A program made the position numbers and the translations under genes. The notes under the pieces are model-generated. The model saw only the letters and a list, made by a program, of their open reading frames with translations, was not told where the DNA came from and did no database searches. From an uncultured Fibrobacteraceae bacterium (lineage in GTDB: Bacteria; Krumholzibacteriota; Krumholzibacteriia; LZORAL124-64-63): a stretch of DNA of 64,000 bases. Where the stretch lies: contig CAYFKR010000014.1 in assembly GCA_964343835.1 (NCBI GenBank), forward strand, positions 32,406 through 96,405, read 5' to 3'. This document shows positions 1-64,000 of this stretch, one piece after another. How positions within the stretch are numbered: position 1 is the stretch's first letter; the number at the start of each line of letters is the position of its first letter.

Positions 1-80
1 TGGATGGGAGCTCCGCGAGCTGTGGAGGTGGGAATGTAGCACATGGGCCGCCCGTAGGGAAACGGGCGGCCCGGGGGAGA

Positions 81-668
81 TTAGCGGTAGAGGGCTTTCA
101 GGGTGCCGAAGGTGGCGTCGTCGCCGGAAAGGGGATGGCACTGCTCAGGTGGCGCGATGAAAGCGCTGGGCCGACCAGGCCCTTCCGGAGGGAACGGCAT
201 GAAGACGTGAGCATCGTTCGGCACGATCCAGCCCGGTGCCCAGTATCGGGGTGGCGTGTTCTCGTCGATGCCGGAGATCTGGAATTCAATCACGTCCGTA
301 GGGGACTGAACGAACCCGGTCCATGTTGCGAGAACCACGACAGGAGCAGCAGGCAGTGCGGGGCCCGGGCCGCAATGGAGGATCATCGGATTGTCGATGC
401 TGATAGGGCAGAATGCACTGAACCACTGGGGCGCGACAGGATTGCCGATGACCTCGAGGGAGGCCTCCCAGGAGTCGATACCGTCTGGATTCGACATGTT
501 GGTCAACAGGAGGTAGGCGGTCACGCTCTCGAATGGGGCCATGGTGGAGTAGCACACTTCAGTGCCCCCCATATCGAAGTAGATGCCCATTCCGTCGGGT
601 TCGGGATCGAGCTGCGCGGACGCGACGGAAACGAGTGCGAGGGCCATCAGCAGTATCATGGTCTTCAT
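81..668 (-). CDS. hypothetical secreted protein (paralog A of a tandem pair)
   Basis: 195-aa ORF with an N-terminal signal peptide (MKTMILLMALALVSVASAQ). It shares ATWTGFVQSPTDVIEFQ and the C-terminal LKALYR with the neighbouring ORF. No recognised domain. Confidence 0.55.
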   Translation of the reverse strand: MKTMILLMALALVSVASAQLDPEPDGMGIYFDMGGTEVCYSTMAPFESVTAYLLLTNMSNPDGIDSWEASLEVIGNPVAPQWFSAFCPISIDNPMILHCGPGPALPAAPVVVLATWTGFVQSPTDVIEFQISGIDENTPPRYWAPGWIVPNDAHVFMPFPPEGPGRPSAFIAPPEQCHPLSGDDATFGTLKALYR

Positions 669-689
669 GGGCGTCTCCCGCCATTGGAT

Positions 690-1283
690 TCAGCGATACA
701 GGCTCTTAAGCGACGTGAACGTCACTTCCTCGTCGGCCAGCGGCAGACACACCGCATCCGGCGCGATCATGGCGCACGGCCCGCCCGGTCCGAACGGCGT
801 CGGGACCTGGCACATGATCGGATCCATGGCGCCGGGGCACGCGTAATAGGGGCCCTCGCCGGACTGGAGACCCTCCACACGGAATTCGATCACGTCGTCG
901 GGGCTCGCCACGAAGCCGTTCCACGTGGCCAGCACGGCGATGGGGCTCGTGGGCAGCACGGGAATGAGAGTGCTGATGCCGACCTGGAAGATCTCGGGAT
1001 CGGGGTTCACGTCCATCGACGGCGTGGGCAGGCCCCAGGCCGGCGAGACCGGCGAGTCTCCTTCGTGGCGCACGACGGCTTCCCATCCCGAGATGTCCAT
1101 GCAGGTGGGATTGGTGAGGCAGAGATAGGCGAACACTGATTCGAAGGGTGCGGACGTGGAGCGGCAGAACTGGGTGGCGCCCTCGTCGAAGTAGATTCCC
1201 AGGGTGTCGGGCGTCGGATCGATCTGCCCGAAGGACGATGCTGCGGCGAGGAGGAGGGCGGCCAGGATCAGAACGGTCCTCAT
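690..1283 (-). CDS. hypothetical secreted protein (paralog B of a tandem pair)
   Basis: 197 aa with a signal peptide (MRTVLILAALLLAAASSFGQ). It is co-linear with the 81..668 product, including the LKSLYR C-terminus, so this looks like a tandem duplication. Confidence 0.55.
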   Translation of the reverse strand: MRTVLILAALLLAAASSFGQIDPTPDTLGIYFDEGATQFCRSTSAPFESVFAYLCLTNPTCMDISGWEAVVRHEGDSPVSPAWGLPTPSMDVNPDPEIFQVGISTLIPVLPTSPIAVLATWNGFVASPDDVIEFRVEGLQSGEGPYYACPGAMDPIMCQVPTPFGPGGPCAMIAPDAVCLPLADEEVTFTSLKSLYR

Positions 1284-1416
1284 GATGCGATCCTTTCGAC
1301 GATATGTGAACTCGGATGATTTGAACCCACTCTATCACAACTTGAACCGCCCTGACCACTCTTGACCCGTCACCCTGCCCGATGCCACCATGCTCCCTTC
1401 AACCTGGGAGGTTTCC

Positions 1417-2676
1417 ATGCGCCGCATCCTGTTCGCCCTGCTCGCCCTCGTGACCGTCGCCGCAGCCGCACCCAAGGACGGCCCCGCGTACCGCGACCCC
1501 AACGAATACCCCGTCCTCGACGAGATCCGCGCCCGCCGCGCTGCCATGGCCGCGGAGCGGGACTCGCTGAAGCAGATCGTCCGCGATCGCCAGGACATCG
1601 AGAGCCTGGCCGCCGAGGCCGCCGAGCGGTCCCTGCGGGTGGACTGGTCGCGCATCGACCGTCCCGACGGCCCCGACGATTTCGACCTGGTGCTGCCCCA
1701 CCTGCCGCCCACGCCCCAGTTCATGACGGGCACCTGCTGGTCGTTCGCCGGCACGTCGCTGATGGAGTCGGAGACCATGCGCCTGACGGGCCGCGAGGTG
1801 AAGCTCTCGGAAATGTGGACGGTGTACTGGGAGTACGTGCTGAAGGTGCGACGCTGGGTGCGGGAGTACGGCGAGTCGCTGGTGTCCACCGGATCCCAGA
1901 GCGACGGGCTGCTGGAGGTCTACACCGAGTTCGGCGCCGTGCCCCGCGACGCCTACCCGGGCGTGCTCTTCGCCGACGGCCGCCACGACCACGCCGCGCT
2001 CCACGCCGACGTCACCGCCTGGCTGGACCTCTGCCGCGAGCGCGAGATCTGGGACGAGGAACACGTGATCACCGTGCTGCGCCTGATCCTGGACCGCCAC
2101 CTGGGCGCGCCGCCGGAGGCCTTCGCCTACGACGGCAGCGAGTGGACGCCCCACACCTTCCGCGCCGACTACCTGGGCCTCGACCCCGCCGACTACGTGG
2201 GCCTGGTCTCGCGCATGGACACGCCCTTCGGCAAGCAGTGCCTGCTGGACGTGCCGGACAACTGGCGCCGGTCGGAGCAGTACTGGAACGTGCCCATCGA
2301 CGACTTCGCCGACGTGCTGGAGAAGGCCCTGAAGTCCGGCTACACCTGCGTGGTGGGCGGCGACAACTCCGAGCCCGGCATGGACGGGCAGTTCGACGCC
2401 GCCATCGTGCCGAGCTGGGACATCCCCGCCGACGCCATCAATCAGGGCGCACGGGAACACCGCATCGTCAACGGCCAGACCACCGACGACCACGGCCTTC
2501 ACGTGGTGGGGCGCACGAAGGAGGGCGGCGCGTGGTGGTACCTGATCAAGGATTCGAACCGCTCGTCGCGGCTCGGGGAGCATGAGGGCTACTACTTCTG
2601 GCGCGAGGAATACCCGAAGCTGAAGATGCTCACGATCCTGATCCACAGGGATGCGGTGGCGCACCTGCTGCCCTGA
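1417..2676 (+). CDS. C1 family (papain-like) cysteine peptidase, aminopeptidase C / bleomycin hydrolase-like, secreted
   Basis: TGTCWSFAGTSLMESE is the catalytic Cys motif of the C1 family. A signal peptide follows the ATG at 1417, which is preceded by GGAGG. The ORF-track start at 1390 lacks an RBS. Confidence 0.8.
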   Translation: MRRILFALLALVTVAAAAPKDGPAYRDPNEYPVLDEIRARRAAMAAERDSLKQIVRDRQDIESLAAEAAERSLRVDWSRIDRPDGPDDFDLVLPHLPPTPQFMTGTCWSFAGTSLMESETMRLTGREVKLSEMWTVYWEYVLKVRRWVREYGESLVSTGSQSDGLLEVYTEFGAVPRDAYPGVLFADGRHDHAALHADVTAWLDLCREREIWDEEHVITVLRLILDRHLGAPPEAFAYDGSEWTPHTFRADYLGLDPADYVGLVSRMDTPFGKQCLLDVPDNWRRSEQYWNVPIDDFADVLEKALKSGYTCVVGGDNSEPGMDGQFDAAIVPSWDIPADAINQGAREHRIVNGQTTDDHGLHVVGRTKEGGAWWYLIKDSNRSSRLGEHEGYYFWREEYPKLKMLTILIHRDAVAHLLP

Positions 2677-2702
2677 TCCTGCCCCATCGACGGATCGTTA
2701 CG

Positions 2703-2736
2703 ACGGCCCTCCGCCAGCGCGGAGGGCCGTTTCGTG
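2703..2736 (+). terminator. rho-independent terminator candidate downstream of the C1 peptidase
   Basis: 12-bp GC stem acggccctccgc / gcggagggccgt with a 4-nt loop, followed by ttcgtgatgatttctgg. Confidence 0.45.
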
Positions 2737-2809
2737 ATGATTTCTGGATAAACATGAGTTATGATGTCCGGTATCAATTAGCGTCGATATCCATGCCTCG
2801 GGAGATTCC

Positions 2810-5023
2810 ATGACCCCGCACCGCCGCGCCTCGAACGCCGTCCTCGCTTCGGCCCTCGTCATCCTGTGCCTCGTCGGGTCCGTCGGCGCCGCCGACTACG
2901 CCGTCCGCTGGGGCCACCCGTCGCCCCAGGGGCAGCCCATCTTCGGCCTGGCCTTCGCCGACGACCTGAACGGCTGGGCCGTGACCCGCGGCGGCGGTGT
3001 GCTGCGCAGCGTGGACGGAGCCGAGAGCTGGACGGTGATCGCACCGGCCGGGGCCTTCAGCGACGACCTGTACGACCTGGTCGTGCTCGGGGACGGTTCC
3101 CTGATCGTCGGCGGAGACTCCCTTTACCGCAGCGCCGACGGCGGCATGACCTGGCAAGCGCTCCCACACCCCGCGACCGGCACGTTCTTCGACCTGTGCC
3201 TGATCCCCGGCGGCGGCGTGTCGGCGGCCAGCCGGGACGGGGAGGTGGTCGTCTCGTTCGACGGCGGCGACAGCTGGAGTGCGGCCGGCCCCGGAGGCGG
3301 CGACATCCGCCAGCACCTGTGGATGGATTCCCTGCGGGGCTTCGCCGTGGGAGACGGCGTGAGCCATCGCACCCTGGACGGCGGCATGACCTGGACCGAG
3401 GCCTTTCCGGCCTCGACGTTCGGCTGGAACACCATCGCGGCCGTGGACGACACGACCATCGTGGTCTACGAGGATTTCGCGTCGGCCGTGAGCACGGATG
3501 CGGGGCAGACCTGGACGGTCGAGTCGGTGTTCTCCGCGCCCCTCTACCGCTACCGCCTGCTGGTTCTGGCGCCGGATCACTGGCTGCTGACCACCCACCT
3601 GGAGGGCGCCGAGATCTGGGAGACCACCGACGGCGGTCTGACCTGGACCGAGCACTATTTCGCCCGTGACCTCGGCTTCATGGCCATCGTGCAGCTGCCG
3701 TCGGGGCGGATCGTGTGCTCGGACGACATCGGCAACATCCGCTGGTCGGACGACCTGGGCGTGACCCTCCACCTCGGCACCGTGGACCATTCCCGCCCCC
3801 ATGGCGGGATAGGCTCCGTGGACCTGATCTCTCACCGGGTCGACGGTGCGATCTTCGCCCTCTCCGACGCTTCCTCCTATCCGGACCCCGATCTCCTGCT
3901 CCGCAGTGACGACGGCGGCCTGACCTGGATGCCCGTGCCCCTGCCGCCCACCAACGGCGTCGACGGCATGGCCTGGCTCGATGCCGACACCGGCCTCGCC
4001 GCCGGCTACAATTCCATCGCCCGCACCACCGACGGCGGCGCTACCTGGACGCTCCTGGCCCTGGCGCCCGGCGGCCGCATCCGCAGCGTGGCCCTGCCCG
4101 CCGCCGACCGCTGGTTCTGCGCCGCCGCCAACGGTGGCACCGGCGACGCGGGCGGCGACATCCTCCGCAGCACCGACGGCGGCCTCACCTGGGCACCCGC
4201 CGGCGGCGGCCTGCCCACGGGCACCATGAACTCCTGGCTCGTGGAGTTCGACGACGGGGGCCTGCTCGGATTCGCCAGCGGCTACATCGGCGACATCAAG
4301 CGCACCTACCGCACCCTGGACGGCGGCGTGACCTGGAGCCTGGTCTCCGCGCTGGAGACCATCCAGGACGTGGCGTTCCCCGAGCCCGGCACGGTCGTGG
4401 CCGTCGGTGGCTTCTCGTCCTATCGCAGCACCGACGGCGGTGCGACCTGGACCTCGACGGCCCTGCCCCGGACCACGCGCGGCGTCGTCTTCGCGGATGC
4501 TTCGCGGGGGCTGGCCTGGGGATCCTCCGCCGCGTTCCTCGCCACCGAGGACGGCGGCCTCACCTGGGAGTCCGTCCCGACCCCGTTCCTCTCGCCGACC
4601 CCGCCCTGGGACACGTACAACCGCGTCGACGCCTGCGGCGTGTCGGACGAGGGCTGGATCGTGGGGGGATACGGCAACAGACTGGTGGTGCTGAACGAGG
4701 TCTCGGCCACGGGGGTCGGGGCCGGTCACGGTGGTGGCGTGACCACGGCCGTGGTGATCGACGGGGCGACGCCCAACCCGTTCAACCCGATCACCGAGCT
4801 GCATTTCCGCACGTCGGTGGAGGGGACGGTCCGGGTGACCGTGCACGACCTCGCCGGCCGCGTGGTCCGCACCCTGTCCGATGGGCCCCGGCCTGCGGGC
4901 GACCATCGGATTACGTGGCGCGGTGTCGACGACGCGGGCCGCCCGGTCGCGGCCGGCGTCTACCTGGCGAACGTCCGCGGGGGCGGCGGTGCGGCCACGG
5001 CCAAGCTCGTGCTCGTGAAGTAG
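2810..5023 (+). CDS. BNR/Asp-box repeat beta-propeller protein with a T9SS C-terminal sorting domain
   Basis: Signal peptide. Many SxDxGxTW Asp-box repeats (DGGMTW, DGGLTW, DGGATW and others). The C-terminus NPFNPITELHF...GVYLANV...KLVLVK matches the FlgD-Ig-like type A T9SS sorting domain. Confidence 0.75.
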   Translation: MTPHRRASNAVLASALVILCLVGSVGAADYAVRWGHPSPQGQPIFGLAFADDLNGWAVTRGGGVLRSVDGAESWTVIAPAGAFSDDLYDLVVLGDGSLIVGGDSLYRSADGGMTWQALPHPATGTFFDLCLIPGGGVSAASRDGEVVVSFDGGDSWSAAGPGGGDIRQHLWMDSLRGFAVGDGVSHRTLDGGMTWTEAFPASTFGWNTIAAVDDTTIVVYEDFASAVSTDAGQTWTVESVFSAPLYRYRLLVLAPDHWLLTTHLEGAEIWETTDGGLTWTEHYFARDLGFMAIVQLPSGRIVCSDDIGNIRWSDDLGVTLHLGTVDHSRPHGGIGSVDLISHRVDGAIFALSDASSYPDPDLLLRSDDGGLTWMPVPLPPTNGVDGMAWLDADTGLAAGYNSIARTTDGGATWTLLALAPGGRIRSVALPAADRWFCAAANGGTGDAGGDILRSTDGGLTWAPAGGGLPTGTMNSWLVEFDDGGLLGFASGYIGDIKRTYRTLDGGVTWSLVSALETIQDVAFPEPGTVVAVGGFSSYRSTDGGATWTSTALPRTTRGVVFADASRGLAWGSSAAFLATEDGGLTWESVPTPFLSPTPPWDTYNRVDACGVSDEGWIVGGYGNRLVVLNEVSATGVGAGHGGGVTTAVVIDGATPNPFNPITELHFRTSVEGTVRVTVHDLAGRVVRTLSDGPRPAGDHRITWRGVDDAGRPVAAGVYLANVRGGGGAATAKLVLVK

Positions 5024-5030
5024 AGGGAGC

Positions 5031-6192
5031 TCAGTTCCCGACCGGCTCGTCCGTCAGCTTGACGGCGATGCCGCGGCGCTCGAGTTCCCCGATCACCTTC
5101 GCCACCGGCACCACCAGCTCCTGGGGCTGCGCGCCGGCCTCGGCGACCTCGCCCCGGGCCAGCATGGCCGCCAGGATGGCCGCCGGGAACCCGGTCATGC
5201 GCATCATGGCCGTCAGCCCCGTCTCTGGGTCCTCCCGATCCACGATCTCGATGCACCGCCGTCGCCGTTCGCCGTCGACCGTGCCGACGGCCTCGGCCCT
5301 CAGCAGCACCAGGTCCGGTCCCGTCTTGGGACAGGCCGCCTCGAGGCACGCGCCCAGCAGGTCGCGGGGACGGACGTCGCCGGCGGGAGTCTGCACGGGG
5401 TCGTTGCCGGTCAGGCCCACCTCCATCATCAGGCGGATCTTCTCGCAGTGGCCCGGATAGCGGATGGTCTTGTAGTCCATGTCGCGTACGCGGCCCAGGA
5501 GGGTGCGCGGCAGGGTGGAGCAACCGCCGGAGGTCTGGAAGGCCTCCAGCTCGCCGAAGCCGTCGAACGACAGTGTCTCCAGCTCGCTCATGCCGGGCAC
5601 CACGGCCTGCTCGCCGTCGCGGATCACCAGGCAGGGCTCGATGTACTCGTTGATCAGTCCCTGCACCGCGAACACGATCATGTAGTCCAGGGGCGGCTGC
5701 GGGTCGGCGGGCAGGCCGCCCACGCGCAGCGTGACCCGTTCGCACGTATCCCAGGCGTGGTCCACGGCCAGGTGCCAGCCGAGCAGGCCGGCCAGGCCCG
5801 GAGCCAGGCCGCAGTCGGGCAGCACGGTCACGCCGGCGGCGGCTGCGGCCTCGTGCTGGGCGAACTGGGCGTCCACGACGTCGTTGTTTCCCCCCAGGTC
5901 CAGGAAGTGGCAGCCGTGTCGGATGGCCGTGCCGGTCAGATCCGCGTTGTACCAGTAGTTCACCGCGCTGATGCAGGCGTCGGCGCCGTCGAACAGGGGA
6001 GCGGTGAGGTCGGCGTCGCGCACGTCGCCCTGGTGGACGTGGATGCGCTCATCGGGGAAGGCGGTCCGGAAGTCCGTCAGGGTGGGGCCGTGGAACTCGA
6101 GCACGTCGAGGTGTTCCAGGTCGGGCTGGCGGAGCAGGTCGTGGGCGATGGCGCGGGCCTGCATGCCGGCGCCCAGGAGCAGGATGCGCATG
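5031..6192 (-). CDS. saccharopine dehydrogenase-like NAD(P)-binding oxidoreductase
   Basis: MRILLLGAGMQARAIAHDL Rossmann N-terminus. GGAGG lies upstream of the internal ATG at 6192. Overall Sacchrp_dh-like architecture. Confidence 0.65.
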
Positions 6193-6334
6193 GGATCCTC
6201 CGGGGGTGACGGTGACCCGCGAAATGTGCCCCATCGGACGCGCGGAGGCAACGGGGATTGCCTTGATCGGGTCCGAGCCAGGAGTTACGATCCCGCCGAG
6301 CCCGCACCGTCAACCACCCAACCGGAGGCCGCCG

Positions 6335-7237
6335 ATGGACGCCAAGACCCTCCAGGCCCGACTCCTGGAGCTGATCCGCCGCACGTCCTGCGAGATGCCG
6401 CAGGACATGATCCGCGCCGTGGACAAGGCGTGGCGCAGGGAGAAGAAGGACACCACCGCCAAGTACGCCCTGGGCGTGATGCGCGACAACATCAAGCTCG
6501 CCAACGAGCTCTCCCAGCCCCTGTGCCAGGACACCGGCACGGTGGTCTGCTACGTGGACCGTCCGTCGTGGATGAGCGAGCGCGCCTTCCGTGCCGCCTT
6601 CGACAAGGCCGTGGCCAGGGCCACGAAGCTGGGCTACCTGCGGCAGAACTCGGTGGACTCCATCACCGGAAAGAACTCCGGCAACAACCTCGGCCCCGGC
6701 AGCCCCGTCTACCACTTCCATGAGGTGACCGGCAAGACCCTCTCGGTCCGCATGATGCTCAAGGGCGGCGGCAGCGAGAACGTGTCGGCCCAGTACGCCC
6801 TGCCGGACAATCGTCTGGGCGCCGGCCGCGACCTCGACGGCGTGCGCAAGTGCGTGCTCGACGCCGTGCACCAGGCTCAGGGCAAGGGCTGCGGCCCTGG
6901 TATCCTCGGGGTCTGCGTGGGCGGCGATCGCGCCACCGGGTACGTGTCGGCCAAGGAGCAGTTCTTCCGCACCCTGGACGACCGGAACGACGACCGCACC
7001 CTCGCCAAGCTGGAGAAGACGCTGCTGGACGAGGCCAATTCCCTGGGCATCGGCCCCATGGGCTTCGGCGGCGGCACCACCCTGCTGGGAGTCAAGATGG
7101 CCGCCCGCAACCGGGTGCCCGCGTCGTTCTACGTGACCGTGGCCTACATGTGCTGGGCCTACCGCCGCAACGGGTTCAAGCTGAGCGAGGGCGGCCGCGT
7201 CACCGGCTGGCTCTACGACCAGGGAGGTGCGCGATGA
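6335..7237 (+). CDS. class I Fe-S hydro-lyase alpha subunit (fumarate hydratase FumA N-terminal / L(+)-tartrate dehydratase TtdA family)
   Basis: ALGVMRDNIKLANE...PLCQDTGTVVCYVDRP...GPMGFGGGTT is the tartrate/fumarate hydro-lyase alpha signature. RBS CCGGAGG precedes the ATG at 6335. Confidence 0.8.
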   Translation: MDAKTLQARLLELIRRTSCEMPQDMIRAVDKAWRREKKDTTAKYALGVMRDNIKLANELSQPLCQDTGTVVCYVDRPSWMSERAFRAAFDKAVARATKLGYLRQNSVDSITGKNSGNNLGPGSPVYHFHEVTGKTLSVRMMLKGGGSENVSAQYALPDNRLGAGRDLDGVRKCVLDAVHQAQGKGCGPGILGVCVGGDRATGYVSAKEQFFRTLDDRNDDRTLAKLEKTLLDEANSLGIGPMGFGGGTTLLGVKMAARNRVPASFYVTVAYMCWAYRRNGFKLSEGGRVTGWLYDQGGAR

Positions 7238-7800
7238 TCCTCGAGGCCCCCTTCACCGCGAAGAAGATGCGCGAACTGCGCGTGGGCGACGTCGTGGAGA
7301 TCACCGGCAAGCTGTTCACCGGCCGCGACGCCTTCCACAAGTACCTGCACGACGGCGGCAAGCCGCCCGTCGACCTGAAGGACTCCATCATCTATCACTG
7401 CGGCCCGGTGGTGGTGAAGGAGGGCGGCAAGTGGGTCGTCAAGGCCGCCGGACCGACGACCTCCATCCGCGAGGAGCCCTACCAGGGGCCGTTGATGGAG
7501 CAGTACGGGATCCGCGGCGTCATCGGCAAGGGCGGCATGGGGCCCAAGACCCTGGCCGCGTGCAAGAAGGTGGGCGGGTGCTACTTCCACGCCATCGGCG
7601 GCGCTGCCCAGGTGCTGGCGAAGCGCGTGACGAGCGTGCCGGACGTCCACCTGCTCGAGGAGTTCGGATCGCCGGAGGCGGTCTGGGAGTTCGAGGTCGT
7701 CAAGTTCCCTGTCGTGGTGACCATGGACAGTCACGGCGGTTCCCTGCATGCGGAGGTCGACGCCGTCTCGGCGAAGGCCCTCGGCAAGCTGATCGGGTGA
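7234..7800 (+). CDS. class I Fe-S hydro-lyase beta subunit (FumA C-terminal / TtdB family)
   Basis: 188 aa with GRDAFHKYL...IYHCGPVV...GKGGMG...CYFHAIGGAAQVLA, the beta-subunit swivel-domain signature. ATGA overlap with the alpha stop indicates translational coupling. Confidence 0.8.
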   Translation: MILEAPFTAKKMRELRVGDVVEITGKLFTGRDAFHKYLHDGGKPPVDLKDSIIYHCGPVVVKEGGKWVVKAAGPTTSIREEPYQGPLMEQYGIRGVIGKGGMGPKTLAACKKVGGCYFHAIGGAAQVLAKRVTSVPDVHLLEEFGSPEAVWEFEVVKFPVVVTMDSHGGSLHAEVDAVSAKALGKLIG

Positions 7801-7813
7801 CCGGAGGAGGAGC

Positions 7814-9133
7814 ATGAGCCAGCATTCCGGAGACCAGGGCGCGGGAAGGATCCCGCACGAGGAGTTCCTCTCCCTGGCTGAGATCCTCAACATCCTGTGG
7901 CGCCGCAAGGTGATGATCGTGCTGCTGACCCTGCTGGGGCTGGTGGCGGGCATCGTGTACGGCATCGTCACGCCACCCCTCTACCGGGCCACGGCCAACG
8001 TGCGCCCCGGCATCACCAGATACAACAGCAACGGCCACCCCCAGCGCACCTGGCACCTGAAGGACATCGTGCGCTGGTACCGGGGCGGCCTCTACAACAC
8101 GGGCGTGCGCCGGTCCTTGGGCTGGGAGAGCAACGGCCTGGTGCCGCTGATCGAGGCCGAGTTCATTCCCCGTGGCGTGGGCGTGCAGGGCGGCGACGTG
8201 GTGACCCTCACCCTGCTGCACGTGGACGGCCTGGAGGCCCGCGAGGTGCTGGACGCATCCATCGACGCCTTCAACGAGTACGCCGAGGTCAACAGCGTGG
8301 GCAGCGACATCTCCCTGTCGCGCAACAGCCTCCAGCGCCAGATCGAACAGCTCGCCAACGACCGCGAGGACGTCGAGGTCAAGAAGGCCCTGCTGGACGT
8401 GGAGATCGAACGGGCCAGCGCCGAGCTGGGCGTGATCGCCGTGGAGGAGGAGGCCCTGGAGCTGAAGATCGCCGAGCACGAGGCGGCCCAGCGTCATCGC
8501 GAGGCCAAGGCCGGACGGCTGGAGGAGGGCGTCGAGTCCGCCCGCTCCGAGCTCGGCGAGATGGACGGCATCCTGGACCGCATGCGCGTGAAGGAGGCCC
8601 GGCAGGACGAGCGCGACTCGCTGATGACGACCGAGCCCCTGGTCGACGCCGTGTCCCTGCCCTGGTGGGAGATGGTGGAGGACAAGACCGCCAGCACCGG
8701 GCGCCTGTTGCTGAGCACCCTGAACATGCAGCGCGCCATGTGGAACCACGAGCTCGAGGCCGTGGAACTGCGGGCCGAGTACGAGACCGCCGACCTGGCC
8801 CGCCGCGCCGAGCTGCTGACCGAGCGGTTCGATCTGGCCAACCGCCGCCGCCTGGTCGAGCTGGACGTGCGCGAGAAGGAGCTGAACCGGGACCGCGCCC
8901 TGGCCCAGGAGATCGTCAACATCGACGACGAGATCCGGCTCATCGAGTCGCGCCTGGAGGTGCTGACCTCCCTGGAGAAGATCGGTGTGATCGAGGCCAC
9001 CGAGAAGCCCGTGCGGCCGCGGAAGCAGCGGGCCATCGGGCTGCTGACCCTGGCCGGCCTGCTCGGGTCGGTGGGGCTGGCCTTCGTCTGGGAGTACCTG
9101 TCGCGCAACCGCGCGGAGATCTTCCGCTCCTGA
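7814..9133 (+). CDS. polysaccharide co-polymerase (Wzz / chain-length determinant family, no kinase domain)
   Basis: N-terminal Wzz motif LWRRKVMIVLL...PPLYRATANV, a long coiled-coil periplasmic region and a C-terminal TM (AIGLLTLAGLLGSVGLAFVWEYL). GGAGGAGG RBS. Confidence 0.7.
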   Translation: MSQHSGDQGAGRIPHEEFLSLAEILNILWRRKVMIVLLTLLGLVAGIVYGIVTPPLYRATANVRPGITRYNSNGHPQRTWHLKDIVRWYRGGLYNTGVRRSLGWESNGLVPLIEAEFIPRGVGVQGGDVVTLTLLHVDGLEAREVLDASIDAFNEYAEVNSVGSDISLSRNSLQRQIEQLANDREDVEVKKALLDVEIERASAELGVIAVEEEALELKIAEHEAAQRHREAKAGRLEEGVESARSELGEMDGILDRMRVKEARQDERDSLMTTEPLVDAVSLPWWEMVEDKTASTGRLLLSTLNMQRAMWNHELEAVELRAEYETADLARRAELLTERFDLANRRRLVELDVREKELNRDRALAQEIVNIDDEIRLIESRLEVLTSLEKIGVIEATEKPVRPRKQRAIGLLTLAGLLGSVGLAFVWEYLSRNRAEIFRS

Positions 9134-9137
9134 CGCG

Positions 9138-10457
9138 ATGACCGATCGCAAGCACCCGCACCACGACGACGGCCGCCGGATCCCCTCCGGCGGCCGTCGT
9201 GCTTGGGCGGACGTGGGCGTGCTGATCGGCGGACAACTCGCGACCCAGCTCCTGAACCTGATCGCCCTGGGCGTGGCGGCGAGGGTGCTGGGCGTGGACG
9301 ACTTCGGCCTGGTGCAGGTGGCGGTGGCCGCGGCGGCCTATGCGCTGGTGGCTGCCGAGGCGGGACTGTTCACCGTGGGGGTGCGCGACCTGGCCAGGAT
9401 CCGGGACGCCGCCGAGGCCCGCTCCCTGATCCGCCTGCGAGGCGGGCTGCTGCTGGGGCTCGCGCTGGTTGCCGTACCCGTGACGGTGCCGTTCGCCTCC
9501 CTGCTGCCGGGGTTCGGTGTGGACCCCGCCGTCTTCCTGCTCTACCTGGCCGCCCTGATCCCCCAGGCCTTCATGCTGGACTGGGCCGCCCTGGGGCTGG
9601 GCCTGACGGTGGGGGCGGGTACGGCCCGCGCCCTGCGGGCCGCGGTGCAGGCGGTGCTGGTGATCGCGCTGCTGGGAGCGATGGACGGCGTCTTGGGCCA
9701 GCCGGCGCGACGTTGGCTGGGCGTGTTCTACCTGGTCGGGTACCTGGTCGGCAACGGTGCGGTGTGGCTGGCCGTGCGGCGTCGGCTCGGGGGCGCCCTG
9801 CGGCCGTCGTGGGGGCGCGGCGAGGGACGTCGGCGGGCCCTCGCCGAGGCGCTGCCGGTGGGAGGCGCCAACCTGGTGCGCCGGGTGCTGTACAACGTCG
9901 ACATCCTGTTGCTGGGAGTCCTGGCCGCTCCGGCGGCGGCCGGCCGCTACGCTGCAGCGGCCAAGCTGGGGTTCGTGCTGGTGGTGGGGGCGGAGGTGGC
10001 CATGGGCGCCCTGCTGCCCCGGCTGTCGCGGGCCTGGGAGGAGGGGCCCGGGGCGTTCCGCCGGATGCTGCGGCGGCAGGCCGTCGCCCTGCTGGGGGTG
10101 ACCGTCGTGGCCGCCGTGGCCGGGGGGCTGCTGGGGCCCGCGGTGCTCGGCATCGTGTTCGGCGAGGGGTTCGCGGCGTCGGCCGAGGTACTGCGCCTGC
10201 TGTTGCCCGCCTACGGCCTGCTGGCCCTGGGTCTGCTGTTTCACGAGGCCCAGGTGGCGGCCCATCGTCAACGGGGAGCGCTGATTCCGCTGGTGGTCGC
10301 GGCCGTGGTGGCGGTGGGAGGCGGCCTGGTGCTGATCCCCGGGGCGGGCGCGCTCGGTGCCGCCCGGGCCATGCTGGCGGCCCATGCCGTCTACGCCGTG
10401 GGCGGCCTGCTGCGCCTCCGGGGCCTGAAGGCCTGCCGAGACCCGTCCTTGGCCTGA
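9138..10457 (+). CDS. polysaccharide biosynthesis protein / Wzx-like oligosaccharide flippase (MOP superfamily)
   Basis: 439-aa polytopic membrane protein with about 12 predicted TM segments and the Gly/Ala-rich helices typical of Wzx/MurJ-like flippases. The start codon is weakly supported. Confidence 0.55.
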   Translation: MTDRKHPHHDDGRRIPSGGRRAWADVGVLIGGQLATQLLNLIALGVAARVLGVDDFGLVQVAVAAAAYALVAAEAGLFTVGVRDLARIRDAAEARSLIRLRGGLLLGLALVAVPVTVPFASLLPGFGVDPAVFLLYLAALIPQAFMLDWAALGLGLTVGAGTARALRAAVQAVLVIALLGAMDGVLGQPARRWLGVFYLVGYLVGNGAVWLAVRRRLGGALRPSWGRGEGRRRALAEALPVGGANLVRRVLYNVDILLLGVLAAPAAAGRYAAAAKLGFVLVVGAEVAMGALLPRLSRAWEEGPGAFRRMLRRQAVALLGVTVVAAVAGGLLGPAVLGIVFGEGFAASAEVLRLLLPAYGLLALGLLFHEAQVAAHRQRGALIPLVVAAVVAVGGGLVLIPGAGALGAARAMLAAHAVYAVGGLLRLRGLKACRDPSLA

Positions 10458-10534
10458 GGACCCCTTTCCTCTATATTGGCACGGCTTCGCGTCCGGGCCC
10501 CCGGGCGCTCATTCACTGACCAGGGGAGACCACG

Positions 10535-11347
10535 ATGACGCGATCGATGAAGTTCCTGGCGCTGGCCGCCCTGCTGGCCGTGCTGCCTCTTTCGGCCCTG
10601 GGCTGCAAGGGCGAGGACGGGGACGCCGTCGCGGGCGATGGCCCCGCAATCAACCAGGAAGTGACCATCATGGAAGGCCTGACCATCAAGGACGTCACCG
10701 TGGGCGAGGGCCGTGCGGTGGAGAAGGGCGACGTCGTGACCGCCCACTATACCGGCTGGGTGCTCGTGGACGGCGTGAAGGCCGAGACGCCCTTCGACAG
10801 CTCCGTCGAGCGCGGCGAGCCCGTGTCGTTCCCCATCGGCGTCGGTCGCCTGATCCGCGGCTGGGACGAAGGCATCCCCGGCATGCTGGAGGGCGGCAAG
10901 CGCGAGCTGACCATCGCTCCGGACCTGGGTTACGGTTCCGTGGACCGCCCCAACATCCCCGCCAACAGCACCCTGTTCTTCGAGGTGGAGATCCTGGACA
11001 TCCCCGCCGTCGAGATGAACGACGAGGTCGTGGGCGAGGGTGCCGTGGCCGAGGTCGGCGACAACGTCAAGGTCCACTACACCGGCTGGATCTACGAGAA
11101 CGGCGAGAAGAAGGGCGAGCCCTTCGACAGCTCCCACAACCGCAACCAGGCCTTCGAGTTCCAGCTCGGCGCCGGCATGGTGATCAGCGGCTGGGACCAG
11201 GGTGTGGAGGGCATGCAGGTGGGCGGCAAGCGCGCCCTGATCATTCCCCCCGAGCTGGGCTACGGCGCCCGCGGCGCCGGCGGCGTGATTCCGCCCAACG
11301 CCACCCTGTACTTCGACGTGGAACTGCTGGAGGTTGTGGGCAAGTAA
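10535..11347 (+). CDS. FKBP-type peptidyl-prolyl cis-trans isomerase lipoprotein with two tandem FKBP domains
   Basis: Lipobox LSALGC. Two repeats of HYTGW...G..FDSS...P..F..G.G.VI.GWD.G..GM..GGKR.L.IP..LGYG, the FKBP fold signature. Confidence 0.85.
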   Translation: MTRSMKFLALAALLAVLPLSALGCKGEDGDAVAGDGPAINQEVTIMEGLTIKDVTVGEGRAVEKGDVVTAHYTGWVLVDGVKAETPFDSSVERGEPVSFPIGVGRLIRGWDEGIPGMLEGGKRELTIAPDLGYGSVDRPNIPANSTLFFEVEILDIPAVEMNDEVVGEGAVAEVGDNVKVHYTGWIYENGEKKGEPFDSSHNRNQAFEFQLGAGMVISGWDQGVEGMQVGGKRALIIPPELGYGARGAGGVIPPNATLYFDVELLEVVGK

Positions 11348-11366
11348 CCCATCCCCACCGGTTTGC

Positions 11367-11404
11367 GACGGCGGCTCCCGGTCGGGGGCCGCCGTCGACG
11401 TTTG
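11367..11404 (+). terminator. terminator-like hairpin after the FKBP gene
   Basis: 9-bp perfect stem gacggcggc / gccgccgtc with a 13-nt loop, followed by gacgtttgat. The U-tract is weak. Confidence 0.35.
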
Positions 11405-11585
11405 ATCCGCGTTTTCAAAAACGCTTGCAATCCGGTCGGGTTTTTCCTACGATTTCCGGCGCATCGGAGCATGGCGACCCACGAGGCCGCCTTTTCTTTT
11501 TGCGCCGGATTGCGAGCCGAGTCGAACGAACCCGCGTCCCGTTGCGGGTTCCCCCATGTGACACGAGTCCAAGGAGTCTCCGCCC

Positions 11586-13616
<2,031 letters not shown>

Positions 13617-13640
13617 ATAGCCGCGGCGCAGACTCCTGGA

Positions 13641-13674
13641 GGCCCGCTCCCCGTTCGGGGGGCGGGCCTTTTCC
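13641..13674 (+). terminator. rho-independent terminator of hppA
   Basis: ggcccgctcccc-gttc-ggggggcgggcc (12-bp stem, one mismatch) immediately followed by TTTTCC. Confidence 0.55.
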
Positions 13675-13739
13675 GTATCCGGAGCCCTGCGGGAAGGGGG
13701 AGGGAGTCTTGGCGACCGATCCCTCGCGGACAGGGATCT

Positions 13740-13981
13740 GTTCAATATGTGAAGGGTGTTGCGGCGAAGGCTGAAGATATTGTGCAGCTATCTTGTATGT
13801 GACATGAATGCAGGATGTTGGAGATCTCTCGCCATCAGGAGGGTGTTAAATTATACCAGCATATGGTGCCTAAAATCGTCAGTTACACCTCAAGTGTTTA
13901 TTCCTTGACCCGATCTGTTATAGAATTAACCGTAATGACAGAGCAACCCGCGAACCGGACCTCATCCCGAGGAGATCAGCG
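13740..13981. promoter_or_regulatory. AT-rich (roughly 45% GC) non-coding island upstream of the hydrogenase operon; probable promoter/regulatory region
   Basis: About 240 nt of conspicuously low GC in a roughly 70% GC genome. No ORF. It ends at the GAGGAG RBS of hydB. It contains TTGACC (13905..13910), but no -10 element at canonical spacing was found. Confidence 0.4.
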
Positions 13982-15004
13982 ATGGTTCAGTATTTCCTGG
14001 ATTCCCTCCGTGTCGCCGATTTCGTGGCGCACATGATGGAGCGGAAGACGGTCTACGCCCCCCACCGCAAGGGCGTCCGATCCCACGTGTTCGCCGAGAC
14101 GACCGATCCGGCGGCCGTGGTCCTGGACTACCCGCGCACCCTGCATTCCGTGAAGAAGTACTTCCTGCCCCCGCGCGAGAGGCTGCTGAGCTTCGACCTG
14201 GCCAGCAACAGCTTCGAGGCCTCCGAGGTGGAGCCCGTGGACGCGGTCTTCCTGGGGGTGCACAGCTACGACATGCACGCGGTGCTGAAGCTCGACCACA
14301 ACTTCAGCCACGGCCAGCCCGAGCGGAACTACATGACCCGCCGGGAGGGGGCGGTGTTCTTCGGCGTCTCGTTCACGCCCGACGAGCATCACTTCAGCGG
14401 TTCGGTGGGCATCGGCGCCCGCGACATGACCGGCTTCGACGCCTTCCTGGCCGCGGTGGACGGGGGCTGGGCCCTGACCGTCAGGACCGAGGCAGCCCTG
14501 AAGCTCGTCGAGGGGTTCGAGATGCCCCTGTACGACGGCGACCTGCCGGTGGCCCCCCCGTTCAACCAGCACATCTACGTGCCCCAGGACCGTTTGTCCG
14601 AGGTCTTCGAAGGGGCCTGGGAGAATCCCGTCTGGGACGAGACGGCCGAGACCTGCGTGGGTTGCGGCAGCTGCAACCTGGTCTGCCCCACCTGCTACTG
14701 CTTCGACGTGGAGGACCAGGTGGACGTGACCGTCACCGGCGGCGTGCGCGAGCGCAACTGGGACGGCTGCATGCTCCGCGAGTTCACCGAGGTCGCCGGC
14801 GGCGAGGTGTTCCGCGAGGAGCCTGCCGCCTGCCAGCGCCATCGCGTGTACCGCAAGTTCAAGTACATCTCCGACGAGACGGGTGAACCCTGGTGCGTGG
14901 GCTGCGGACGTTGCACGCAGTCGTGCACGGCCGGCATCAGCATCGTCGCCATCGTCAACCGCCTGGTGAACGACCACGATCAGGCGACCGTGGCGCCGGC
15001 CTAG
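13982..15004 (+). CDS. hydB: [NiFe]-hydrogenase group 3b (sulfhydrogenase-type) beta subunit, 4Fe-4S dicluster protein
   Basis: CVGCGSCNLVCPTCYC and CVGCGRCTQSCTAG ferredoxin-type cluster motifs. Same position and size as HydB in hydBGDA operons. Confidence 0.75.
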   Translation: MVQYFLDSLRVADFVAHMMERKTVYAPHRKGVRSHVFAETTDPAAVVLDYPRTLHSVKKYFLPPRERLLSFDLASNSFEASEVEPVDAVFLGVHSYDMHAVLKLDHNFSHGQPERNYMTRREGAVFFGVSFTPDEHHFSGSVGIGARDMTGFDAFLAAVDGGWALTVRTEAALKLVEGFEMPLYDGDLPVAPPFNQHIYVPQDRLSEVFEGAWENPVWDETAETCVGCGSCNLVCPTCYCFDVEDQVDVTVTGGVRERNWDGCMLREFTEVAGGEVFREEPAACQRHRVYRKFKYISDETGEPWCVGCGRCTQSCTAGISIVAIVNRLVNDHDQATVAPA

Positions 15005-15025
15005 GCCGGGGCAGAGGAGGAAACC

Positions 15026-15874
15026 ATGAGCCACACCAGCGAATCGACCTCCGCGGCCCGGGACCTGTACCTCCCGGTCATGGCGGAGATCACGGGGATC
15101 GAGACCATGACGGAGCTCGAGACCCTGTACGAGGTCACCCTGCCCGACGGCGCCGAGCTGGGGCACATGCCCGGCCAGTTCGTCGAGGTGTCCCTGTTCG
15201 GAGTCGGCGAGGCGCCGTTCTCCATCTCGTCGTCGCCGACCCGCAAGGGCACGTTCGAGATGGGCATCCGCCGCGTGGGCATGCTCACCGAGGTCATGGG
15301 CCGCATGCAGCCCGGCGAGAAGATCGGCATCCGCGGTCCCTTCGGCCGGGGCGTGCCGGTGGACGAGTTCAAGGGGAAGGACGTGCTGGTCGTCGCCGGC
15401 GGCATCGGCCTGGTGCCCATGCGCTCGATGATCAACTACGTCCTGGACAACCGCGACGACTTCGGGCGTCTGATCATCTGCTACGGCTCCCGGAGCGACG
15501 AGGAACTGCTCTACCGGAACGAGCTGAAGACCTGGGAGGAGGACCCGCGCGTCGAGTTCCATGTGACCGTCGACCACGGCTCCCCCGACTGGACCGGCCG
15601 CACCGGCGTGATCACCACCCTGATCCCCGGCCTGGACCTGGACCTGAACAACACCAGGGCCCTGGTCTGCGGCCCTCCGGTGATGTACCGCTTCGCCCTG
15701 CTTTCGCTGCGCTCGAAGGGCCTGTCCGAGGACAACATCTGGATGTCCCTGGAACGGCGCATGAAGTGCGGCGTGGGCAAGTGCGGCCACTGCCAGATCA
15801 ACAACTCGTACGTGTGCCAGGACGGCCCCGTGTACCACTACCCCGAGCTCAAGGGTCTCCAGGAGGCGTTGTGA
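15026..15874 (+). CDS. hydG: hydrogenase gamma subunit, FAD/NAD(P)-binding oxidoreductase with a C-terminal [2Fe-2S] (ferredoxin-NADP reductase-like)
   Basis: PGQFVEVSLFGVGEAPFSISS (FAD site), VVAGGIGLVPMRSM (NAD site), C-terminal CGVGKCGHCQ. GGAGGAAACC precedes the ATG. Confidence 0.8.
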   Translation: MSHTSESTSAARDLYLPVMAEITGIETMTELETLYEVTLPDGAELGHMPGQFVEVSLFGVGEAPFSISSSPTRKGTFEMGIRRVGMLTEVMGRMQPGEKIGIRGPFGRGVPVDEFKGKDVLVVAGGIGLVPMRSMINYVLDNRDDFGRLIICYGSRSDEELLYRNELKTWEEDPRVEFHVTVDHGSPDWTGRTGVITTLIPGLDLDLNNTRALVCGPPVMYRFALLSLRSKGLSEDNIWMSLERRMKCGVGKCGHCQINNSYVCQDGPVYHYPELKGLQEAL

Positions 15875-16623
15875 TGGCGAACAAACCCAAGGTCGGCATC
15901 TTCGACTTCACGGGCTGCGAGGGGTGCGAGCTCAACCAGCTCAATTTCGAGGACCAGCTGCTGGACATCATCGAGCACGTGGACATCGTCGAGTGGCGCG
16001 AGGCCATGGACGGACAGGCCGACGAGCTCGACATCGCGTTCGTGGAGGGTTCCCTCTCGACCCCCGACTGCATCAAGCGGATCCACGAGATCCGCCGCAA
16101 GTCGAAGGTCCTGGTGGCCGTCGGGGCCTGCGCGTCCCAGGGCGGCGTGAATGCCATGAAGAACACGCGGCCCATCGAGGACGTGCGCGAGGAGGTGTAC
16201 GGGGAGGACAAGTACCTCTTCCCGACGCTCCCGGCCCTGCCTCTGGACGCGGTCGTGAGGGTGGACTACAAGGTCAGGGGCTGCCCCATGACCCAGATCG
16301 AGTTCCTGAAGGTCTTCACGTCGCTGGTGATGGGCAAGGAGCCCGTCGAACCCGACAGCGCCGTGTGCGTGGAGTGCAAGCTGAAGGAGAACGAGTGCGT
16401 GGTGGAGAAGGGTATGATCTGCCTGGGCCCGGTCACGCGCCTCGGCTGCGACGCCCACTGCACCACCTTCGGCCAGTACTGCACGGGCTGCCGCGGCCTC
16501 GTCTCGGATCCCAACATCGAGGGCATGCAGGAGATCCTGGTGAGCAACGGCCTGTCCATGGACGAAGCCTGGAAGCGGCTCCAGCTCTACAACGCCAACC
16601 AGCTCGAGGGGGTGCAGCGATGA
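15874..16623 (+). CDS. hydD: [NiFe]-hydrogenase small (delta) subunit
   Basis: GCEGC...AVGACASQGG...RGCP...ICLGPVTRLGCDAHC is the NuoB/hydrogenase small-subunit proximal cluster ligand pattern. TGATG overlap with hydG. Confidence 0.85.
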   Translation: MANKPKVGIFDFTGCEGCELNQLNFEDQLLDIIEHVDIVEWREAMDGQADELDIAFVEGSLSTPDCIKRIHEIRRKSKVLVAVGACASQGGVNAMKNTRPIEDVREEVYGEDKYLFPTLPALPLDAVVRVDYKVRGCPMTQIEFLKVFTSLVMGKEPVEPDSAVCVECKLKENECVVEKGMICLGPVTRLGCDAHCTTFGQYCTGCRGLVSDPNIEGMQEILVSNGLSMDEAWKRLQLYNANQLEGVQR

Positions 16624-17924
16624 GCGCCAACCTGGACATCAACGTCCACCACCTCACGAGGGTGGAGGGTCACGGCAACATCGTCGTGAACATGAAGGAA
16701 GGGGTGCTGGAGAAGGCGCAGCTCGAGATCGTCGAGGCGCCCCGGTACTTCGAGGCCATGCTCAAGGGGCGCAGCTTCCACGAGGCGGCCATCATCACCT
16801 CGCGGATCTGCGGCATCTGCTCCCTGGGCCACCAGATCACCTCGCTGAAGGCCACCGAGGCGGCCCTCGGCCTGGAGGTGAGCGAGCAGACGATCCTGCT
16901 GCGCAAGCTCCTGATCCACGGGGCCACCCTGCAGTCCAACGTGCTGCACGCCTACTTCCTGGCGGCGCCCGACTTCCTGGGCGTGGGGTCCGTGTTCCCG
17001 CTGATCGGGACGCATCCCGAGGTCGTGAAGCGGGCGCTGCGCATGAAGCGCCTGAGCAACGACATCGGCGACGTGGTGTCCGGCCGGGCCGTGCACCCCA
17101 TCACGCCGGTGCCGGGCGGGTTCACGCGGATCCCCACGGAGAAGGAGTTGCTGGAGATCAAGCGGCGGCTGGTGGAGGAGATGGTGCCCGACTACATGGC
17201 CACCATCGACACCCTCGAGGGTCTGGCCGGGGCCATCCCGGACTTCACCCGCGAGACGGAGTTCATCGCCCTGCGCAGCGACGACGACTACGCCCTGTAC
17301 GACGGCGACATCAGCTCCACCGACACCGGTCGCGTGGACGACGCCGAGTACCGGCGCATGACCAACGAGTTCATCGTGCCCCACAGCACGTCGAAGCACT
17401 GCAAGGTCAACCGGTCGTCGTACATGGTGGGCGCCCTGGCCCGCTGGAACAACAACCACGACCGGCTGTGCGACGTGGCCATGCAGGCGGCCGAGCGGCT
17501 CGGCCTGAAGCCGGACTGCCACAACCCGTACATGAACACCATCGCGCAGGTGGTGGAGGCCGGGCACTGCGCCCTGGACTCGGTGGCCATCATCGACAGG
17601 CTGCTGGAGAACGGGCTGAAGGACGAGGCGCCGAACCAGGAGCCCACCCGGTACGGCACCGGCGTGGGAGCCACCGAGGTGCCCCGCGGCATCCTGTACC
17701 ACGAGTACACCTACGACCGCCAGGGTCGGGTGACCGCGGCCAACTGCATCATCCCCACGGGCCAGAACCTGGCGAACATCGACGACGACATGAAGGCCCT
17801 GGTGCCCGAGGTCGTGGACCGGCCCAAGGAGGAGATCACGCTGATGCTCGAGATGCTGGTGCGGGCCTACGACCCGTGCATCAGCTGCTCGGTGCACATG
17901 CTGGACGTCGAGTTCAAGGAGTAG
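16620..17924 (+). CDS. hydA: [NiFe]-hydrogenase large (alpha) subunit
   Basis: N-terminal RICGICSLGH (RxCGxCxxxH Ni-Fe site) and C-terminal DPCISCSVH (DPCxxCxxH), followed by an 8-aa extension. ATGA overlap with hydD. Confidence 0.9.
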   Translation: MSANLDINVHHLTRVEGHGNIVVNMKEGVLEKAQLEIVEAPRYFEAMLKGRSFHEAAIITSRICGICSLGHQITSLKATEAALGLEVSEQTILLRKLLIHGATLQSNVLHAYFLAAPDFLGVGSVFPLIGTHPEVVKRALRMKRLSNDIGDVVSGRAVHPITPVPGGFTRIPTEKELLEIKRRLVEEMVPDYMATIDTLEGLAGAIPDFTRETEFIALRSDDDYALYDGDISSTDTGRVDDAEYRRMTNEFIVPHSTSKHCKVNRSSYMVGALARWNNNHDRLCDVAMQAAERLGLKPDCHNPYMNTIAQVVEAGHCALDSVAIIDRLLENGLKDEAPNQEPTRYGTGVGATEVPRGILYHEYTYDRQGRVTAANCIIPTGQNLANIDDDMKALVPEVVDRPKEEITLMLEMLVRAYDPCISCSVHMLDVEFKE

Positions 17925-17926
17925 TG

Positions 17927-18400
17927 ATGAAGGTCATCGCCGTAGGCAATCCCCTGTACGGGGACGACGGGGTCGGCGCGGCCGTCCTGGCGAAGCTCGC
18001 GGAGGAGAACCACCTCCCGGGGGCCGAGCTCGTGGACTGCCACACCGACGCCCTCTCGGTGATCGACCACTTCACACCCGGCGAGCTTCATGTCATCATC
18101 GACGCGGCGAAGATGGGCGAACGTCCCGGCTGCGTCGTGCGCTTCACTCCCGACGAGGTGCGCCTGCGCATCGAATGGGACCACCTCTCGATGCACGGGT
18201 TCGGCCTGGCCGAGACCTTCGCCATGGCCGAGGCCATCGGCGAGATGCCCGAGCGGGTGGTGATCGTCGGCGTGGAGCCGGAGATCGTACAAATCGACCG
18301 GGGACTGTCCGACGCCGTGGCGGCGGCCGTCCCCGAGGTGATCGCGACCATCCAAGCGGAGGTTCAAGGCGATGTCGCAGAGGACCATCCTCGTCGTTGA
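17927..18400 (+). CDS. hydrogenase maturation endopeptidase (HycI/HoxW/FrhD family)
   Basis: 157 aa. MKVIAVGNPLYGDDGVGAAV...HTDALSVID...VGVEP matches the Ni-dependent C-terminal processing protease family. Confidence 0.8.
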   Translation: MKVIAVGNPLYGDDGVGAAVLAKLAEENHLPGAELVDCHTDALSVIDHFTPGELHVIIDAAKMGERPGCVVRFTPDEVRLRIEWDHLSMHGFGLAETFAMAEAIGEMPERVVIVGVEPEIVQIDRGLSDAVAAAVPEVIATIQAEVQGDVAEDHPRR

Positions 18401-18767
18401 CGACGATATCGACCTGGTGGAGATCATCCGCGTGACCCTCGAGAACGAGGGCTACGCCGTCATCGACGCCCAGAGCGGGGAGCGGGGCCTGACCATGGCC
18501 CGCGAAGAGAATCCCGACCTGATCATCCTGGACGTGATGATGGGCCAGGTGGACGAAGGCTTCCAGGTGGCCTACGAGCTGCGCGGGGCCGAGCCCACCA
18601 AGGACATCCCCATCATCATGCTCACGGCGGTGGCCGACCAGACCGGGTTCGCGTTCGACCCGGGCAAGGACCAGGGGTTCCTGCCCGTGAACGAGTTCCT
18701 GGAGAAGCCCGTCAGCCCGCGGCGGCTGGTGGACATGGTGAGGCAGCACCTGCCCACGGAGATCTGA
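18372..18767 (+). CDS. single-domain response regulator (CheY-like receiver only)
   Basis: ILVVDDD...DLIILDVMM...IPIIMLTA...FLEKP carries the receiver Asp and Lys signatures. No output domain. GGAGG lies 9 nt upstream. Confidence 0.8.
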   Translation: MSQRTILVVDDDIDLVEIIRVTLENEGYAVIDAQSGERGLTMAREENPDLIILDVMMGQVDEGFQVAYELRGAEPTKDIPIIMLTAVADQTGFAFDPGKDQGFLPVNEFLEKPVSPRRLVDMVRQHLPTEI

Positions 18768-20131
18768 TGACTCCTGGAACGCCCAGCGGCGAGCGCGTGG
18801 CGGCGGTTTCGGCCCAGTTCGTTTCCGCCGCCAGCCTCCGCGTGCGTTCCGACTGGTTCAACAAGCTCCGCTGGGGCGCCGCCGGCGCGGTGGTGGCCTT
18901 CAGCACCGGGGTGGCGGCCTTCGGCGGCATCGACCTGCCCCTGGCGCCGCTGCTGGGGCTGGGGGCGATGCTCCTGCTGCTGAACGCCGGCTACGTGGTG
19001 CGCAATCACCGCATCGCGCCGGCGGACATCGAGGCCGAGCTCCGCATCGTCAAGATCCAGATGGTGGTGGACCTGGTCCTGCTGACCGCGGTGCTCCACT
19101 TCTCCGGCGGTGTGGAGAACCCCTTCCAGTTCATCTACATCATCCACGTGATCATCGCGAGCCTGCTGTTCAAGGGACGCGAGATCTTCCATATCGCGTG
19201 GCTGGCCATCGGGCTGTTCTCCCTGATGGTGCTGGGCGAGCACTTCGGCTCCCTCGATCACCATCATCTGCTGAGCGCCAGCGAGCTGACCCACGAACCC
19301 GCGTACATGGCCATGTCGCTGGGGTCCATGTGGATCGTGCTGCTCACGAGCGCGTGGATCGGCGCCGCCATCATGCGGCACAACCGGACCATCAAGGACG
19401 AGCTCGTGCAGCGTCAGGACGAGCTGGCGCAGGCGGGAAAGGCCCAGCTGGATTTCTTCCGTTTCGTGACCCACGAGATCAAGTCGCCCATCGTGACGGC
19501 CCAGAGCGCGGTGGAGGCTGCCCGCGAACTCGGCGACGACGGCGCGGCCCCGGCCGTCGACGACATGCTGCGGAGTGCCGTGACCCGCCTGGAGCAGGCC
19601 ACGGGCATCGTCCGGGACCTGGCCGACCTGACCCGCGGCAGCATGGCGGCCAGGCCCGGGTTCACGGACGTGGACCTGGCGGCGATCCTCACGAGGGTGC
19701 TGGACCAGCAGGCGGAGTCCATGGCGGCCAGGGACATCGCCCTGACGACGGAGATCCCGGCAGGGGCGGTGACGGTTTCCGGGGACGAGAGCATGCTCGA
19801 CAAGATCGTGTCCAACCTGGTGAGCAACGCGGTCCGGTACAACCGGGACGGCGGCTCGGTGACCGTCGCCCTCGCGCCGTACGACGGGGGCGGGCTGCTG
19901 ACGGTCAGCGACGAGGGCATCGGCATCGCTCCCGAGGACCGGGACCGCATCTTCGAGGAATTTTACAGGACGGCGGCGGCCCGCGAGGCCAGTCGCCTAG
20001 GGTCGGGGCTGGGGCTGCCCATCGTCAAGCGCTTCGTGGAACAGCACGGCGGGACGATCGCGGTGGACAGCACGCCCGGCCGCGGATCCACCTTCACGGT
20101 CCGGCTGCCGGGACGAAAGGGACGGTCATGA
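18767..20131 (+). CDS. membrane-embedded sensor histidine kinase
   Basis: About 5 to 6 N-terminal TM helices. H-box FRFVTHEIKSP. HATPase N/G boxes (VSNAVRYN, DEGIGI, GSGLGLPIV). ATGA-type overlap with the response regulator stop. Confidence 0.8.
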   Translation: MTPGTPSGERVAAVSAQFVSAASLRVRSDWFNKLRWGAAGAVVAFSTGVAAFGGIDLPLAPLLGLGAMLLLLNAGYVVRNHRIAPADIEAELRIVKIQMVVDLVLLTAVLHFSGGVENPFQFIYIIHVIIASLLFKGREIFHIAWLAIGLFSLMVLGEHFGSLDHHHLLSASELTHEPAYMAMSLGSMWIVLLTSAWIGAAIMRHNRTIKDELVQRQDELAQAGKAQLDFFRFVTHEIKSPIVTAQSAVEAARELGDDGAAPAVDDMLRSAVTRLEQATGIVRDLADLTRGSMAARPGFTDVDLAAILTRVLDQQAESMAARDIALTTEIPAGAVTVSGDESMLDKIVSNLVSNAVRYNRDGGSVTVALAPYDGGGLLTVSDEGIGIAPEDRDRIFEEFYRTAAAREASRLGSGLGLPIVKRFVEQHGGTIAVDSTPGRGSTFTVRLPGRKGRS

Positions 20132-20607
20132 CCGAGCGCATCCAGTGCGGGGGGCTGATCGAGCGCGAAGACCTCTGCCTGATCGAGGTGCAGGGCTACG
20201 CCTGGAGACCGGGCAAGTCCTGCGGCATCCTCTGCCGCTTCGCCGATGCGGGGATCCCGCTGGCGTTCCTGAACATCAGCAACACGAACGAGGGCCTCAA
20301 GAGCATGAGCTTCTGCCTGGCCCGCGAGGCCATGGCCAAGGTGCCGCCCCTCATCGAGCAGGTGGAACGGGAGTTCGCTCCCGAGCGGGTGGTGGTGCAG
20401 GAGGGTATCAGCATCGTCACGCTGTACGGCCCGCACTTCTACGAGCGGGTGGCCCTGGCCAGCGAGGTCTATTCCTGCCTGTGCATCGAGGGCATCGACG
20501 CCCAGTCGGTGGGCTCGTCGGTCAACAGCATCTCCCTGGTGGTGCGCGCCGGCGACGTCGAACGCACGAAGCAGGCCCTGTCGGCCCGTTTCGAGTGGCC
20601 GATCTGA
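20128..20607 (+). CDS. tandem ACT-domain protein (aspartate-kinase-regulatory-domain-like)
   Basis: 159 aa. Two beta-alpha-beta-beta-alpha-beta-like halves (LIEV...GILCRFADAGIPLAF...; ISIVTLYGP...SSVNSISLVV). ATGA overlap with the kinase stop. Confidence 0.55.
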   Translation: MTERIQCGGLIEREDLCLIEVQGYAWRPGKSCGILCRFADAGIPLAFLNISNTNEGLKSMSFCLAREAMAKVPPLIEQVEREFAPERVVVQEGISIVTLYGPHFYERVALASEVYSCLCIEGIDAQSVGSSVNSISLVVRAGDVERTKQALSARFEWPI

Positions 20608-20654
20608 CCCGAGCTGCGTTAGGATGGGCGGGTCCCTCAACGGAGGTCCGTCCC

Positions 20655-21218
20655 GTGCGTCGAATCGTCCTGCTGTTCCTCGTTCTTCTCCTTGCCGTTC
20701 TCGCTGTGGCTCCGACCTCGGCCGACGACCGCGTCCGCCGCCGCCCCGCCGTGGCCGAACAGGTCGACCTGGCCCGCTACATGGGTCTGTGGTACGAGAT
20801 CGCCCGCATCCCCACCAAGCACCAGAAGTCCTGCACCTGCTGCGCCACCGCGGAATACGTGGACGAGGGGAAGGGCAAGGTGTCCATCTACAACCGCTGC
20901 CTCCAGGCCGACGGCTCGGTGAAGGAGGCCAAGGCGGAGGCCCGCGTGATCTCGGCCAACAACGCCCGCTGGAAGGCGACGTTCTTCAAGCTCCTGGGCA
21001 TCCCGGTGGCCAAGGGCGACTACTGGATCCTGGGCGTGGACGACGACTACCGCTGGGCCGTGGTGGGCGACCCCGAACGCAAGTACGGCTGGATCCTCTC
21101 GCGCTCCCCGGACATGGCGCCGGAGGTCCGCGCCGAGGTGGACGCCCTGATCGCCGACCGGGGATACGACCCGGACATGTTCATCGACACGCCCCAGGAC
21201 GGAGGCGACCATGACTGA
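20655..21218 (+). CDS. blc: bacterial lipocalin (Blc family)
   Basis: Signal peptide. YMGLWYEIARIP (lipocalin SCR1 G-x-W-Y) and YWILGVDDDYRWAVVGDP...WILSRSP, the typical Blc signature. GTG start 8 nt after CGGAGG. Confidence 0.75.
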   Translation: MRRIVLLFLVLLLAVLAVAPTSADDRVRRRPAVAEQVDLARYMGLWYEIARIPTKHQKSCTCCATAEYVDEGKGKVSIYNRCLQADGSVKEAKAEARVISANNARWKATFFKLLGIPVAKGDYWILGVDDDYRWAVVGDPERKYGWILSRSPDMAPEVRAEVDALIADRGYDPDMFIDTPQDGGDHD

Positions 21219-21528
21219 CGTGAAGGCCGGCGAGGTGGGCCGCTACGGCAGCGTGCTGGAAGCGGAGATCGATCAGGGTCGTCTGGAGTCCGCGGGCATC
21301 CCCGCCCGCGTGCGCAGGGACGACTGCGGCGGCATGTATCCCCAGCTCGTCATGCACAAGCCGGTGCGGCTCGAGGTGGACGTCGCCGATGCGGAACGGG
21401 CCCTAGAGATCCTGGGCGAGGCCGCCGACGCGCCGCCGACCCCCGCCTGGACCTGCTCCTGCGGCGAGACCGTCGAGCAGGGCTACGACGCCTGCTGGAA
21501 GTGCGGGGCCGGACGTTCATCCGACTGA
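21211..21528 (+). CDS. DUF2007-like small protein with a C-terminal zinc ribbon
   Basis: 105 aa. The N-terminal half resembles putative signal-transducing (PII-like) DUF2007. C-terminal CSCG...CWKCG four-Cys ribbon. GGAGG RBS. Confidence 0.45.
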   Translation: MTDVKAGEVGRYGSVLEAEIDQGRLESAGIPARVRRDDCGGMYPQLVMHKPVRLEVDVADAERALEILGEAADAPPTPAWTCSCGETVEQGYDACWKCGAGRSSD

Positions 21529-21551
21529 TCCTATCCATGTGAGGAACCGAC

Positions 21552-22388
21552 ATGCCGACGCGTATCATGCTGCTGTCCGCCGTGGCCCTGCTGTCCCTGA
21601 TCTCCGCCTGCTCGGACGATCCGGCGTCGCCGGAAACGTTCTCCCTGACGATCCGCGTGACCGACGCCGACGACCTCCCCGTGGAGGGCCTCACGGTCTG
21701 CTTGGAGAACGAGATCGATCCCCATCCCTGGGGCTTCCCCGCGCCCGGCGGACGACCCGTCAACGTGGTGAAGTTCGACGTGCAGGACACGTGCGACGTG
21801 GACATGGTGGTCCGCGATGTGCTCGGCGACGTGGCCAGGGAGCTGGTCATGGACTACGAGGCCCTGCCCGGAACCCACGTCCTGGCCTGGAACGGCACCG
21901 ACGCCGACGGCGAGCGGGTGCCGCCCGGCTACTACGAATTCCACATGACCGCCCGCGCCGACGGCGCCGTGGCGTTCCGCGACACGGTGGACGGCTTCAT
22001 GTGGCTCTACGACCTGGACCAGCTCGCGGTGGGCGTGACCGACGCGAACGGCCAGCTCGTCATCGACGACCGCCGCCGTTTCCCCGGCCTGTTCGATCTG
22101 GGTGAGATGATGGGCCGGAACGAGGACTCCGAGCCGACGGGCGTGTTCACGGCGCCGGCCACGGTGATGATCGCCCTGCGCGACCTCGACCGCGGGCTGT
22201 TCATGCCGCGCACCTACCACGACTATGCGGACGGGGCCAACGTGGTGGATCTGCTCTGGGATCCCGAGGCAGCGCGGCCCTTGGCGGCACCGGAGAACGG
22301 CGAAGTCGGGGCGACCATCCGACGCGTGTCGGCGATGCCGCCCCTCGAGTATCGCCTCGAGCCGCCCTACCCGAATCCCTTCAACTGA
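21552..22388 (+). CDS. lipoprotein with an internal FlgD-Ig-like domain; C-terminus ends at NPFN (apparently clipped T9SS sorting domain)
   Basis: Lipobox LISACS. Internal VRDVLGDVARELV...GTHVLAWNGTDADGERVPPGYYEF resembles the FlgD-Ig/T9SS-type domain. The ORF terminates immediately after PYPNPFN, 4 nt from the convergent hypE stop. Confidence 0.5.
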   Translation: MPTRIMLLSAVALLSLISACSDDPASPETFSLTIRVTDADDLPVEGLTVCLENEIDPHPWGFPAPGGRPVNVVKFDVQDTCDVDMVVRDVLGDVARELVMDYEALPGTHVLAWNGTDADGERVPPGYYEFHMTARADGAVAFRDTVDGFMWLYDLDQLAVGVTDANGQLVIDDRRRFPGLFDLGEMMGRNEDSEPTGVFTAPATVMIALRDLDRGLFMPRTYHDYADGANVVDLLWDPEAARPLAAPENGEVGATIRRVSAMPPLEYRLEPPYPNPFN

Positions 22389-22392
22389 CGGA

Positions 22393-23424
22393 TCAGCAGA
22401 TCCGGGGCAGCTGCTCGCCCACCGGCATGTCCACGATGCGCTCGGCGCCGAGGGCCGTGATCATGGTCACCATGCCCGGCCGCTCGTCGACGACCTCCGC
22501 GATCACCGCCGCGTCGGCGCCCAGCTCGTGGGCGTGGAGGGCGGCCAGGGCGGCGTCGGTCTCGTCGGCGGGCACCACCGCCGCCAGCTTCCCCTCGTTG
22601 GCCACGTAGAGCGGATCCACGCCGAGCACCTCGCAGGCGCCGCAGACGTCGTCGCGCACCGGGACGGCGCCGTCGTCGATGCGGATGCCCACGCCGGACG
22701 AGCGGGCGAACTCATTGAGGGTGGTGGCCAGGCCGCCGCGGGTGGGGTCGCGCATGGCGCGCAGGCCGGGGCAGGCGTCCAGCAGGGCCGCCGCGAGGCC
22801 GTTCAACGGAGCCGTGTCGCTGGCGATGCCGGTGCGGAACGACAGGCCCTCGCGGGCGGTCATCACCGCCATGCCGTGATCGGCGACGGTGCCCGAGACG
22901 ATCACCCTGTCGCCGGCCTTCAGGTTCGCCGCCGACAGCGCCACGCCCTCGCGCACCACGCCCACGCCCGACGTGTTGATGAAGATCCGATCGCACGAGC
23001 CCCGGTCCACTACCTTGGTGTCGCCGGTCACCACGCGCACGCCGGCACGCTTCGCCGCCGCCTCCATGGAGCAGAGGATGCGGTGGAAGTCCTCCAGGGG
23101 CAGGCCCTCCTCCAGCACGAAGCCCACGCTCAGGTACAGCGGGTCGGCGCCGCCCATGGCCACGTCGTTGACGGTGCCGTTGACGGCCAGGTCGCCGATG
23201 TCGCCGCCCGGGAAGAAGATCGGGTCCACCACGAAGGTGTCGGTGGAGAAGGCCAGGCGGCCGGGGGGCATCTCCAGCACGGCCTGGTCCTCGAGGCGGT
23301 CCAGGTCGGGGTTGGTGAAGCGCGGCAGCACGAAGCGGTCGATGAGATCGGCCGAGAGACGTCCGCCGGCGCCGTGGGCGAGCTGGATGGTGTCGTGGTC
23401 GGTCAGGGGGACCGGGCAGGCCAT
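22393..23424 (-). CDS. hypE: hydrogenase maturation protein HypE (carbamoyl dehydratase)
   Basis: IQLAHGAGG...AFSTD...PGGDIG...VNDVAMGGA...TGDTKVV and the C-terminal PRIC are co-linear with E. coli HypE. An alternative GTG start at 23451 overlaps the hypD stop. Confidence 0.85.
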   Translation of the reverse strand: MACPVPLTDHDTIQLAHGAGGRLSADLIDRFVLPRFTNPDLDRLEDQAVLEMPPGRLAFSTDTFVVDPIFFPGGDIGDLAVNGTVNDVAMGGADPLYLSVGFVLEEGLPLEDFHRILCSMEAAAKRAGVRVVTGDTKVVDRGSCDRIFINTSGVGVVREGVALSAANLKAGDRVIVSGTVADHGMAVMTAREGLSFRTGIASDTAPLNGLAAALLDACPGLRAMRDPTRGGLATTLNEFARSSGVGIRIDDGAVPVRDDVCGACEVLGVDPLYVANEGKLAAVVPADETDAALAALHAHELGADAAVIAEVVDERPGMVTMITALGAERIVDMPVGEQLPRIC

Positions 23425-23447
23425 GCGGTCGAAGTCGGGACGGTCGC

Positions 23448-24535
<1,088 letters not shown>

Positions 24536-24539
<4 letters not shown>

Positions 24540-24790
24540 GACTCCTTCTCCCGGTCCGCCTCGATGTGGGCATTCAGCTCCGTCAACGTCTCCAACGTCG
24601 CCCGCGCCTCATCCTCGTCCAGCTGCTGCAGCGCGAACCCCGCATGCACGATCACCCAGTCGCCCACACCGACGTCAGGCACATAGGTCAGGCAGGCCGT
24701 GTTCTCCACGCCGGCGTAGTCGATGCGGCCCATCGTCAGGCCGTTCTCCTGGTAGGTCTCGAGGATGCGGCCGGGGACGGCGAGGCACAT
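24536..24790 (-). CDS. hypC: hydrogenase maturation chaperone HypC
   Basis: 84 aa starting MCLAVPGRI, the hallmark HypC/HybG N-terminus. Confidence 0.85.
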
Positions 24791-24792
24791 GG

Positions 24793-27066
24793 TCAGGCTC
24801 CCTGAAGGATGGTCCGGGCGACGACGGCCTGGCCCAGGGCCAGCCCCCCGTCGTTGGGCGACAGCGCCACGGGACGGTGCACGGTGAGGCCGGCGGCGGT
24901 CAACCCCTCGGTGACCAGGGCCAGCAGGATCTCGTTCTGGAAGGAGCCGCCGCCGAGGACGGCGCGGTCGAGGCCGCGGGTGCGGGCGGCGGCCGCCGCT
25001 GCGTCGACGATCAGGTCCGCCAAAGAGCGGTGGAAACGGGCGGAGATGGCGGAGGCCGGGACGCCGCCTGCCACGGCCTCGGCAACGGCGCGGACGAGGT
25101 GCAGCGTCGGGATGGCCGCATCGCCGGGCTCTACGGGCCAGGGGACGGCGGCTCGGGCTTCCTCGACGGTCGTCAGCGCCGTGAACTCCACGGCGGCCTG
25201 GGCCTCGTAACCCACCACGCCCCAGCGCCCGGTCAGCGCCGCAACGGCGTCGAAGAGGCGGCCGCAGCTGCTGGTGCGGGGGCAGTTCAGGTCGCGGGCG
25301 ATCATCTCGAGGACGGCGTCGGCGGGGTGGTCGGCCTGGAAGGGGAGGGCCGGGGGAGCGCCGTCGAAGGCGGTGTGCAGGGCGCCGATCGCCGTGCGCC
25401 ACGGTTCGCGGACGGCGGCGTCGCCGCCGGGCAGGGGGAGGAGCTCCAGGTGGGCGGCGCGCTCGTATGCCGCGGCGTCACCAGCGAGGACCTCACCGCC
25501 CCAGATGGTGCCGTCGTCGCCGTAGCCGGTGCCGTCCAGGATCACGCCGAGGGCCGGGTCGTCGAGGCCGTGTTCGGCCATGGTCGCCACCATGTGGGCG
25601 TGGTGGTGCTGGACCTCGATGAGCGGCAGGCCGCGGGCGGCGGCCGTCTCCCGCGCCCAGCGCGACGACAAATAGCCCGGGTGGCGATCACAGGCCAGGA
25701 CCTCCGGCTCGCATTCCAGCAGGGTGCCCAGGGTGCGGACCGTCTCGGTGAAGAAGTCGTGGGTGGGCAGGTTCTCCAGGTCGCCCACGTGGGGCGAGAG
25801 GAAGCAGCGGTCCTCCTTCAGCAGGCCCACGGCGTTCTTGAGCTCGGCGCCGGCGGCGAGGACGGGCGGGCCGTCGGCGCCGGGGCCGTGGACCAGGACC
25901 GGCAGGGGGGCGTAGCCGCGGCTGCGGCGGAAGAACAGCGGTCCGTCCGGCAGGACCTGCAGGACCGAGTCGTCGGCGCGGCGCAGGATGGGGCGGTCGT
26001 GGAGCAGCAGGGCGTCGGCGATGTCGCCGAGGCGTCGGCGTGCGTCGGCGTCGTCCAGGCAGATGGGCTCGTCGCCGGCGTTGCCGCTGGTCATCACGAG
26101 GGAACGGATTCCGTGGGGCGCCAGGGCATCCATCAGCAGGTGATGGAGGGGCGTGTAGGGCAGCATGACGCCGAGGCGACGGTGGCCGGGGGCGACGGCG
26201 TCGGCGATGGGGGCATCGTCGCGTCGTTCGAGCAGCACGATGGGGGACTGGGGGGAGGTCAGGGCGGCGACCTCCGTCTCCGCGGGTGCGGTGATTTCCC
26301 GCACGGCGTCCAGGCCCGCCGCCATCAGCGCCAGGGGCTTGGACTCGCGGCGCTTGCGTTCGCGGAGGCGGAGGACGGCGGTCTGGTCGTCGGCGCGGAC
26401 GGCCAGGTGAAAGCCGCCGAGGCCTTTGAGGGCGAGGATCCCGCCACGGGAGAGCAGATCGACAGCGGCGGCCAGGGCGTCGCCGCTGCCATCCCCCTCG
26501 AATGAGAGCCGAGGCCCGCACTCGGGACACGCATTCGGCTGCGCATGAAACCGTCGGTCCCGCGGGTTCTCATACTCGGACCTGCACGCCTCGCACATCT
26601 CGAACCCCGCCATGGACGTGAACGGCCGGTCGTACGGGATGCGGTCGATGATGGTCCAGCGGGGCCCGCAGTTGGTGCAGTTGGTGAACGGGTAGCCGTA
26701 GCGCCGGTCGTCGGGATCGCGGATCTCGCGCAGGCAGTCGGCGCACGTGGTCGTGTCGGCGGGGACCAGGGTGGAGGTGCCGGGGGAGTCCTCGCTGGCG
26801 CGGATCGAGAAACCGGTGCCGCCGGTCGTCGGGATGACCGTCTCGACCACCGACACGATCCGGCTCAGGGGCGGCGGGGTGTCTTCCAGGCGTTGCCGGA
26901 AACGATCGAGGTCTGCGGGTGCGCCCTCCACCTCCACGAACACCCCGGCGCTGGAGTTGGTCACCCAGCCGCTCAGCCCCAGGGACTCGGCCAGGTTGAA
27001 CACGAAGGGTCGGAACCCCACGCCCTGCACCACGCCGTCCACATGGTAGCGGCGGCGCTCCGTCAT
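24793..27066 (-). CDS. hypF: carbamoyltransferase HypF
   Basis: Acylphosphatase N-terminus (VQGVGFRPFV), two CxxC Zn fingers (CADC...CTNCGPR; CEAC...CPECGPR), YrdC and Kae1-like domains. GGAG RBS before the ATG at 27066. Confidence 0.9.
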   Translation of the reverse strand: MTERRRYHVDGVVQGVGFRPFVFNLAESLGLSGWVTNSSAGVFVEVEGAPADLDRFRQRLEDTPPPLSRIVSVVETVIPTTGGTGFSIRASEDSPGTSTLVPADTTTCADCLREIRDPDDRRYGYPFTNCTNCGPRWTIIDRIPYDRPFTSMAGFEMCEACRSEYENPRDRRFHAQPNACPECGPRLSFEGDGSGDALAAAVDLLSRGGILALKGLGGFHLAVRADDQTAVLRLRERKRRESKPLALMAAGLDAVREITAPAETEVAALTSPQSPIVLLERRDDAPIADAVAPGHRRLGVMLPYTPLHHLLMDALAPHGIRSLVMTSGNAGDEPICLDDADARRRLGDIADALLLHDRPILRRADDSVLQVLPDGPLFFRRSRGYAPLPVLVHGPGADGPPVLAAGAELKNAVGLLKEDRCFLSPHVGDLENLPTHDFFTETVRTLGTLLECEPEVLACDRHPGYLSSRWARETAAARGLPLIEVQHHHAHMVATMAEHGLDDPALGVILDGTGYGDDGTIWGGEVLAGDAAAYERAAHLELLPLPGGDAAVREPWRTAIGALHTAFDGAPPALPFQADHPADAVLEMIARDLNCPRTSSCGRLFDAVAALTGRWGVVGYEAQAAVEFTALTTVEEARAAVPWPVEPGDAAIPTLHLVRAVAEAVAGGVPASAISARFHRSLADLIVDAAAAAARTRGLDRAVLGGGSFQNEILLALVTEGLTAAGLTVHRPVALSPNDGGLALGQAVVARTILQGA

Positions 27067-27067
27067 C

Positions 27068-27835
27068 TCAGCTCCCGAGGGCGGCCCGACGCGAGCGCAG
27101 CCACCCGTACCAGGCGTCCATGCCCTCACCCGTGGTGGCGGACACGCGCAGGAACTCCAGGTTCGGGTTCACCGCGCGGGCGTGGGCCTCGCAGGCGTCC
27201 ACGTCGAAGTCCACGTAGGGCAGCAGGTCGATCTTGTTGATGATGCACAGGTCCGACGCCGCGAACATGGTGGGGTACTTCTGCGGCTTGTCGGCCCCCT
27301 CGGTGACGCTGATGATCACGACCTTCGCCGCCTCGCCCAGGTCGAACAGGGCGGGACAGACCAGGTTGCCCACGTTCTCGATCATGAGCACGCCGCCGTC
27401 CTTCGGGTCGAGCTGGTGGACGGCGCGGTGGATCATCTCCGCGTCCAGGTGGCAGCCGTGCCCCGTGTTCACCTGCAGCACCGGCGCGCCGGTGGCCGCG
27501 ATGCGGTCGGCGTCGTTCAGGGTCTGCTGGTCGCCCTCGATCACCGTCACCGGCGGGTCGCCGTCCAGGTCGCGGATGGTACGTTCCAGCAACGAGGTCT
27601 TGCCGCTCCCCGGCGACGACACCAGGTTCAGCGCCAGCAGACCGAGCTTCTCGAACCAGCCGCGGTTACGGACGGCCGTGGCGTCATTTCGGGCCAGCAG
27701 GTCCTGCTCCACCTCGATGGTGCGCGAGCCGTGATCGTGCTCATGGTGATGATGGTGATCGTGCTCGTGCCCCTCGCCGGGCCGACGGAACGTCACCGCA
27801 TCGGCGGGCTGGCTGCATCCACAGGTGTCGCACAT
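27068..27835 (-). CDS. hypB: hydrogenase nickel incorporation GTPase HypB
   Basis: MCDTCGC N-terminus, His-rich stretch [14 protein letters not shown]-loop [11 protein letters not shown], and the NKIDLL G4 motif. Confidence 0.85.
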
Positions 27836-27846
27836 GACCGTCTCCT

Positions 27847-28185
27847 TCAGTCCACGTTCAGGGAGCGCAACCGTAGCTCCCGCCCCCGCACGATCTCCAA
27901 CGCCCCGGAGCAATCAGGGCAGAGCGCCACGAAGAAATCCACCTCGGCCTCGGTGCCGCAGGCGCCGCAGTGCCCGAGTCCGGCGATGCGTTCGACGACC
28001 AGTTCGGCCTCCGCGCACACCGTACCCTTCCGTGCCGATTCGTAACAGAACTCCAGCGCGTCGATCTCCACTCCGGCGAGCGTTCCGATCTCCACATCAA
28101 GCCGGTTGATCCGCTCAGAACCCGCCGCATTCGCCTGTTTCTCGGCGATTTCAATGAGGCTCACGGCAATCGACATCTCGTGCAT
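27847..28185 (-). CDS. hypA: hydrogenase nickel insertion protein HypA
   Basis: [15 protein letters not shown]-terminus and two CxxC pairs (CGACG...CPDCS). AGGAGG RBS. Confidence 0.85.
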
Positions 28186-28246
28186 TACGCCCTCCTGTGA
28201 ACAAGATAACACCCGAAGAACGCGGAACAAGAACTCGTCGGTGGAT

Positions 28247-28397
28247 GGGGATGGAAGGCGATAGGGGGCTCCCGGCGGGGACGCGACCCCGGGGCCTCCT
28301 GCCCCGGGGCCGCTCGGCCTTCCGGGCTTCCGGACCTCCTTGTCCTCCCGGCCCTCCAGGACGCCCCGCCGGGAGCCCCCTATCGCCTTCCATCCCC
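28247..28397. repeat. perfect 34-bp inverted repeat separated by an 83-nt GC-rich spacer (potential 150-nt stem-loop)
   Basis: Arms ggggatggaaggcgatagggggctcccggcgggg (28247..28280) and its exact reverse complement (28364..28397). The spacer carries two copies of the palindrome ccccgggg. It lies between divergent hypA and the aminotransferase. Confidence 0.7.
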
Positions 28398-28460
28398 TTG
28401 CATCGGCCGGGGTCTTGTCCCACGTTTGTCGGGTATCACCATGCTCTCAGGAGGCACGTC

Positions 28461-29786
28461 ATGCCCAGGATGTCGAAGCTGTTCGAGTCGCGGAAGCCGT
28501 CGGTCATCAGGATGGCCCAGCTCAAGTTCGAGGAACGGAACGACGGGACCGAGGCCATCAACGTGGCGATTGGGAACATTCCGTTGCCGATGTATCCGGC
28601 GATGATCGACCGACTGCACAACCTCGAAGCCGAAGGCAGCCCCTTCGAGAAGGGCGTGGTGAAGTACTCGTCCACGACCGGCAGCCCCGAGTGCGTGGAC
28701 GCCTTCCTGAACGTGATCGCCAGCAGCGGGTTCGACACGTCCAAGCTTCACGGGCACATCACCGATGGCGGCAGCCAGGCCATGGAACTGATCATCGCCG
28801 GTGTGTGCGGTGATGCGGGTACGGACGACGACCCCCTGATGCTCATCGATGCCGCCTACACCAACTACAAGACTCTCTGCGAGCGCCTGGGGCGGGCCAC
28901 CTGCTCTATCCAGCGCACGCTGGGGGACGACGGGCGGTTCTCGCTGCCGGACACGGAGGAGATCGAGCGGGTGATCGAGGCCGAGCGCCCGAACGCCCTG
29001 ATCGTGATTCCCTTCGACAATCCGACGGGGCAGTACTACGACAAGGCGGCCATGATCGAGCTGGCGCGCCTGGCCGTGAAGCACGACCTGTGGCTGGTCA
29101 GCGACGAGGCCTACCGCGAGCTCTACTACACCGGCGGCGAGTGTACGAGCATCTGGGGCGTGACCGACGCCGACGTGCCCGGCATCGAGGGGCGGCGCGT
29201 GTCCATCGAGACCACGTCGAAGGTTTGGAACGCCTGTGGGCTGCGCATCGGGGCCATCGTCACCGACAACCCGGACTTCCATCGCCAGGCCGTGGCCGAG
29301 CACACGGTGAGCCTGTGCAGCAGCGTGATCGGGCAGTGGATCTTCGGTGCCGTGGCCCACGAGTCCCACGACGACCTCCGCGCCTGGTACGCGCAGCAGC
29401 GCGAGTACTACAAGGGCATGCTCTTCGACTTCACCTCGAACATGAAGGCGGCGTTGCCGGGCGTGATCGTCTCCAGTCCAGACGCGGCTCTCTACTCCGT
29501 GATCGATGTGAAAAACTGCGTGGCCGACGGTTTCGACGCCCTCGAGTTCGTGCTGTGGTGCGCGCAGGAGGGGTCGGTGGACGTGGACGGCCGGGCCATG
29601 ACGGTGCTCACCGCTCCCATGGGCGGCTTCTACAGCGTTCCCGACGGAGCGCCGAACCCGGGCCGCACTCAGATGCGCCTAGCCTATGTGGAATCGCCCG
29701 AGCGCATGGCCGTGATCCCCGGCATCCTGGCGGACCTGCTGAAGGCCTACGAGGCGCAGCGGGCGGGGGCGGCGGCAGGCGCCTGA
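28461..29786 (+). CDS. PLP-dependent aminotransferase (class I/II fold)
   Basis: 441 aa with the usual fold-type I layout (NPTG, SKVW...GLRIG around the predicted Lys). AGGAGG lies upstream of the ATG at 28461. The ORF-track start at 28197 is inside the palindrome and was rejected. Confidence 0.7.
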   Translation: MPRMSKLFESRKPSVIRMAQLKFEERNDGTEAINVAIGNIPLPMYPAMIDRLHNLEAEGSPFEKGVVKYSSTTGSPECVDAFLNVIASSGFDTSKLHGHITDGGSQAMELIIAGVCGDAGTDDDPLMLIDAAYTNYKTLCERLGRATCSIQRTLGDDGRFSLPDTEEIERVIEAERPNALIVIPFDNPTGQYYDKAAMIELARLAVKHDLWLVSDEAYRELYYTGGECTSIWGVTDADVPGIEGRRVSIETTSKVWNACGLRIGAIVTDNPDFHRQAVAEHTVSLCSSVIGQWIFGAVAHESHDDLRAWYAQQREYYKGMLFDFTSNMKAALPGVIVSSPDAALYSVIDVKNCVADGFDALEFVLWCAQEGSVDVDGRAMTVLTAPMGGFYSVPDGAPNPGRTQMRLAYVESPERMAVIPGILADLLKAYEAQRAGAAAGA

Positions 29787-29811
29787 TCGCGCGTTGGAAG
29801 GCAAGGAGAGA

Positions 29812-29834
29812 GGGGGAGCCCGGTGGGCTCCCCC
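29812..29834. terminator. bidirectional terminator-like hairpin between convergent genes
   Basis: gggggagccc-ggt-gggctccccc, a 10-bp perfect stem, sits between the aminotransferase stop and the porin stop. Confidence 0.4.
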
Positions 29835-29859
29835 TCGTCGTATCGTGCGGTGTCTGCGG

Positions 29860-30987
29860 TTAGAACTTCGTCTGCCACTGCACCACCCAGCCGTCGTCCA
29901 TCATGCCGGCCAGGCCGTTGAAGGGCACGTCGGCGTCCACGCCGTCGCCGCCCACCAGCACGTAGTTCAGCTGGATGCGGTGGGCCTGCTTGGCGTTGTG
30001 GGAACCGCCGAGCGGGGAGATGTAGAGGTTCACGCCCAGGTACGTGTTCGTGAGCTCGGTCTCGGTGCCGCCGCGCTCCGCCTTGGCGTTGTAGTGCTTC
30101 ACCACGAGCTCGGTCTTGGGGGAGACGAACCGGCAGGCGGTGCCCACCAGGCAGGTCTGGTCCCAGCCGTCCTCGCCCTTGATGGTGCTGCCGGCCACGT
30201 ACTCGAACTTGATGTTGGTCAGGCCCTCGCCGAAGGTCGAGGCGAAGCCGAAGTCCATGACCTCGTAGTCGCCCGTGTCCACGCCGCCGGCCTGCTCCGA
30301 CACGCCGTAGCCGAACTCCATGTGGAGGGGCCAGCCGCGGTCGAAGTGCACGCGACCCGCGTAGGCGTTGGCGGCGCCGAGCTGGGAGGCGTCCCAGGTC
30401 ACGGCGGCGCTGCGGCCGGCGGGGTTGAACAGGCCCACGTCGTAGCCGAAGCCGTCGGCGGGCTGCTTCTCGATGCCCACCTCGTCGCCGTTCCAGGGCT
30501 TGGACTCGCCGGTGCCGCCGATGTTGCGGCCGCTGACCATGAAGCCGAAGTCGCGCTCCAGCACCAGGCCCTTGTCCATCTTGCTGCGGCCCGTGTTGTC
30601 CAGGTTCCAGCCCGGGATGGTGAACCCCATGCCCACGGGCGTCTTCATCATGCCCAGCTTCACGAAGCAAGCGTCGCTGTGCTTGTAGCCCACGAAGGCG
30701 TCCTTGATGAGCTTGGGCAGGCCGGCGTCGCCGGCGGTGGCGGACTGGTTGAAGTCCAGCTGGAGCTTGGAGAACCAGGGACCGCTGTAGTAGTTGGCGC
30801 CGAGGCGCAGGCGCTGGGCCGCGAAGCGGACGCGGTCGGCGTCGCCGCCGCCGCGCATCTCCACCTGGCTCAGGCCGTAGAACTTGACCTTGGCGTTCTC
30901 GCCGGCGCTCAGCTTCACGGCGCCGGAGGCGGACGTGGCCAGGAACGCGACGGCGAGGACCATCAGGATCATCTTGCGGGTCATCAT
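29860..30987 (-). CDS. outer-membrane beta-barrel porin (phosphate-selective porin O/P-like)
   Basis: Signal peptide, alternating amphipathic beta-strand pattern, C-terminal aromatic residue (…WQTKF). Confidence 0.5.
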
Positions 30988-32909
30988 CGGACTCCTTCGG
31001 TTTCGCGGTGAACGACGTCACGGCCGGTGACCATGGCCGTGAGTTCCTCCGCGACCTCGTTGATCTTCCGCGACTGGTTGTGGAGGTCGCCCGCCGCGGC
31101 GGCCGTTTCCTCGCTCATGGCTGCGTTGGCCTGGGTCTCCTTGTCGAGGGTCTCCACGGCCGTGTTGATCTGGGCGATTCCGCTGGCTTGCTGGCGGCTG
31201 GCCTCGTCCACGCGCGCCGCCAGGTCGCTCACGCCGGACACGTGGTCGGCGATGAGCTGCAGGGCCTCGCTGACCTGGGCGGCCACCTCCACGCCTTCCT
31301 CGGCGTTGCTCACCGATTCGGTGATCAGGCGCGACGTGTCGCCGGCGGCGGCGGCGCTGCGCTGGGCGAGGGCCCGCACTTCTTCGGCCACCACGGCGAA
31401 TCCCTTGCCGGCGTCGCCCGCTCGGGCGGCCTCCACCGCCGCGTTCAGGGCCAGCAGGTTGGTCTGGAAGGCGATCTCGTCGATGGACTGGAGGATCGAC
31501 GCCGTCTCGTCGGCGGACGAGCGGATCCTGGCGATGCTCTCGCCCATGCGGGACATGGCGTCCTGGCCGCGGCGGGCCACGTCGCTGGCTTCGCCGGCGC
31601 GGCTGCTGACGTCGCGGGCCAGGTTGGAGTTGTCGTCGGCGGAGCTGGAGAGCTCGGCCAGCGACGAGTGGGTCTCCTCGAGGCTCGCGGCCTGGCTGTT
31701 GGTGGAGTTGCCCACGGTGTCGCTGCCCACGGCGATCTGCTGGCTCGCCGAGGTGATCTCGCAGGCCCGCTTGCTGAGGCGGTCGATGGCCCTGTTCAGG
31801 GAGTTGATCACCACCCGGGTGTTGGCCAGCACCACGCCGCCCACCACGATGAGGATGATCAGGGCGCCCACGATCACGCCCGTCCGCACGCGCGCCTGGA
31901 CGGACCCGGCGTCGTCGCGGATGGCGTCCAGGGCGGCGGCGGACTCGGAGGTGTCCATCACCATGGCCAGCACGCCGACGGGTCGGCCGGAGTAGTCCTC
32001 GATGGGGTAGGTGACGATCTCGTCCGTGCCCACGGCGGTCCGGCTCAGCCCCTGCATGCCCGCATACAGGTGGTCCGCGCCCACCGCGGCGAGGATGCGG
32101 TCCCGGTCGGTCGAGGCGCAGAAGACGAAGGCGCCGTCGAGCACGGGGTAGTCGTCGGGCTTCTGGAGCTTGGTCGCCGTGTCGAGATGAGCGGCGTCCA
32201 TGAAGACGCCGAACTCGAGGCCGTCGCCTCCGCCCAGGGTCTTGAGCACCGGGTTGAAGCTCGCGAGGGCCTCCACCGAACCGAGGTGACGGCCGTCGGC
32301 GGCGCGGACCGGGGCCAGGCCGCGGATGGCGAAGCCGCCCCGTCCGATCTCGATGCCCTTGAGGGGCTTCTTCTCGCGGTTGATCTCCACGACGGTCCGG
32401 CGGAATCCGGAGAGGTCGTCGGAGACGTCCAGCTTCTTCCCGTTCCGCTTGGTCTGCCAGCCCTGACGCCACACGCGGGTCAGGCTGCGGGCCGTGGGCA
32501 GGTGGAAGTGGACGCGAAACTCGGAGGCGCCGGTCTGGGCGCTGTAGCCCGAGGCGTAGGGGGCGATGAAGCTGCGCAGCATCACCCTCGCCTGCTGGCT
32601 CTCGGGATCCGACTCGTCGTTCATGTCCCCGGCGTGGGCCACCTCGTAGGCCGCCTGGACCTCAGGCAGCTCCGAGAAGAGGGAGGCCTGCATCAGGACC
32701 TTGTCCTCGATGTTGGCCATCTGGGCCTCGAACTCGTGGATCTTGCCCTGGATGACGTCGTCGACCCTGTTGTCCGACATCTCCGACAACGCCGTCACGT
32801 TGCCGTCCACGAGGCCGCTCAGGGCGGACTGGATGCCCACGACCGCGGCCACGGCGGCCACGGCGATGCAGGCGACGATGGGGAGGATCAGCTTCATGCG
32901 CAGACTCAC
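30984..32909 (-). CDS. methyl-accepting chemotaxis protein
   Basis: N-terminal TM, periplasmic sensor region, second TM, HAMP, and the highly conserved signalling hairpin [43 protein letters not shown]. Confidence 0.85.
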
Positions 32910-33067
32910 GGCGATACGACCTCCGGTTGGATACCGCTAAGATCCGACTCCGTGAGCCTTCGACTGAAAGGCCATGTTCTTTAGGGGATATCCGGGAGCG
33001 TAGCGCCGCGGGTGCCGGGCGTGCTATCATGGTGGATCGGCAGGCAACACCGGAAGGACGACGCCCC

Positions 33068-33898
33068 ATGGACGCCCGCGAGCGGATCTCCGCCCATTAC
33101 GAGCTCGAGAAGCGTCTGGCGGCGCGCATCATGAATGCGCCGTCGGACGAGCGGGCCGGCGTGTCCCTGGAGGCCTACGACGAGCTCTTCCGCTCCATCC
33201 CCTGGCACGACGGCCATCACGACGGCGAGGAGCTCGGCGCCAAACTCCTCGAGGTCTACGCCCCCTACCTGCGCCAGACCCGCCCCGATGACCGTGTCCT
33301 GGAGATCGGCTGCGGCCTGGGGACCCAGGCCCGCCTCTTCGCGGAGCGCTGCCGCAGCTACGCCGGCGTGGACATCTCCGAGGAGGTCCTGACCCACCGC
33401 TTCGACATGCCGGAGAACGTGCTGCTGCGGGTGGCCGACGCCGTGAACCTGTTCTCGTTCGCGGACGATTCCTTCGACATGGTCATGAGCAGCCAGCTCA
33501 TCGAGCACCTGCACCCCGACGACGTCCACCTGCACCTGGCCGAGGTCGCGCGGGTCCTGGCCCCGGGTGGCCGCTACGTGTTCGAGACCCCGAACCGGGT
33601 CACCGGGCCCCACGACGTCTCGCGTCACTTCGACGACGTGGCCACCTGCTTCCACCTGCGGGAATACACCAACGGCGAGATGCTCTCGATGCTGAGGGAG
33701 GCGGGCTTCCGCAGGTTCCGCTCGCCCTTCTTCCGGCAGGCCGCCTACGAGAAGAACGAGCGGTTGGCGTCGGTGGCCGAGTTCCCCGCCGACTGGAAGC
33801 GGCCGGTGGAGCGGGTGGTGTCGATGCTGCCCCGCGGGATGCGCCGCCGGGTGGGCACGGCCCTGCGCGTGCGCATCACCATGACCGCCTGGACCTAG
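33068..33898 (+). CDS. class I SAM-dependent methyltransferase
   Basis: VLEIGCGLGTQARLF (motif I), DDSFDMVMS, LAPGGRYVFE. The start is ambiguous; 33029 is an alternative. Confidence 0.65.
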   Translation: MDARERISAHYELEKRLAARIMNAPSDERAGVSLEAYDELFRSIPWHDGHHDGEELGAKLLEVYAPYLRQTRPDDRVLEIGCGLGTQARLFAERCRSYAGVDISEEVLTHRFDMPENVLLRVADAVNLFSFADDSFDMVMSSQLIEHLHPDDVHLHLAEVARVLAPGGRYVFETPNRVTGPHDVSRHFDDVATCFHLREYTNGEMLSMLREAGFRRFRSPFFRQAAYEKNERLASVAEFPADWKRPVERVVSMLPRGMRRRVGTALRVRITMTAWT

Positions 33899-33902
33899 CA
33901 GG

Positions 33903-34424
33903 CTAGTCCTTCAGCGTCCCCGCCACGAACGGCGCCAGCCGATCCCCGATGAAGTGGCGCCAGGTCGTCTCCACGATCTCTCCCCAGCCCTCGTGAACCT
34001 CGCCGGAGGCGTTGACCTTCACCGTGAGCACCGTCGTGCCGTCCGCGTCGCCCTGCGCGAAGGTCCAGGTGGTGACCATGTGGAGGGCATGCCCGGCCAG
34101 TCCCAGCGGCCCGACCATGCGCAGCATCTCGCCCGTCCTGACGTAGGTCACGTCGGCGTGCACGACGCCGTCGCCCGATGCGTCGAACTCCTCCAGGAAC
34201 ATGCCGCCGGGCTTCGGCTCGATGACCATGCGGTGCGGATCGCCGGACATGGAATGGTCCCACCAGCCCGAGACGTCGCCCGTGGCGGCGGCCCAGGCCT
34301 CGGCCGGGGGCGCCTGGAGCACCGTGTCGAAGGTGAAGGCGAAGGAGCCGGTGGGGACGGATTCGGCGGCCGGGGCGACGGCGGCCAGGGCGATCAGGGC
34401 GACGAATGCGACGGTTCGGAGCAT
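33903..34424 (-). CDS. secreted SRPBCC-fold (AHSA1/START-like) protein
   Basis: Signal peptide. Size and secondary-structure pattern fit the SRPBCC/activator-of-Hsp90-ATPase-like family. Weak assignment. Confidence 0.4.
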   Translation of the reverse strand: MLRTVAFVALIALAAVAPAAESVPTGSFAFTFDTVLQAPPAEAWAAATGDVSGWWDHSMSGDPHRMVIEPKPGGMFLEEFDASGDGVVHADVTYVRTGEMLRMVGPLGLAGHALHMVTTWTFAQGDADGTTVLTVKVNASGEVHEGWGEIVETTWRHFIGDRLAPFVAGTLKD

Positions 34425-34505
34425 GGGATCCACCTCGGAAGAAGGAAGCGGGACGGCCCGCGCCGTCCCGCTTCTCATGGTACACCCGACGCGGATCCGG
34501 CGCGA

Positions 34506-36554
34506 CTATTCGCCGTCGCCGTTGTCCGTGCCCAGCAGGTACTTGTCGAACCAGGCCAGGTCCCACTCCATCTTGGCCAGTCGGTTCTCGTAGGTGGACA
34601 GGCCGTGACCCTCGCCGGGGTACACCACCAGCTCCACCGGAACGTCCAGGTAGTGGTACAGGCCGCGGTACAGGGCCCTCGAGTGGGCCGCCGGCACGCG
34701 GGGATCGTCACCGCCCACGTGGATCAGCGTCGGCGTGACCACCTTGTGCAGTCCGAACAGGGGGGAGCCGTCGCGGTAGTGCTCGGCCTTGTCCCAGGGC
34801 AGGCCCTCCATGAAGTTGATCACGTGGCCCGGCGTGTCCTCGATGCCCCACTGGATCACCTGGTCGATGACGCCGGCGCCGCTGCTGGCCGCCTTGAACA
34901 TGTCCGGGTAGCCCGTGATCATGCAGTTGGTCAGGTAGCCTCCGTTGGACCAGCCCATCACGCCCATGGTCGCCGCGTCGGCGATGCCGTCGGCCACCAG
35001 CTTCTCCACGCCCGTGGCGATGTCCGTGACCTCGATCTCGTTCTCGCGGCCCACCAGCTTGCCCAGGAACTCGTCGCCATAGCCGGTCGAGCCGTGGTAG
35101 TTGGGGCTGAGCAGGGCGTAGCCCTTGGCGGGCATCAGGGCCCGACCGTAGATCCACAGGCGGAAGCGGTACTGGGTGCTGGCGGTGGGACCGCCGTGGA
35201 GCTCGATGATGGTGGGCAGGGGCCCGTCCGCGGCGGGATCGTGACCCGCGGGCAGCTCCAGGATGCCGTGCACCTCGTCGCCGTCGGCGCCGACCCAGAC
35301 GTAGTCCAGGATCTGGGGCAGGATCCACTCCTCCATGTGGGCGTTCACATCGCTCAGGCGCGTCAGCGATCCCTTCTCCACGTTGTACAGCTCGCCCACG
35401 CGGTCCAGCAGGTCCACCGAGGCCAGCAGATGACGGCCCTTGCGGTCGAAGCCGTAGCCGGTGACCACGACGTCGCCCACCGTCAGCGTGTTGGAGCCGC
35501 CCTGGCCGCCGTTCTTCACGTCGCGGATCTCGTACACGCGCTGGCGGCCGCGGTCCTCGCCCATGAAGCACAGACTGCGGCCCTCGCCGCGCCACGACAG
35601 GCCGCCGGCGAAGGTCACCGGGCCGGGGCGCGTGAGGCGGAACAGGTCCGTGCCGCTCTTGGTCCATTCGGCCACCCAGAGCTGGGAAGCGTAGCCGTCG
35701 TAGGCGATGTCGAAGGCCAGGGCCCTGCCGTCGTCGCTCCAGGCCAGCTCGCCGAGCCAGCCGAAGGGCGACGGGTGGTCGGAGCGCCACTCCTGGCTGG
35801 TGACCTGCTCGATGTCGCCGCTCGCGAGGTCCAGCACGTCCACCCGCGACCAGCCCTCGTTGAAGATGATCTCCTCGTCCGGGGCGGTGATCAGGGCCAG
35901 ACGGTCGCCGCCGGGGGCGAGTGCCATGGCGTGGATCACGCGGGTGGCGGGCAGGATCTCGGCGTCGCGCCAGCTGCGCAGGTCCAGGCGCCGGACGGCG
36001 TTGAATTCGATCACGCCGTGGCCGTACTCCAGGTCGCTCCACTTGCTCTTGAGGTCCTTCCACTCGTCGTCGCGGTGCTCGTCGCCCACGGTGTAGTAGA
36101 GGGAACGGCCGTCGCGGGCGAGCTGGTACAGGCCCACGCCGCCGTCGGTGCGGGTGACGGCCTGGATGTCCGATCCGTTGGTGCGGATGCGCCACACCTG
36201 GTGGCTGCCGTCGTAGGGAGCCTCCTCGGCGCCGTAGTCCAGACGGCCGCCGAAGTAGATCCACTCGCCGTCGGGGCCCCACACGATGCCGTGGGGCCGT
36301 TCCAGCTCGAAGGTCAGGCGCAGGGGCTCGCGGGTTTTCAGGTCCATGACCCAGAGCTGGGCCATGCGTCCGCCGCCGGGCCCCTCCCAGCCGCTCTGGA
36401 TCCAGGCGGTCATGGAGGCGTCGGGGGAGAGGACGGGGGCGCCGGCGTACTGCAGGCTGAAGTAGTCCTCGGGCTCGATGACGTGGGTGCGCTCGGCGGC
36501 CGAAGCGACGACGGCCAGCACGAGGAACAGGGCGATCAGGATCGAACGACGCAC
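34506..36554 (-). CDS. S9 family serine peptidase (prolyl oligopeptidase / acylaminoacyl peptidase) with an N-terminal beta-propeller
   Basis: GWSNGG nucleophile elbow, a downstream GGDDPRVP Asp and GEGHG His. Propeller-type repeats at the N-terminus. GTG start 7 nt after GGAGG. Signal peptide. Confidence 0.8.
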   Translation of the reverse strand: MRRSILIALFLVLAVVASAAERTHVIEPEDYFSLQYAGAPVLSPDASMTAWIQSGWEGPGGGRMAQLWVMDLKTREPLRLTFELERPHGIVWGPDGEWIYFGGRLDYGAEEAPYDGSHQVWRIRTNGSDIQAVTRTDGGVGLYQLARDGRSLYYTVGDEHRDDEWKDLKSKWSDLEYGHGVIEFNAVRRLDLRSWRDAEILPATRVIHAMALAPGGDRLALITAPDEEIIFNEGWSRVDVLDLASGDIEQVTSQEWRSDHPSPFGWLGELAWSDDGRALAFDIAYDGYASQLWVAEWTKSGTDLFRLTRPGPVTFAGGLSWRGEGRSLCFMGEDRGRQRVYEIRDVKNGGQGGSNTLTVGDVVVTGYGFDRKGRHLLASVDLLDRVGELYNVEKGSLTRLSDVNAHMEEWILPQILDYVWVGADGDEVHGILELPAGHDPAADGPLPTIIELHGGPTASTQYRFRLWIYGRALMPAKGYALLSPNYHGSTGYGDEFLGKLVGRENEIEVTDIATGVEKLVADGIADAATMGVMGWSNGGYLTNCMITGYPDMFKAASSGAGVIDQVIQWGIEDTPGHVINFMEGLPWDKAEHYRDGSPLFGLHKVVTPTLIHVGGDDPRVPAAHSRALYRGLYHYLDVPVELVVYPGEGHGLSTYENRLAKMEWDLAWFDKYLLGTDNGDGE

Positions 36555-36645
36555 GGAAGGACCTCCGGTCTGGGTGTCTGGGGATTCGAGCGCACCATAA
36601 CACTCCCGGAGCCGTCGTGGTAGTCTCCCGGCGGAGGTGACCCCC

Positions 36646-37710
36646 ATGAACCGGACCCTGCTGCTCGTGGTTCTCGGCGCCCTGATCGCCGGTTGCGCCG
36701 CCCCCGACGCCCCCGACCACCGCGTCCATGCCTTCTACTACCCGTGGTACGGCACCCCCGACCGCGACGGCGAATGGCGCCACTGGGCCCACGACCAGAT
36801 GGGCGCGGTGGACGATCGCGTGAGCTATCCCGGCGACCGCGACATCGGCGCCGACTTCTATCCCGCCGGCGGCTGCTACTCGTCCAACGATCCCGCCGTG
36901 CTGGCCCGGCACATGGAGCAGCTGGCCGACGCGGGCGTGGGGTCGTTGTGCACGTCGTGGTGGGGCGAGGGCTCGTTCGAGGATGCGGCGTTGCCGGCGC
37001 TGCTGGACGCCGCCGCCGACGCGGGCCTGCAGGTGAGCTTTCACCTGGAGCCGCTGCCGGGGCGCGATGCGACGGTGAGCCGTGCGGCCCTCGCTTCCCT
37101 CCTGGGTCGCTTCGGCGATCACGAGGCTCTCTGGCGTGAGGAGGGCACGGGCCGACCCCTGGTCTTCGTCTACGATTCCTATCTGTCGACGCCGGAAGAA
37201 TGGGCCCGTCTGCTGACCCCCGACGGCGACCTCACCATCCGCGGCACCGATCTCGACTGTGTGATGATCGGCCTCTGGGTCGAGTCCGGCCACGGCGCCG
37301 ACCTGGTCGCCGGCGGCTTCGACGGCGCCTACACCTACTTTGCCACCGACGGCTTCACGCACGGCTCGTCCACCGTCAACTGGCCCGACATGGCGGCCTT
37401 CTGCGACCGCGAGGACCTGCTGTTCGTGCCCTGCGCGGGCCCCGGCTACGCCGACCTGCGCATTCGCCCCTGGAACGTCGCCAACCAGCGCGATCGCGAT
37501 GGAGGCGACTACTACCGCCGCATGACCGACGCGGCACTGGCGGTGTCGCCGGCGTTGATCGGCCTGACGTCGTGGAACGAGTGGCACGAGGGAACGCAGA
37601 TCGAACCGGCGGAGGCCGCCGCCGCGAACGGTTTCACGTACCGCGATTACGGGGAGGTCGGGGAGGACGGCTATCTCGGTCTTACGCGGGAGTGGATCGA
37701 GCGGTACTAG
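36646..37710 (+). CDS. glycoside hydrolase family 99-like lipoprotein (endo-alpha-1,2-mannosidase family)
   Basis: Lipobox LIAGCA. HAFYYPWYG N-terminal motif and WNEWHEGTQIEP near the C-terminus resemble GH99. GGAGG lies 8 nt before the ATG at 36646. Confidence 0.6.
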   Translation: MNRTLLLVVLGALIAGCAAPDAPDHRVHAFYYPWYGTPDRDGEWRHWAHDQMGAVDDRVSYPGDRDIGADFYPAGGCYSSNDPAVLARHMEQLADAGVGSLCTSWWGEGSFEDAALPALLDAAADAGLQVSFHLEPLPGRDATVSRAALASLLGRFGDHEALWREEGTGRPLVFVYDSYLSTPEEWARLLTPDGDLTIRGTDLDCVMIGLWVESGHGADLVAGGFDGAYTYFATDGFTHGSSTVNWPDMAAFCDREDLLFVPCAGPGYADLRIRPWNVANQRDRDGGDYYRRMTDAALAVSPALIGLTSWNEWHEGTQIEPAEAAAANGFTYRDYGEVGEDGYLGLTREWIERY

Positions 37711-38507
37711 TCGAGGATCTCCACCGGGTCGCCCACGCGCAGCACGCCCGCCTGCCGGGTCACCAGGTTCATGCCGAAGTCCACGGTGCCGTCGTCGTTG
37801 CGCCGGTAGTCGGCGAGGGTGCGCAGCGGCTCGGGCCCCATGCGCTCGCCCGTGGCCTGGTCCGTCGTGGTCACGACGCATCTCGCGCACGGCTTCACGT
37901 TCTCGAACTCCAGCTCGCCGATGCGCAGCCGGCGCCAGCCGGCCTCGGCCCAGGGCTCAGCGCCTGCCACCACCAGGTTGGGGCGGAAACGGTCCATGGG
38001 GACCGGTGCGTCCAAGCGGCCGTTCAGCTCCGCCAGCGAATCCTCGGTACAGAGCAGGAACGGGTAGCCGTCGGCGAACGACACGTCCACGTCCGGCGCC
38101 AGGGCTGCGGGACGCGGAGCGTCGTCGGGGATGCGGGCCAGCCAGACCGGACGCTGGAGCCAGTCGGAGAGCCAGGCGTTGGCCTCGGCGGCGGCGAGCT
38201 GGGCGTCCACCACGTCGTTCCAGATGCCGGTGGGCATACGGGCGGCGTCGGTCGGGGGCGGGGCGACGGCGACGGGTTCGCGGCCGTCGGCGTCCAGGAG
38301 GATGGAGCCGTCGTCGTGCGCCTCCACGCCGAGGGTCGCCAGGGCCGGCACGTTGCGCTGGGTGAGGAAGTCGCCGTCCTGGGACACGACCATCCACAGC
38401 CGGTCGAAGCGGAGGCCGCGGCTGTGGGCCGCGGCCTCCGTATGCGTCGTCCCGCGGGCGGACTTCACGGGGTAGGAATGCAGCCCCGTCAGGCGGAGAC
38501 CGCTCAC
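37707..38507 (-). CDS. MOSC domain protein (MOSC_N beta-barrel plus MOSC)
   Basis: LTGLHSYPVKSARG (MOSC_N) and a C-terminal MOSC region with KPCARCVVTT (conserved Cys). GTG start overlaps the upstream stop (GTGA). Confidence 0.65.
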   Translation of the reverse strand: MSGLRLTGLHSYPVKSARGTTHTEAAAHSRGLRFDRLWMVVSQDGDFLTQRNVPALATLGVEAHDDGSILLDADGREPVAVAPPPTDAARMPTGIWNDVVDAQLAAAEANAWLSDWLQRPVWLARIPDDAPRPAALAPDVDVSFADGYPFLLCTEDSLAELNGRLDAPVPMDRFRPNLVVAGAEPWAEAGWRRLRIGELEFENVKPCARCVVTTTDQATGERMGPEPLRTLADYRRNDDGTVDFGMNLVTRQAGVLRVGDPVEILD

Positions 38508-40297
38508 TTGGCGCCCTTCGGGACGATGGACACCGGAGCATCCACCTCCATTTCCAGCAACGCCTGGGAGAGGGTCTTGCCCTGGGGGTCGAGCATGAGC
38601 GACACGGTGCCGCCGCCGCCCAGGGACCGCTCCATCAGGAAGTTCAGGGCGTGCAGGTTGTGCAGCTCGTGCCGCGTGACCCGGCCCTTCACGATCCCCT
38701 TGAAGAAGCGCTTCACGACGGCGGGCGTGAGGGTCTCCCGGAGCCAGTCGTAGGCCTCCGGCGATCGCGCCACCACACCGACGTTGCAGGTGTCGCCCTT
38801 GTCGCCGGAACGGGCGTGGGCCAGGGCGCGCAGCTTCACGCGGCGGGTGCGCTTGGGCCATGTCTTCACGCGGGGCCGCTTCTCGTCCGGTGCCGAACGG
38901 TGGGAGCGGGGTGGCGCCTCGTCCTCGAACTCCACGGTACGCGTCGTCTCCGACCCGCCGGGCCGGATGACCACCACGCGCGACGACACGCTGCTGCGCC
39001 GGATCAGGGCCGGCCAGTAGGCCACCACCTTAGACGGCTTGGGCCGCCCGCCGGTCACGGCCATGCCGCTCGGGCCGGACAGGATGAGGGTCGGCAGCAG
39101 CACGCCGAACTCCTGGACCTTGGCCTTGTCGTGGTCGCGCACGCCGAGGCGCAGCAGCACCTCGGGGGTCTCGTAGCGGTCCAGCGTCTCGGGCCAGATG
39201 GAGCCGCTGCCCACCACCGAGTCGTGGCGTTCCTCGTAACGGTGGCCCAGACGCTTCCAGAAGATGCGCGCCGCGGCTTCGGCCTTCTCGTCGGCCTCGG
39301 GTCCGCAGATCAGCACGGTGCCACCGGCTTTCCAGCCGTCGTCGTAGGCCATCGACACCTTGAACATGGGCGGGCGGGGCTCGCCATTCACGCCGCTCAC
39401 GCGCACCCGGTCGCGGCCGGCCTGCTCCAGACGGATGGTGTCGAAGCGGGCCACACCGTCGGGGGAGATGTACTCCTTCGGGTCGCCCATCTCGTAGACG
39501 AGCTGTTCCTTGACGGTCTCCACGCTCACCAGGCCGCCGGTGCCCTTGTGCTTGGTCACCTCGAAGACGCCGTCGTCACCCATCTCGATGATGGGGTAGC
39601 CGATGGTCTCGAGCTTGGGGACCGTGCGCCAGTCGGTGAAGTTGCCGCCGGTGGCCTGGGTGCCGCACTCGATGATGTGGCCTGCGACCACGCCGGCCGC
39701 CAGGCGGTCCCAGTCGTCGTCGCTCCAGCCGAACTCGTGGATCATGGGGGCCAGGGTGATGCCGGTGTCGGTCACGCGGCCGGTCACGATCACGTGGCAG
39801 CCGTCGTCCAGGGCCTTCACCACGGGCTCGGCGCCCAGGTAGACGTTGGCGGCGGTCACCTTGTCGCGGACCGGGGCCAGGGGCTCGCCGGTCTCCATGT
39901 TGTCCATGGGGTCGCCGCCGGAGCCGAGGGCGTCCAGACGGTCGAGGATGTCGTCGCCGTCCACGACGCCCACCTTCACCCGCAGTCCCAGCTCGGCCGC
40001 CAACTCCTGGATCTTCCGGCCCAGACCGAGGGGGTTGATGCCGCCGGCGTTGGTGATCACACGCACGCCGCGGTCCATCATCAGGGGCAGGCACTCGCGC
40101 ATCTGGAGGAGGAAGTCGCCGGCGTAGCCCATCTCGGGGTTCCGGGCCCGCTGGCCCTGGAGGATGGACATGGTGATTTCGGCCAGGTAGTCCAGGGTGA
40201 CGTAGTCGAGGGGGCCGCCCTCGATCTGGCGGCGCAGGGCGCCGGGGTCGTCGCCCCAGTAGCCGCCGGCGTTGCCGATGCGGATGGTGCGTCTCAT
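38504..40297 (-). CDS. acyclic terpene utilization AtuA-family protein (DUF1446 plus C-terminal DUF4387-like extension)
   Basis: MRRTIRIGNAGGYWGDDP...LDYVTLDYLAE is the DUF1446/AtuA N-terminal signature. 597 aa. Confidence 0.6.
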   Translation of the reverse strand: MRRTIRIGNAGGYWGDDPGALRRQIEGGPLDYVTLDYLAEITMSILQGQRARNPEMGYAGDFLLQMRECLPLMMDRGVRVITNAGGINPLGLGRKIQELAAELGLRVKVGVVDGDDILDRLDALGSGGDPMDNMETGEPLAPVRDKVTAANVYLGAEPVVKALDDGCHVIVTGRVTDTGITLAPMIHEFGWSDDDWDRLAAGVVAGHIIECGTQATGGNFTDWRTVPKLETIGYPIIEMGDDGVFEVTKHKGTGGLVSVETVKEQLVYEMGDPKEYISPDGVARFDTIRLEQAGRDRVRVSGVNGEPRPPMFKVSMAYDDGWKAGGTVLICGPEADEKAEAAARIFWKRLGHRYEERHDSVVGSGSIWPETLDRYETPEVLLRLGVRDHDKAKVQEFGVLLPTLILSGPSGMAVTGGRPKPSKVVAYWPALIRRSSVSSRVVVIRPGGSETTRTVEFEDEAPPRSHRSAPDEKRPRVKTWPKRTRRVKLRALAHARSGDKGDTCNVGVVARSPEAYDWLRETLTPAVVKRFFKGIVKGRVTRHELHNLHALNFLMERSLGGGGTVSLMLDPQGKTLSQALLEMEVDAPVSIVPKGAK

Positions 40298-40371
40298 CGG
40301 GTCGTTCCTCCGGGTCGGGATGGGTGGGACTGGACGATGCTAGTCATTGGAAGAGGAGGGGACAAGCTGTT

Positions 40372-41582
40372 AGTTGTGCCACCGAAAATGTCCCTCGCTT
40401 ATGGAGTAGCCCCCATCGGATCCCGCCTTACCCCTCAGTATGCATATGAAAGACAGTGCCGCTGATTCACTGTGAAGCCAACTGTCAAAACCGCTCGATC
40501 GTAGTACTTAGCCCATACATCCGGTACATCGACCCGAGACCTGAACAGCCGTTCCCGCAACACATCCATCACCGTCCACATCCTATCAACCACACCCTTG
40601 AGCATCCCCGACGACACCGGGGGGCCTTTCTCCCATCTTCGTTTGACCAGGTTCTTCCAAACCATCAGAATCGACAACCGCTCCGCCGAACTCTGCCTCC
40701 GCTTCACCCAGGCGATCGTTTCGCGCTTGTGAGCCGCCGTGCTGTGACGGATCAGTAGATCGGCCAGGTTTACCTCCCACAACGGGTTGTGCTTGTCCCG
40801 GTGATCCTTGCTCGAGGTCACCTGGTGCCGGAATGTGCATCCTAGCTGGGATATCGCTCGCCGATAGGCGGGATGCTCGTCGCTCCGGCCGGTGATTACG
40901 TAACGGCCCTTTGAGACATATTGAAGCAACGACAGGATGCCATTCTGGACGGCTTTAGGGTCGGGGCGACCATGTAGTTGCTCCAATTCTGCTCTTCGCT
41001 TCTTCTGCTGATCGGTCATCCGGCCCTTTCGTCGCAGCGGGCTATCGGTGTGGAAGAGCAGGAACCCATTGTCGGACTCGACGGCGATGTTGTGGTGGAA
41101 CGGATAGTACTGACTGAGCTCGAAGGTCTCGAAACCATCGAAGACGATCTCAGCCGGAGAGGGCACACCTTCCAACAGATTCATATGCAATAGCATGCAG
41201 TGTCGGCCCAGGCGTGATACGTGGCGGTCGACCGTCGAGGGGCTGCACTTCAGGGCACGGGCGATCTGACGGTTGGCCATGCAACCGACGGTCATCATGA
41301 AGATCTTGGCGTCGAGGTCGGGGCGCTTTTGCCAGTAGGTGGTCGAAAAGGTCTGGGAACTGAAGGTTCTGCGGCAGTGGAGGCATGTGAACCGTTGGAT
41401 ACGCCTGGGGGCGATGCGTCGGGTATAAAAGCCCTTCCGTTTGAAGGGCCAGTGATCGTGGTGACCCTTGTGGTACTTGCATTTAGGGTTGGGGCAGTGG
41501 GGCGGTTGCCAGCCGTGCTTGTGAGTGTCCATGGCCGCGTGATTGCCGGTTTCGAGCCAGGGACACTTTCAGAGGCACAACT
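40372..41582. mobile_element. IS1-family insertion sequence (single-ORF type), 1211 bp
   Basis: 28-bp imperfect terminal inverted repeats (24/28 identical). 9-bp flanking direct repeat CAAGCTGTT / CAAGGTGTT. GC markedly lower than the surroundings. Carries one transposase ORF. Confidence 0.7.
40435..41532 (-). CDS. IS1-family transposase (InsA-like zinc finger plus HTH fused to a catalytic domain)
   Basis: N-terminus HCPNPKC...RKGFYTRR...FTCLHCRRTF...KIFMMTVGCMANRQIARALKCSPSTVDRHV is co-linear with IS1 InsA (CPSC...RNGK...CSHCRKTW...[29 protein letters not shown]). 365 aa. Confidence 0.7.
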   Translation of the reverse strand: MDTHKHGWQPPHCPNPKCKYHKGHHDHWPFKRKGFYTRRIAPRRIQRFTCLHCRRTFSSQTFSTTYWQKRPDLDAKIFMMTVGCMANRQIARALKCSPSTVDRHVSRLGRHCMLLHMNLLEGVPSPAEIVFDGFETFELSQYYPFHHNIAVESDNGFLLFHTDSPLRRKGRMTDQQKKRRAELEQLHGRPDPKAVQNGILSLLQYVSKGRYVITGRSDEHPAYRRAISQLGCTFRHQVTSSKDHRDKHNPLWEVNLADLLIRHSTAAHKRETIAWVKRRQSSAERLSILMVWKNLVKRRWEKGPPVSSGMLKGVVDRMWTVMDVLRERLFRSRVDVPDVWAKYYDRAVLTVGFTVNQRHCLSYAY

Positions 41583-41592
41583 CAAGGTGTTT

Positions 41593-42129
41593 TCAGGACG
41601 ACGGGCGGACGACCCTGAGGGCCGAGACGGCATCATGAAGGGCGGGCCGGCCCATGAGGGCTGGAAGGCACCCGACCAGGGCCATGGCGCCCAGGCCGGA
41701 AGCCGCGACGACAGTCGACCACGACCCGGAGGCCAGACCGACCGCCGGCGCCCATGCCGCCGCCGCTTTCACCAGGAACCGGATCATGAGCCTGCCGCGG
41801 GACGGATCCACGCCGCACGGGTCGACGATCGACAGCCCGACGGCCGCCTTTCCCGGCGACACGCCCGCGATGGGCTCAGCAAGAAGCAACAGGGCCGTCG
41901 CAGCAGGCAATCCGTACACCAGATCCCCTGCCGCTCCCAGGATCATGGCCGTACCGCCTGTCCAGGGGCCGTCCGGATCCCCGATATGCAGGGCCGGGAC
42001 GGCCCGGCCTGCGAACCAGCGGCCCAGGGTTCCGGAGAGCAATGCGGCGAGGACGAGGGAGAGGGTCGCGTCCAGGACCGCGGCGGCGAGGCGTCGCGGT
42101 CCCGTCGCGCGGGGCAGGATCAGCGCCAC
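41593..42129 (-). CDS. RDD-family membrane protein
   Basis: GKAAVGLSIVDPCGVDPSRGRLMIRFLVK resembles the RDD-family core, flanked by TM helices. Confidence 0.45.
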   Translation of the reverse strand: MALILPRATGPRRLAAAVLDATLSLVLAALLSGTLGRWFAGRAVPALHIGDPDGPWTGGTAMILGAAGDLVYGLPAATALLLLAEPIAGVSPGKAAVGLSIVDPCGVDPSRGRLMIRFLVKAAAAWAPAVGLASGSWSTVVAASGLGAMALVGCLPALMGRPALHDAVSALRVVRPSS

Positions 42130-42704
42130 GACGCCTTCAGTTCGCTCCAGCTCGCGTCCTCGTAGGCGACGGCGCGGGTGAGCGACACGTTGCCCTCGCC
42201 GCCGGAGGGGGAGGTGAAGTCGAAGGTACCGGTGATCTCGGATGCGGTGACGGTGCCCGTGAAGGTGAAGGCCCCGAAGCTCATGGGGGCGGTGACCGAG
42301 CCGGTACCGCTGCCGTTGCCGTCGACCAGGGTGCCCTCGCCGTCGCCCACCGAGTCGGCGGAGAACGTGAAGGTCAGGGTGTTGCCGGACAGGGTGCCGC
42401 TGGCGCTGCCGGTCATCACGCCGATGCCGGGCCAGCCGATGGAGGTGAGGTCGATGGAGCCGGTGGCGTTCCAGTCGTTGCCGTCCACGGTGACGTCCAT
42501 GGACACGTCGCCCTGCACGAAGTAGATGGTGTCTTCCCAGGTGCCCTGCCAGTGTCCCGTCAGGTCGGGGACGGCGACGGGGGAGAGGGGGGCGGCCGGG
42601 GTGGCTCGGTGCCGGCCGGGGGCCGCGCCGAGGATGGCCAGCAGGCCGGCGGCGACGAACAGGACGGTCAGGTAGAGGCGCAGGGGTGAGCGGGAACGGA
42701 GCAT
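42120..42704 (-). CDS. hypothetical secreted Gly/Thr-rich protein
   Basis: GGAGGG RBS before the ATG at 42704. Signal-peptide-like LYLTVLFVAAGLLAILGAA. No recognised domain. Confidence 0.4.
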   Translation of the reverse strand: MLRSRSPLRLYLTVLFVAAGLLAILGAAPGRHRATPAAPLSPVAVPDLTGHWQGTWEDTIYFVQGDVSMDVTVDGNDWNATGSIDLTSIGWPGIGVMTGSASGTLSGNTLTFTFSADSVGDGEGTLVDGNGSGTGSVTAPMSFGAFTFTGTVTASEITGTFDFTSPSGGEGNVSLTRAVAYEDASWSELKASWR

Positions 42705-42914
42705 GGCGGGAACCCTCCGGAATGAGCAGGAATGCCGAGTTTCCAACATTCTATCAGGCTGTTGGACGAGTGCAGCGGGTGATCCGATGAAACTGCTCCT
42801 GATTTATCACAGGTTCATCGGCGGCGGAGCTCACCACGGCCCCTTGAAATCCAAGGATTTCGGTCTATTCTTGAACCGTGACCGACGACATCCCCCATCC
42901 GGAGGCTTCCCGCG

Positions 42915-43703
42915 ATGATGCGCTTCATGCTCGTGCTGACGACCCTGGCCCTGCTGGCCGGCTGCAACTCCACCGACCAGGACGCCGTGGCCGACGCCAA
43001 CCGCGCCGGCTCCATGCCCGCCGGTCATTCCGCCAACGACGGCCATGATCACGGCGCCGCTCCCGCCGGCTCCGGCGGCATCGTCGGCGAGGTGCTCGAG
43101 ACCATGAACTCGGGCGGCTACACCTACGTGCTGGTCAAGACCGCCGACGGCGACGTCTGGGCCGCCGGTCCCGAGACCACGATCGCCGTGGGCGACCAGG
43201 TGGACCTGGGACAGGGCATGCTCATGCCCAACTTCCGCAGCGAAACCCTGGACCGCACCTTCGAGGCCATCTACTTCGTGGGCGCCGTCCAGACCGCCGA
43301 CGCCGCCGCGGCCGAGGCCGTGCAGGGCGCCATGAACCAGGCCCACGCCGGCGTGCCCTCCACCGAGACCAGCGTCACCGCGGGTGATGTGAACAAGGCC
43401 GACGGCGGCCAGACCATTGCCGAGCTCCACGGCATGGGCGCGTCGGCCGGCGGCACCGCCGTGCTGGTGCGCGGCAAGGTCGTGAAGGTGAACATGAACA
43501 TCATGGGCACCAACTGGTACCACATCCAGGACGGCAGCGCCGAGGGCGGCCAGGGCGACCTGACGGTCACCTCCGAGGCCCGCCTGAACATGGGCGACAC
43601 CGTGCTGGTGCGCGGCACCGCCACCGTCGACAAGGACTTCGGCGCCGGCTACCGCTACGACCTGATCGTCGAGAACGCCCAGGTGACCGTCGAATCGATG
43701 TAG
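42915..43703 (+). CDS. lipoprotein with two tandem OB-fold-like (BOF/YgiW-like) repeats
   Basis: Lipobox LLAGCN. Two repeats, GEVLETMNSGGYTYVLVKTADGDVW and GKVVKVNMNIMGTNWYHIQDG. Confidence 0.4.
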   Translation: MMRFMLVLTTLALLAGCNSTDQDAVADANRAGSMPAGHSANDGHDHGAAPAGSGGIVGEVLETMNSGGYTYVLVKTADGDVWAAGPETTIAVGDQVDLGQGMLMPNFRSETLDRTFEAIYFVGAVQTADAAAAEAVQGAMNQAHAGVPSTETSVTAGDVNKADGGQTIAELHGMGASAGGTAVLVRGKVVKVNMNIMGTNWYHIQDGSAEGGQGDLTVTSEARLNMGDTVLVRGTATVDKDFGAGYRYDLIVENAQVTVESM

Positions 43704-43731
43704 GTTCAACCTGCATACCCCGGAGGCGTCC

Positions 43732-44943
43732 GTGTCCCAGCGCACCATCCTGCACGTGGACATGGACGCCTTCTTTGCGTCCGTCGAGGTCCTCGACGAC
43801 CCCTCCCTCCGCGGGAAACCCGTGATCGTGGGCGGCACCCCCGAGGGTCGCGGCGTGGTGGCCGCCGCCAGCTACGAGGCCCGGGCCTTCGGCGTGCGCA
43901 GCGCCATGAGCGCCGCCCGTGCCGTGAAGCTCTGCCCGGACGGAGTGTTCCTGCGGGGGCGGATGTCCCGCTATGCCGAGATCTCCTCGCTGATCTTCGA
44001 CGTCTTTCACGACATCACGCCCCTGGTGGAGCCCCTGTCGGTGGACGAGGCCTTCCTGGACGTGGGCGGTTGCCGTCGGCTGTTCGGCGACGGCCCGGCC
44101 ATCGGTCGCATGATCAAGGAACGCATCCGCGACGAGGTGGGGCTGGTGGCGTCGGTGGGGGTGGCCCGGAACAAGTTCCTGGCCAAGCTGGCCAGCGACC
44201 TCGAGAAGCCCGACGGCTTCACCGTGGTGCCCGACGACGTGCAGGCCTTCCTGGATCCGCTGCCCGTGGGCAGGATCTGGGGCGTGGGGCCGCGGTCGCA
44301 ACAGGTGCTGGAGGAACTGGGGGTGCGGGCCATCGGCGAGCTCCGGCGCGTCGACCCCGTGCGGCTCGAAACCCGGATCGGTCCGGTCCATGCCGCCCAC
44401 ATCTCCGCCCTGGCTAGGGGCGAGGACGACCGACCGGTGGTCACCGACCACGAAGCGAAATCCATCGGCCACGAGATCACCTTCGCCGAGGATGTGGGCG
44501 ACCGCGACGCCCTGGTGGACGTGTTGGACCAGATGGCCCACAAGGTGGCCCGCCGCCTGCGTCGAGCCGAGGCCCGGGCCCGCACCGTCCAGCTCAAGGC
44601 CCGCTACCCCGATTTCACCACCCACACCCGCGCCCAGACGCTTCCCGAGCCCACCGACTCCACCCGCACCCTCCGCGACACCGCTCGGGCCCTGCTCGAC
44701 GGCTCCCTGGAGCGCCGCGGCCGCCCCCTGCGCCTGATCGGCATGAGCGCTCAGAACCTGGTGCGGGGCGGCGTCGCCCAGGGAGAACTCTTCGCGGATC
44801 CGGACGCCGAGCGCGACCGTACCCTGGACGGCCTGATGGACGAGGCCGCCGACAAGTGGGGCCGGGCCGCCCTCACCCGCGGGCTGCAGCGCATGGATCC
44901 CGGTTCCCGCGAGGGCCGCGACGACGGCGGCGATCAGGACTGA
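43732..44943 (+). CDS. dinB: DNA polymerase IV (Y-family)
   Basis: ILHVDMDAFFASVE...KPVIVGG...SIDEAFLDV are canonical Y-family motifs. Confidence 0.85.
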   Translation: MSQRTILHVDMDAFFASVEVLDDPSLRGKPVIVGGTPEGRGVVAAASYEARAFGVRSAMSAARAVKLCPDGVFLRGRMSRYAEISSLIFDVFHDITPLVEPLSVDEAFLDVGGCRRLFGDGPAIGRMIKERIRDEVGLVASVGVARNKFLAKLASDLEKPDGFTVVPDDVQAFLDPLPVGRIWGVGPRSQQVLEELGVRAIGELRRVDPVRLETRIGPVHAAHISALARGEDDRPVVTDHEAKSIGHEITFAEDVGDRDALVDVLDQMAHKVARRLRRAEARARTVQLKARYPDFTTHTRAQTLPEPTDSTRTLRDTARALLDGSLERRGRPLRLIGMSAQNLVRGGVAQGELFADPDAERDRTLDGLMDEAADKWGRAALTRGLQRMDPGSREGRDDGGDQD

Positions 44944-45013
44944 TCCGATCCCCGCTTGCGGGCCGCGCCCTGCTCTGCGATCCTGCTCCCACACCCCGAA
45001 CCGAAGGACGACC

Positions 45014-45508
45014 ATGCGCAAGACCATCGTCGGCGTCATGGGGGGCTGCTCCGCCAGCGCGGAGGCCCTCGAGGGCGCATACCACATCGGCCGGCTCATC
45101 GCGGAGAACGGCTGGACCCTGCTCAACGGCGGCCGTCCCGAGGGCATCATGGACGCCTCCGCCCGCGGCGCGAAGGAGGCCGGCGGCACCGTCATCGGCA
45201 TCCTCTTCGACGACGACCGCGACAACGCCAGCCCCTACCTGGACTACGTGCTGCCCACGGGCCTGGGCTCGGGCCGCAACATCGTCAACGTGCTGAGCAG
45301 CGACGTGGTGGTGGCCTGCGAGGGCAACGGCGGCACCATGAGCGAGATCGCCATGGCCCTGCGCTTCGAGCGCCGGGTCATCGTGCTGGGGTTCGATCCC
45401 GGCGCGGCGTTCCTGGACCGCTGCGGCAAGGGGGAGTGGAGCCTGGCGGCCACCCCCGAAGAGGCCGCGGAACAGATCAAGGCCCACCTGGGCGTGCCGA
45501 CAACCTGA
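45014..45508 (+). CDS. TIGR00725-family protein (SLOG/LOG-like Rossmann fold)
   Basis: 164 aa. IVGVMGG...GWTLLNGGRPEGIMDASARGAKEAGGTVIGIL...ACEGNGGTMSEI is the LOG/DprA-like Rossmann signature. Confidence 0.55.
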   Translation: MRKTIVGVMGGCSASAEALEGAYHIGRLIAENGWTLLNGGRPEGIMDASARGAKEAGGTVIGILFDDDRDNASPYLDYVLPTGLGSGRNIVNVLSSDVVVACEGNGGTMSEIAMALRFERRVIVLGFDPGAAFLDRCGKGEWSLAATPEEAAEQIKAHLGVPTT

Positions 45509-45511
45509 GCC

Positions 45512-47533
45512 ATGTGTGGAATCTGCGGAGCCATCGCCCTGAAGGGCACCCTGGAAGCGCCGGCCGGATCGGTCGAGCGCATGATCGGCGTGCTGTCCCA
45601 TCGCGGTCCCGACGAGTACGGCTCGTGGGGCGATGAGCGCACGCTGCTGGGCCATGCCCGCCTGAGCATCATCGACCTGGGCTCCGGCCAGCAACCCATG
45701 GGCACCGCCGACGGCCGCGTGTGGATCACCTTCAACGGCGAGATCTTCAACTACGTCGAATTGCGCGAGGACCTCCGAGCCAAGGGGCACGCGTTCCGGA
45801 CGTCCAGCGACACCGAGGTGATCCTGGCCGCCTGGCGCGAGTGGGGCGCCGCCTGCGTGGAGCGGTTCAACGGCCAGTTCGCCTTCGCGATCGTGGACCG
45901 CGACGCCCGCCGCGTGTTCATGGCCCGCGACCGGTTCGGCATCCGGCCCCTGTACCACACCCGCTGCGGCGACGTGCTGCTGTTCGCGTCGGAGATCAAG
46001 TCCCTGGCGGCCTGGCCCGGCTGCCGGGTGGAGCTGGACCCGGCGTCGCTGGGCGAGGTCTTCACCACCTGGGTGAACGTGCCGCCCCGCACCCCGTTCA
46101 GGGACGTGTGGCAGCTTCCTGCCGGCCACCTGCTGGAGCTGGACCTGGACGGCGACGGCCGCATGCCCGAGCCCCGGCGCTGGTGGCGACCGGACTTCCT
46201 GCCTGCCGCCGAGGACCACCGCCACGTCGAGACCGACGAGCGCGACCGCATGGCCCACGAGGTGCGCGAGGCCCTGGCCGACGCCGCCGAGATCCGGCTG
46301 CGCGCCGATGTCCCGGTGGGGGCGTATCTGAGCGGCGGCCTCGACTCGTCGGCCACTGCGGCCCTCGTGCGTGAACGCACGGGAAACCGCCTGAAGACCT
46401 TCAGCGTCGGCTTCACCGACGCCGCCTACGACGAGACCTCCTGGCAGTCCATGATGGCCGACCACCTGGGCACCGACCACGAGAGCATCCGCGTGGGCGA
46501 CGCCGAGATCGCCGGCGGGTTCGCCCGCGTGGTCTGGCACGCCGAGTCGCCGTTGCTGCGCACCGCGCCCGCGCCCTTGTACGCCCTGTCGGGGCTGGTG
46601 CGGGAGCAGGACTTCAAGGTGGTGCTCACGGGCGAGGGCGCCGACGAGGTGTTCGGCGGCTACAACATCCTGCGCGAGGCCAAGGTGCGGGCGTTCTGGG
46701 CGCGGGAGCCGGAGTCGTCGCGACGGCCGAAGCTCCTTACACGCCTGTATCCGTACCTGCAGCAGTCGCCGCCGGAGTTCATGATCCGCTTCTACGGGGC
46801 GGGCCTGGACGGGGCGCTGACCGATCCCTGCTTCTCGCATCGGCCGCGCTGGAACAACACGTCGCGCATCATGACCTTCCTGCGTCCCGAGATCGCAGAG
46901 GGGGCCGCCTCCGCCGCCGCCGCGGGCGAGGAGCGGTACCGCGCCTCCCTGCCGCCCGAATTCCGGGACTGGGGCCCCGTGGCACGCGCCCAGTACCTGG
47001 AGATGACCCTGTTCATGGCCGGCTACCTGCTGTCGAGCCAGGGCGACCGCATGCTGATGGGCCACACCGTGGAGGGGCGCTTCCCGTTCCTGGACCACAA
47101 CGTTGCGGAACTGGCCGGCCGGATTCCGGCCTCGGTGAAGCTGGCGTCGTTGGAGGAAAAGGCTTTATTGAAGCGGTCGGTGGCCGATCTGCTCCCCGTG
47201 GAGATCACGCGGCGGCCCAAGCAGCCGTACCGCGCGCCGGATTCGGCCAGCTTCTTCACGGGCTACGGAGCGGACCTGGTGGCCGAGGCCACCGACCCCG
47301 ACGAGCTCGTGAGGGCCGGGCTGTTCGCTCCGGAGCGCGTGACCGCCCTGCTGCGCAAGTGGCAGGCGGGACGACTGACGAGCGTCCGCGACAACATGGC
47401 CTTCACGGGGGTTCTCAGCGCCCAGATCCTGTCCCGCCAGTTCGGGCCGGACCTGGAGCGGAGGATCCGCAACGCGACCCTTCCCGCCGGCGCCGTCGTG
47501 AGGCGCGGCGGCGACGACCAAGACAACGACTGA
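45512..47533 (+). CDS. asparagine synthase-family glutamine amidotransferase (AsnB-like, long form)
   Basis: MCGICG Ntn nucleophile, RGPDE, SGGLDSS PP-loop. 673 aa. It starts 4 nt after the upstream stop. Confidence 0.8.
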   Translation: MCGICGAIALKGTLEAPAGSVERMIGVLSHRGPDEYGSWGDERTLLGHARLSIIDLGSGQQPMGTADGRVWITFNGEIFNYVELREDLRAKGHAFRTSSDTEVILAAWREWGAACVERFNGQFAFAIVDRDARRVFMARDRFGIRPLYHTRCGDVLLFASEIKSLAAWPGCRVELDPASLGEVFTTWVNVPPRTPFRDVWQLPAGHLLELDLDGDGRMPEPRRWWRPDFLPAAEDHRHVETDERDRMAHEVREALADAAEIRLRADVPVGAYLSGGLDSSATAALVRERTGNRLKTFSVGFTDAAYDETSWQSMMADHLGTDHESIRVGDAEIAGGFARVVWHAESPLLRTAPAPLYALSGLVREQDFKVVLTGEGADEVFGGYNILREAKVRAFWAREPESSRRPKLLTRLYPYLQQSPPEFMIRFYGAGLDGALTDPCFSHRPRWNNTSRIMTFLRPEIAEGAASAAAAGEERYRASLPPEFRDWGPVARAQYLEMTLFMAGYLLSSQGDRMLMGHTVEGRFPFLDHNVAELAGRIPASVKLASLEEKALLKRSVADLLPVEITRRPKQPYRAPDSASFFTGYGADLVAEATDPDELVRAGLFAPERVTALLRKWQAGRLTSVRDNMAFTGVLSAQILSRQFGPDLERRIRNATLPAGAVVRRGGDDQDND

Positions 47534-47549
47534 CGGGGGAGACCTGACG

Positions 47550-47807
47550 ATGGAGCTGAGGGAGCAGATCCGAGGATACCTGATCGAGAACTTCCTGTTC
47601 GGCGACGCCGCGCCGCTGACCGACGACGCCATGAGCCTGCTGGACAACGGCATCATGGACTCGGTGGGCGTGATGGAGCTGGTGGCGTTCCTGGAGGGCG
47701 ACCTGGGCCTGGGCATCGACGACACCGAGCTGGTGCCGGAGAACCTGGACTCCGTGGACAACCTCGTGAACTTCGTGACCCGCAAGCGGGAGGCGAGCGT
47801 GGCGTGA
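47550..47807 (+). CDS. acyl carrier protein
   Basis: 85 aa, acidic, with LDNGIMDSVGVMELV (phosphopantetheine-attachment Ser in a DSL/DSV context). Confidence 0.75.
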   Translation: MELREQIRGYLIENFLFGDAAPLTDDAMSLLDNGIMDSVGVMELVAFLEGDLGLGIDDTELVPENLDSVDNLVNFVTRKREASVA

Positions 47808-49339
47808 CCACCGTTCACGGCATGCTGAGCGCCACCGCCGCCGCGCGGCCCGGCGCACCGGCGCTGACCCACGGCGACCGCACGTGGACCTATGAGGAAC
47901 TGGACCGGGCCGCCGATCGGACGGCCCGGTTCCTTGTTTCCCGGGGCGTGATGCCCGGCGACCGCGTGGCGCTGCTCATGGACAACGGCTTCGACTACGC
48001 CGCGTCGTTCTTCGGCGCGTTGCGTGCCGGCGCCTGCGCCGTGGCCCTGAATCACGCCAACCAGGCCCGCAGCCACGCATCGCTCATCAACGACAGCGGT
48101 GCGGTGGCCTTGCTTGCCCGAGCCGCGCAGGCCCGGCAACTACCCGAGGTGGTGGCCGGGTGCGGCGAGCTGCTGACGGTGGCCATCGATCGCGCGAACC
48201 CGGACTGGAAGCTCCCCGGCATCGATCTGGTGGTGGGCGACGACGCCCTGGACGGCCCCGACCTGCCCCTGCCCGACATCGGCGCCGACGACCTCGCCCT
48301 GATCCTCTACACCAGCGGATCCACGGGCCGCCCCCGCGGCGTGACCCTCACCCACGGCAATCTCTGCGCCAACACGGACCAGATCCTGGCCTACCTGGAC
48401 CTGGGCCCCGACGACAGCGTGGGCTGCGTGCTGCCCTTCCACTACTCCTTCGGCAACTCCCTGCTGCTGACCCACGTGAAGTGCGGCGGTCGCGTGGTGG
48501 TGGACAACCGCTTCGCGTTCCCGCAGAAGGTACTCGACACCCTCGAGGCCGAGCGCTGCGCCGGATTCAGCGGCGTGCCCTCCCACTTCGCGATCCTGGC
48601 CTCGCGCACCGACTTCCTGGAGCGCGAGTGGCCCCACCTGCGCTACCTGACCCAGGCCGGCGGCGCCATGGCCCCGGCCCTGCAGCAGCGTCTCCGCGAG
48701 GCCCTGCCCGACCGCATCGACGTGGTGGTGATGTACGGCCAGACCGAGGCGTCGGCGCGGCTCTCCTGGCTGCCGCCCGACCGGCTCCACGAGAAGTACG
48801 GGTCCATCGGCGTGGGCATCCCCGGCGTGTCGCTGCGGGTGCTGCGGGGCGACGGCAGCGAGTGCGACGTGGGCGAGACGGGCGAGCTGGTGGCGTCCGG
48901 CCCCAACATCATGCAAGGCTACTGGAACGACCCCGACGAGACCGCCACCGTGCTCTTCGACGACGGCCTCCACACCGGCGACCTCGCCACCCGCGACGCC
49001 GACGGCTTCCTGTTCATCGTGGACCGCGTGAAGAACATGATCAAGGCGGGGGCCAACCGCGTGAGCCCCAAGGAGATCGAGGAAGCCATCCTCGAGCTCG
49101 ACGCCGTGGCCGCCGCCTGCGTCCTCGGCGTGCCGGACGATCTGCTGGGGGAGGCAATCGTGGCCTGCGTGGTGCCGTCGGGGGAAGACCTCGACGTGCA
49201 GGCGCTGCTGCGTCACTGCCAGAAGACCCTCGCCCAGTTCAAGATCCCCCAGCGCGTGGAGGTGCTCGAGGAGCTGCCTCTGAGTGCGGCGGGGAAGACG
49301 GATCGGGGGGCGTTGGTGGCGATGCTCGAAAATCCCTGA
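47804..49339 (+). CDS. AMP-dependent synthetase/ligase (fatty-acyl-AMP / acyl-ACP ligase type)
   Basis: LYTSGSTGRPRGV (A3 core), YGQTE, GDLA...DGF, and the C-terminal SAAGKTDR Lys. 4-nt overlap with the ACP gene. Confidence 0.8.
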   Translation: MTTVHGMLSATAAARPGAPALTHGDRTWTYEELDRAADRTARFLVSRGVMPGDRVALLMDNGFDYAASFFGALRAGACAVALNHANQARSHASLINDSGAVALLARAAQARQLPEVVAGCGELLTVAIDRANPDWKLPGIDLVVGDDALDGPDLPLPDIGADDLALILYTSGSTGRPRGVTLTHGNLCANTDQILAYLDLGPDDSVGCVLPFHYSFGNSLLLTHVKCGGRVVVDNRFAFPQKVLDTLEAERCAGFSGVPSHFAILASRTDFLEREWPHLRYLTQAGGAMAPALQQRLREALPDRIDVVVMYGQTEASARLSWLPPDRLHEKYGSIGVGIPGVSLRVLRGDGSECDVGETGELVASGPNIMQGYWNDPDETATVLFDDGLHTGDLATRDADGFLFIVDRVKNMIKAGANRVSPKEIEEAILELDAVAAACVLGVPDDLLGEAIVACVVPSGEDLDVQALLRHCQKTLAQFKIPQRVEVLEELPLSAAGKTDRGALVAMLENP

Positions 49340-49499
49340 GCCTACAAGTAACTCAACATCGCTTACCATGTCAGGGTGTCGTGAACACGCCGTCAACTCC
49401 CGCCGGAGATGGCTCGGCCCCAGGCTCGACAGTGCGGTATGATTCGGCGCGTCCGCATCGACGCAGCCGGACCGCATCCATCATCCGGAAGGTCCCGAC

Positions 49500-50126
49500 A
49501 TGAAGACCGCAGTACTTCTCCTCGTCCTCGCAACATCCGTCGCCGCATCCGCCCAGATCCCCGACTTCCCCTGGGTCGAGATCGTCGACGGTCCCGCCGA
49601 GCCCGCCATGGTGTTCGCCGGCCCGGACGGATCGGTGGGCGACCTTTCCGAGGCCCGGTCCAGGCTTTCCGGGGCGACCATCGACGCCACGATCACCATT
49701 CAGATCCTCGACGGCGCCGGGAATCCCATCGCCAACTATCCGTTCGAGGACATCTGGCTCCAGAGCACCCAGGGGGGGATGGTGCCGTGCAATGGCGGCA
49801 CGGTGTCCGACGTGGACACGGACGGCGACGGCATCACGACCTTCTCCGGCCCCCTGCTGGTGGGCGGCGGCATGGATGCGTCGGCGGGCGAGGTGCTGGA
49901 GGTCTGCCTGAACGGCATGACGTGGCCCCAGTCGGTCGTGGACGTGGTGGTGCTCACCGCGGACCTGAACGGCGACCTCATGGTGAACCTGACCGACACC
50001 ATCGACTTCGCGGCCCTGTACCTGTCCGGGGGATATGCCCCTGCCATCGACTTCCTCTGGGACGGCGAAATCAACCTCTCCGACCTGGTCATCTTCGCAG
50101 GAGCCGTGAACACCGCCTGTCCCTGA
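49500..50126 (+). CDS. secreted protein with a C-terminal dockerin-like (type I, two Ca-binding repeats) module
   Basis: Signal peptide. DLNGDLMVNLTDTIDFAAL and DFLWDGEINLSDLVIFAG fit the dockerin repeat D.N.D..VN..D...L. Confidence 0.5.
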   Translation: MKTAVLLLVLATSVAASAQIPDFPWVEIVDGPAEPAMVFAGPDGSVGDLSEARSRLSGATIDATITIQILDGAGNPIANYPFEDIWLQSTQGGMVPCNGGTVSDVDTDGDGITTFSGPLLVGGGMDASAGEVLEVCLNGMTWPQSVVDVVVLTADLNGDLMVNLTDTIDFAALYLSGGYAPAIDFLWDGEINLSDLVIFAGAVNTACP

Positions 50127-50129
50127 TCC

Positions 50130-52327
50130 CTAGGGCCTCCAGGCGTACCCCACCTTCAGGAACCACGTCCGGTCGTGGACCGTCAGCTCGGTGACCTCGT
50201 CGCCGAGCCGGCGGTCCGTCGTGCCCAGGAACAGCACCGTGCGCGGGTTGGCGCGGAAGCTGTAGAGGAACTGGGAGAAGAGGGTGCGGTCCTCGGCCAG
50301 CACTGGGAAGGGGAAGCGGTCCGTGTCCAGGGCCACGTCCTCCAGCTGGACGGTCCAGCGCAAGTGGCTGCGGCTGGACAGGGCGAACTGGAAGCGGGCG
50401 TCGGTCTGGTCGACGGTGAGCATGCGGCCGCCGCCGGCGTCCAGGGCATAGCGTACGTGGCTGGCGATCACCGACACGCGGGGCGTCGGGGTCCAGGTCA
50501 CGCCGGGGCCGGCGCCCCAGGAGGTGGCGGATCGGGCGTTGTAGTAGTCGATGTCGTCGCCGCCCCAGGCCATGACCCAGGCCCACAGGGCGTCGTGGGG
50601 TCGGAAGCCGGCCTTGCCGCGGATGATGGTCTGATCGAAGTCCGTGCCGGCGAAGCGCTCGCGGAGCAGGTCCGTCGCCAACCACAGTCGCGACTGCATG
50701 GGCCCCATCACGTTCAGCTCGGCGCGCAGTTCGCGGTCGGTGAGGGTGCCGTCGATGTCGCGGACCTCGGTGCCGTGGACACCGGCCCCGATGAAGTGCA
50801 CACCCTTGCCGGCCTCGCGCCACCAGCTCCGCCACACGCCCAGGTCGCGCTGCTCCATGTCCACGCGGGGGAGGAACCCCAGGTCGGCACGGAAGTCGCG
50901 GCCGGTGCGTTGCCAGCCGGCGAGCCAGCTCCAGAGGCGGCCGTCGCGGCTGTAGATCATGGAGACGGAGGTGTCGTCCAGGTCGGCGGCGCCGCCCAGC
51001 ACGGCGGCGGTGCCGGCGTCCAGACTCGTCGAGGCCACCAGCGCCTGCACGTCCAGCTCGTGGCCGCCGCCGGGGCGCACCACGGCGTCCAGGCCGCCCA
51101 CGATGTTGCGGTAGCCGTCGGCGTCGCGGGCGGTGAGCAGGGCTCCCACCGTCGAGCCCTCGCCCACGTCGCGGCGCCAGCGGGCGGCGGCGGACGTGTT
51201 CTCGCGCTCGAGGGTCTCCATGCGGGAGCGGCCACCTTCGTAGATCAGCATGTTGGTCCAGCGGTCGCGGGCGGCGAAGGCGCCGAAGGCGTTGGCCCCC
51301 TCCTTGCCGCTCACCTTGGCCACCCAGTCCGGGTCCACGACCATGCGGGTGTAGACGGCGTCCTGGTAGGTCTCGAAGAGGTCGGCGCCCTCCAGGAAGA
51401 CGGGGCGCTTCTCCTCGTATTCCAGGGCCCAGCGGGTGTTCACGTCGAGCTGGAGCTCGTCGGCCTCCACCTGGGAGAAGTCGGGGTTGAGGGCGGCGTC
51501 GATGCTGGTGTTGGGCGTGGGACCCCAGCGGGCCGAGAGGCCCAGATCCCAGACCGGGCGGCCGGAATGCATGTCGCCGTCGGGGAAGGGGGCGCGCTCG
51601 TCGGTGCGACTGGCCGTGTAGGTGGGGGTGAGCTCCAGGTTGCGGCCGGCGCTGATGCCGGCGAAGCCGCGCAGGTCGGTGGCCATGCAGAGCTCGCAGT
51701 CCTCGTCCGGGTCGATGGGCGAGGAGCACGTGAGGCGGGCCACGGAGCGGGGATGATGGCGGAAGCCCAGGAATCCCCACACGGCGGGCTCGTCGGAACC
51801 TTCGTAGCGCAGCGACGAAAAGGGCACGGCGATCTCCACGCAGTATCCGGTCGAGTCCACGGCGGCGGCGGAGGACCACACGGCGTCCCAGGCCGCGTCG
51901 TCGGGTTCGGCGGCGGTCTCGCTGCGGGTCAGGTCCATCTGCACGCCGCCGGCGCTGACCAGGAACTGGAAGCCGCGGCGGCGGTCGGCGAAGGGGTCCA
52001 CCACTACGCCGACCCAGTCGTCGTCGAACCCGTCGTCGCGCTCGGCGAGGTTGGCGCGGATGCGGTCGGGCTCCGGGTCGAGGGCGCGGAAGGCCACGTA
52101 GAGGGCGCCGTTGTCGTGAGTGACCAGGCAGGTGGTGGCCACCGCGGCGGGGGTGCGGTCGCCGGGGTCGATCTCCCAGGAGAGGTCGAGGGGGACGGCC
52201 ACGGACCAGCAGGGGTCGTCCAGCACGCCGTCCAGGATGGGCGGGGCGTCGCATGGCACGACGTCGAGGGCGGCGAGGGCGGACAGGGGGATCAGCAGGA
52301 CGATCAGGGCTTGGGCGATGCGCAGCA
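50130..52327 (-). CDS. DUF5916-type protein with an N-terminal CBM9-like/DOMON domain
   Basis: ILDGVLDDPCW...DNGALYVAFRALDPEP...DWVGVVVDP resembles the carbohydrate-binding family 9-like domain. A large beta-rich C-terminal region follows. GTG start 5 nt after GGAAGGAG. Confidence 0.5.
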
Positions 52328-52399
52328 CTCGGGCTCCTTCCCGTAGGGGTGGGAAGGAAGCACGGTGCCACAAACCGGGTCTGCGATCAAGACCGGGGG

Positions 52400-53206
52400 T
52401 CAGGCGTCCTCGTCGTCCGGGATCACCGAGAAGTCCGGCTTGTCGCCCACCAGGTAGGCGGCCAGGGCGGCGGACGTCTCCTGGGACTCCCAGCACTTCT
52501 CCTGGGCCTCGAATTCCAGCGACAAGGCCGTGGTCAGGTCGAACTGCATGGACTGCTGGACCGTCATCTTGCACATGTGGGCCGCAGGCTGCGGGATGGC
52601 CGCGATGCGCTCGAGCAGACCCTCGACGGTCTCGTCCCAGGCGTCGGGATCCACCAGACGATCCACCAGGCCCATGGCGTGGGCCTCCTCGGCGCCCACC
52701 GAGCGGCCGGACCACATCATCTCCAAGGTGCGGCCGGCGCCCATGCGGCGGGGCAGCAAGTGGCTCAGGCCCCAGTCGGGAACCATGCCCAGGGACGTTC
52801 CGCCCATGGCGAAGGTGGCCGACGGGGCGGCCAGCCGCACGTCCGTATTCATGATCAGTCCGAAGCCGGCGTCGCGGACCTCGCCGGTGACGGCGGAGAT
52901 CACGGGCTTGGCCAGGTCCTGGAGCAGGAAGATGATGCGGCGGGCGGTGTCCATGTCGCCGGCCATGCGGCCGGGGCCTTCGCCGGAGGGCCAGCTCTCG
53001 GCCACGCCGTGCATGTCGAAGGCCATGTCGAAGGGGCCCCCCGCGTCGCTGAACAGGATCACGCGGACCACGCGGTCCTCCTGCAGGCGCAGGAGCAGGT
53101 CCACCAGCTCGTCGCAGACCTCGCCGGCGGGAGCGTCGCCGGCTCCCAGGAGCGAGACGCGGGCGGCGCCGTCGCGGATGTCGCAGTCCAGGTATTCGTA
53201 ATTCAT
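52400..53206 (-). CDS. enoyl-CoA hydratase/isomerase (crotonase) family protein
   Basis: Crotonase-fold oxyanion regions (FSDAGGPFDMAFDM, AVTGEVRDAGFGLIMNTDVRLA). GGAAGG RBS. Confidence 0.7.
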   Translation of the reverse strand: MNYEYLDCDIRDGAARVSLLGAGDAPAGEVCDELVDLLLRLQEDRVVRVILFSDAGGPFDMAFDMHGVAESWPSGEGPGRMAGDMDTARRIIFLLQDLAKPVISAVTGEVRDAGFGLIMNTDVRLAAPSATFAMGGTSLGMVPDWGLSHLLPRRMGAGRTLEMMWSGRSVGAEEAHAMGLVDRLVDPDAWDETVEGLLERIAAIPQPAAHMCKMTVQQSMQFDLTTALSLEFEAQEKCWESQETSAALAAYLVGDKPDFSVIPDDEDA

Positions 53207-53362
53207 CGGGGAGCCTTCCGGGTTCGGAGCGTCGCCCGATCGCGACGCTTCCGGGGGACGTTAGCCGCGGGACACCGGAAAGTCAACGCGGCCGGGGGGA
53301 GTGTGGACAGCGGGGCCGTCGGACCGTATGGTGGGTCCTCGAACCGAGGAGGAACCGGCTCC

Positions 53363-54271
53363 ATGAAGATCGTCCTGACCGGAGGCTCCGGCCTGATCGG
53401 CCGGCATCTGTGCGCCGAACTCGTCGCCCGAGGCGACGAGGTGATCTGCCTGTCCCGCCGGGCCGAACGGGCCCGCGTCAAGCTGCCCCCCGGCGTCGCG
53501 GTGATCGAGGCCGATACCGCCGTGGCTGGCCCCTGGCAGGATTCCATCGCCGACTGCGACGCCGTGGTGAACCTGGCCGGCGAGTCCCTCTCGTCGGGGC
53601 GCTGGACGTCCGGCCGCAAGCGCGCGTTCCGCCGCTCCCGCCTCGAAACGACCCGCCGCGTGGCCGAGGCCGTGCGCCGCGGCGACCGCTGCCGCACCTT
53701 CATCAGCGCCTCGGCCGTGGGCATCTACGGCGACGGCGGCCGCGAGCCCCAGTACGAGGAGCGCGAGGCCGCCGGCGACTTCCTGGGTCGCCTGGCCCAC
53801 GAGTGGGAGAGCTGCGCCCTGGACGCGTCGGACTCGGCACGGGTGGTGCTGACCCGCTTCGGCGTGATCCTCGCCCCAGACGGCGGCGCCCTGCGCGCCA
53901 TGCTGCCCGCCTTCCGCTGGGGCCTGGGCGGGCCGCTGGGCAACGGCAAGCAGTACCTGCCGTGGATCCACATCGACGACGTGATGCGGATCCTGCTCTA
54001 CATCCTCGACACCGACGACATCTCCGGCCCCGTCAACGTGGTCGCCCCCGACCCCCCGACCCAGCGCGAGTTCGCCAGGGCCCTGGGCGCCGCCCTCGGC
54101 CGCCCCGCCTCGCTGCCCGCCCCGGCCTGGGCCCTGCGTCTGCTGCTGGGCGAGATGGCCGACATGGTGCTCACCAGCTATCGCACCGTGCCCAAGGCCC
54201 TGCGCGCCCGGAGCTTCGCCTTCGAACACAAGGATCTCGACGTGGCCCTGAAGGGGTTGTTGGATCGCTGA
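53363..54271 (+). CDS. TIGR01777-family NAD-dependent epimerase/dehydratase (YfcH-like, with C-terminal DUF1731)
   Basis: MKIVLTGGSGLIGRHL Rossmann N-terminus, YLPWIHIDD, and a C-terminal DUF1731-like tail. GAGGAGG RBS. Confidence 0.75.
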   Translation: MKIVLTGGSGLIGRHLCAELVARGDEVICLSRRAERARVKLPPGVAVIEADTAVAGPWQDSIADCDAVVNLAGESLSSGRWTSGRKRAFRRSRLETTRRVAEAVRRGDRCRTFISASAVGIYGDGGREPQYEEREAAGDFLGRLAHEWESCALDASDSARVVLTRFGVILAPDGGALRAMLPAFRWGLGGPLGNGKQYLPWIHIDDVMRILLYILDTDDISGPVNVVAPDPPTQREFARALGAALGRPASLPAPAWALRLLLGEMADMVLTSYRTVPKALRARSFAFEHKDLDVALKGLLDR

Positions 54272-54356
54272 GGGCTCGTTCGTATGGTGTGGACGGGCCC
54301 CGGTGTCGTATGCTGACGGGGATCCGAACCACCATCCCGACACCACGGAGACATCC

Positions 54357-55005
54357 ATGTTCCTGCGCCGCATCGCCCCGCTGTTCCTGCTGCTGCTGAC
54401 CGCCCTGCCCGCCGCCGCCGACTGGTGGCCGCTGGAGTACGGGTGGACCTGGATCTACTACAGCGACGAGTTCGAGTCCAACCTGGAGCTCGACGTGATG
54501 GAGACGCCGGTGATGGTACGCGGCGTGGCGACCACCGAGCTGCGCTACCGCCGCAGCAACGCCACAGACAGCACGGAGTACAGCCGCTTCGTCACCGAGA
54601 CTCCGGAGGGCGACGTGTACCTGCACGGCCGCCAGGACGTCCAGGATCCTCGACGTCCCCCTGGAGATGGACAAGATCTGGTCCACGCGCTATGCCGAAT
54701 ACGAGGGATTGCTGGAAGGCGGGCCGCTGGTGCAGCGCTGGATCGAGACGTACACGGTCAACGAGGAGTACTTCCACTCCGACTGGACCGGTCCGACCCT
54801 CCACTGCCTCGGCCTGACCCAGGAGATCAGCATCCAGACGGCGGCGGGCGTCGCCGAAACGGGCTCGACCCGCAACGCCAACCTCTTCTACAACGACGGC
54901 GTGGGGCTGGTGATCAGCAATACGTTCCGGATGACGGGGTACAACTGGCAGGTGTCGGCGGAGTCGATGACCTGGTCGGATCTCAAGGTCCGGTTCAGCG
55001 ACTAG
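54357..55005 (+). pseudogene. secreted hypothetical protein, apparent +1 frameshift near 54640..54670 (frame 0 N-terminus with signal peptide, frame +1 C-terminus)
   Basis: The N-terminus MFLRRIAPLFLLLLTALPAAADWWP has GGAG 7 nt upstream. The C-terminal 112 aa are in the +1 frame and end 3 nt from the convergent gene stop. Both frames stay open through the junction, so the exact shift position cannot be determined. Confidence 0.35.
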
Positions 55006-56186
55006 CCCACCACGAACGCATCCGCCTCCACGTCCCCGTTCGCGAACCGCGACAGCGACAGCGACTCCACGATGTCGTCCGGCTTCCCGGAGACGATCGT
55101 CTCGGCCATGCGCGACGCCGCCACGGGCGCCAGCATGAAGCCGTGTCCGCTGAATCCGCAGATGTGCCGGTAGCCTTCGAGACCCTCGACGCCGCCCAGG
55201 ATGGGCCGGTGGTCGGGGGTCACGTCGTACATGCCGGCCCACTGGCGCATCATGCGCAGGGTGCGGGCGGGGGGCCAGTAGCCGATCAGCGCCTTGGCGA
55301 AGCGCACGGCGAAGCGGAGCTGGCTGCGGGTGTCGAAGTCCTCGGGCCTGTCCCAGTGGGGCTCGCCCGGATCGCCGATGCCGCCCACGATCTCGCCGCG
55401 CATGCTCTGGCTGAAGTAGATGCCGTTGCTGATGGAGATCACCATGGGGTCCAGGAACGGCTTGCAGGACTCGCTCACCATGATCTCGTGGCGCTCCTGC
55501 CGGTTGGGCAGGTCCACGCCCACCTTGGCCGCCAGGGTGCGGGCCCAGGGGCCGGCGCAGTTGATGAGCAGGGGGGTGGCGATCTCGCCACGGCTGGTGG
55601 ACACGCCGGTCACCTTGTCGCCGTCGGTGCGCACGTCGTGGACCTCGGTCCGGATGAAGATCTTCACGCCGCGACGCCGGCATGCCCGCGCGTAGCCCCA
55701 CACCACGGAGAACGGATAGGCGGTGCCGTCCTTGGGGCAGAAGGTGGCGCCCTTCACGTTCGAGATGTCCAGCTGCGGCACGATCTTCAGGCAGTCCTCG
55801 GGCTGCAGGAACTCCGTGGGCACGCTGCAGCGGTTCTGCAGGTCCACGGCCTTGCGCAGGCCGTCGAGGTGAGCCTCGTCGTCGGTGACCATCAGGTAGC
55901 CGCCCTGGCGGAAGAAGGTCTGCAGACCCAGTTCCGACGCCAGGTTCTCGTACGCGGCTACGCTCTCCTGGGCCAGGCGGATGTTGGCCTCGGTGGTCCA
56001 CTGCTGGCGGATGCCGCCGCCGCAGCGGCCGGTGGACCCGCTGCCAAGGTACGCCTTCTCCAGCACCACGATGTCGCGCATGCCGCGCTTGCTCAGCTCG
56101 TAGGCCACGGCCAGACCGTTCACGCCGCCGCCCACGATGACCGCGTCGGCCTTGTAGGGCACGGGGCTGTCGGGCAGGGGGATCAT
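55002..56186 (-). CDS. FAD-dependent oxidoreductase, DAO family (HcnC / sarcosine oxidase beta / opine oxidase B-like)
   Basis: VIVGGGVNGLAVAYEL dinucleotide fold, 394 aa, GFSGHGF near the C-terminus. GGAGG RBS. Its start overlaps the upstream stop. Confidence 0.8.
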   Translation of the reverse strand: MIPLPDSPVPYKADAVIVGGGVNGLAVAYELSKRGMRDIVVLEKAYLGSGSTGRCGGGIRQQWTTEANIRLAQESVAAYENLASELGLQTFFRQGGYLMVTDDEAHLDGLRKAVDLQNRCSVPTEFLQPEDCLKIVPQLDISNVKGATFCPKDGTAYPFSVVWGYARACRRRGVKIFIRTEVHDVRTDGDKVTGVSTSRGEIATPLLINCAGPWARTLAAKVGVDLPNRQERHEIMVSESCKPFLDPMVISISNGIYFSQSMRGEIVGGIGDPGEPHWDRPEDFDTRSQLRFAVRFAKALIGYWPPARTLRMMRQWAGMYDVTPDHRPILGGVEGLEGYRHICGFSGHGFMLAPVAASRMAETIVSGKPDDIVESLSLSRFANGDVEADAFVVG

Positions 56187-56496
56187 GCCTCCACCTCCGG
56201 TCCGGCGGTGCGCTCGAGCTCGGCCATCAGGGGCGTGACCTCCAGCGAGGCCAGCTCGCCGAACGTCAGGGGACGGGTGGGCGGACGGATGTTCGTCAGC
56301 GGGATCTCCGCGGGAGCCACGCCGCGCAGGTGCGCCAGCTCCGTGGCCGCCTCGCACAGGCATCCCTTGCCCTGACAGAACCCGGTGCCGACACCGGTGA
56401 AGCGCTTCAGGGATTCCATCTCGGTAAAGCCGTCGGCGTGGGCCTTGCGGAACTCCTCCACGGTCACGTCCTCGCAGCGGCACAGGATGCGCTTGC

Positions 56497-56500
<4 letters not shown>
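56183..56500 (-). CDS. small BFD-like [2Fe-2S]-binding protein (HcnA/OoxA-N-like)
   Basis: 105 aa with CRCE...CQGKGC four-Cys pattern. GTG start 7 nt after GGAGG. Overlaps both neighbours. Confidence 0.65.
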
Positions 56501-57852
<1,352 letters not shown>

Positions 57853-57956
57853 CGTCACCGAGGGTCCGGACACGGGGTGTTCCTTTCGCCGTGGACGCGC
57901 TGGAACGGCAAACATAGACGGGCGGATCGGGGCGGGCAAGGACGGTCGGACGATCG

Positions 57957-57974
57957 GTGAAAGTCCGCTTTCAC
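57957..57974. promoter_or_regulatory. 7-4-7 perfect palindrome GTGAAAG-tccg-CTTTCAC in the divergent promoter region between the oxidoreductase operon and the glutamine synthetase gene
   Basis: Seen directly in the sequence, in a 197-nt intergenic region. Candidate dimeric regulator operator. Confidence 0.3.
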
Positions 57975-58049
57975 GGCGGCTGCGGCTGACTATATTTCTA
58001 GTCCGGGGCCGAACGCCCCGGTCAACCCCAGAGACCCCGGAGGGGCCCC

Positions 58050-59423
58050 ATGAGCACCGAATTCCAGCGCATCCGCAACCTGTGCGAAGAGCGCGGCGTC
58101 GAGTTCGTCGACTTCAAGGTCCTGGACCTGGTCGGCCGCCTGCACCACATCACCTTCCCGTTCGAGCGGTTCACGCCGGAGGTCATGGCTGAGGGCATCG
58201 GCTTCGACGGCTCCAGCTACGGGTTCCTCAAGGTCGAGGACAGCGACATGGTGCTGCTGCCCGACTACGGCACCGCCCAGATCGACCCGTTCCGCTCGCG
58301 CCCGACCCTGTCGCTGTTCGCGGACGTGAAGCACGTGGACGTCGAGCGCACGCCCTTCAACCAGGACGGCCGCCGTATCGTGCGCGCCGCCGAGCAGGCC
58401 CTGCGCGACCTCGGGATCGCCGACTCCACCCGCTGGATCCCCGAGTACGAGTTCCACATCTTCGACGAGGCCGAGTACCGCAACGGCGTGACCGAGTCCC
58501 ACTACAAGGTCAAGAGCGACGAGGACTTCTTCCAGAATGCCTACCACGCCTGCAATCCCCACGACAAACACGACGACTTTCGCGACGAGGTCTGCGCCCT
58601 GATGCAGGACCTGGGCATCCCCGTGCGCTACCACCACCACGAGGTGGGCGCCCAGGCCCAGCAGGAGATCGAGGGCTGGTTCGCCGACCTGCCGACCACC
58701 GCCGACCACGCCGTGCTCACCAAGTACCTGCTGTTCAACGCGGCGGAGCGTCACGGCCTGAAGGTCACCTTCATGCCCAAGCCCCTGTACGACAACGCGG
58801 GCAGCGGCTGGCACCTGCACCAGTACCTGGTGGACGCCGACGGCAACAACATCTTCGACGACCCCGACGGCTACGCCGGCCTGAGCCGCACGGCCCTCTA
58901 CTATGTGGGCGGCATCCTCAAGCACAGCCCCGCGCTCTGCGCCCTGACCAACCCGTCCACCAACTCGTACAAGCGGCTGGTGCCGGGCTTCGAGGCGCCC
59001 ACGGCCATCACCTTCGGGCGCAGCAACCGCGGCGCGGCCATCCGCATCCCGAGCTACGTGGCCGACCCGCAGCATCGGCGCATCGAGTACCGCCCACCGG
59101 ACTTCACGTGCAACCCGTACCTGGCCACGTCGGCCATCCTGATGGCGGGCATCGACGGCATCGTCAACGAGATCGATCCCTACGAGATGGGCTACCACCC
59201 CGAGGACGCCCCGTCGCAGGCGCAGAGGGGAGAGGTGGAGTTCCTGCCCCGGTCCCTGGCCGACGCCCTGGACGCCCTGGAGGCCGACCACGCCTTCCTC
59301 ACCCGGAACGACGTGTTCCCCGAGGTGCTGATCCGGCGCTGGCTCGAGATCAAGCACGACGAGATCCAGGCCATCAACCGGCGGCCGCATCCCTACGAGT
59401 TCACGATGTATTTTGACTTGTAG
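58050..59423 (+). CDS. glnA: glutamine synthetase family protein (type I fold)
   Basis: 457 aa. Beta-grasp N-terminus plus catalytic domain with GSGWHLHQ, NPYLA and ammonium/ATP-site-like motifs. GS type I layout. Confidence 0.75.
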   Translation: MSTEFQRIRNLCEERGVEFVDFKVLDLVGRLHHITFPFERFTPEVMAEGIGFDGSSYGFLKVEDSDMVLLPDYGTAQIDPFRSRPTLSLFADVKHVDVERTPFNQDGRRIVRAAEQALRDLGIADSTRWIPEYEFHIFDEAEYRNGVTESHYKVKSDEDFFQNAYHACNPHDKHDDFRDEVCALMQDLGIPVRYHHHEVGAQAQQEIEGWFADLPTTADHAVLTKYLLFNAAERHGLKVTFMPKPLYDNAGSGWHLHQYLVDADGNNIFDDPDGYAGLSRTALYYVGGILKHSPALCALTNPSTNSYKRLVPGFEAPTAITFGRSNRGAAIRIPSYVADPQHRRIEYRPPDFTCNPYLATSAILMAGIDGIVNEIDPYEMGYHPEDAPSQAQRGEVEFLPRSLADALDALEADHAFLTRNDVFPEVLIRRWLEIKHDEIQAINRRPHPYEFTMYFDL

Positions 59424-59495
59424 GTCCCATTTGTGGACAATGGGGGCCGGGCGGCAATCGTGCCGCCCGGCCCTTTTTCTCGCCGGAGGGGCTCC

Positions 59496-59912
59496 ATGAT
59501 CGAATTCCGGGTGCCGACCACCGGACGCACCGACTTCATCGATATCCAATCTCAGGTGCAGCGCGCCGTGTCCGATCTAGGATTGGTGGACGGCGCCGTG
59601 CTCGTGTGGGTCCCCCATACGACCGCCGGCGTGACCGTGAACGAGGGGGCCGATCCCGACGTGGTGCGGGACATGGCCGACGCCCTCGACGCCATCGTGC
59701 CGTGGAACAACGGCTGGCGTCACGCCGAGGGGAACACCGCCGCCCACGTCAAGAGCAGCCTCTACGGCTGCGACCAGATCGTCCACGTCCGCGACGGGCA
59801 GCTCGTGCTGGGCACGTGGCAGACGCTCTGGTTCTGCGAGTTCGACGGTCCGCGGCAACGGCGCGTCCAGGTGACGGCCCTGGCCGCGGGCTGGGAAGGC
59901 GTCCGGGAATGA
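59496..59912 (+). CDS. YjbQ/UPF0047 family protein (secondary thiamine-phosphate synthase-like)
   Basis: VWVPHTTAGVTVNE...DPDV..D....L....P....W.H..EGN.AAH is the YjbQ signature. GGAGGGG RBS. Confidence 0.75.
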   Translation: MIEFRVPTTGRTDFIDIQSQVQRAVSDLGLVDGAVLVWVPHTTAGVTVNEGADPDVVRDMADALDAIVPWNNGWRHAEGNTAAHVKSSLYGCDQIVHVRDGQLVLGTWQTLWFCEFDGPRQRRVQVTALAAGWEGVRE

Positions 59913-60682
59913 AGGAACACATCCACCTTCACAGGGCCTACAAGCGCCTGGGCGCCGCTCCGCGGGCGTCCACCACGGCGTTCCTGCTGCTGGTGGCGAT
60001 CCTCGACGCCATCGTCGTGATCTTCCACCGCACCCTGCTCGACGCCTTCGTGGAGCGCGTGGCCCGCCTGACCGCGTGGGCCGGCGTGGAGACCACCGTC
60101 ACCCGCTGGACCTTCCTGCCCCACTGGGTCACCGACATGCCCGTGCTGGACGCCGCCGCGTCGTTCCCGTCGTATCGGCTCTCGCTGACCACGTTCATCG
60201 TTTCGGTGCTTGTCGTGGTGATCGCGCCGCGGCTGCGGCCCATCCCCAAGGTGGTCCGGGTCTACGCGGTGTTCCTGAGCCTCCTGATGACCTGCTCCGC
60301 GGTGTTCTTCCTGTTCTGGCCCCACCGCTTCCCCTACGACGTGGTGGACTTCTCGCTGCTGTACATGGGCACCCAGCTCGGCATGTGGCTGCTGATGCCG
60401 GTGGTGATCGGCACCGCCCTGACGCCCATCCCCGCGCCGACCCTCGAGAAGTTCGGGGTGATCCTGGCGACGGTGGCCTACGGGGTGCTCTTCGGAGCCG
60501 TGCGCTACGCGGCCTTCCTGTTCCTGCTGCGGGAGCTGACGGTGCTCTCGATGGCGGCCATGTTCTTCGCACTCGGGCCGTTGATCGACTTCGTCTACAT
60601 GGTGGCCATCTACTCGCTGTACGTGAACGTCGTGGCGCTGAGGCTGCGCGACCGGCCGGAGGTCTGGCGATGGTCGTTCTGA
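59909..60682 (+). CDS. hypothetical polytopic membrane protein (about 7 to 8 TM helices)
   Basis: 257 aa, highly hydrophobic. ATGA overlap with yjbQ and a 13-nt overlap with the GT2 gene. No recognised domain. Confidence 0.45.
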   Translation: MKEHIHLHRAYKRLGAAPRASTTAFLLLVAILDAIVVIFHRTLLDAFVERVARLTAWAGVETTVTRWTFLPHWVTDMPVLDAAASFPSYRLSLTTFIVSVLVVVIAPRLRPIPKVVRVYAVFLSLLMTCSAVFFLFWPHRFPYDVVDFSLLYMGTQLGMWLLMPVVIGTALTPIPAPTLEKFGVILATVAYGVLFGAVRYAAFLFLLRELTVLSMAAMFFALGPLIDFVYMVAIYSLYVNVVALRLRDRPEVWRWSF

Positions 60683-61929
60683 TCCTCAAGCTCTACGTGA
60701 TCCTGGTGGTGCTGGTGATGTCGGTGTACGCGATGCGTCACTACTGGCTCACCCACAACCGCCTGCGCGGCGAGCAGCGCCTGTACTACCAGGACATCCT
60801 GGACGACGACCTGCCCCCGATCACCGTGCTGGTGCCGATGCACGACGAGGAGAAGGTGGCGCGGCAGTCCATCGAGGCCATCCTGGCCTGCGACTATCCG
60901 CGGCACCTGCTGCAGGTCATCCCCATTGACGACCACTCCACCGACCGCACGCCCGAGATCCTGGACGAGCTGGCCGCCGCCCACCCCGAGGTGCAGCCCC
61001 TGCACCGGCGCGAGGGTCTGCGCGGCAAGCCCGCCGCCCTGAACGACGCCCTGGAACTGGCCCACGCCAACGTCATCATCAACTTCGACGCGGACTACGT
61101 GCCCAACAAGGGCGCCCTGCGCGACCTCAGCCTGTCGTTCAAGGATCCCGAGGTGGGCGCGGTGATGGGCCGCGTGGTGCCGGTGAACACGCGCGCCAAC
61201 CTGCTGACGCGCCTGCTCGACCTGGAGCGCAGCGGCGGCTACCAGGTGGACCAGCAGGCCCGGCACAACCTCAAGCTCATGCCCCAGTACGGCGGCACCG
61301 TGGGCGCGTACCGCAAGGACCTGGTGCAGGCCCACGGCGGGTTCGACCCGCAGGTGCTTGCCGAGGACACCGACCTCACCTACCGCCTCTACATCGACGG
61401 CTGGAAGATCGTCTACGCCAACCGCGTGGAGTGCTTCGAGGAGGTGCCGGAGACCTGGGCGGTGCGCTCGCGCCAGATCCGTCGTTGGTCCCGTGGCCAC
61501 AACTTCGTGATGATGCGGCACTTCCGGCCGTTGCTGAAGTCGCCGTACCTGAACCGTCGCGAGAAGCTGGACGGCCTGCTGCTTCTGCTCATCTACATGG
61601 TGCCGGTGTTCCTGCTGACCGGCATCATCGACTCGGTGCTGCTGTTCTTCCTGGGCGAGATGCAGATCATCGAGAGCGTGCTCGTGTTCCTGTTCGTCGC
61701 CTCGTACAACTCGTTCGGCAACTTCGCCCCCTTCTACCAGATCGGCTCGGCGTCGCTGCTGGACGGCGTGACCCACCGCATCCGCCTGCTGCCCTTCCTG
61801 ATGTTCTACTTCCTGCTGAACATCTGGACCATCAGCAGCGGCTTCTTCATGGCGCTGCTCGACCGCATCCAGCGGCGCACGGCCACCTGGGACAAGACCC
61901 AGCGGTTCCGGCGCGAGGAGGCGACGTGA
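60670..61929 (+). CDS. family 2 processive beta-glycosyltransferase (cellulose/chitin/hyaluronan/PNAG synthase-like)
   Basis: N-terminal TM, then VLVPMHDEE, IDDHSTD, FDADY and the QIRRWSRG (QxxRW) motif, then 3 to 4 C-terminal TM helices. 419 aa. Confidence 0.8.
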   Translation: MVVLILKLYVILVVLVMSVYAMRHYWLTHNRLRGEQRLYYQDILDDDLPPITVLVPMHDEEKVARQSIEAILACDYPRHLLQVIPIDDHSTDRTPEILDELAAAHPEVQPLHRREGLRGKPAALNDALELAHANVIINFDADYVPNKGALRDLSLSFKDPEVGAVMGRVVPVNTRANLLTRLLDLERSGGYQVDQQARHNLKLMPQYGGTVGAYRKDLVQAHGGFDPQVLAEDTDLTYRLYIDGWKIVYANRVECFEEVPETWAVRSRQIRRWSRGHNFVMMRHFRPLLKSPYLNRREKLDGLLLLLIYMVPVFLLTGIIDSVLLFFLGEMQIIESVLVFLFVASYNSFGNFAPFYQIGSASLLDGVTHRIRLLPFLMFYFLLNIWTISSGFFMALLDRIQRRTATWDKTQRFRREEAT

Positions 61930-63110
61930 TGCGCAAGCGGATCATCATCGCCTCGGTCGTGCTGATCGGGATCATCGGGCTGGTGTCGGGCGCCGTGGTG
62001 GCCCAGGGGCTCGTGGATGCGACGCCTCCCGAGGTCCCCGTGGCCGAGGCGCCCGGATCCGGCGGCTGGCTGGTGACCTTCTTCATCGTGCTGATCGTGC
62101 TGCCGTTCGTACCCGGCCTGCTGGAGGTGGCCCTGCCCTGGGACCGCTATCCGCTCCAGGTGGACCTGCAGTACACCAAGGATCCGCGGTACATGGGCCG
62201 GCGCGCCCGGGCGCTGCTGGCCGGGGCCCTGGAAGGACTCGATCTGGTGCCGGGGCGTCACGAGGTGACCCTCTCCAAGCCCGAGACCCTGGACCTGCAC
62301 GATGCCTTCGACATGCCCGACGGCGAGTGTTCCGAACTGCTGACGGTCGTGCGCGGCAACGCATCGCTGGGCGAGGCCGCCCGGCTGGAGAACGACCTGC
62401 ACGTGGACGGCGACGCCGCTGTCGGACGTCGCGCCGTGGTGCGCTCCCTGGCCTGCGGCGGCCGTGCCGAAGTGGGCCCCGACGCCCGCGTGGTGCGCTG
62501 GCTCGACGCCGAGGGCGAGATCGTGGTGCGTCCGGGCGCGCGCCTGGGCGCCACCGTGTCCACCCCCCGCGAACTCCATCTGGGCGACGGCGTGACGTTC
62601 CGCCGCCTCTGGGGCTCCCCGGTGCTGACCGACGGCGGCGGCGAGACCGACCCCGCCCCGCTGCCGGCCTCCACGTCCGTGCCCCACGACCCCACGGGCG
62701 AGATCAACATCGACGAACACGTGACCCGCCACGACGGCGACCTCGAGCTGGACGACCTGGGCTCCGACCCGGTGCGCCCCCTGGTCGTGCGCGGCGACTT
62801 CACCCTGGGCGGCGGGCTCGTGTTCCGCGCCTCGGTCAAGGTCTACGGCTCGGTGCGGCTGCGCCCCGGCGCCGTGGTCGTGGGCGACGTGTTCGCCGAA
62901 CAGGACGTGGTGCTGGAGGACGGCGCCGTCGTCGAGGGCAACGTGTTCACCCAGGGCCGCGCCGAACTGCGCCGCGGCGCCCGGGTCGGCGCTCCCGAGC
63001 GGCGCACGTCGCTGGTGGCCCACAAGGAACTGCTGCTCGGCCCCGGCGTAAGCCTGTACGGCTATACGCTGACCGACGGACGGGGGGAGGTGCGATGCGA
63101 CGGACCGTGA
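61929..63110 (+). CDS. membrane-anchored protein with bactofilin-like beta-helix repeats
   Basis: Two N-terminal TM helices, then repeated GDAAVGRRAVV / GGGLVFRASVKVYGSVRLRPGAVVVGDVFAEQDVVLEDGAVVEGNVF hexapeptide-like turns. Its start overlaps the GT2 stop. Confidence 0.45.
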   Translation: MRKRIIIASVVLIGIIGLVSGAVVAQGLVDATPPEVPVAEAPGSGGWLVTFFIVLIVLPFVPGLLEVALPWDRYPLQVDLQYTKDPRYMGRRARALLAGALEGLDLVPGRHEVTLSKPETLDLHDAFDMPDGECSELLTVVRGNASLGEAARLENDLHVDGDAAVGRRAVVRSLACGGRAEVGPDARVVRWLDAEGEIVVRPGARLGATVSTPRELHLGDGVTFRRLWGSPVLTDGGGETDPAPLPASTSVPHDPTGEINIDEHVTRHDGDLELDDLGSDPVRPLVVRGDFTLGGGLVFRASVKVYGSVRLRPGAVVVGDVFAEQDVVLEDGAVVEGNVFTQGRAELRRGARVGAPERRTSLVAHKELLLGPGVSLYGYTLTDGRGEVRCDGP

Positions 63111-64000
63111 TGATCGTGCTGGTCGCAGCCGCCTGCCTCGCGGTGGCCTGGGCCGGCTGGAAGACCGTGCAGCGGGCCGACCTCACGGTCGACCGCACCG
63201 ACCTGCGCGTGCTGGTGGCCCATGCGCCCGACCTGCTCGGCGAGAACGGCCACGTGCTGGACGCGTGGGTGAGCGTGCTGGAGGAGGAGGGCATGGCGGT
63301 GGAGACCGTCGGCATGTTCGATCTCCAGGACGCCGACCCGAAGCTGGTCGCGGGCTCGGCCCCGGCCCTGATCCTGCCCGACGCCGTCTGCTCCAGCCTG
63401 TACTCGTCGTTCGGACCCTGGCTCGACGCCTACCTGCAGGCCGGCGGCTCGGTCCTGGCCGCCTACGACGCCGGCGTGAAGAGCCGCAAGGGCTCCTACC
63501 TGCCCCGCTCCTGGCTGGCCGGCCTGACCGGCGTGCTGCCGGTGGATTACGCCACCTTCGGCGACGACGCCTACGGCCTCGGCGCGCTCCGCTTCTCCGA
63601 TGCGGAATCCGCCGAACTCCTGGGTGCCCCCCCTGGCAAGCTCGACGACGACCTCTGCCTCACCGGCTACTCCTACGGCCGCCTCGCCTACCCCACCGCC
63701 CGCAGCCGCGTGACCGCCCCCGAGGGCGTACGCGTGCTGGCCTGGGTCGAGCCCGATGAGGGCGGCCGCATCCCGGCAATCACGGCCCGCGCTCACGGCG
63801 CCGGCCTGGCCTGCTACGTGTCGCTGCCCCTGGGCCACCTCAAGGCCCACGCCGACGACCTGCCCCTGCGCATGGTCGTGCGATGGTGGCTCCTCAAGGA
63901 ACTGGGCCTGCCCCACCTCATGCCCACGGCAGGCGGCGTGGGCGGCGTGGTCTTCAACTGGCACATCGACGCCAACACCGACTGGACCGTCCTGGACCGC
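63095..64000 (+). CDS. hypothetical secreted/periplasmic protein, 3'-partial (runs off the window end)
   Basis: ATG at 63095 after GGGGGGAGG, signal-anchor MRRTVMIVLVAAACLAVAWA. Open to the window end with no stop. Overlaps the upstream gene by 16 nt. GVVFNWHIDANTDW faintly resembles the SVDVEDW motif of some polysaccharide deacetylases. Confidence 0.4.
   Translation, partial: MRRTVMIVLVAAACLAVAWAGWKTVQRADLTVDRTDLRVLVAHAPDLLGENGHVLDAWVSVLEEEGMAVETVGMFDLQDADPKLVAGSAPALILPDAVCSSLYSSFGPWLDAYLQAGGSVLAAYDAGVKSRKGSYLPRSWLAGLTGVLPVDYATFGDDAYGLGALRFSDAESAELLGAPPGKLDDDLCLTGYSYGRLAYPTARSRVTAPEGVRVLAWVEPDEGGRIPAITARAHGAGLACYVSLPLGHLKAHADDLPLRMVVRWWLLKELGLPHLMPTAGGVGGVVFNWHIDANTDWTVLDR

Follow-up and report, generated by a model that had tools for sequence, protein, structure and literature searches.

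Why should the genes for an output-less response regulator (RR), a membrane histidine kinase (HK) and a tandem-ACT protein lie directly behind those for a group 3b [NiFe] hydrogenase? Enzymes of this group are widespread NAD(P)H-linked H2 valves, and their regulation is known in very few organisms. The locus that raises the question lies in a 64,000-nt stretch of DNA (hereafter, the window), where eight genes in the order hydB-hydG-hydD-hydA-protease-RR-HK-ACT occupy positions 13982-20607, all on the plus strand, downstream of a conserved element:

13895..13935, plus strand, conserved promoter/operator element upstream of hydB (alignment of orthologous loci)
13982..15004, plus strand, hydB, Fe-S (beta) subunit of group 3b [NiFe] hydrogenase (Pfam Fer4_22, 7.8e-29)
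15026..15874, plus strand, hydG, FAD/NAD(P)-binding (gamma) subunit (Pfam FAD_binding_6, NAD_binding_1, DHODB_Fe-S_bind)
15874..16623, plus strand, hydD, small (delta) subunit (Pfam Oxidored_q6; NCBIfam sulfhydrogenase HydD, 1.9e-58)
16620..17924, plus strand, hydA, [NiFe] large (alpha) subunit (Pfam NiFeSe_Hases; NCBIfam ShyA/HydA, 1e-74)
17927..18400, plus strand, hydrogenase maturation endopeptidase (Pfam HycI, 6.8e-20; TIGR00072, 1.4e-36)
18372..18767, plus strand, RR, single-domain response regulator, 131 aa (Pfam Response_reg PF00072, 2e-20)
18767..20131, plus strand, HK, histidine kinase, 454 aa (Pfam 6TM_PilS, HisKA, HATPase_c)
20128..20607, plus strand, stand-alone tandem-ACT protein, 159 aa (NCBIfam, PDB profile search, AlphaFold/Foldseek)

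The make-up of a group 3b enzyme is complete by Pfam and NCBIfam, with four subunits (beta, gamma, delta and alpha) and the maturation protease. The HydA translation contains the nickel-iron ligand motifs RICGICS and DPCISCSVH, followed by a C-terminal extension, MLDVEFKE. The best NCBIfam matches of the large and small subunits are ShyA/HydA and HydD/ShyD, but both score under the equivalog cut-offs, so the hydrogenase is a relative of those enzymes and not an orthologue. Among orthologous loci, hydB shows 60-70% identity.

The original prediction had the triplet directly behind this hydrogenase operon with its reading frames overlapping, and all of its coordinates and features hold. RR, which is preceded by a GGAGG ribosome-binding site, starts 29 nt inside the 3' end of the protease gene; its stop codon shares one base with the HK start at 18767 (TGATG), and the HK stop and the ACT start at 20128 overlap as ATGA. 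Terminator prediction returned no terminator-like sites in 14400-22500 of the window, and the sole convincing terminator near the operon, at 13650-13667, lies 3' of an H+-pyrophosphatase (H+-PPase) gene and upstream of the promoter element. From this layout we infer co-transcription of hydB through ACT as a single operon, at the same slightly better than even confidence that we attach to our explanation as a whole. Transcription of all eight genes would be driven by the conserved promoter about 80 nt 5' of hydB. Its family consensus is TGTTTATTTCTTGACAT-N5-TGTT-N8-AACATTT, and it reads TGTTTATTCCTTGACCCGATCTGTTATAGAATTAACC in this window. The element is alignable in approximately 27 orthologous loci, 80-125 nt 5' of hydB; an exact 16-mer of it is found once per locus in 17 loci, each time 5' of hydB, and once in this window against 0.11 occurrences expected.

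In order to assess conservation, the block was counted in distinct loci with at least 3.7 kb of sequence upstream of the ACT gene (n = 40). The segment hydA-protease-RR-HK-ACT was kept in 39 of these, and all eight genes were present in 35 of 36 loci. As the same order recurs in 39 of 40 loci, the arrangement is not due to chance. Co-occurrence of the triplet with group 3b hydrogenases in other genomes, proposed originally as the check on the linkage, is thereby borne out, and was seen in about 40 uncultured Krumholzibacteriota-type genomes; the converse, a triplet lacking a hydrogenase, was encountered once. The junctions also recur, each in most loci, with a protease/RR overlap of 4 to 41 nt and an HK/ACT overlap of 4 nt. 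The flanks of the operon vary between loci (hyp genes, PPase, lipocalin, ATP-grasp, NikR), and an H+-pyrophosphatase gene lies directly upstream in many of them. A locus of only 35% GC (L059), as opposed to 69% here, keeps the block, with identities of 78% for hydA, 65% for RR, 38% for HK and 34% for ACT. Distance matrices of all eight proteins are congruent pairwise (r 0.56-0.89), which fits inheritance of the eight genes as a unit; the mirror-tree signal for the ACT partner is weak (partial r of 0.50 for RR-ACT, 0.27 for HK-ACT and 0.46 for protease-ACT).

In the sole exception (L048), the triplet follows a gene for a HydG-like NAD(P)H oxidoreductase, accompanied by those for thioredoxin and DsbD (DsbD_TM). 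In a further locus (L058), a related RR-HK pair without ACT (43% identity for RR and 29% for HK, with the same motifs) lies directly upstream of rnfCDGEA and an NqrF-like gene. These two contexts indicate that the module is linked to NAD(P)H/redox enzymes generally, and overwhelmingly, not exclusively, to the hydrogenase. Another related RR-HK pair adjoins a LytTR system.

RR consists of a receiver domain alone, as originally described for a CheY-like regulator without an output domain; the Pfam search found no second domain in it. It has the acceptor residues D10/D11, D54, T85 and K112, of which D10, D11, D54 and K112 are invariant in RR orthologues, with T or S at position 85. A conserved insertion, TGFxFDPxKDxxFLPV, occupies the alpha4 region, and AlphaFold models RR as a canonical receiver (pLDDT 86), less confidently over residues 86-107. 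Identity is 72-83% among Krumholzibacteriota orthologues, 65% in the locus of 35% GC and 61% in the variant L048, a level of conservation comparable to that of the hydrogenase subunits and far above that of its kinase. No target of RR is encoded in the conserved block or among the annotated genes of the window.

Hydropathy gives HK six hydrophobic helices and no periplasmic domain, consistent with the five to six helices that had been predicted. Its six-helix membrane domain (approximately residues 35-203) is followed by HisKA (residues 227-290, THEIKSP, with H236) and HATPase_c (7e-31), and NLVSNAVRY, DEGIGI, FEEFYR and GSGLGL are kept in the orthologues. Pfam places residues 91-163 in 6TM_PilS (9e-9, above the gathering score). 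The input of PilS is a membrane protein, not quinones. When the N-terminal 241 aa were searched against NCBIfam, the only matches were NF033792 (ActS/PrrB/RegB; 5.4e-11, residues 23-188) and NF045988 (RegB; 1.7e-7); the full-length protein scores 42 bits (cut-off 350) and 29.9 bits (cut-off 570) against the RegB models. A distant homologue of the membrane domain is the canonical cox-linked RegB-type kinase P0085, which has a REC+HTH_8 partner and with which LRW and GGxxNPF of HK align in register. This REC+HTH_8 arrangement, the canonical RegA-type partner, is present in comparison locus L061, whereas the partner of HK is a receiver only. Judged by sequence, the HK membrane domain is a homologue of that in the redox-sensing kinases RegB, PrrB and ActS; the sensor domain is all that HK shares with RegB, and HK is not a RegB orthologue.

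The GGXXNPF loop of RegB, between TM3 and TM4, is an experimentally shown quinone site, and R31, Q38 and the essential N110 and F112 were shown to matter for ubiquinone binding (PMC3000548). In HK this loop reads GGVENPF (residues 114-120, TM3-TM4 outer loop). Within the family pattern, GGxENP[F/L], N118 and P119 never vary, about half of the orthologues have L in place of F, and at least 90% of them retain R35 (in LRW), the equivalent of the TM1 arginine. The equivalent of Q38 in the alignment with P0085 is V42, at a position that is variable among orthologues, and RegB Cys265 is absent, there being no cysteine anywhere in HK and no conserved cysteine in 44 orthologues. Given the 6TM_PilS assignment, the GGxENP motif may be structural.

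The tandem-ACT identity of the third protein was upheld by NCBIfam, a PDB profile search and an AlphaFold model, despite an ACT_9 score of 20.5 bits, below the Pfam threshold of 27. NCBIfam aspartate-kinase C-terminal models match it at 6e-12, and the PDB profile search retrieved the aspartokinase beta chains 2RE1, 2DTJ and 5YEI_D at approximately 1e-12. The model (pLDDT 92) consists of two consecutive ACT domains in the aspartokinase-beta arrangement, with Foldseek TM-scores of 0.84-0.89 against 3AAW_D, 2DTJ and 5YEI_B. Identity to aspartokinase beta subunits is 17-20%, and in the ligand loop of ACT domain 2 an invariant GPHF.E takes the place of the aspartokinase pattern. Conserved motifs of the protein are CGGL, TLYGPHF.E, SSVNSIS and RF.WP. 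No aspartokinase catalytic gene is present in the conserved block or in the annotated parts of the window, and several homologues carry the JGI annotation aspartokinase. Stand-alone ACT proteins of about 157 aa also form a wider family.

Our best explanation, which we hold to be somewhat more probable than an even call, is that a redox/quinone-sensing two-component module with a metabolite-sensing accessory protein tunes the NAD(P)H-to-H2 valve via protein contacts and not DNA binding. RR-HK-ACT would thus be a dedicated signalling module that matches the hydrogenase to the redox state of the cell. By homology, the GGxENP[F/L] loop, which joins helices 3 and 4 on the outer face, is most likely where the HK membrane domain reads whether the membrane quinone pool is oxidised or reduced. 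Adjacency and translational coupling suggest that the PhoR-like HisKA/HATPase core phosphorylates the co-translated RR on D54. Since RR has no DNA-binding domain, it must act through protein contacts. It would probably do so by feedback on its own kinase or as a phosphate sink, as FixT does on FixL, or by docking on a conserved partner, whether a DNA-binding regulator, RNA polymerase at the hyd promoter or the enzyme itself. The ACT protein, translationally coupled to HK, most likely adds a small-molecule input by binding HK or RR. The proposal that the triplet couples the hydrogenase to an amino-acid or redox signal stands in part: a redox or metabolite input is a reasonable reading, and an amino-acid ligand is a guess from the aspartokinase homology, against which the second ACT domain has its own GPHF.E loop.

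A bolder version, to which we assign a low probability, has phosphorylated RR, with or without the ACT protein, docking on the hydrogenase (for example on HydB/HydG) and gating NAD(P)H-H2 electron flow post-translationally. It was prompted by the conservation of RR at the level of the hydrogenase subunits, by its production in a fixed proportion with the enzyme, and by L048, where the triplet stays with a HydG-like subunit and the catalytic subunits are gone. If correct, hydrogenase control by quinone redox state and a metabolite would be allosteric and in real time, not transcriptional.

The fixed position of the triplet bears on the unlikely proposal that it is a general redox two-component system riding on the hydrogenase transcript, with targets elsewhere in the genome and no control over the hydrogenase, co-transcription serving only to have sensor and enzyme produced in the same circumstances. 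Such a system would suit an RR with neither a DNA-binding domain nor a target encoded nearby, the non-hydrogenase redox module beside the L048 triplet, the related pairs near rnf/nqr or a LytTR system, and the standing of RegB/RegA systems as global regulators (PMC3000548, PMC5506826). In 39 of 40 loci, however, from 35% to 69% GC, the triplet keeps its place and its overlapping codons while all flanking genes change, which would not be expected of a passenger, and global regulators are seldom fixed at the 3' end of a single enzyme operon. The operon link and the subunit-like conservation of RR could also be accommodated by an H2-sensing circuit like HupUV-HupT-HupR (HoxBC-HoxJ-HoxA), in which hydrogen sensed via the hydrogenase itself controls the kinase. 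We give this very little credence, as there is no sensory (group 2b) hydrogenase, RR is not NtrC-type, HK is membrane-integral and passes from helix 6 to HisKA without a PAS or other cytoplasmic sensor domain, and the L048 triplet occurs without hydA and hydD.

The inputs of the two sensor proteins allow other readings as well. HK might sense a membrane protein, a lipid property or a proton/sodium gradient within the membrane, in the manner of PilS, in place of the quinone pool. Its 6TM_PilS assignment, the loss of the Q38 equivalent and of Cys265, and the H+-pyrophosphatase gene directly upstream in many loci all lean that way. We nevertheless regard PilS-like sensing as quite improbable, given that the NCBIfam matches of the membrane domain are to RegB-family models only, that the block conserves neither a pilin nor a similar membrane-protein partner, and that the best-conserved part of the domain is the GGxxNPF loop, the quinone site of RegB (PMC3000548). 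For the ACT protein, its closest relatives in sequence and structure, the JGI labels and the wider stand-alone family would be in keeping with a true aspartokinase beta subunit or another amino-acid-pathway regulator, functionally unrelated to HK and RR. That role appears highly improbable for a protein with only 17-20% identity, an invariant GPHF.E loop and no aspartokinase catalytic gene nearby; moreover, an HK homologue lies directly upstream in every examined locus that reaches that far, mostly with the ATGA overlap, and ACT stays with the kinase in L048, where the hydrogenase is gone.

The preferred explanation, a redox/quinone-sensing module tuning the valve, points to a dedicated means of adjusting hydrogen metabolism to redox conditions in the cell. 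In a whole uncultured lineage (Krumholzibacteriota and relatives, from sediments, soils, sponges and wastewater), the operon contains its own sensor, in which a RegB-type membrane domain is joined to a PhoR-type transmitter and accompanied by an output-less receiver and a ligand sensor derived from aspartokinase. If quinone sensing is true, it yields a testable rule, that H2 is made or consumed when the respiratory chain backs up, and the RegB sensor domain extends outside Proteobacteria and outside its partnership with RegA. Finding the RR-HK pair beside rnf/nqr, and also beside thiol-redox genes, suggests that it is a control cassette that can be reused for NAD(P)H-linked redox enzymes. The missing DNA-binding component might be sought by way of the conserved promoter element of 40 nt.

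No description of such an RR-HK-ACT hydrogenase circuit was found in the searchable literature, in agreement with the original claim of novelty; that novelty is reduced by the precedents of RegB/RegA with hupSLC and DosS/T-DosR with Hyh, discussed below. E. coli HydH/HydG, cited earlier as a hydrogenase regulator, is the zinc-responsive ZraS/ZraR system. HupUV-HupT-HupR and HoxBC-HoxJ-HoxA likewise dedicate a kinase and a response regulator to a [NiFe] hydrogenase. These circuits depend on three components that domain searches did not find here: a sensory hydrogenase, a soluble PAS kinase and an NtrC-type activator. Small ligand-binding proteins that regulate a transcription factor or histidine kinase by direct binding include GcvR (tandem ACT, acting on GcvA) and PII (acting on NtrB). 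The ACT protein folds like an aspartokinase beta subunit (TM 0.84-0.89) and differs from it in having no aspartokinase partner and in its ACT2 loop, GPHF.E.

FixT of S. meliloti needs AsnO for its activity, and AsnO derives from an enzyme of amino-acid metabolism. The FixL-FixJ-FixT-AsnO system would offer a functional analogy only, with a single-domain receiver and with AsnO as a possible parallel to the aspartokinase-derived ACT protein. FixL, a PAS-haem kinase, works with the DNA-binding protein FixJ, and no counterpart of FixJ was seen here; FixT has a 4-Cys Fe-S motif, whereas RR has no Cys motif. FixT, a single-domain receiver, inhibits an oxygen/redox sensor kinase by feedback (PMC7078487). 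In M. smegmatis, the redox-sensing DosS/T-DosR system induces the group 3b hydrogenase Hyh, which evolves H2 as a redox valve; there, too, a redox/oxygen two-component system governs an NAD(P)H-linked enzyme of this group (bioRxiv 10.1101/2023.09.11.557286). DosS and DosT are soluble haem-GAF kinases, however, and HK is membrane-integral; DosR is a LuxR-type DNA-binding regulator with a large regulon, encoded elsewhere, in contrast to an output-less RR within the hydrogenase operon.

HK resembles RegB/PrrB/ActS/RoxS in its homologous six-helix domain, the GGxxNPF outer loop between TM3 and TM4 and the TM1 arginine, and in R. capsulatus the [NiFe] hydrogenase operon hupSLC is under the control of RegB/RegA (PMC5506826). 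The two differ in that the redox-active Cys265 of RegB (between the H-box and the ATPase domain) and its Q38 have no equivalents in HK, and in that the HK transmitter is PhoR/WalK-like, with the H-box HEIKSP in place of HELGTP. RR lacks the Fis-type HTH of RegA, and the ACT protein is an addition here. RegB/RegA is a stand-alone global regulator, whereas the triplet is built into the 3' end of one enzyme operon.

The receiver (RR), the membrane histidine kinase (HK) and the tandem-ACT protein are encoded by the last three genes of a hydrogenase operon in the window, a stretch of 69% GC from a metagenome-assembled bacterium. The features are as follows.

Features of the hydrogenase operon and its upstream region
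11586-13616, + strand: H+-pyrophosphatase gene, upstream of the hydrogenase genes
13895-13935, + strand: window copy of a conserved promoter element
13982-15004, + strand: hydB (Fer4_22)
15026-15874, + strand: hydG (FAD/NAD and DHODB Fe-S domains)
15874-16623, + strand: hydD (Oxidored_q6; best NCBIfam relative sulfhydrogenase delta subunit, 2e-58)
16620-17924, + strand: hydA (NiFeSe_Hases; best NCBIfam relative sulfhydrogenase alpha subunit, 1e-74)
17927-18400, + strand: maturation protease (HycI)
18372-18767, + strand: RR, 131 aa; its first 29 nt lie within the protease gene, with a GGAGG site ahead
18767-20131, + strand: HK, 454 aa; starts at the last base of the RR stop codon (TGATG)
20128-20607, + strand: ACT protein, 159 aa; ATGA overlap with the HK stop codon

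Because of their domain content and best NCBIfam relatives taken together, we assign the products of hydB-hydG-hydD-hydA-protease to a group 3b NAD(P)-linked [NiFe] hydrogenase. The original prediction placed RR, HK and ACT in overlapping frames behind this operon, and the ORF coordinates in the window sequence agree exactly with it for all three positions and their junctions. A terminator-like hairpin at 13650-13667, detected by consensus scan, closes the H+-pyrophosphatase gene, which is separated from hydB by 365 nt. A crude consensus scan of 14400-22500 returned no terminator-like sites, including at the protease/RR junction and after the ACT gene, with counts at or below those in shuffles. 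No Rfam match at gathering score was obtained in the 365-nt leader or in the whole window for a riboswitch or other known RNA, and the window contains no tRNAs. The ACT gene is followed by genes for a lipocalin, a DUF2007 protein and a FlgD_ig protein, and hypE, hypD, hypC, hypF and hypB lie on the opposite strand. The DUF2007 protein (21211-21528, + strand; 105 aa; 'putative prokaryotic signal transducing protein') carries a C-terminal CxC...CxxC ribbon, and its ORF overlaps the lipocalin gene at the end of the latter; the lipocalin-DUF2007 pair recurs 3' of the ACT gene in several loci, not all. Annotated genes of the window, among them an MCP, the hyp genes, metabolic enzymes and an IS-like ORF, include no DNA-binding response regulator and no Hpt protein that could serve as a target regulator. 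GC falls markedly at just one place in the window (0.62 vs ~0.69), where there is a 365-aa ORF (40435-41532, - strand) that has an N-terminal Cys/His zinc-finger-like segment and looks like an insertion-sequence transposase.

The arrangement is strongly conserved. A protein search returned 47 close relatives of the ACT protein, all ~159 aa, and each of the seven whose loci were looked up lies in the order hydB-hydG-hydD-hydA-protease-RR-HK-ACT. The flanks of these seven loci differ, containing PPase and FKBP, HydF and radical SAM, NikR and CbiM, hyp, or ATP-grasp genes. When one genome was scanned for each GTDB species, 45 loci were obtained, and most records with a lineage name are labelled Krumholzibacteriota or Krumholzibacteriia; the remainder carry 'bacterium', 'uncultured bacterium', Gemmatimonadetes or Fibrobacter labels, the last two of which we suspect to be binning-era names. 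Counted over distinct loci, hydA-protease-RR-HK-ACT is present in 39 of 40 with at least 3.7 kb of upstream sequence; where 6.5 kb or more is available, 35 of 36 have all eight genes. Most loci also show the junction overlaps. The whole block is also found at 851-7483 of L059 (JACKQG010000103.1), a locus of 35% GC with identities to the window of 78% (hydA), 65% (RR), 38% (HK) and 34% (ACT), and the arrangement therefore spans very different genome compositions. Directly 3' of the L059 block, on the opposite strand, is a 130-aa ORF similar in size to a 129-aa ORF that lies beyond an ATP-grasp gene, 3' of the block, in L004 and L009. Mean pairwise distances are 0.23 for hydD and hydA, 0.31 for RR, 0.33 for hydG, 0.48 for hydB, 0.57 for the protease, 0.74 for HK and 0.84 for ACT. 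The distance matrices of the eight proteins are congruent, as joint inheritance of the whole block would predict. We consider it very probable that the triplet of RR, HK and ACT is a functional, integral part of this operon family.

A conserved element of ~40 nt was found 80-125 nt upstream of hydB in ~27 loci, with the consensus TGTTTATTTCTTGACAT-N5-TGTT-N8-AACATTT. Within it are an imperfect palindrome, a TTGACA resembling a -35 box and a pair of TGTTTA-like repeats spaced by 22 nt. In each of 17 loci the exact 16-mer has one copy, upstream of hydB only, and it has a single occurrence in the 64-kb window; nothing obvious was seen in L059. A dedicated DNA-binding factor is implied by how far the element is conserved, and this putative factor cannot be RR alone.

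HK contains six hydrophobic helices (~35-54, 58-78, 93-112, 120-135, 140-158 and 181-203) and no periplasmic domain, and the helices are followed by a complete HisKA/HATPase_c transmitter of the PhoR/WalK type. The N-terminal 241 residues have only two NCBIfam matches, to the redox-sensitive histidine kinase model ActS/PrrB/RegB (5.4e-11, residues 23-188) and to RegB (1.7e-7), and Pfam places residues 91-163 in 6TM_PilS. The ubiquinone site of RegB is a GGXXNPF motif in the loop between helices 3 and 4; quinone binding and redox control are both lost when N110 or F112 is mutated, and R31 and Q38 of helix 1 also contribute (PMC3000548). HK has GGVENPF in exactly the same loop. Across 44 orthologues the motif is GGxENP[F/L] with invariant Asn and Pro, the helix-1 Arg is conserved in at least 90%, and the equivalent of the RegB Gln is not conserved. 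The distant homology-search match P0085, which is found in a classical RegB context (cox genes, SURF1, kinase and a REC+HTH_8 regulator), aligns to the window HK with LRW and GGxxNPF in register. These sequence features lead us to class the sensor domain as RegB-like; HK itself is not a RegB orthologue, because it scores 42 bits against a cut-off of 350. No cysteine is conserved across the 44 orthologues, and on this ground a RegB-style cysteine redox switch was rejected.

RR consists of a PF00072 receiver domain (2e-20) with no other domain, and its nearest named relatives are the receivers of PhoB/OmpR-family regulators. Its AlphaFold model (pLDDT 86) has the standard five-stranded fold with a remodelled, less confident alpha4 region, and a Foldseek search returned only generic receivers (RR468, DivK and PhoB-family domains) and no informative special relative. 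Among orthologues D10, D11, D54 and K112 never vary, position 85 is either Thr or Ser, and an insertion, TGFxFDPxKDxxFLPV, is highly conserved. It is notable that RR evolves slowly, at about the rate of the hydrogenase subunits (mean distances 0.23-0.48) and more slowly than HK and ACT. At 75% identity or more, over 120 clusters match RR.

The ACT protein falls below the Pfam threshold and matches the aspartokinase C-terminal regulatory region in NCBIfam and PDB. Its AlphaFold model (pLDDT 92) aligns structurally with aspartokinase beta subunits (TM 0.84-0.89; 17-20% identity). Motifs invariant in the family are an N-terminal GGL, TLYGPHF.E in the second ACT domain's ligand loop, SSVNSIS and a C-terminal F.WP. 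Cysteine, metal or Fe-S sensing was considered for the seven cysteines and rejected for want of a convincing ligand set: C7 gives way to Ile in L004 and L059/P0221, a residue shared with the wider family (IGGI), C119 is absent from P0036 and P0041, and C63 lies in a core strand conserved family-wide. A mirror-tree search for a partner of ACT was not decisive, as all eight proteins co-vary with phylogeny and partial correlations are weak (RR-ACT 0.50, protease-ACT 0.46, HK-ACT 0.27, RR-HK 0.28). Stand-alone tandem-ACT proteins of ~157 aa form a broader family with no name (P0217-P0267), which shares the motifs KIxIGGI, YGPHFRExP, ISTSIS and FxxP, and is nearer to true aspartokinase regulatory domains (NCBIfam ~1e-33) than is the hydrogenase-linked branch. 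A scan with a single, borderline family member returned only L059.

The original prediction held that occurrence of the triplet elsewhere without a hydrogenase would refute the linkage. One such locus exists in ~40, and it refines the linkage more than it refutes it. L048 (1-8882; triplet at 5699-7975; identities RR 61%, HK 51%, ACT 38%) is the only locus in which RR-HK-ACT does not follow a hydrogenase; in its place are an ArsP-type permease, a thioredoxin, a DsbD_TM protein and a 316-aa HydG-like FAD/NAD/Fe-S oxidoreductase. Before the HydG-like gene, at 4671-4686, is a partial copy of the promoter element, CGTTAATTGCTTGACA, with 3 mismatches (0 expected). The common feature of L048 and the hydrogenase loci is an NAD(P)H-linked redox module. 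In L058 (3505-10666; 40% GC), a protein made up of a receiver alone (43% identity; insertion shared) and a RegB-like kinase with six helices (29% identity; HFSGGVENPF shared) are encoded directly upstream of rnfC-D-G-E-A and an NqrF-like gene; the ACT gene and the promoter element are absent. A looser relative of the pair adjoins a LytTR system in L057 and L060. Because of these contexts, the RR-HK pair resembles a cassette that serves membrane and NAD(P)H redox enzymes, with ACT as the addition specific to its hydrogenase-linked version. As a separate observation, an H+-PPase gene lies directly upstream of the hydrogenase operon in several lineages (the window, L001, L006, L011, L034 and L043) and persists even in L048 despite replacement of the hydrogenase there; this adjacency may reflect a functional link to membrane energetics.

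We propose that the operon would make the hydrogenase and its sensor together. The RegB-type domain of HK would most likely report the redox state of the quinone pool, HK would phosphorylate RR, RR would act through protein contacts, and ACT would add a metabolite input. We put quinone or membrane redox state as the sensor's input at even odds, and we lean somewhat further towards the hydrogenase as the physiological target of the triplet. The proposed logic fits group 3b enzymes as redox valves under acceptor limitation.

To our knowledge, this lineage has no cultured member. In the literature, we found no paper in which a group 3b hydrogenase is encoded together with a kinase, a receiver or an ACT protein. 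All components belong to families already described, and there are precedents for control of hydrogenases by redox two-component systems. The group 3b hydrogenase Hyh is induced by DosS/T-DosR (bioRxiv 10.1101/2023.09.11.557286), and hupSLC is under RegB/RegA control (PMC5506826). FixT, a single-domain receiver that can inhibit a redox sensor kinase by feedback (PMC7078487), provides a precedent for an output-less RR that might feed back on its kinase.

Follow-up and report, generated by a model that had tools for sequence, protein, structure and literature searches.

Four closely spaced genes in a 64,000-nucleotide stretch of DNA (hereafter the window) from an uncultured Fibrobacteraceae bacterium raise the question of which of them belong together functionally and what they might make. 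An earlier note on this DNA had read them as one operon, consisting of a SLOG (TIGR00725) protein, an asparagine synthase-type (AsnB-like) amidotransferase, an ACP and an adenylating ligase.

Organization and encoded proteins

All four genes lie on the plus strand. They are predicted to encode a 164-aa SLOG/TIGR00725 protein homologous to Moco carrier proteins (45014..45508), a 673-aa AsnB-like glutamine-dependent amidotransferase with GATase_7 and Asn_synthase domains (45512..47533), a stand-alone ACP of 85 aa with a phosphopantetheine site at Ser38 (MDSVG; 47550..47807) and a 511-aa ANL-superfamily adenylate-forming ligase, referred to here as 'type A', with AMP-binding and AMP-binding_C domains (47804..49339). 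Direct reading of the junctions showed the TGA stop of the SLOG gene followed after 3 nt by the ATG of the AsnB-like gene, 16 nt with an internal GGGGGAG between the AsnB-like stop and the ATG of the ACP gene, and 4 nt (GTGA) shared by the ACP stop and the GTG start of the ligase gene, in agreement with the spacing claimed previously (17 nt or less, or overlapping). Third-position GC is 0.93-0.96 in the three larger genes and GC by codon position is coding-like. As a four-gene operon the cluster stands as far as this tight packing goes, but the functional unit comprises only the AsnB-like, ACP and ligase genes (the trio), the SLOG gene occurring independently.

The AsnB-like protein has an N-terminal nucleophile (Cys2), glutaminase residues R50, N75, G76, E77 and D100, and a PP-loop (SGGLDSS, residues 274-280), with E375 and D378 also present; an alignment of the window's lineage shows no variation at Cys2, at the glutaminase residues or in the PP-loop. 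It passes the broad NCBIfam equivalog TIGR01536 (497.6 bits, cutoff 267.1), as do its homologues from EPS loci and from the Sinorhizobium meliloti megaplasmid pSymB. The next best model, TIGR03108 (XrtA/PEP-CTERM amidotransferase), matches residues 1-621 with 416.9 bits and does not reach its cutoff of 816.9. Cutoffs were likewise not reached for TIGR03104 (NAGGN amidotransferase AsnO; 374.4 vs 570.1 bits), whose members also have an Ngg partner, or for NF006949 (E. coli-type AsnB; 310.9 vs 499 bits, in three separate stretches). No Ngg-type partner is present beside the AsnB-like gene of the window.

The PP-binding match of the ACP is marginal, yet the DS motif is in place at Ser38, and the phosphopantetheine serine is kept in 72/72 ACPs of the family. 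At E <= 1e-10 the family has 633 cluster representatives, nearly all stand-alone proteins, and neither AsnB-ACP nor ligase-ACP fusions occur among the best 150. The ligase, presumed to be the loader of the ACP, carries the type A motif PFHYSFGNSLLLTH, a P-loop (YTSGSTGRPRG) and a C-terminal GK with the catalytic lysine. Its best models are acyl-CoA ligase families, none above cutoff, led by TIGR03098 (exosortase A-associated acyl-CoA ligase; 380.9 bits, cutoff 592.35), its PDB matches likewise being acyl-CoA ligases or A domains of NRPSs. The earlier assignment to the fatty-acyl-AMP-ligase (FAAL) type is at most tentative: with 511 aa the protein has the length of enzymes lacking the FAAL-specific insertion in the N-terminal domain. 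In Nitrospira a single ORF joins a type A to a type B ligase, suggesting that they have distinct roles and probably carry out different steps.

The ligase gene has the ACP gene on its upstream side and the gene of a secreted 208-aa protein (49500-50126) on its downstream side. This protein has a signal peptide and, by eye, two dockerin-like repeats, but its description as 'dockerin-bearing' is not backed by any Pfam match at E <= 0.01; the nearby CBM9-like DUF5916 protein was confirmed. Por_Secre_tail and FlgD_ig domains were also seen, the window's lineage belonging to a group with T9SS-like features.

Conservation of the trio and its known relatives

Homologous loci were retrieved with AsnB peptides alone, and counts refer to the 62 loci flanked by 4 kb or more on each side (7 of the window's lineage and 55 elsewhere), which span more than 15 phyla. 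In 52 of these loci an ACP gene was found no more than 3 kb from AsnB, in 48 a ligase gene and in 44 both, a grouping far beyond chance that upholds the set as a genuine conserved module. Two fixed gene orders occur, AsnB-ACP-ligase and ACP-ligase-AsnB. A profile search recovered weak ACP-like ORFs immediately 5' of AsnB in two more loci, and in the Zixibacteria, Calditrichota, Ignavibacteria subgroup AsnB occurs with or without the ligase and without a detectable ACP. The trio also behaves as a single unit of insertion or deletion: locus L005 of the lineage reads SLOG-aminotransferase-FKBP-[trio]-GSHPx, and L091 has identical synteny minus the trio.

EPS genes (Wzz, Wza, tyrosine-kinase, sugar-transferase, GT or XrtA-type deacetylase) accompany 27/55 loci outside the window's lineage and none of the seven within it, and a NadE-like partner is found in 44/55 vs 0/7; no homologue of this NadE-like PP-loop protein (NF002048/PRK00876) was detected anywhere in the 64-kb window. 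In the tree the AsnBs of the window's lineage are monophyletic and form a sister branch to all other cassette AsnBs. The lineage has a derived, reduced cassette, characterized by the absence of the NadE-like gene, no nearby EPS genes and a different ligase subfamily. The genes around this reduced cassette are of a housekeeping kind and stable. None of the related loci showed a setting of fatty acid synthesis or lipid A genes, which the earlier note had named as speaking against its proposal.

Experimental precedent, absent from the earlier note, comes from S. meliloti 1021, the bacterium in which the module was first studied, and its pSymB operon asnB-smb20651-smb20650-nadE (Ramos-Vega et al. 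2009, Microbiology 155:257, cited via PMC7232532 and PMC5686131). As described in PMC7232532, smb20650 and the ACP gene smb20651 are transcribed together, acyl-SMb20651 formed when both were expressed in E. coli, and complementation of fadD by smb20650 is reported there as negative. Compared with this locus (L087), the window proteins show 49 % identity for AsnB (over 646 aa), 49 % for the ACP (SMb20651) and 36 % for the ligase; the L087 ligase was confirmed as SMb20650 against the published alignment, and the NadE-like gene following the trio was checked on the DNA. Both cassettes have the order AsnB-ACP-ligase with the ligase gene directly 3' of the ACP gene, both stand alone outside any EPS locus, and the product of both is unknown, as had been said of such sets. 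They differ in that the window is devoid of the fourth, NadE-like gene, and that its ligase is of type A (PFHYSFG) whereas SMb20650 is of type B (PLAFDYG). The S. meliloti cassette is located on a megaplasmid, that of the window on a chromosome, in an uncultured lineage of high GC, beside dinB and the Moco-carrier homologue. In the tree the pSymB AsnB falls within the wider cassette AsnB group to which the window's lineage is sister. As far as sequence comparison can tell, the window trio is the homologous counterpart of S. meliloti asnB-smb20651-smb20650(-nadE).

The likeness to exosortase-type EPS sets suggested in the earlier note holds in part. Among the specific NCBIfam models, TIGR03108 scores best for the AsnB-like protein and TIGR03098 for the ligase, about half of the distant loci have EPS genes, and some of these loci contain the XrtA-type polysaccharide deacetylase TIGR03006; but both scores lie far below their cutoffs and, unlike XrtA/PEP-CTERM sets, the window locus is outside an EPS context. 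Membership of the XrtA-associated families was rejected (417 vs 817 and 381 vs 592 bits). Members of TIGR03098 also adjoin a PLP-dependent decarboxylase (TIGR03099); none of the scanned ORFs of the window matched a PLP-decarboxylase family. Pfam scans of candidate ORFs across the window returned no exosortase, as had been noted by inspection.

Possible role of the trio

The reading tentatively preferred here, at somewhat less than an even chance, is that the ligase would load an acid on the ACP and the AsnB-like enzyme would convert a carboxylate in that pathway to an amide, with an amide-bearing envelope substituent as the outcome; an amidated or acylated envelope modifier, as previously proposed, is still the best guess. 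The ligase would adenylate a carboxylic acid and thioesterify it onto the phosphopantetheine arm at Ser38 of the ACP, yielding no CoA ester, as shown for the S. meliloti pair and, by analogy, presumably in the window. The AsnB-like enzyme would then hydrolyse glutamine at Cys2 and use ATP at the PP-loop, converting a free carboxylate of this pathway's intermediate into a carboxamide; the carboxylate might belong to the acyl group while still on its carrier, or else to the molecule that receives it. Finally, an acyltransferase encoded elsewhere might place the amide-bearing acyl group on an envelope polysaccharide or lipid. Candidates for this off-loading step recur beside the cassette in relatives, namely a GNAT-like family (hhalign probability 97 %), a hexapeptide-repeat transferase and an SGNH protein, the last found once as an SGNH-ACP fusion; no off-loading acyltransferase was found within the 64-kb window. 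The window's version would operate without the second amidating enzyme (NadE-like), the SLOG protein being a separate, Moco-carrier-type protein.

This reading is supported by the co-occurrence of the three genes, the S. meliloti precedent, the intact catalytic motifs, the recurring off-loading candidates and the EPS genes at 27/55 distant loci. It is also supported by the nearest solved relative of the AsnB-like protein, the trichostatin-pathway hydroxyamidotransferase TsnB9 (PDB 7YLZ), which is likewise an AsnB-like enzyme and works on a lipophilic carboxylic acid, not aspartate. The match scores 225 bits for the sequence by itself and 297 bits for a profile of the family, and the alignment is limited to some 390 N-terminal residues plus a portion of the C-terminal domain. 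However, TsnB9 transfers hydroxylamine to form a hydroxamate, in a polyketide pathway. The ligase counts against the carrier-based reading, since the one studied is of type B, and that of the window is of type A and only 36 % identical to it. So do the loci of the Zixibacteria, Calditrichota, Ignavibacteria subgroup in which no ACP was detected, the lack of fusions among the best 150 ACP representatives and the missing off-loading acyltransferase in the window.

A possible but less probable explanation is that the cassette provides two separate decorations of one glycan, the AsnB-like enzyme making a uronamide from a sugar uronic acid, and an N-acyltransferase separately attaching to an amino sugar the acyl or aminoacyl group furnished by the ligase and ACP, resembling the 2-N-seryl-3-N-acetylglucuronamide linking sugar of the Wbp/Vim pathway. 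The nearest curated family after TIGR01536, TIGR03108, favours this alternative, as its characterized members WbpS, WbqG and PGN_1234 make sugar uronamides (PMC7468200), being long glutamine-dependent AsnB-family amidotransferases that act on a non-aspartate carboxylate of an envelope component. The EPS-type genes at half of the distant loci, an Azospirillum cassette with a polysaccharide deacetylase gene on one side and a GNAT-like gene on the other, in parallel to VimE/VimA/WbpS, and the T9SS-like features of the group that includes the window's lineage point in the same direction. Yet the AsnB-like score is half the TIGR03108 cutoff, and the AsnBs of this clade go together with an ACP and a ligase, to which WbpS-type genes are not linked. 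Also, no sugar-modifying or glycosyltransferase gene is located near the cassette in S. meliloti or in 7/7 fully flanked loci of the lineage, and the nearest Wzz and flippase genes of the window are 35 kb away.

The SLOG gene and the status of the cassette

By sequence, the SLOG gene encodes a homologue of Moco carrier proteins. Its product passes TIGR00725 (110.7 bits, cutoff 106.9), matches PF18306 (3.7e-44), is 45 % identical over its full length to RoMCP (6Y01; E = 5e-43), a biochemically proven Moco carrier, and matches CrMCP (2IZ5) at E = 4e-28, all three belonging to TIGR00725/SLOG cluster 4. The RoMCP anion residues Arg42, Arg89 and Thr109 are kept as R41, R88 and T108, whereas the fourth, Ser67, is replaced by Asp66. 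The host does not belong to the oxygenic phototrophs. A gene of the MOSC type (Moco enzyme) lies 6.5 kb upstream in the window and is shared by relatives.

Participation of the SLOG protein in a true four-gene pathway, for instance by binding or processing a nucleotide-linked intermediate for the trio, would account for the 3-nt gap, for gaps of 50 nt or less in 5/7 fully flanked lineage loci and for the same arrangement in locus L089, and SLOG proteins do bind nucleotide-like ligands. It is nevertheless very improbable, being largely refuted by distribution: SLOG is beside the trio in 0/55 loci outside the lineage, other genes on either strand part the two in L005, L009, L011 and L012, the gene that SLOG overlaps in L005 and L091 is one for an aminotransferase, and L090 and L091 carry SLOG with no trio nearby. 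The homology to a Moco carrier and the conserved MOSC gene argue against it as well. Since each occurs without the other, the adjacency is best regarded as lineage-specific synteny, and the combination, earlier put forward as an unrecognized one, was not sustained. The SLOG gene is probably co-transcribed with AsnB, but is judged not to be part of the trio module.

That the AsnB-like protein is an ordinary asparagine synthetase, with the ACP and ligase genes as functionally unlinked neighbours, agrees with its TIGR01536 score and with public annotations as asparagine synthase, but is highly unlikely given that the same model accepts the EPS-locus and pSymB homologues, that the protein falls short of the E. 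coli-type model NF006949 and does not show the housekeeping AsnB score that the earlier note had set as refuting its own proposal, that ACP and ligase linkage extends over more than 15 phyla, that gain or loss affects the trio as a whole and that the S. meliloti copy forms an operon with the ACP gene on a megaplasmid.

The AsnB/ACP/ligase cassette is widespread among bacteria and already known, and the window harbors a stripped-down copy of it.

Gene organization and neighbourhood of the cassette

All four genes lie on the forward strand and comprise a gene for a TIGR00725-type SLOG protein (45014-45508; 164 aa; TIGR00725 110.7 bits against a cutoff of 106.9; PF18306 3.7e-44), followed by a trio encoding an AsnB-like amidotransferase with GATase_7 and Asn_synthase domains (45512-47533; 673 aa), an acyl carrier protein (ACP) with a marginal PP-binding match and a DS motif at Ser38 (47550-47807; 85 aa) and a ligase with AMP-binding and AMP-binding_C domains (47804-49339; 511 aa). 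Family scans confirmed the label that the earlier note had given to each gene. Its statement that the four genes lie within 17 nt of each other or overlap was borne out by reading the junctions directly on the DNA: the SLOG TGA is separated by 3 nt from the AsnB ATG, the ACP ATG is preceded by a 16-nt spacer containing GGGGGAG, and the ACP TGA and the ligase GTG overlap as GTGA. GC3 values of the three larger ORFs (0.93-0.96) are typical for genes of this ∼70% GC window. A promoter and terminator scan of positions 43500-50400 gave nothing above shuffled expectation, and the operon boundaries are thus drawn from spacing alone.

The XrtA-type models named in the same note are indeed the best specific NCBIfam matches, but both score far under their cutoffs, TIGR03108 giving 417 bits on the AsnB-like protein (cutoff 817) and TIGR03098 giving 381 bits on the ligase (cutoff 592). 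On the AsnB-like protein TIGR03104 gave 374 bits (cutoff 570) and the E. coli-type AsnB model NF006949 reached 311 against a cutoff of 499, likewise far too low, and the sole model passed by the AsnB-like protein is TIGR01536, which is broad and is passed by clearly specialised homologues too. The text of Haft 2006 (PMC1569441) makes no mention of the cassette genes, and a literature search for the cassette found no report. A link of the ACP to ornithine lipids was dropped, given its weak match to the 'ACP_for_OlsHI' model (48 bits, cutoff 130) and the statement in the OlsH paper that OlsH needs no ACP.

A DNA polymerase IV gene (43732-44943) is located upstream of the SLOG gene, and downstream of the ligase a DUF5916/CBM9 protein is encoded on the opposite strand. 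The gene at 49500-50126 (+) encodes a 208-aa secreted protein with a signal peptide (MKTAVLLLVLATSVAASAQ) and two C-terminal dockerin-like repeats (DLNGDLMVNLTDTIDF and DFLWDGEINLSDLVIF); it has no Pfam match at E ≤ 0.01 and is kept only in the closest relative, the homologous locus L001 (48%). Pfam scans of candidate ORFs across the 64 kb revealed no exosortase and, as the only polysaccharide genes, a Wzz/flippase pair 35 kb upstream and a GT2 gene 11 kb downstream.

Elsewhere in the window, a 365-aa ORF at 40435-41532 (-), with weak matches to HTH_38, GerE and IS1/ISL3-type transposases and located in a patch of lower GC (0.62 against ∼0.70), is probably a mobile-element insertion or replacement; L001 and a second related locus, L089, carry at this position a Disulph_isomer gene that the window lacks. 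Also, relative to L001, VWA and aconitase genes are missing between the DUF5916 and enoyl-CoA hydratase genes. The long ORF at 53261-54373 (-), which has no family match, is a shadow ORF of the real gene at ∼53369-54271 (+), encoding an NAD-dependent epimerase/DUF1731 protein and syntenic with L001, L003 and L089. Regions 13982-17924 and 23448-27913 contain a NiFe-hydrogenase large-subunit-like gene beside genes for Fe-S and FAD/NAD subunits, together with the maturation genes hypD, hypF and hypB, and the organism therefore probably uses hydrogen. Secreted-type FlgD_ig proteins are encoded at 2810-5023 and 21552-22388, the domain being C-terminal in a BNR-repeat protein and mid-protein in the second; together with Por_Secre_tail and Peptidase_C25 proteins on related contigs, they hint that this lineage may have a type IX-like secretion system.

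Distribution of the trio and independence of the SLOG gene

Database clusters of the AsnB-like protein number more than 120; their identity to it is 57-98% and all are about 640-706 aa long. The trio is present in the contexts of the three AsnB clusters examined. A survey with an alignment of the AsnB clade as query and one genome per species recovered 80 AsnB loci at 45-72% identity, from Rhizobium, Mesorhizobium, Nocardioides, Sorangium, Nitrospira, Anaerolineae, Planctomycetota, Acidobacteriota, Zixibacteria, a cyanobacterium and others. Partners were counted, by mapping the window proteins and clustering all ORFs, in those 62 loci whose flanks reach 4 kb or more to either side of AsnB. The ACP gene is no further than 3 kb from AsnB in 52 of them, the ligase gene in 48 and both in 44, in the order AsnB-ACP-ligase or ACP-ligase-AsnB. 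A profile search added weak ACP-like ORFs directly 5' of AsnB in two further loci, and the carrier serine is kept in all 72 family ACPs. By tblastn of plasmids the cassette was also located on S. meliloti 1021 pSymB and 118 other replicons. Its hosts include rhizobia, Azospirillum, Nocardioides, Streptomyces, Sorangium, Nitrospira, Chloroflexota, Planctomycetota, Acidobacteriota and several candidate phyla.

The window's lineage, whose MAGs are variously labelled Fibrobacteraceae, Krumholzibacteriia or Gemmatimonas, forms one branch in a neighbour-joining tree of AsnB, sister to all other cassette AsnBs; seven of the 62 fully flanked loci belong to it. The commonest further partner of the trio, a NadE-like PP-loop protein (NF002048/PRK00876, 526 bits), is encoded in 44 of the 55 loci outside this lineage and in none of the seven inside it, and no such gene was found in the window. 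Likewise, EPS genes, counted as Wzz, Wza, tyrosine kinase, sugar transferase, GT1 and XrtA-type deacetylase, accompany 27/55 loci outside and 0/7 inside.

The SLOG gene follows a different pattern, being present in 7/7 lineage loci and 0/55 others. In two lineage loci, L005 and L012, its neighbour is an overlapping aminotransferase gene, and an FKBP gene on the other strand stands between it and AsnB; in L090 it comes after DUF4230, with no trio nearby. Loci L005 and L091 share the order SLOG-aminotransferase-FKBP(-)-...-GSHPx, with the trio in L005 and none in L091, so that the three genes are cleanly present or absent together. The trio is therefore one insertion/deletion block and the SLOG gene is independent of it, so that what had been taken for an unrecognised combination of SLOG and trio is synteny, and the 3-nt spacing most likely arose by loss of the genes in between.

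The SLOG protein itself shares 45% identity along its entire length with the molybdenum cofactor (Moco) carrier protein of Rippkaea orientalis (RoMCP, PDB 6Y01), matches the Chlamydomonas Moco carrier with E = 4e-28, and keeps three of the four RoMCP anion-site residues (Arg42, Arg89 and Thr109), the fourth, Ser67, being replaced by Asp. A MOSC gene at 37716-38507 (-), 6.5 kb from the SLOG gene, lies directly downstream of AtuA (38504-40297, -); the pair is kept in L001 and in L089, which has two MOSC copies. MOSC enzymes use Moco in its non-dinucleotide form, the form bound by RoMCP, and the gene fits a Moco-carrier role. On the basis of these likenesses, the anion-site residues and the MOSC gene conserved in relatives, the SLOG product is read as a putative Moco-carrier-type protein. 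It is taken out as a false lead and assigned to that family.

The S. meliloti precedent and the ligase subfamilies

The pSymB locus (L087) has the order AsnB (49% identical to that of the window), ACP (49%), ligase (36%) and NadE-like gene, and stands alone, beside minCDE and sugar-catabolism genes. Operon membership of asnB and nadE1, which Ramos-Vega et al. reportedly named in 2009, agrees with the pSymB DNA. The pSymB ligase is SMb20650, as verified by comparing its translation with the alignment in the supplement of PMC7232532. In that study smb20650 was cotranscribed with the ACP gene smb20651, acylated SMb20651 formed when SMb20650 was expressed in E. coli making holo-SMb20651, and smb20650 in fadD mutants neither restored growth on oleate nor removed free fatty acids; the ligase therefore loads ACP and not CoA. 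Elsewhere, the function of SMb20651 is said to need more investigation (PMC5686131).

AsnB and ACP are shared between the two cassettes, whereas the window ligase is non-orthologous and no NadE-like gene accompanies it. The window cassette is very probably homologous to the smb20650-52 cassette and equipped with a dedicated ACP that the accompanying ligase charges; the non-orthologous ligase and the missing NadE-like gene make it a variant and not a plain member.

Two ligase subfamilies were distinguished, both with TIGR03098 as their best model. Type A (PF[HY]Y..[FY]G.SLL.TH) occurs in the window, Actinobacteria and some others, and type B (PLSFDYGLYQLLM) in rhizobia, including SMb20650, and Chloroflexota. 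Either type may be encoded directly 3' of the ACP, and the two occur together in some loci. Two Nitrospira genomes (L038, 12215-15343; L065, 4210-7341) carry type B fused to type A in one ORF of 1042-1043 aa located between the ACP and NadE-like genes, a fusion suggesting that, within one pathway, the two types may perform different steps. The A4-motif Phe is followed by His in type A, as in the window, and by Asp in type B. Amino-acid activation was dropped as a ligase activity, because the A4 position is uncertain without a GrsA reference alignment and because the type B enzyme of S. meliloti reportedly gave fatty-acylated ACP in the 2009 paper. Comparison of ligase type with AsnB phylogeny, considered as a test of coupling, is confounded by taxonomy.

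Possible function and significance

The AsnB-like protein keeps the Cys2 nucleophile, R50/N75/G76/E77/D100, the PP-loop SGGLDSS and the E375/D378 pair, and with these glutaminase and PP-loop residues it is expected to hydrolyse glutamine and to adenylate a carboxylate. Over the aspartate-binding region of E. coli AsnB the alignment is not reliable. The ACP serine and the P-loop and C-terminal lysine of the ligase are also kept. Tentatively, and at somewhat less than an even chance, the trio can be read as a single pathway, in which the ligase would load the ACP, as shown for the S. meliloti homologue, the AsnB-like enzyme would amidate a carboxylate of the same pathway, and the product would be placed on an envelope polymer or lipid. 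This reading is favoured because the three genes are linked across phyla and are gained or lost as one block, because TsnB9, which provides the closest solved structure, takes a lipophilic acid as its substrate, and because possible off-loading enzymes recur beside the cassette. Among these is a ∼370-aa GNAT-like family (c29), in which rhizobial 'hypothetical' and Azospirillum 'GNAT' proteins match with an hhalign probability of 97%. It is a candidate acyl-ACP-dependent transferase, encoded at 12090-13196 in L092 and 13855-14970 (-) in L093, and also in L033, L054, L056, L057, L059, L067, L070 and L083; no homologue was found in the window. A hexapeptide-repeat transferase also recurs next to the cassette, and one SGNH-ACP fusion is counted among the candidates for off-loading as well.

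As the main alternative, the AsnB-like enzyme could work as WbpS, WbqG and PGN_1234, which make sugar uronamides (PMC7468200), with ACP and ligase providing a separate acyl decoration. Its resemblance to TIGR03108 and the Azospirillum arrangement deacetylase-ACP-ligase-AsnB-NadE-GNAT point in this direction, whereas the stand-alone cassettes of S. meliloti and of the window's lineage speak against it; we consider it less likely than the single pathway.

Rosetta-stone fusions were sought by comparing the window ACP with 1.84 billion representatives. No AsnB-ACP or ligase-ACP fusion occurs among the best 150 matches, of which P0242 (363 aa) alone joins the ACP to a second domain that could be recognised: it combines an SGNH domain (PF19040, 27.8 bits) with a C-terminal ACP of the cassette family. 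Its likeness to c19, a family that recurs among the neighbours, falls short of significance (E = 0.86). A much more speculative proposal, to which we give little credence, is that the AsnB-like enzyme acts on a carrier-delivered acyl compound, such as a carrier-bound dicarboxylate or an N-acyl-aspartate/glutamate, and that the product of the trio is an amide-bearing lipid or aminolipid, for instance an N-acyl-asparagine-type compound. If true, this would be a new type of AsnB-family substrate, the product would belong to the conserved envelope constituents of an uncultured FCB-type lineage, and the NadE-like partner elsewhere would amidate a second carboxylate.

This kind of cassette is already known: its description dates from 2009, and NCBIfam has models for part of it in XrtA loci. 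The genes themselves would be no surprise to a specialist. The window version is a reduced three-gene variant with the other ligase subfamily, in an uncultured high-GC lineage. Public annotation as 'asparagine synthase', 'acyl carrier protein', 'AMP-binding protein' and 'NAD synthase' mislabels a very widespread pathway. Occurrence of the same core as a minimal three-gene unit narrows the problem, since the lack of a NadE partner and of EPS genes beside it in this lineage, together with gain and loss as a block, places the essential chemistry in the AsnB, ACP and ligase proteins. S. meliloti is amenable to genetics and can serve as a test bed, and the minimal version, combined with this tractable homologue, makes an old question directly testable.

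Follow-up and report, generated by a model that had tools for sequence, protein, structure and literature searches.

A CE4-type deacetylase is a familiar partner of polysaccharide synthases, as in PgaB, IcaB, and PelA, and a c-di-GMP receptor and a TPR scaffold are common, though not universal, in synthase-dependent systems. In the PgaABCD/IcaADBC systems, a membrane family 2 glycosyltransferase (GT2) is accompanied by a membrane partner that is small or polytopic, an extracytoplasmic CE4 de-N-acetylase, and an outer-membrane barrel. The Pel system has a GT4 synthase (PelF) with PelD/E/G and the exporter PelB/PelC, and its PelA also carries a hydrolase domain. Listeria Pss and Bacillus subtilis YdaJKLMN are Gram-positive systems that include a BcsB-like subunit and a c-di-GMP receptor and are not known to have an outer-membrane component. 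Both are GT2 synthase dependent, contain a deacetylase, and make a beta-1,4-ManNAc-based polymer; exopolysaccharides of deacetylated HexNAc, among them the ManNAc polymer of Listeria, have been reviewed (PMC6307706). For NfrB, NfrA, and WecB of Escherichia coli, known from the N4 glycan receptor, the proposed product is a glycan that contains ManNAc (PMC8669472, PMC8669469). Finally, in the yaiS-yaiP-yaiX-yaiO cluster of E. coli K-12, a membrane GT2 and a YaiO barrel are encoded together with a deacetylase and a beta-helix (hexapeptide) protein; we found no study of this cluster in the searchable literature, and thus it explains nothing yet.

The locus compared here with these systems lies at the end of the window, the 64,000-nucleotide stretch of DNA analyzed. 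We consider it likely that the window breaks off within a synthase-dependent exopolysaccharide system that spans the cell envelope, with Mem-GT2-BH-P5 as its core, usually followed by two genes named Lipo and YaiO. The cluster is Pga/Nfr-like in its logic, and its novelty is confined to Mem, BH, and the periplasmic protein Lipo. The features are as follows.

glnA, ends at 59423, 72 nt 5' of yjbQ
59442..59481, + strand, intrinsic-terminator-like hairpin 3' of glnA (15-bp GC-rich stem, 4-nt loop, UUUUUCU tail)
59496..59912, + strand, yjbQ (UPF0047; PF01894 at 135 bits, TIGR00149 at 143 bits)
59909..60682, + strand, Mem, 257-aa polytopic inner-membrane protein
60670..61929, + strand, GT2, membrane-embedded processive-type family 2 glycosyltransferase
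61929..63110, + strand, BH, TM-anchored beta-helix protein with a bactofilin-like C-terminal part
63095..64000 (runs off the window), + strand, P5, first 302 of 618 aa

An earlier note had described yjbQ, Mem, GT2, BH, and P5 as five genes chained by start/stop overlaps, with glnA about 70 nt upstream, and all of its coordinates and junctions agreed with the window when rechecked. The ATG of Mem lies within an ATGA shared with the yjbQ stop, Mem and GT2 overlap by 13 nt, the A of the BH ATG at 61929 is also the last base of the GT2 TGA, and BH and P5 overlap by 16 nt. An alternative BH start, GTG at 61926, gives a 4-nt overlap with GT2. Such chaining would imply stoichiometric co-expression as a membrane complex. 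The five-gene unit itself did not hold at either end, as yjbQ is a passenger (see below) and the operon continues past 64000. The continuation, which the note had asked for, was retrieved from an identical metagenome contig (L001) and ∼100 related loci and consists of a periplasmic protein, Lipo, and a YaiO-type outer-membrane barrel. On L001, P5 ends at window-equivalent 64951, and a lipoprotein gene (MRPASRWTFLLASLLLATSLTGC) starts before that end; its first 126 nt are what is seen of Lipo in this genome. Since the YaiO of this genome lies beyond the window and L001, we infer it from close relatives (L002, with 55-86% identical proteins).

The order Mem-GT2-BH-P5 is kept in 40 of the 41 loci with enough upstream sequence to be testable, drawn from a non-redundant set of 59 loci with GC contents of 0.29 to 0.72. 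Gene by gene, Mem is present in 40/41, GT2 and BH each in 41/41, and, counted over 43 loci, Lipo in 35 and YaiO in 32. Recurrence of the same order across this GC range puts the arrangement far beyond chance. In all 8 gene-called loci of different lineages, Mem and GT2 overlap, by 13 or 19 nt. Loci with the conserved order include Krumholzibacteria, Nitrospirota, the cultured Sporomusa, and human-gut contigs; the full Mem-GT2-BH-P5-Lipo-YaiO series occurs in Krumholzibacteria-like metagenome-assembled genomes (MAGs), “Candidatus Alcyoniella,” Sporomusa aerivorans (CP156926.1, 2893786-2900357), a Nitrospiraceae MAG, and others. YaiO is missing from one variant of the human gut, and export therefore does not always proceed via this barrel. 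Thus, the trio of GT2, beta-helix protein, and polytopic protein, claimed in the note as an undescribed architecture, is conserved across phyla, and no description of the cluster was found in the searchable literature; nor did we find flanking genes that match characterized families in an already described synteny. Undescribed applies to Mem, BH, and Lipo, which are without precedent, but not to the overall logic: with P5 as a familiar deacetylase partner and a YaiO barrel downstream, this is the logic of a known synthase-dependent pathway.

The synthase bears out the reading of GT2 as a processive-type QxxRW enzyme inside a tightly coupled operon. Its motifs are DD (86-87), DAD (140-142), ED (232-233), and QIRRW (269-273), and with an N-terminal TM segment and TM helices at the C terminus it has the makeup of an inner-membrane GT2 of synthase-dependent secretion (D, DxD, ED, QxxRW, and flanking TM helices). 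GT2 matches PF13641 at 105 bits; its best NCBIfam match is TIGR03937 (PgaC_IcaA), full length at 138 bits versus a cut-off of 422, with further full-length matches of the NodC and cellulose-synthase (BcsA) type and weak ones to Glyco_transf_21 and hopanoid/glycolipid GT2 models. Against E. coli proteins, the scores of the GT2 family HMM are 116 bits for PgaC (GT domain only), 61 for YaiP, and 15 for NfrB. By these scores, GT2 is a distant PgaC/IcaA-like enzyme. As the note had claimed, BcsB, PgaD, and Alg44 are absent. Mem, judged by its gene position to be the conserved upstream partner of the synthase, is indeed polytopic, but the 7 to 8 TM helices proposed for it are reduced to ∼6 membrane-spanning helices plus a surface helix and a beta-hairpin in an AF2 model and a hydropathy scan. 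A solved structural relative and a family assignment were sought for Mem, and neither was found.

P5 had been left as an unknown exported protein; it is exported, anchored by one N-terminal TM helix, but it is no longer without a candidate function. Its predicted structure shows, after the anchor, a GATase1/ThuA-like domain, a CE4-fold deacetylase domain, and a C-terminal beta-sandwich, making P5 a predicted polysaccharide deacetylase with an N-terminal GATase1-like domain. The modeled CE4 domain has the (beta/alpha)-barrel NodB fold and would represent the operon's periplasmic polymer-modifying enzyme. P5 scores 15.2 bits with Pfam PF01522, below the gathering score of 23.1, and several homologues carry a precomputed PF01522 match. 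H290, D292, H356, H361, R436, and H499, all within the predicted CE4 domain, are invariant in 60 homologues (34-62% identity); motif 1 is NWHxD rather than TFDD. Peptidoglycan deacetylases are among the top structural neighbors, as is ArnD, the substrate of which is a lipid-linked sugar.

Lipo is generally a periplasmic protein, and in this lineage a lipoprotein; its fold gives a faint match (E = 0.095) to an (alpha/alpha)6 epimerase. YaiO, the last gene in the orthologous loci, encodes proteins with signal-peptide-like N termini that match PF19413 at 36.1 bits (L002) and 38.8 bits (L005), above the gathering score of 23.9. A non-hydrolyzing UDP-GlcNAc 2-epimerase gene, wecB, lies within 6 kb in 19 of 28 non-redundant loci and is missing from that range in the other 9; in L024, L025, and many metagenome loci it is within the operon. 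All four WecB proteins tested pass TIGR00236 (359-494 bits, cut-off 210). The window itself does not include wecB. In L002, the gene is on the opposite strand, 3.0 kb downstream of yaiO, and where it is placed like this, a few genes away on the other strand, as in this lineage, the linkage could be general synteny. Searches with Pfam and NCBIfam found no c-di-GMP receptor (PilZ, I-site, MshEN) or TPR scaffold in the six proteins or their orthologues.

BH consists of a signal-peptide-like segment, one conserved TM helix (LPFxPGxxE), and ∼320 aa of beta-helix, and its matches place it in a large unnamed family (368 clusters at E ≤ 1e-30). The BH of the window scores 19.2 bits with Bactofilin (gathering threshold, 27.9). 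Its relatives match, some above threshold (31.7 bits for P0237 and 33.5 for the L024 orthologue), and therefore we call BH bactofilin-like rather than a clear member. In 100 representatives, Bactofilin matches at E ≤ 0.01 in 88, and an N-terminal SPOR domain is present in 6. The C-terminal ∼90 residues of the family match the bactofilin beta-helix (PF04519). Unlike bactofilins, with their ∼100-residue core (Pfam model length, 98), BH has a beta-helix about three times as long, is integral to the membrane via its conserved TM helix, and is operon linked to a polysaccharide synthase. Three features make a cytoplasmic beta-helix probable: positive residues on the C-terminal side of the TM helix, SPOR domains on its N-terminal side, and a BH-YaiO fusion with an internal signal peptide between the two parts.

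Two alternatives concern which parts belong to the system and what they do. BH could be an enzyme instead of a scaffold, a left-handed beta-helix acyl- or acetyltransferase acting on the sugar or the polymer, as is conceivable for YaiX of E. coli. Hexapep matches occur in 36/100 family members (best E = 1.9e-10), there are weak PDB matches to LpxA, LpxD, and VioB, IMG labels some members “predicted acyltransferase,” and in E. coli yaiS-P-X-O a GT2 and a YaiO barrel are paired with a hexapeptide protein. Yet Bactofilin matches are the most frequent, above threshold in some members, every hexapeptide score of the window BH is below threshold (Hexapep, 16.4 bits versus 27), and no His, Ser, or Cys is invariant or near-invariant in 100 diverse members (nor is any His in 8 close ones), the conserved positions being Gly, Trp, Phe, Leu, and acidic or juxtamembrane residues; we regard an enzymatic BH as rather unlikely. 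It is far less credible that glnA and yjbQ are functional members of a unit running from glnA through yjbQ, Mem, and GT2 onward, for example by supplying glutamine for amino-sugar synthesis. glnA adjoins the cluster in every Krumholzibacteria-like locus, and both the window and L002 have a yjbQ stop that overlaps the start of Mem. Against membership, glnA is followed by the terminator-like hairpin at 59442..59481 (RNA fold of -51 kcal/mol, z = -3.9, equally stable shuffles 0/200), and an equivalent hairpin and U tract are also present in L002. This hairpin is the upstream boundary of the unit, and glnA is a separate unit behind it. Moreover, glnA is within 6 kb in only 5/28 non-redundant loci. 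yjbQ is restricted to close relatives: it is missing from every locus outside this lineage and from the Krumholzibacteria locus L020, in which an unrelated 175-aa ORF takes its place, and a gap of 28 to 75 nt separates it from Mem in L010 and L005. The wider surroundings (ECH, epimerase/DUF1731, and alaS) are equally syntenic in this lineage, suggesting vertical inheritance rather than functional linkage. From these distributions, yjbQ, probably co-transcribed with the cluster here, is a lineage-specific passenger outside the conserved system, and glnA, likewise, a lineage-specific neighbor.

Two other alternatives concern the product. The locus could be a highly diverged pga locus for PNAG (poly-beta-1,6-GlcNAc), with GT2 as PgaC, Mem as a PgaD analogue, P5 as PgaB, and Lipo plus YaiO as PgaA. 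The full-length PgaC_IcaA match, the family HMM score with E. coli PgaC, the predicted CE4 fold with its conserved Asp/His/His set and an H-x4-H spacing that agrees with that of PgaB, and the outer-membrane barrel that closes the operon all fit this idea. However, the GT2 score is far under the equivalog cut-off of TIGR03937, the cluster adds BH and a GATase1-like domain on the deacetylase, no sequence relationship of Mem, P5, Lipo, or YaiO to PgaD, PgaB, or PgaA was found, and neither a PgaB-type GH153 match nor a TPR domain was found in this cluster. The WecB linkage also suggests a sugar different from that of the Pga system, and we think a diverged pga locus quite improbable. Similarly doubtful, and if anything a shade more so, is a cell-envelope glycoconjugate, for example a membrane glycolipid, a glycan of the periplasm, or a polymer associated with peptidoglycan, with YaiO and CE4 serving envelope remodeling. 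The weak GT2 matches to Glyco_transf_21 and hopanoid/glycolipid models, the peptidoglycan deacetylases and ArnD near P5, the SPOR domains that point some BH proteins to the septal cell wall, and the gut variant without YaiO could be read in this way, but QxxRW, the C-terminal TM helices, and the full-length PgaC/NodC/cellulose-synthase matches argue for a processive, translocating synthase, a barrel is co-encoded in 32/43 loci, and the parts list parallels known synthase-dependent secretion systems.

Among the described systems, Nfr shares with the cluster a GT2 and an outer-membrane exporter; its dependence on the epimerase WecB may have a counterpart here, where wecB is linked in 19/28 loci. 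On the other hand, Nfr is without a deacetylase, Mem, and BH, and the C-terminal c-di-GMP-binding domain of NfrB is missing from GT2, which scores 17 bits with the NfrB-type model NF008411 (cut-off 1170). NfrA and YbcH showed no relation to YaiO and Lipo, and the YaiO HMM was not significant versus NfrA. Pel differs in that PelF, PelD/E/G, PelB/PelC, and the PelA hydrolase domain are all absent here. Pss/YdaJKLMN resemble the cluster, by description, in being GT2 synthase dependent and deacetylase containing and are set apart by their BcsB-like subunit and c-di-GMP receptor and by the outer-membrane component here. The yai cluster is similar in parts (61 bits for the GT2 family to YaiP and 23 for YaiO to E. 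coli YaiO) but has no Mem or Lipo homologues. YaiS, a 185-aa “putative deacetylase” in RefSeq, is presumably a small cytoplasmic LmbE-type enzyme, not CE4, and YaiX, annotated as a putative acyltransferase, lacks the BH TM motif; we read it as a soluble protein of the hexapeptide type.

Returning to the envelope-spanning synthase-dependent system that we favor, we infer from its parts a polymer, a physical complex, and roles for Mem, BH, and Lipo. By analogy, the product is probably a partly de-N-acetylated HexNAc polymer, possibly of ManNAc. UDP-HexNAc would be supplied, probably as UDP-ManNAc from the linked non-hydrolyzing WecB epimerase, and the PgaC-like GT2, in complex with Mem, would polymerize the chain and translocate it across the inner membrane. 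BH, held in the membrane by its TM helix, would show its bactofilin-like beta-helix on the cytoplasmic face and may scaffold or position the synthase; the periplasmic SPOR domain on some relatives hints at septal targeting. In the periplasm, the one-TM-anchored P5 would partly de-N-acetylate the nascent chain via its predicted metal-dependent CE4 domain, the all-alpha Lipo may trim or chaperone the polymer, and the YaiO barrel would release it through the outer membrane.

More speculatively, these loci may form a phylum-spanning unrecognized class in which the synthase works only with Mem and a membrane-tethered bactofilin-like polymer that fixes the site at which a partly de-N-acetylated ManNAc-type polymer is secreted, a tentative proposal that we would not yet favor. 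If true, these loci would offer the first case in which a bactofilin-type cytoskeletal element is coupled directly to a system for polysaccharide secretion, and in the SPOR-bearing variants the secretion site would be the septum. The taxa of the proposed class are Krumholzibacteriota, Nitrospirota, Negativicutes, some Proteobacteria, and human-gut bacteria.

All five plus-strand reading frames that the earlier note had assigned to a coupled operon are genuine and lie where it had placed them, in a region of the window in which G+C is ∼67 to 74% and long spurious open reading frames (ORFs) are plentiful. They encode YjbQ, a polytopic membrane protein (Mem), a QxxRW synthase (GT2), a transmembrane (TM)-anchored beta-helix protein (BH), and P5, which combines a GATase1-like domain with a CE4-fold deacetylase. 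The glnA gene, thought to lie about 70 nt upstream, ends at a measured distance of 72 nt.

Genes in and next to the cluster, within the window
Ends 72 nt upstream of yjbQ: glnA (TIGR00653, 458 bits)
59496-59912, + strand: yjbQ, a clear member of UPF0047/TIGR00149
59909-60682, + strand: Mem, 257 aa; its ATG lies within the ATGA shared with the yjbQ stop
60670-61929, + strand: GT2, 419 aa; overlaps Mem by 13 nt
61929-63110, + strand: BH, 393 aa; its ATG uses the A of the GT2 TGA
63095 to beyond the window end, + strand: P5; 16-nt overlap with BH

The five genes are real, but they are not the whole unit, since the operon runs on past position 64000. An ENA metagenome contig (L001) that is identical to window positions 59504 to 64000 (0 mismatches over 4,497 nt) gives P5 a full length of 618 aa and shows that the gene for a periplasmic protein, Lipo, starts 38 nt ahead of the P5 end; the Lipo product opens with a classic lipoprotein signal, MRPASRWTFLLASLLLATSLTG|C. 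In relatives, the full order is glnA-yjbQ-Mem-GT2-BH-P5-Lipo (∼295 aa)-YaiO protein (∼275 aa), and the YaiO outer-membrane beta-barrel domain scores 36 to 39 bits in their loci against a cut-off of 23.9. From these close relatives, we infer the placement of Lipo, YaiO, and wecB, the gene for a nonhydrolyzing UDP-GlcNAc 2-epimerase, in the window's own genome.

A strong hairpin followed by a U tract lies 3′ of glnA (59442-59481; −51 kcal/mol, z = −3.9) and is terminator-like; an equivalent hairpin and U tract are found in L002, a related locus of the same lineage. A GTG at 59433 was rejected as the yjbQ start because this hairpin would then fall within the gene. A sigma-70-like match (TTGACT-17-GACAAT, 59413-59441) abuts the hairpin, and its predicted start is inside it. 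Rfam searches of this part of the window and of six diverse loci detected no family; weak PtaRNA1 matches on both strands are merely the palindrome of the glnA terminator. In another relative, a perfect inverted repeat of 35 bp lies between glnA and yjbQ (L005:7418-7494; −79 kcal/mol, z = −12); it lacks a U tract and may represent either an unusual terminator or a REP-like element. Upstream of glnA, on the minus strand (55002-57939), is a three-gene FAD/[2Fe-2S] oxidase cluster similar to HcnABC/opine/sarcosine-oxidase-like enzymes; its DAO-type subunit, small BFD-like 2Fe-2S subunit, and Fer2_4 plus Pyr_redox_2 subunit take their annotation from L002, a syntenic locus with a gene table.

Membership of the unit was surveyed in nine loci from a genome scan with the BH profile, several retrieved by exact look-up of homologues of Mem and P5, and eighty from a metagenome scan with the P5 profile, which found P5 relatives encoded on 407 stretches. 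Component profile HMMs were searched against the six-frame ORFs of each locus, and merging the loci at 90% identity of P5 left 59 clusters, whose GC contents span 0.29 to 0.72. Across this range, the GT2-BH pairing singled out by the earlier note is kept: both genes are present in 41/41 loci with enough flank. By the same measure, Mem is present in 40/41 loci, Lipo in 35/43, YaiO in 32/43, an Epimerase_2 gene within 6 kb in 19/28, and glnA within 6 kb in 5/28. The order and strand of Mem, GT2, and BH are constant across the surveyed loci, and the Mem stop and GT2 start overlap by 13 or 19 nt in 8/8 loci of differing lineage for which genes were called. What the analysis shows directly is the gene content, the folds, and the linkage. 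The yjbQ gene is confined to the closest relatives; even there, its gap to Mem is 28 to 75 nt in two loci (L010 and L005), and a Krumholzibacteria metagenome-assembled genome (L020) has an unrelated 175-aa ORF in its place and keeps the other six genes. These distributions, together with the terminator after glnA, led us to reject glnA and yjbQ as members and indicate that the conserved system is Mem-GT2-BH-P5(-Lipo-YaiO), with glnA and yjbQ neighbors through descent within one lineage. In the remote, GC-poor locus L018, Mem (32% identity), GT2 (57%), and BH (30%) are retained, Lipo and YaiO are missing, and the fourth gene encodes a 279-aa protein that matches the P5 N-terminal domain only; the minimal core is therefore Mem, GT2, BH, and the P5 N-domain.

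Mem and P5 of the window have no family match, and BH has only sub-threshold ones (Bactofilin, 19 bits; Hexapep, 16 bits). GT2 matches four Pfam GT2 families and carries the motifs DD86-87, DAD140-142, ED232-233, and QIRRW269-273. Searches of Mem, P5, and Lipo against the PDB with single sequences and profiles returned nothing useful. The AlphaFold2 model of Mem, from 43 sequences, is good (pLDDT 85.5, pTM 0.80) and has helices at 19-38, 40-57, 89-108, 114-136, 145-171, 178-209, 212-222, and 224-248 and a beta-hairpin at 62-82. That of P5, from a 60-sequence alignment, is very confident (pLDDT 94.9, pTM 0.93). Among 60 P5 homologues at 34 to 62% identity, H290 and D292 (NWHxD), H356 and H361 (SHGGWxHN), R436, and H499 are invariant, a set that fits a metal-dependent deacetylase; the PF01522 score is under threshold. 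Since the single N-terminal TM helix of P5 is preceded by Arg residues, the enzyme is expected in the periplasm.

BH belongs to a large family: exhaustive HMMER searches found 1,713 representatives at E ≤ 1e-3, 1,031 at E ≤ 1e-10, and 368, counted as clusters at 50% identity, at E ≤ 1e-30. The usual architecture is one N-terminal TM helix bearing a conserved LPFxPGxxE motif and then the beta-helix, with a median length of 351 aa in 149 listed representatives. Bactofilin matches at E ≤ 0.01 occur in 88/100 diverse members (best, 8e-9; a few exceed the gathering score), and Hexapep matches occur in 36/100; against the PDB, BH gave generic beta-helix noise only. Across the 100 diverse members there is no conserved His, Ser, or Cys, which argues against an acyltransferase. 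A polymerizing scaffold is a tentative alternative that we hold to be somewhat less probable than its negation.

Where BH sits is suggested by its fusions, which among the 149 representatives comprise N-terminal SPOR extensions, one LRR, and one YaiO and none to GT2, Mem, or P5. SPOR domains are periplasmic, peptidoglycan binding, and septal. They occur N-terminally in 6/100 diverse BH members, ahead of the conserved TM helix and hence on the opposite side from the beta-helix (L018:5827-7380; proteins P0228, P0194, and P0197), hinting that some of these systems are sited at the division site. The in-frame BH-YaiO fusion (P0308/P0322, 633 aa) comes from two independent assemblies, and its junction reads as YaiO's own signal peptide, RSLMMLAMIICAAGGIARA|DQ, an arrangement workable only if the preceding domain is cytoplasmic. 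Together with the basic residues C-terminal to the BH TM helix, these features suggest that the beta-helix is cytoplasmic.

Lipo has a signal peptide in all loci, with the lipobox restricted to the window's lineage. It has no family assignment; the sole hint is a weak match in the PDB, to a cellobiose 2-epimerase with an (alpha/alpha)6 barrel (E = 0.095). The epimerases are nonhydrolyzing WecB, not NeuC, in 4/4 cases tested (TIGR00236, 359 to 494 bits versus 210). The wecB gene overlaps the Mem start in L024, lies between Lipo and YaiO in L025, and, in the close relative L002, is encoded on the opposite strand 3.0 kb downstream from yaiO.

The cluster follows the same working logic as Pga and Nfr but belongs to neither. 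GT2 matches the PgaC_IcaA model over its full length with 138 bits, below the equivalog cut-off of 422, and its match to NfrB is barely detectable. In HMM comparisons, PgaD, PgaB, PgaA, NfrA, and YbcH showed no detectable relation to the partner proteins, consistent with the earlier statement that known synthase partners are missing; P5 is unrelated to PgaB at the sequence level, and the identifications of Mem as PgaD and of Lipo as YbcH were both rejected for lack of HMM similarity. PilZ, GGDEF, and MshEN receptors and a TPR scaffold are also absent from the cluster. Precedents exist for parts of this logic: NfrB/NfrA pair a GT2 with WecB and an outer-membrane exporter for a proposed ManNAc-containing glycan (PMC8669472, PMC8669469), and HexNAc polymers that need partial deacetylation include PNAG, Pel, GAG, and the Listeria ManNAc polymer (PMC6307706). 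Escherichia coli yaiS-yaiP-yaiX-yaiO (L008; K-12 NC_000913.3, 380069-384616; yaiX disrupted by IS2) has parallel parts, namely, a deacetylase, GT2, hexapeptide protein, and YaiO barrel. Orthology was rejected, as the relation is distant and limited to GT2/YaiP (61 bits) and the YaiO domain (23 bits); the searchable literature holds no characterization of the E. coli cluster.

For the system as a whole, we consider it likely that the cluster encodes a synthase-dependent exopolysaccharide pathway. WecB would supply UDP-ManNAc as the precursor enzyme, and GT2 would act as the processive membrane synthase, with Mem, the BH TM helix, and the P5 anchor and N-domain as obligatory membrane partners. 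The product would be de-N-acetylated in the periplasm by the P5 CE4 domain, with Lipo as a periplasmic accessory protein and YaiO as the outer-membrane barrel. For ManNAc as the main sugar, we see even chances; the sugar is inferred, as are the complex itself and what Mem, BH, and Lipo each do.

To our knowledge, few synthase-dependent exopolysaccharide systems have been described: cellulose, alginate, PNAG, Pel, and, recently, Nfr. Each of them has influenced thinking on biofilm matrices, on phage receptors, and on enzymes that act against biofilms. The proposal that this one is undescribed holds in the searchable full text, which contains no description of a Mem-GT2-BH-P5 cluster and leaves most subscription papers outside its reach. 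The predicted system joins a familiar logic to three uncharacterized components out of six, Mem, BH, and Lipo, outside curated Pfam/NCBIfam families, one without a solved structural relative and one cytoskeleton-like. Mem offers structural studies a candidate synthase co-subunit of a new type. Should BH polymerize, a cytoskeletal element would be connected with where the polysaccharide is secreted; and if ManNAc proves to be the sugar polymerized, a chemistry already established for Listeria Pss and suggested for the N4 receptor of E. coli would be extended.

The cluster is not rare. Clustered at 90% identity, P5 falls into at least 157 groups, and carriers include Candidatus Krumholzibacteria, Candidatus Alcyoniella, Nitrospirota/Nitrospiraceae, Selenomonadales, Candidatus Ratteibacteria, and Acidiferrobacter. 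Its occurrence in cultured Sporomusa (isolate genomes of S. aerivorans and S. malonica; a complete Sporomusa genome exists) and on human-gut metagenome contigs makes direct testing possible; in S. aerivorans, the six genes occupy CP156926.1, 2893786-2900357.

A human-gut variant (GC 0.41; L070, L074, L080, L091, and 7 similar loci; e.g., L080:6911-14428) reads Mem-GT2-BH-P5-Lipo, with a 599-aa ORF without a Pfam match overlapping the Lipo end and a DUF4127 gene upstream. Neither YaiO nor WecB is found within its flanks, and it may use a different exporter or come from a monoderm host. Further loci vary around the core. In the remote low-GC locus (L018:2256-3650 and L019:751-4449), CotH, DUF4956, and VTC-domain genes precede Mem-GT2-BH, and two paralogous ∼750-aa proteins are encoded after it on the opposite strand. 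P5, or the P5-Lipo pair, is tandemly duplicated after BH in L083, L088, and L089 (e.g., L089:7271-12755). A spermidine/spermine-synthase domain occurs in a 532-aa membrane protein (L024:13534-15132) whose gene overlaps the yaiO end by 13 nt; this gene could reflect a polyamine link or be a mere neighbor.
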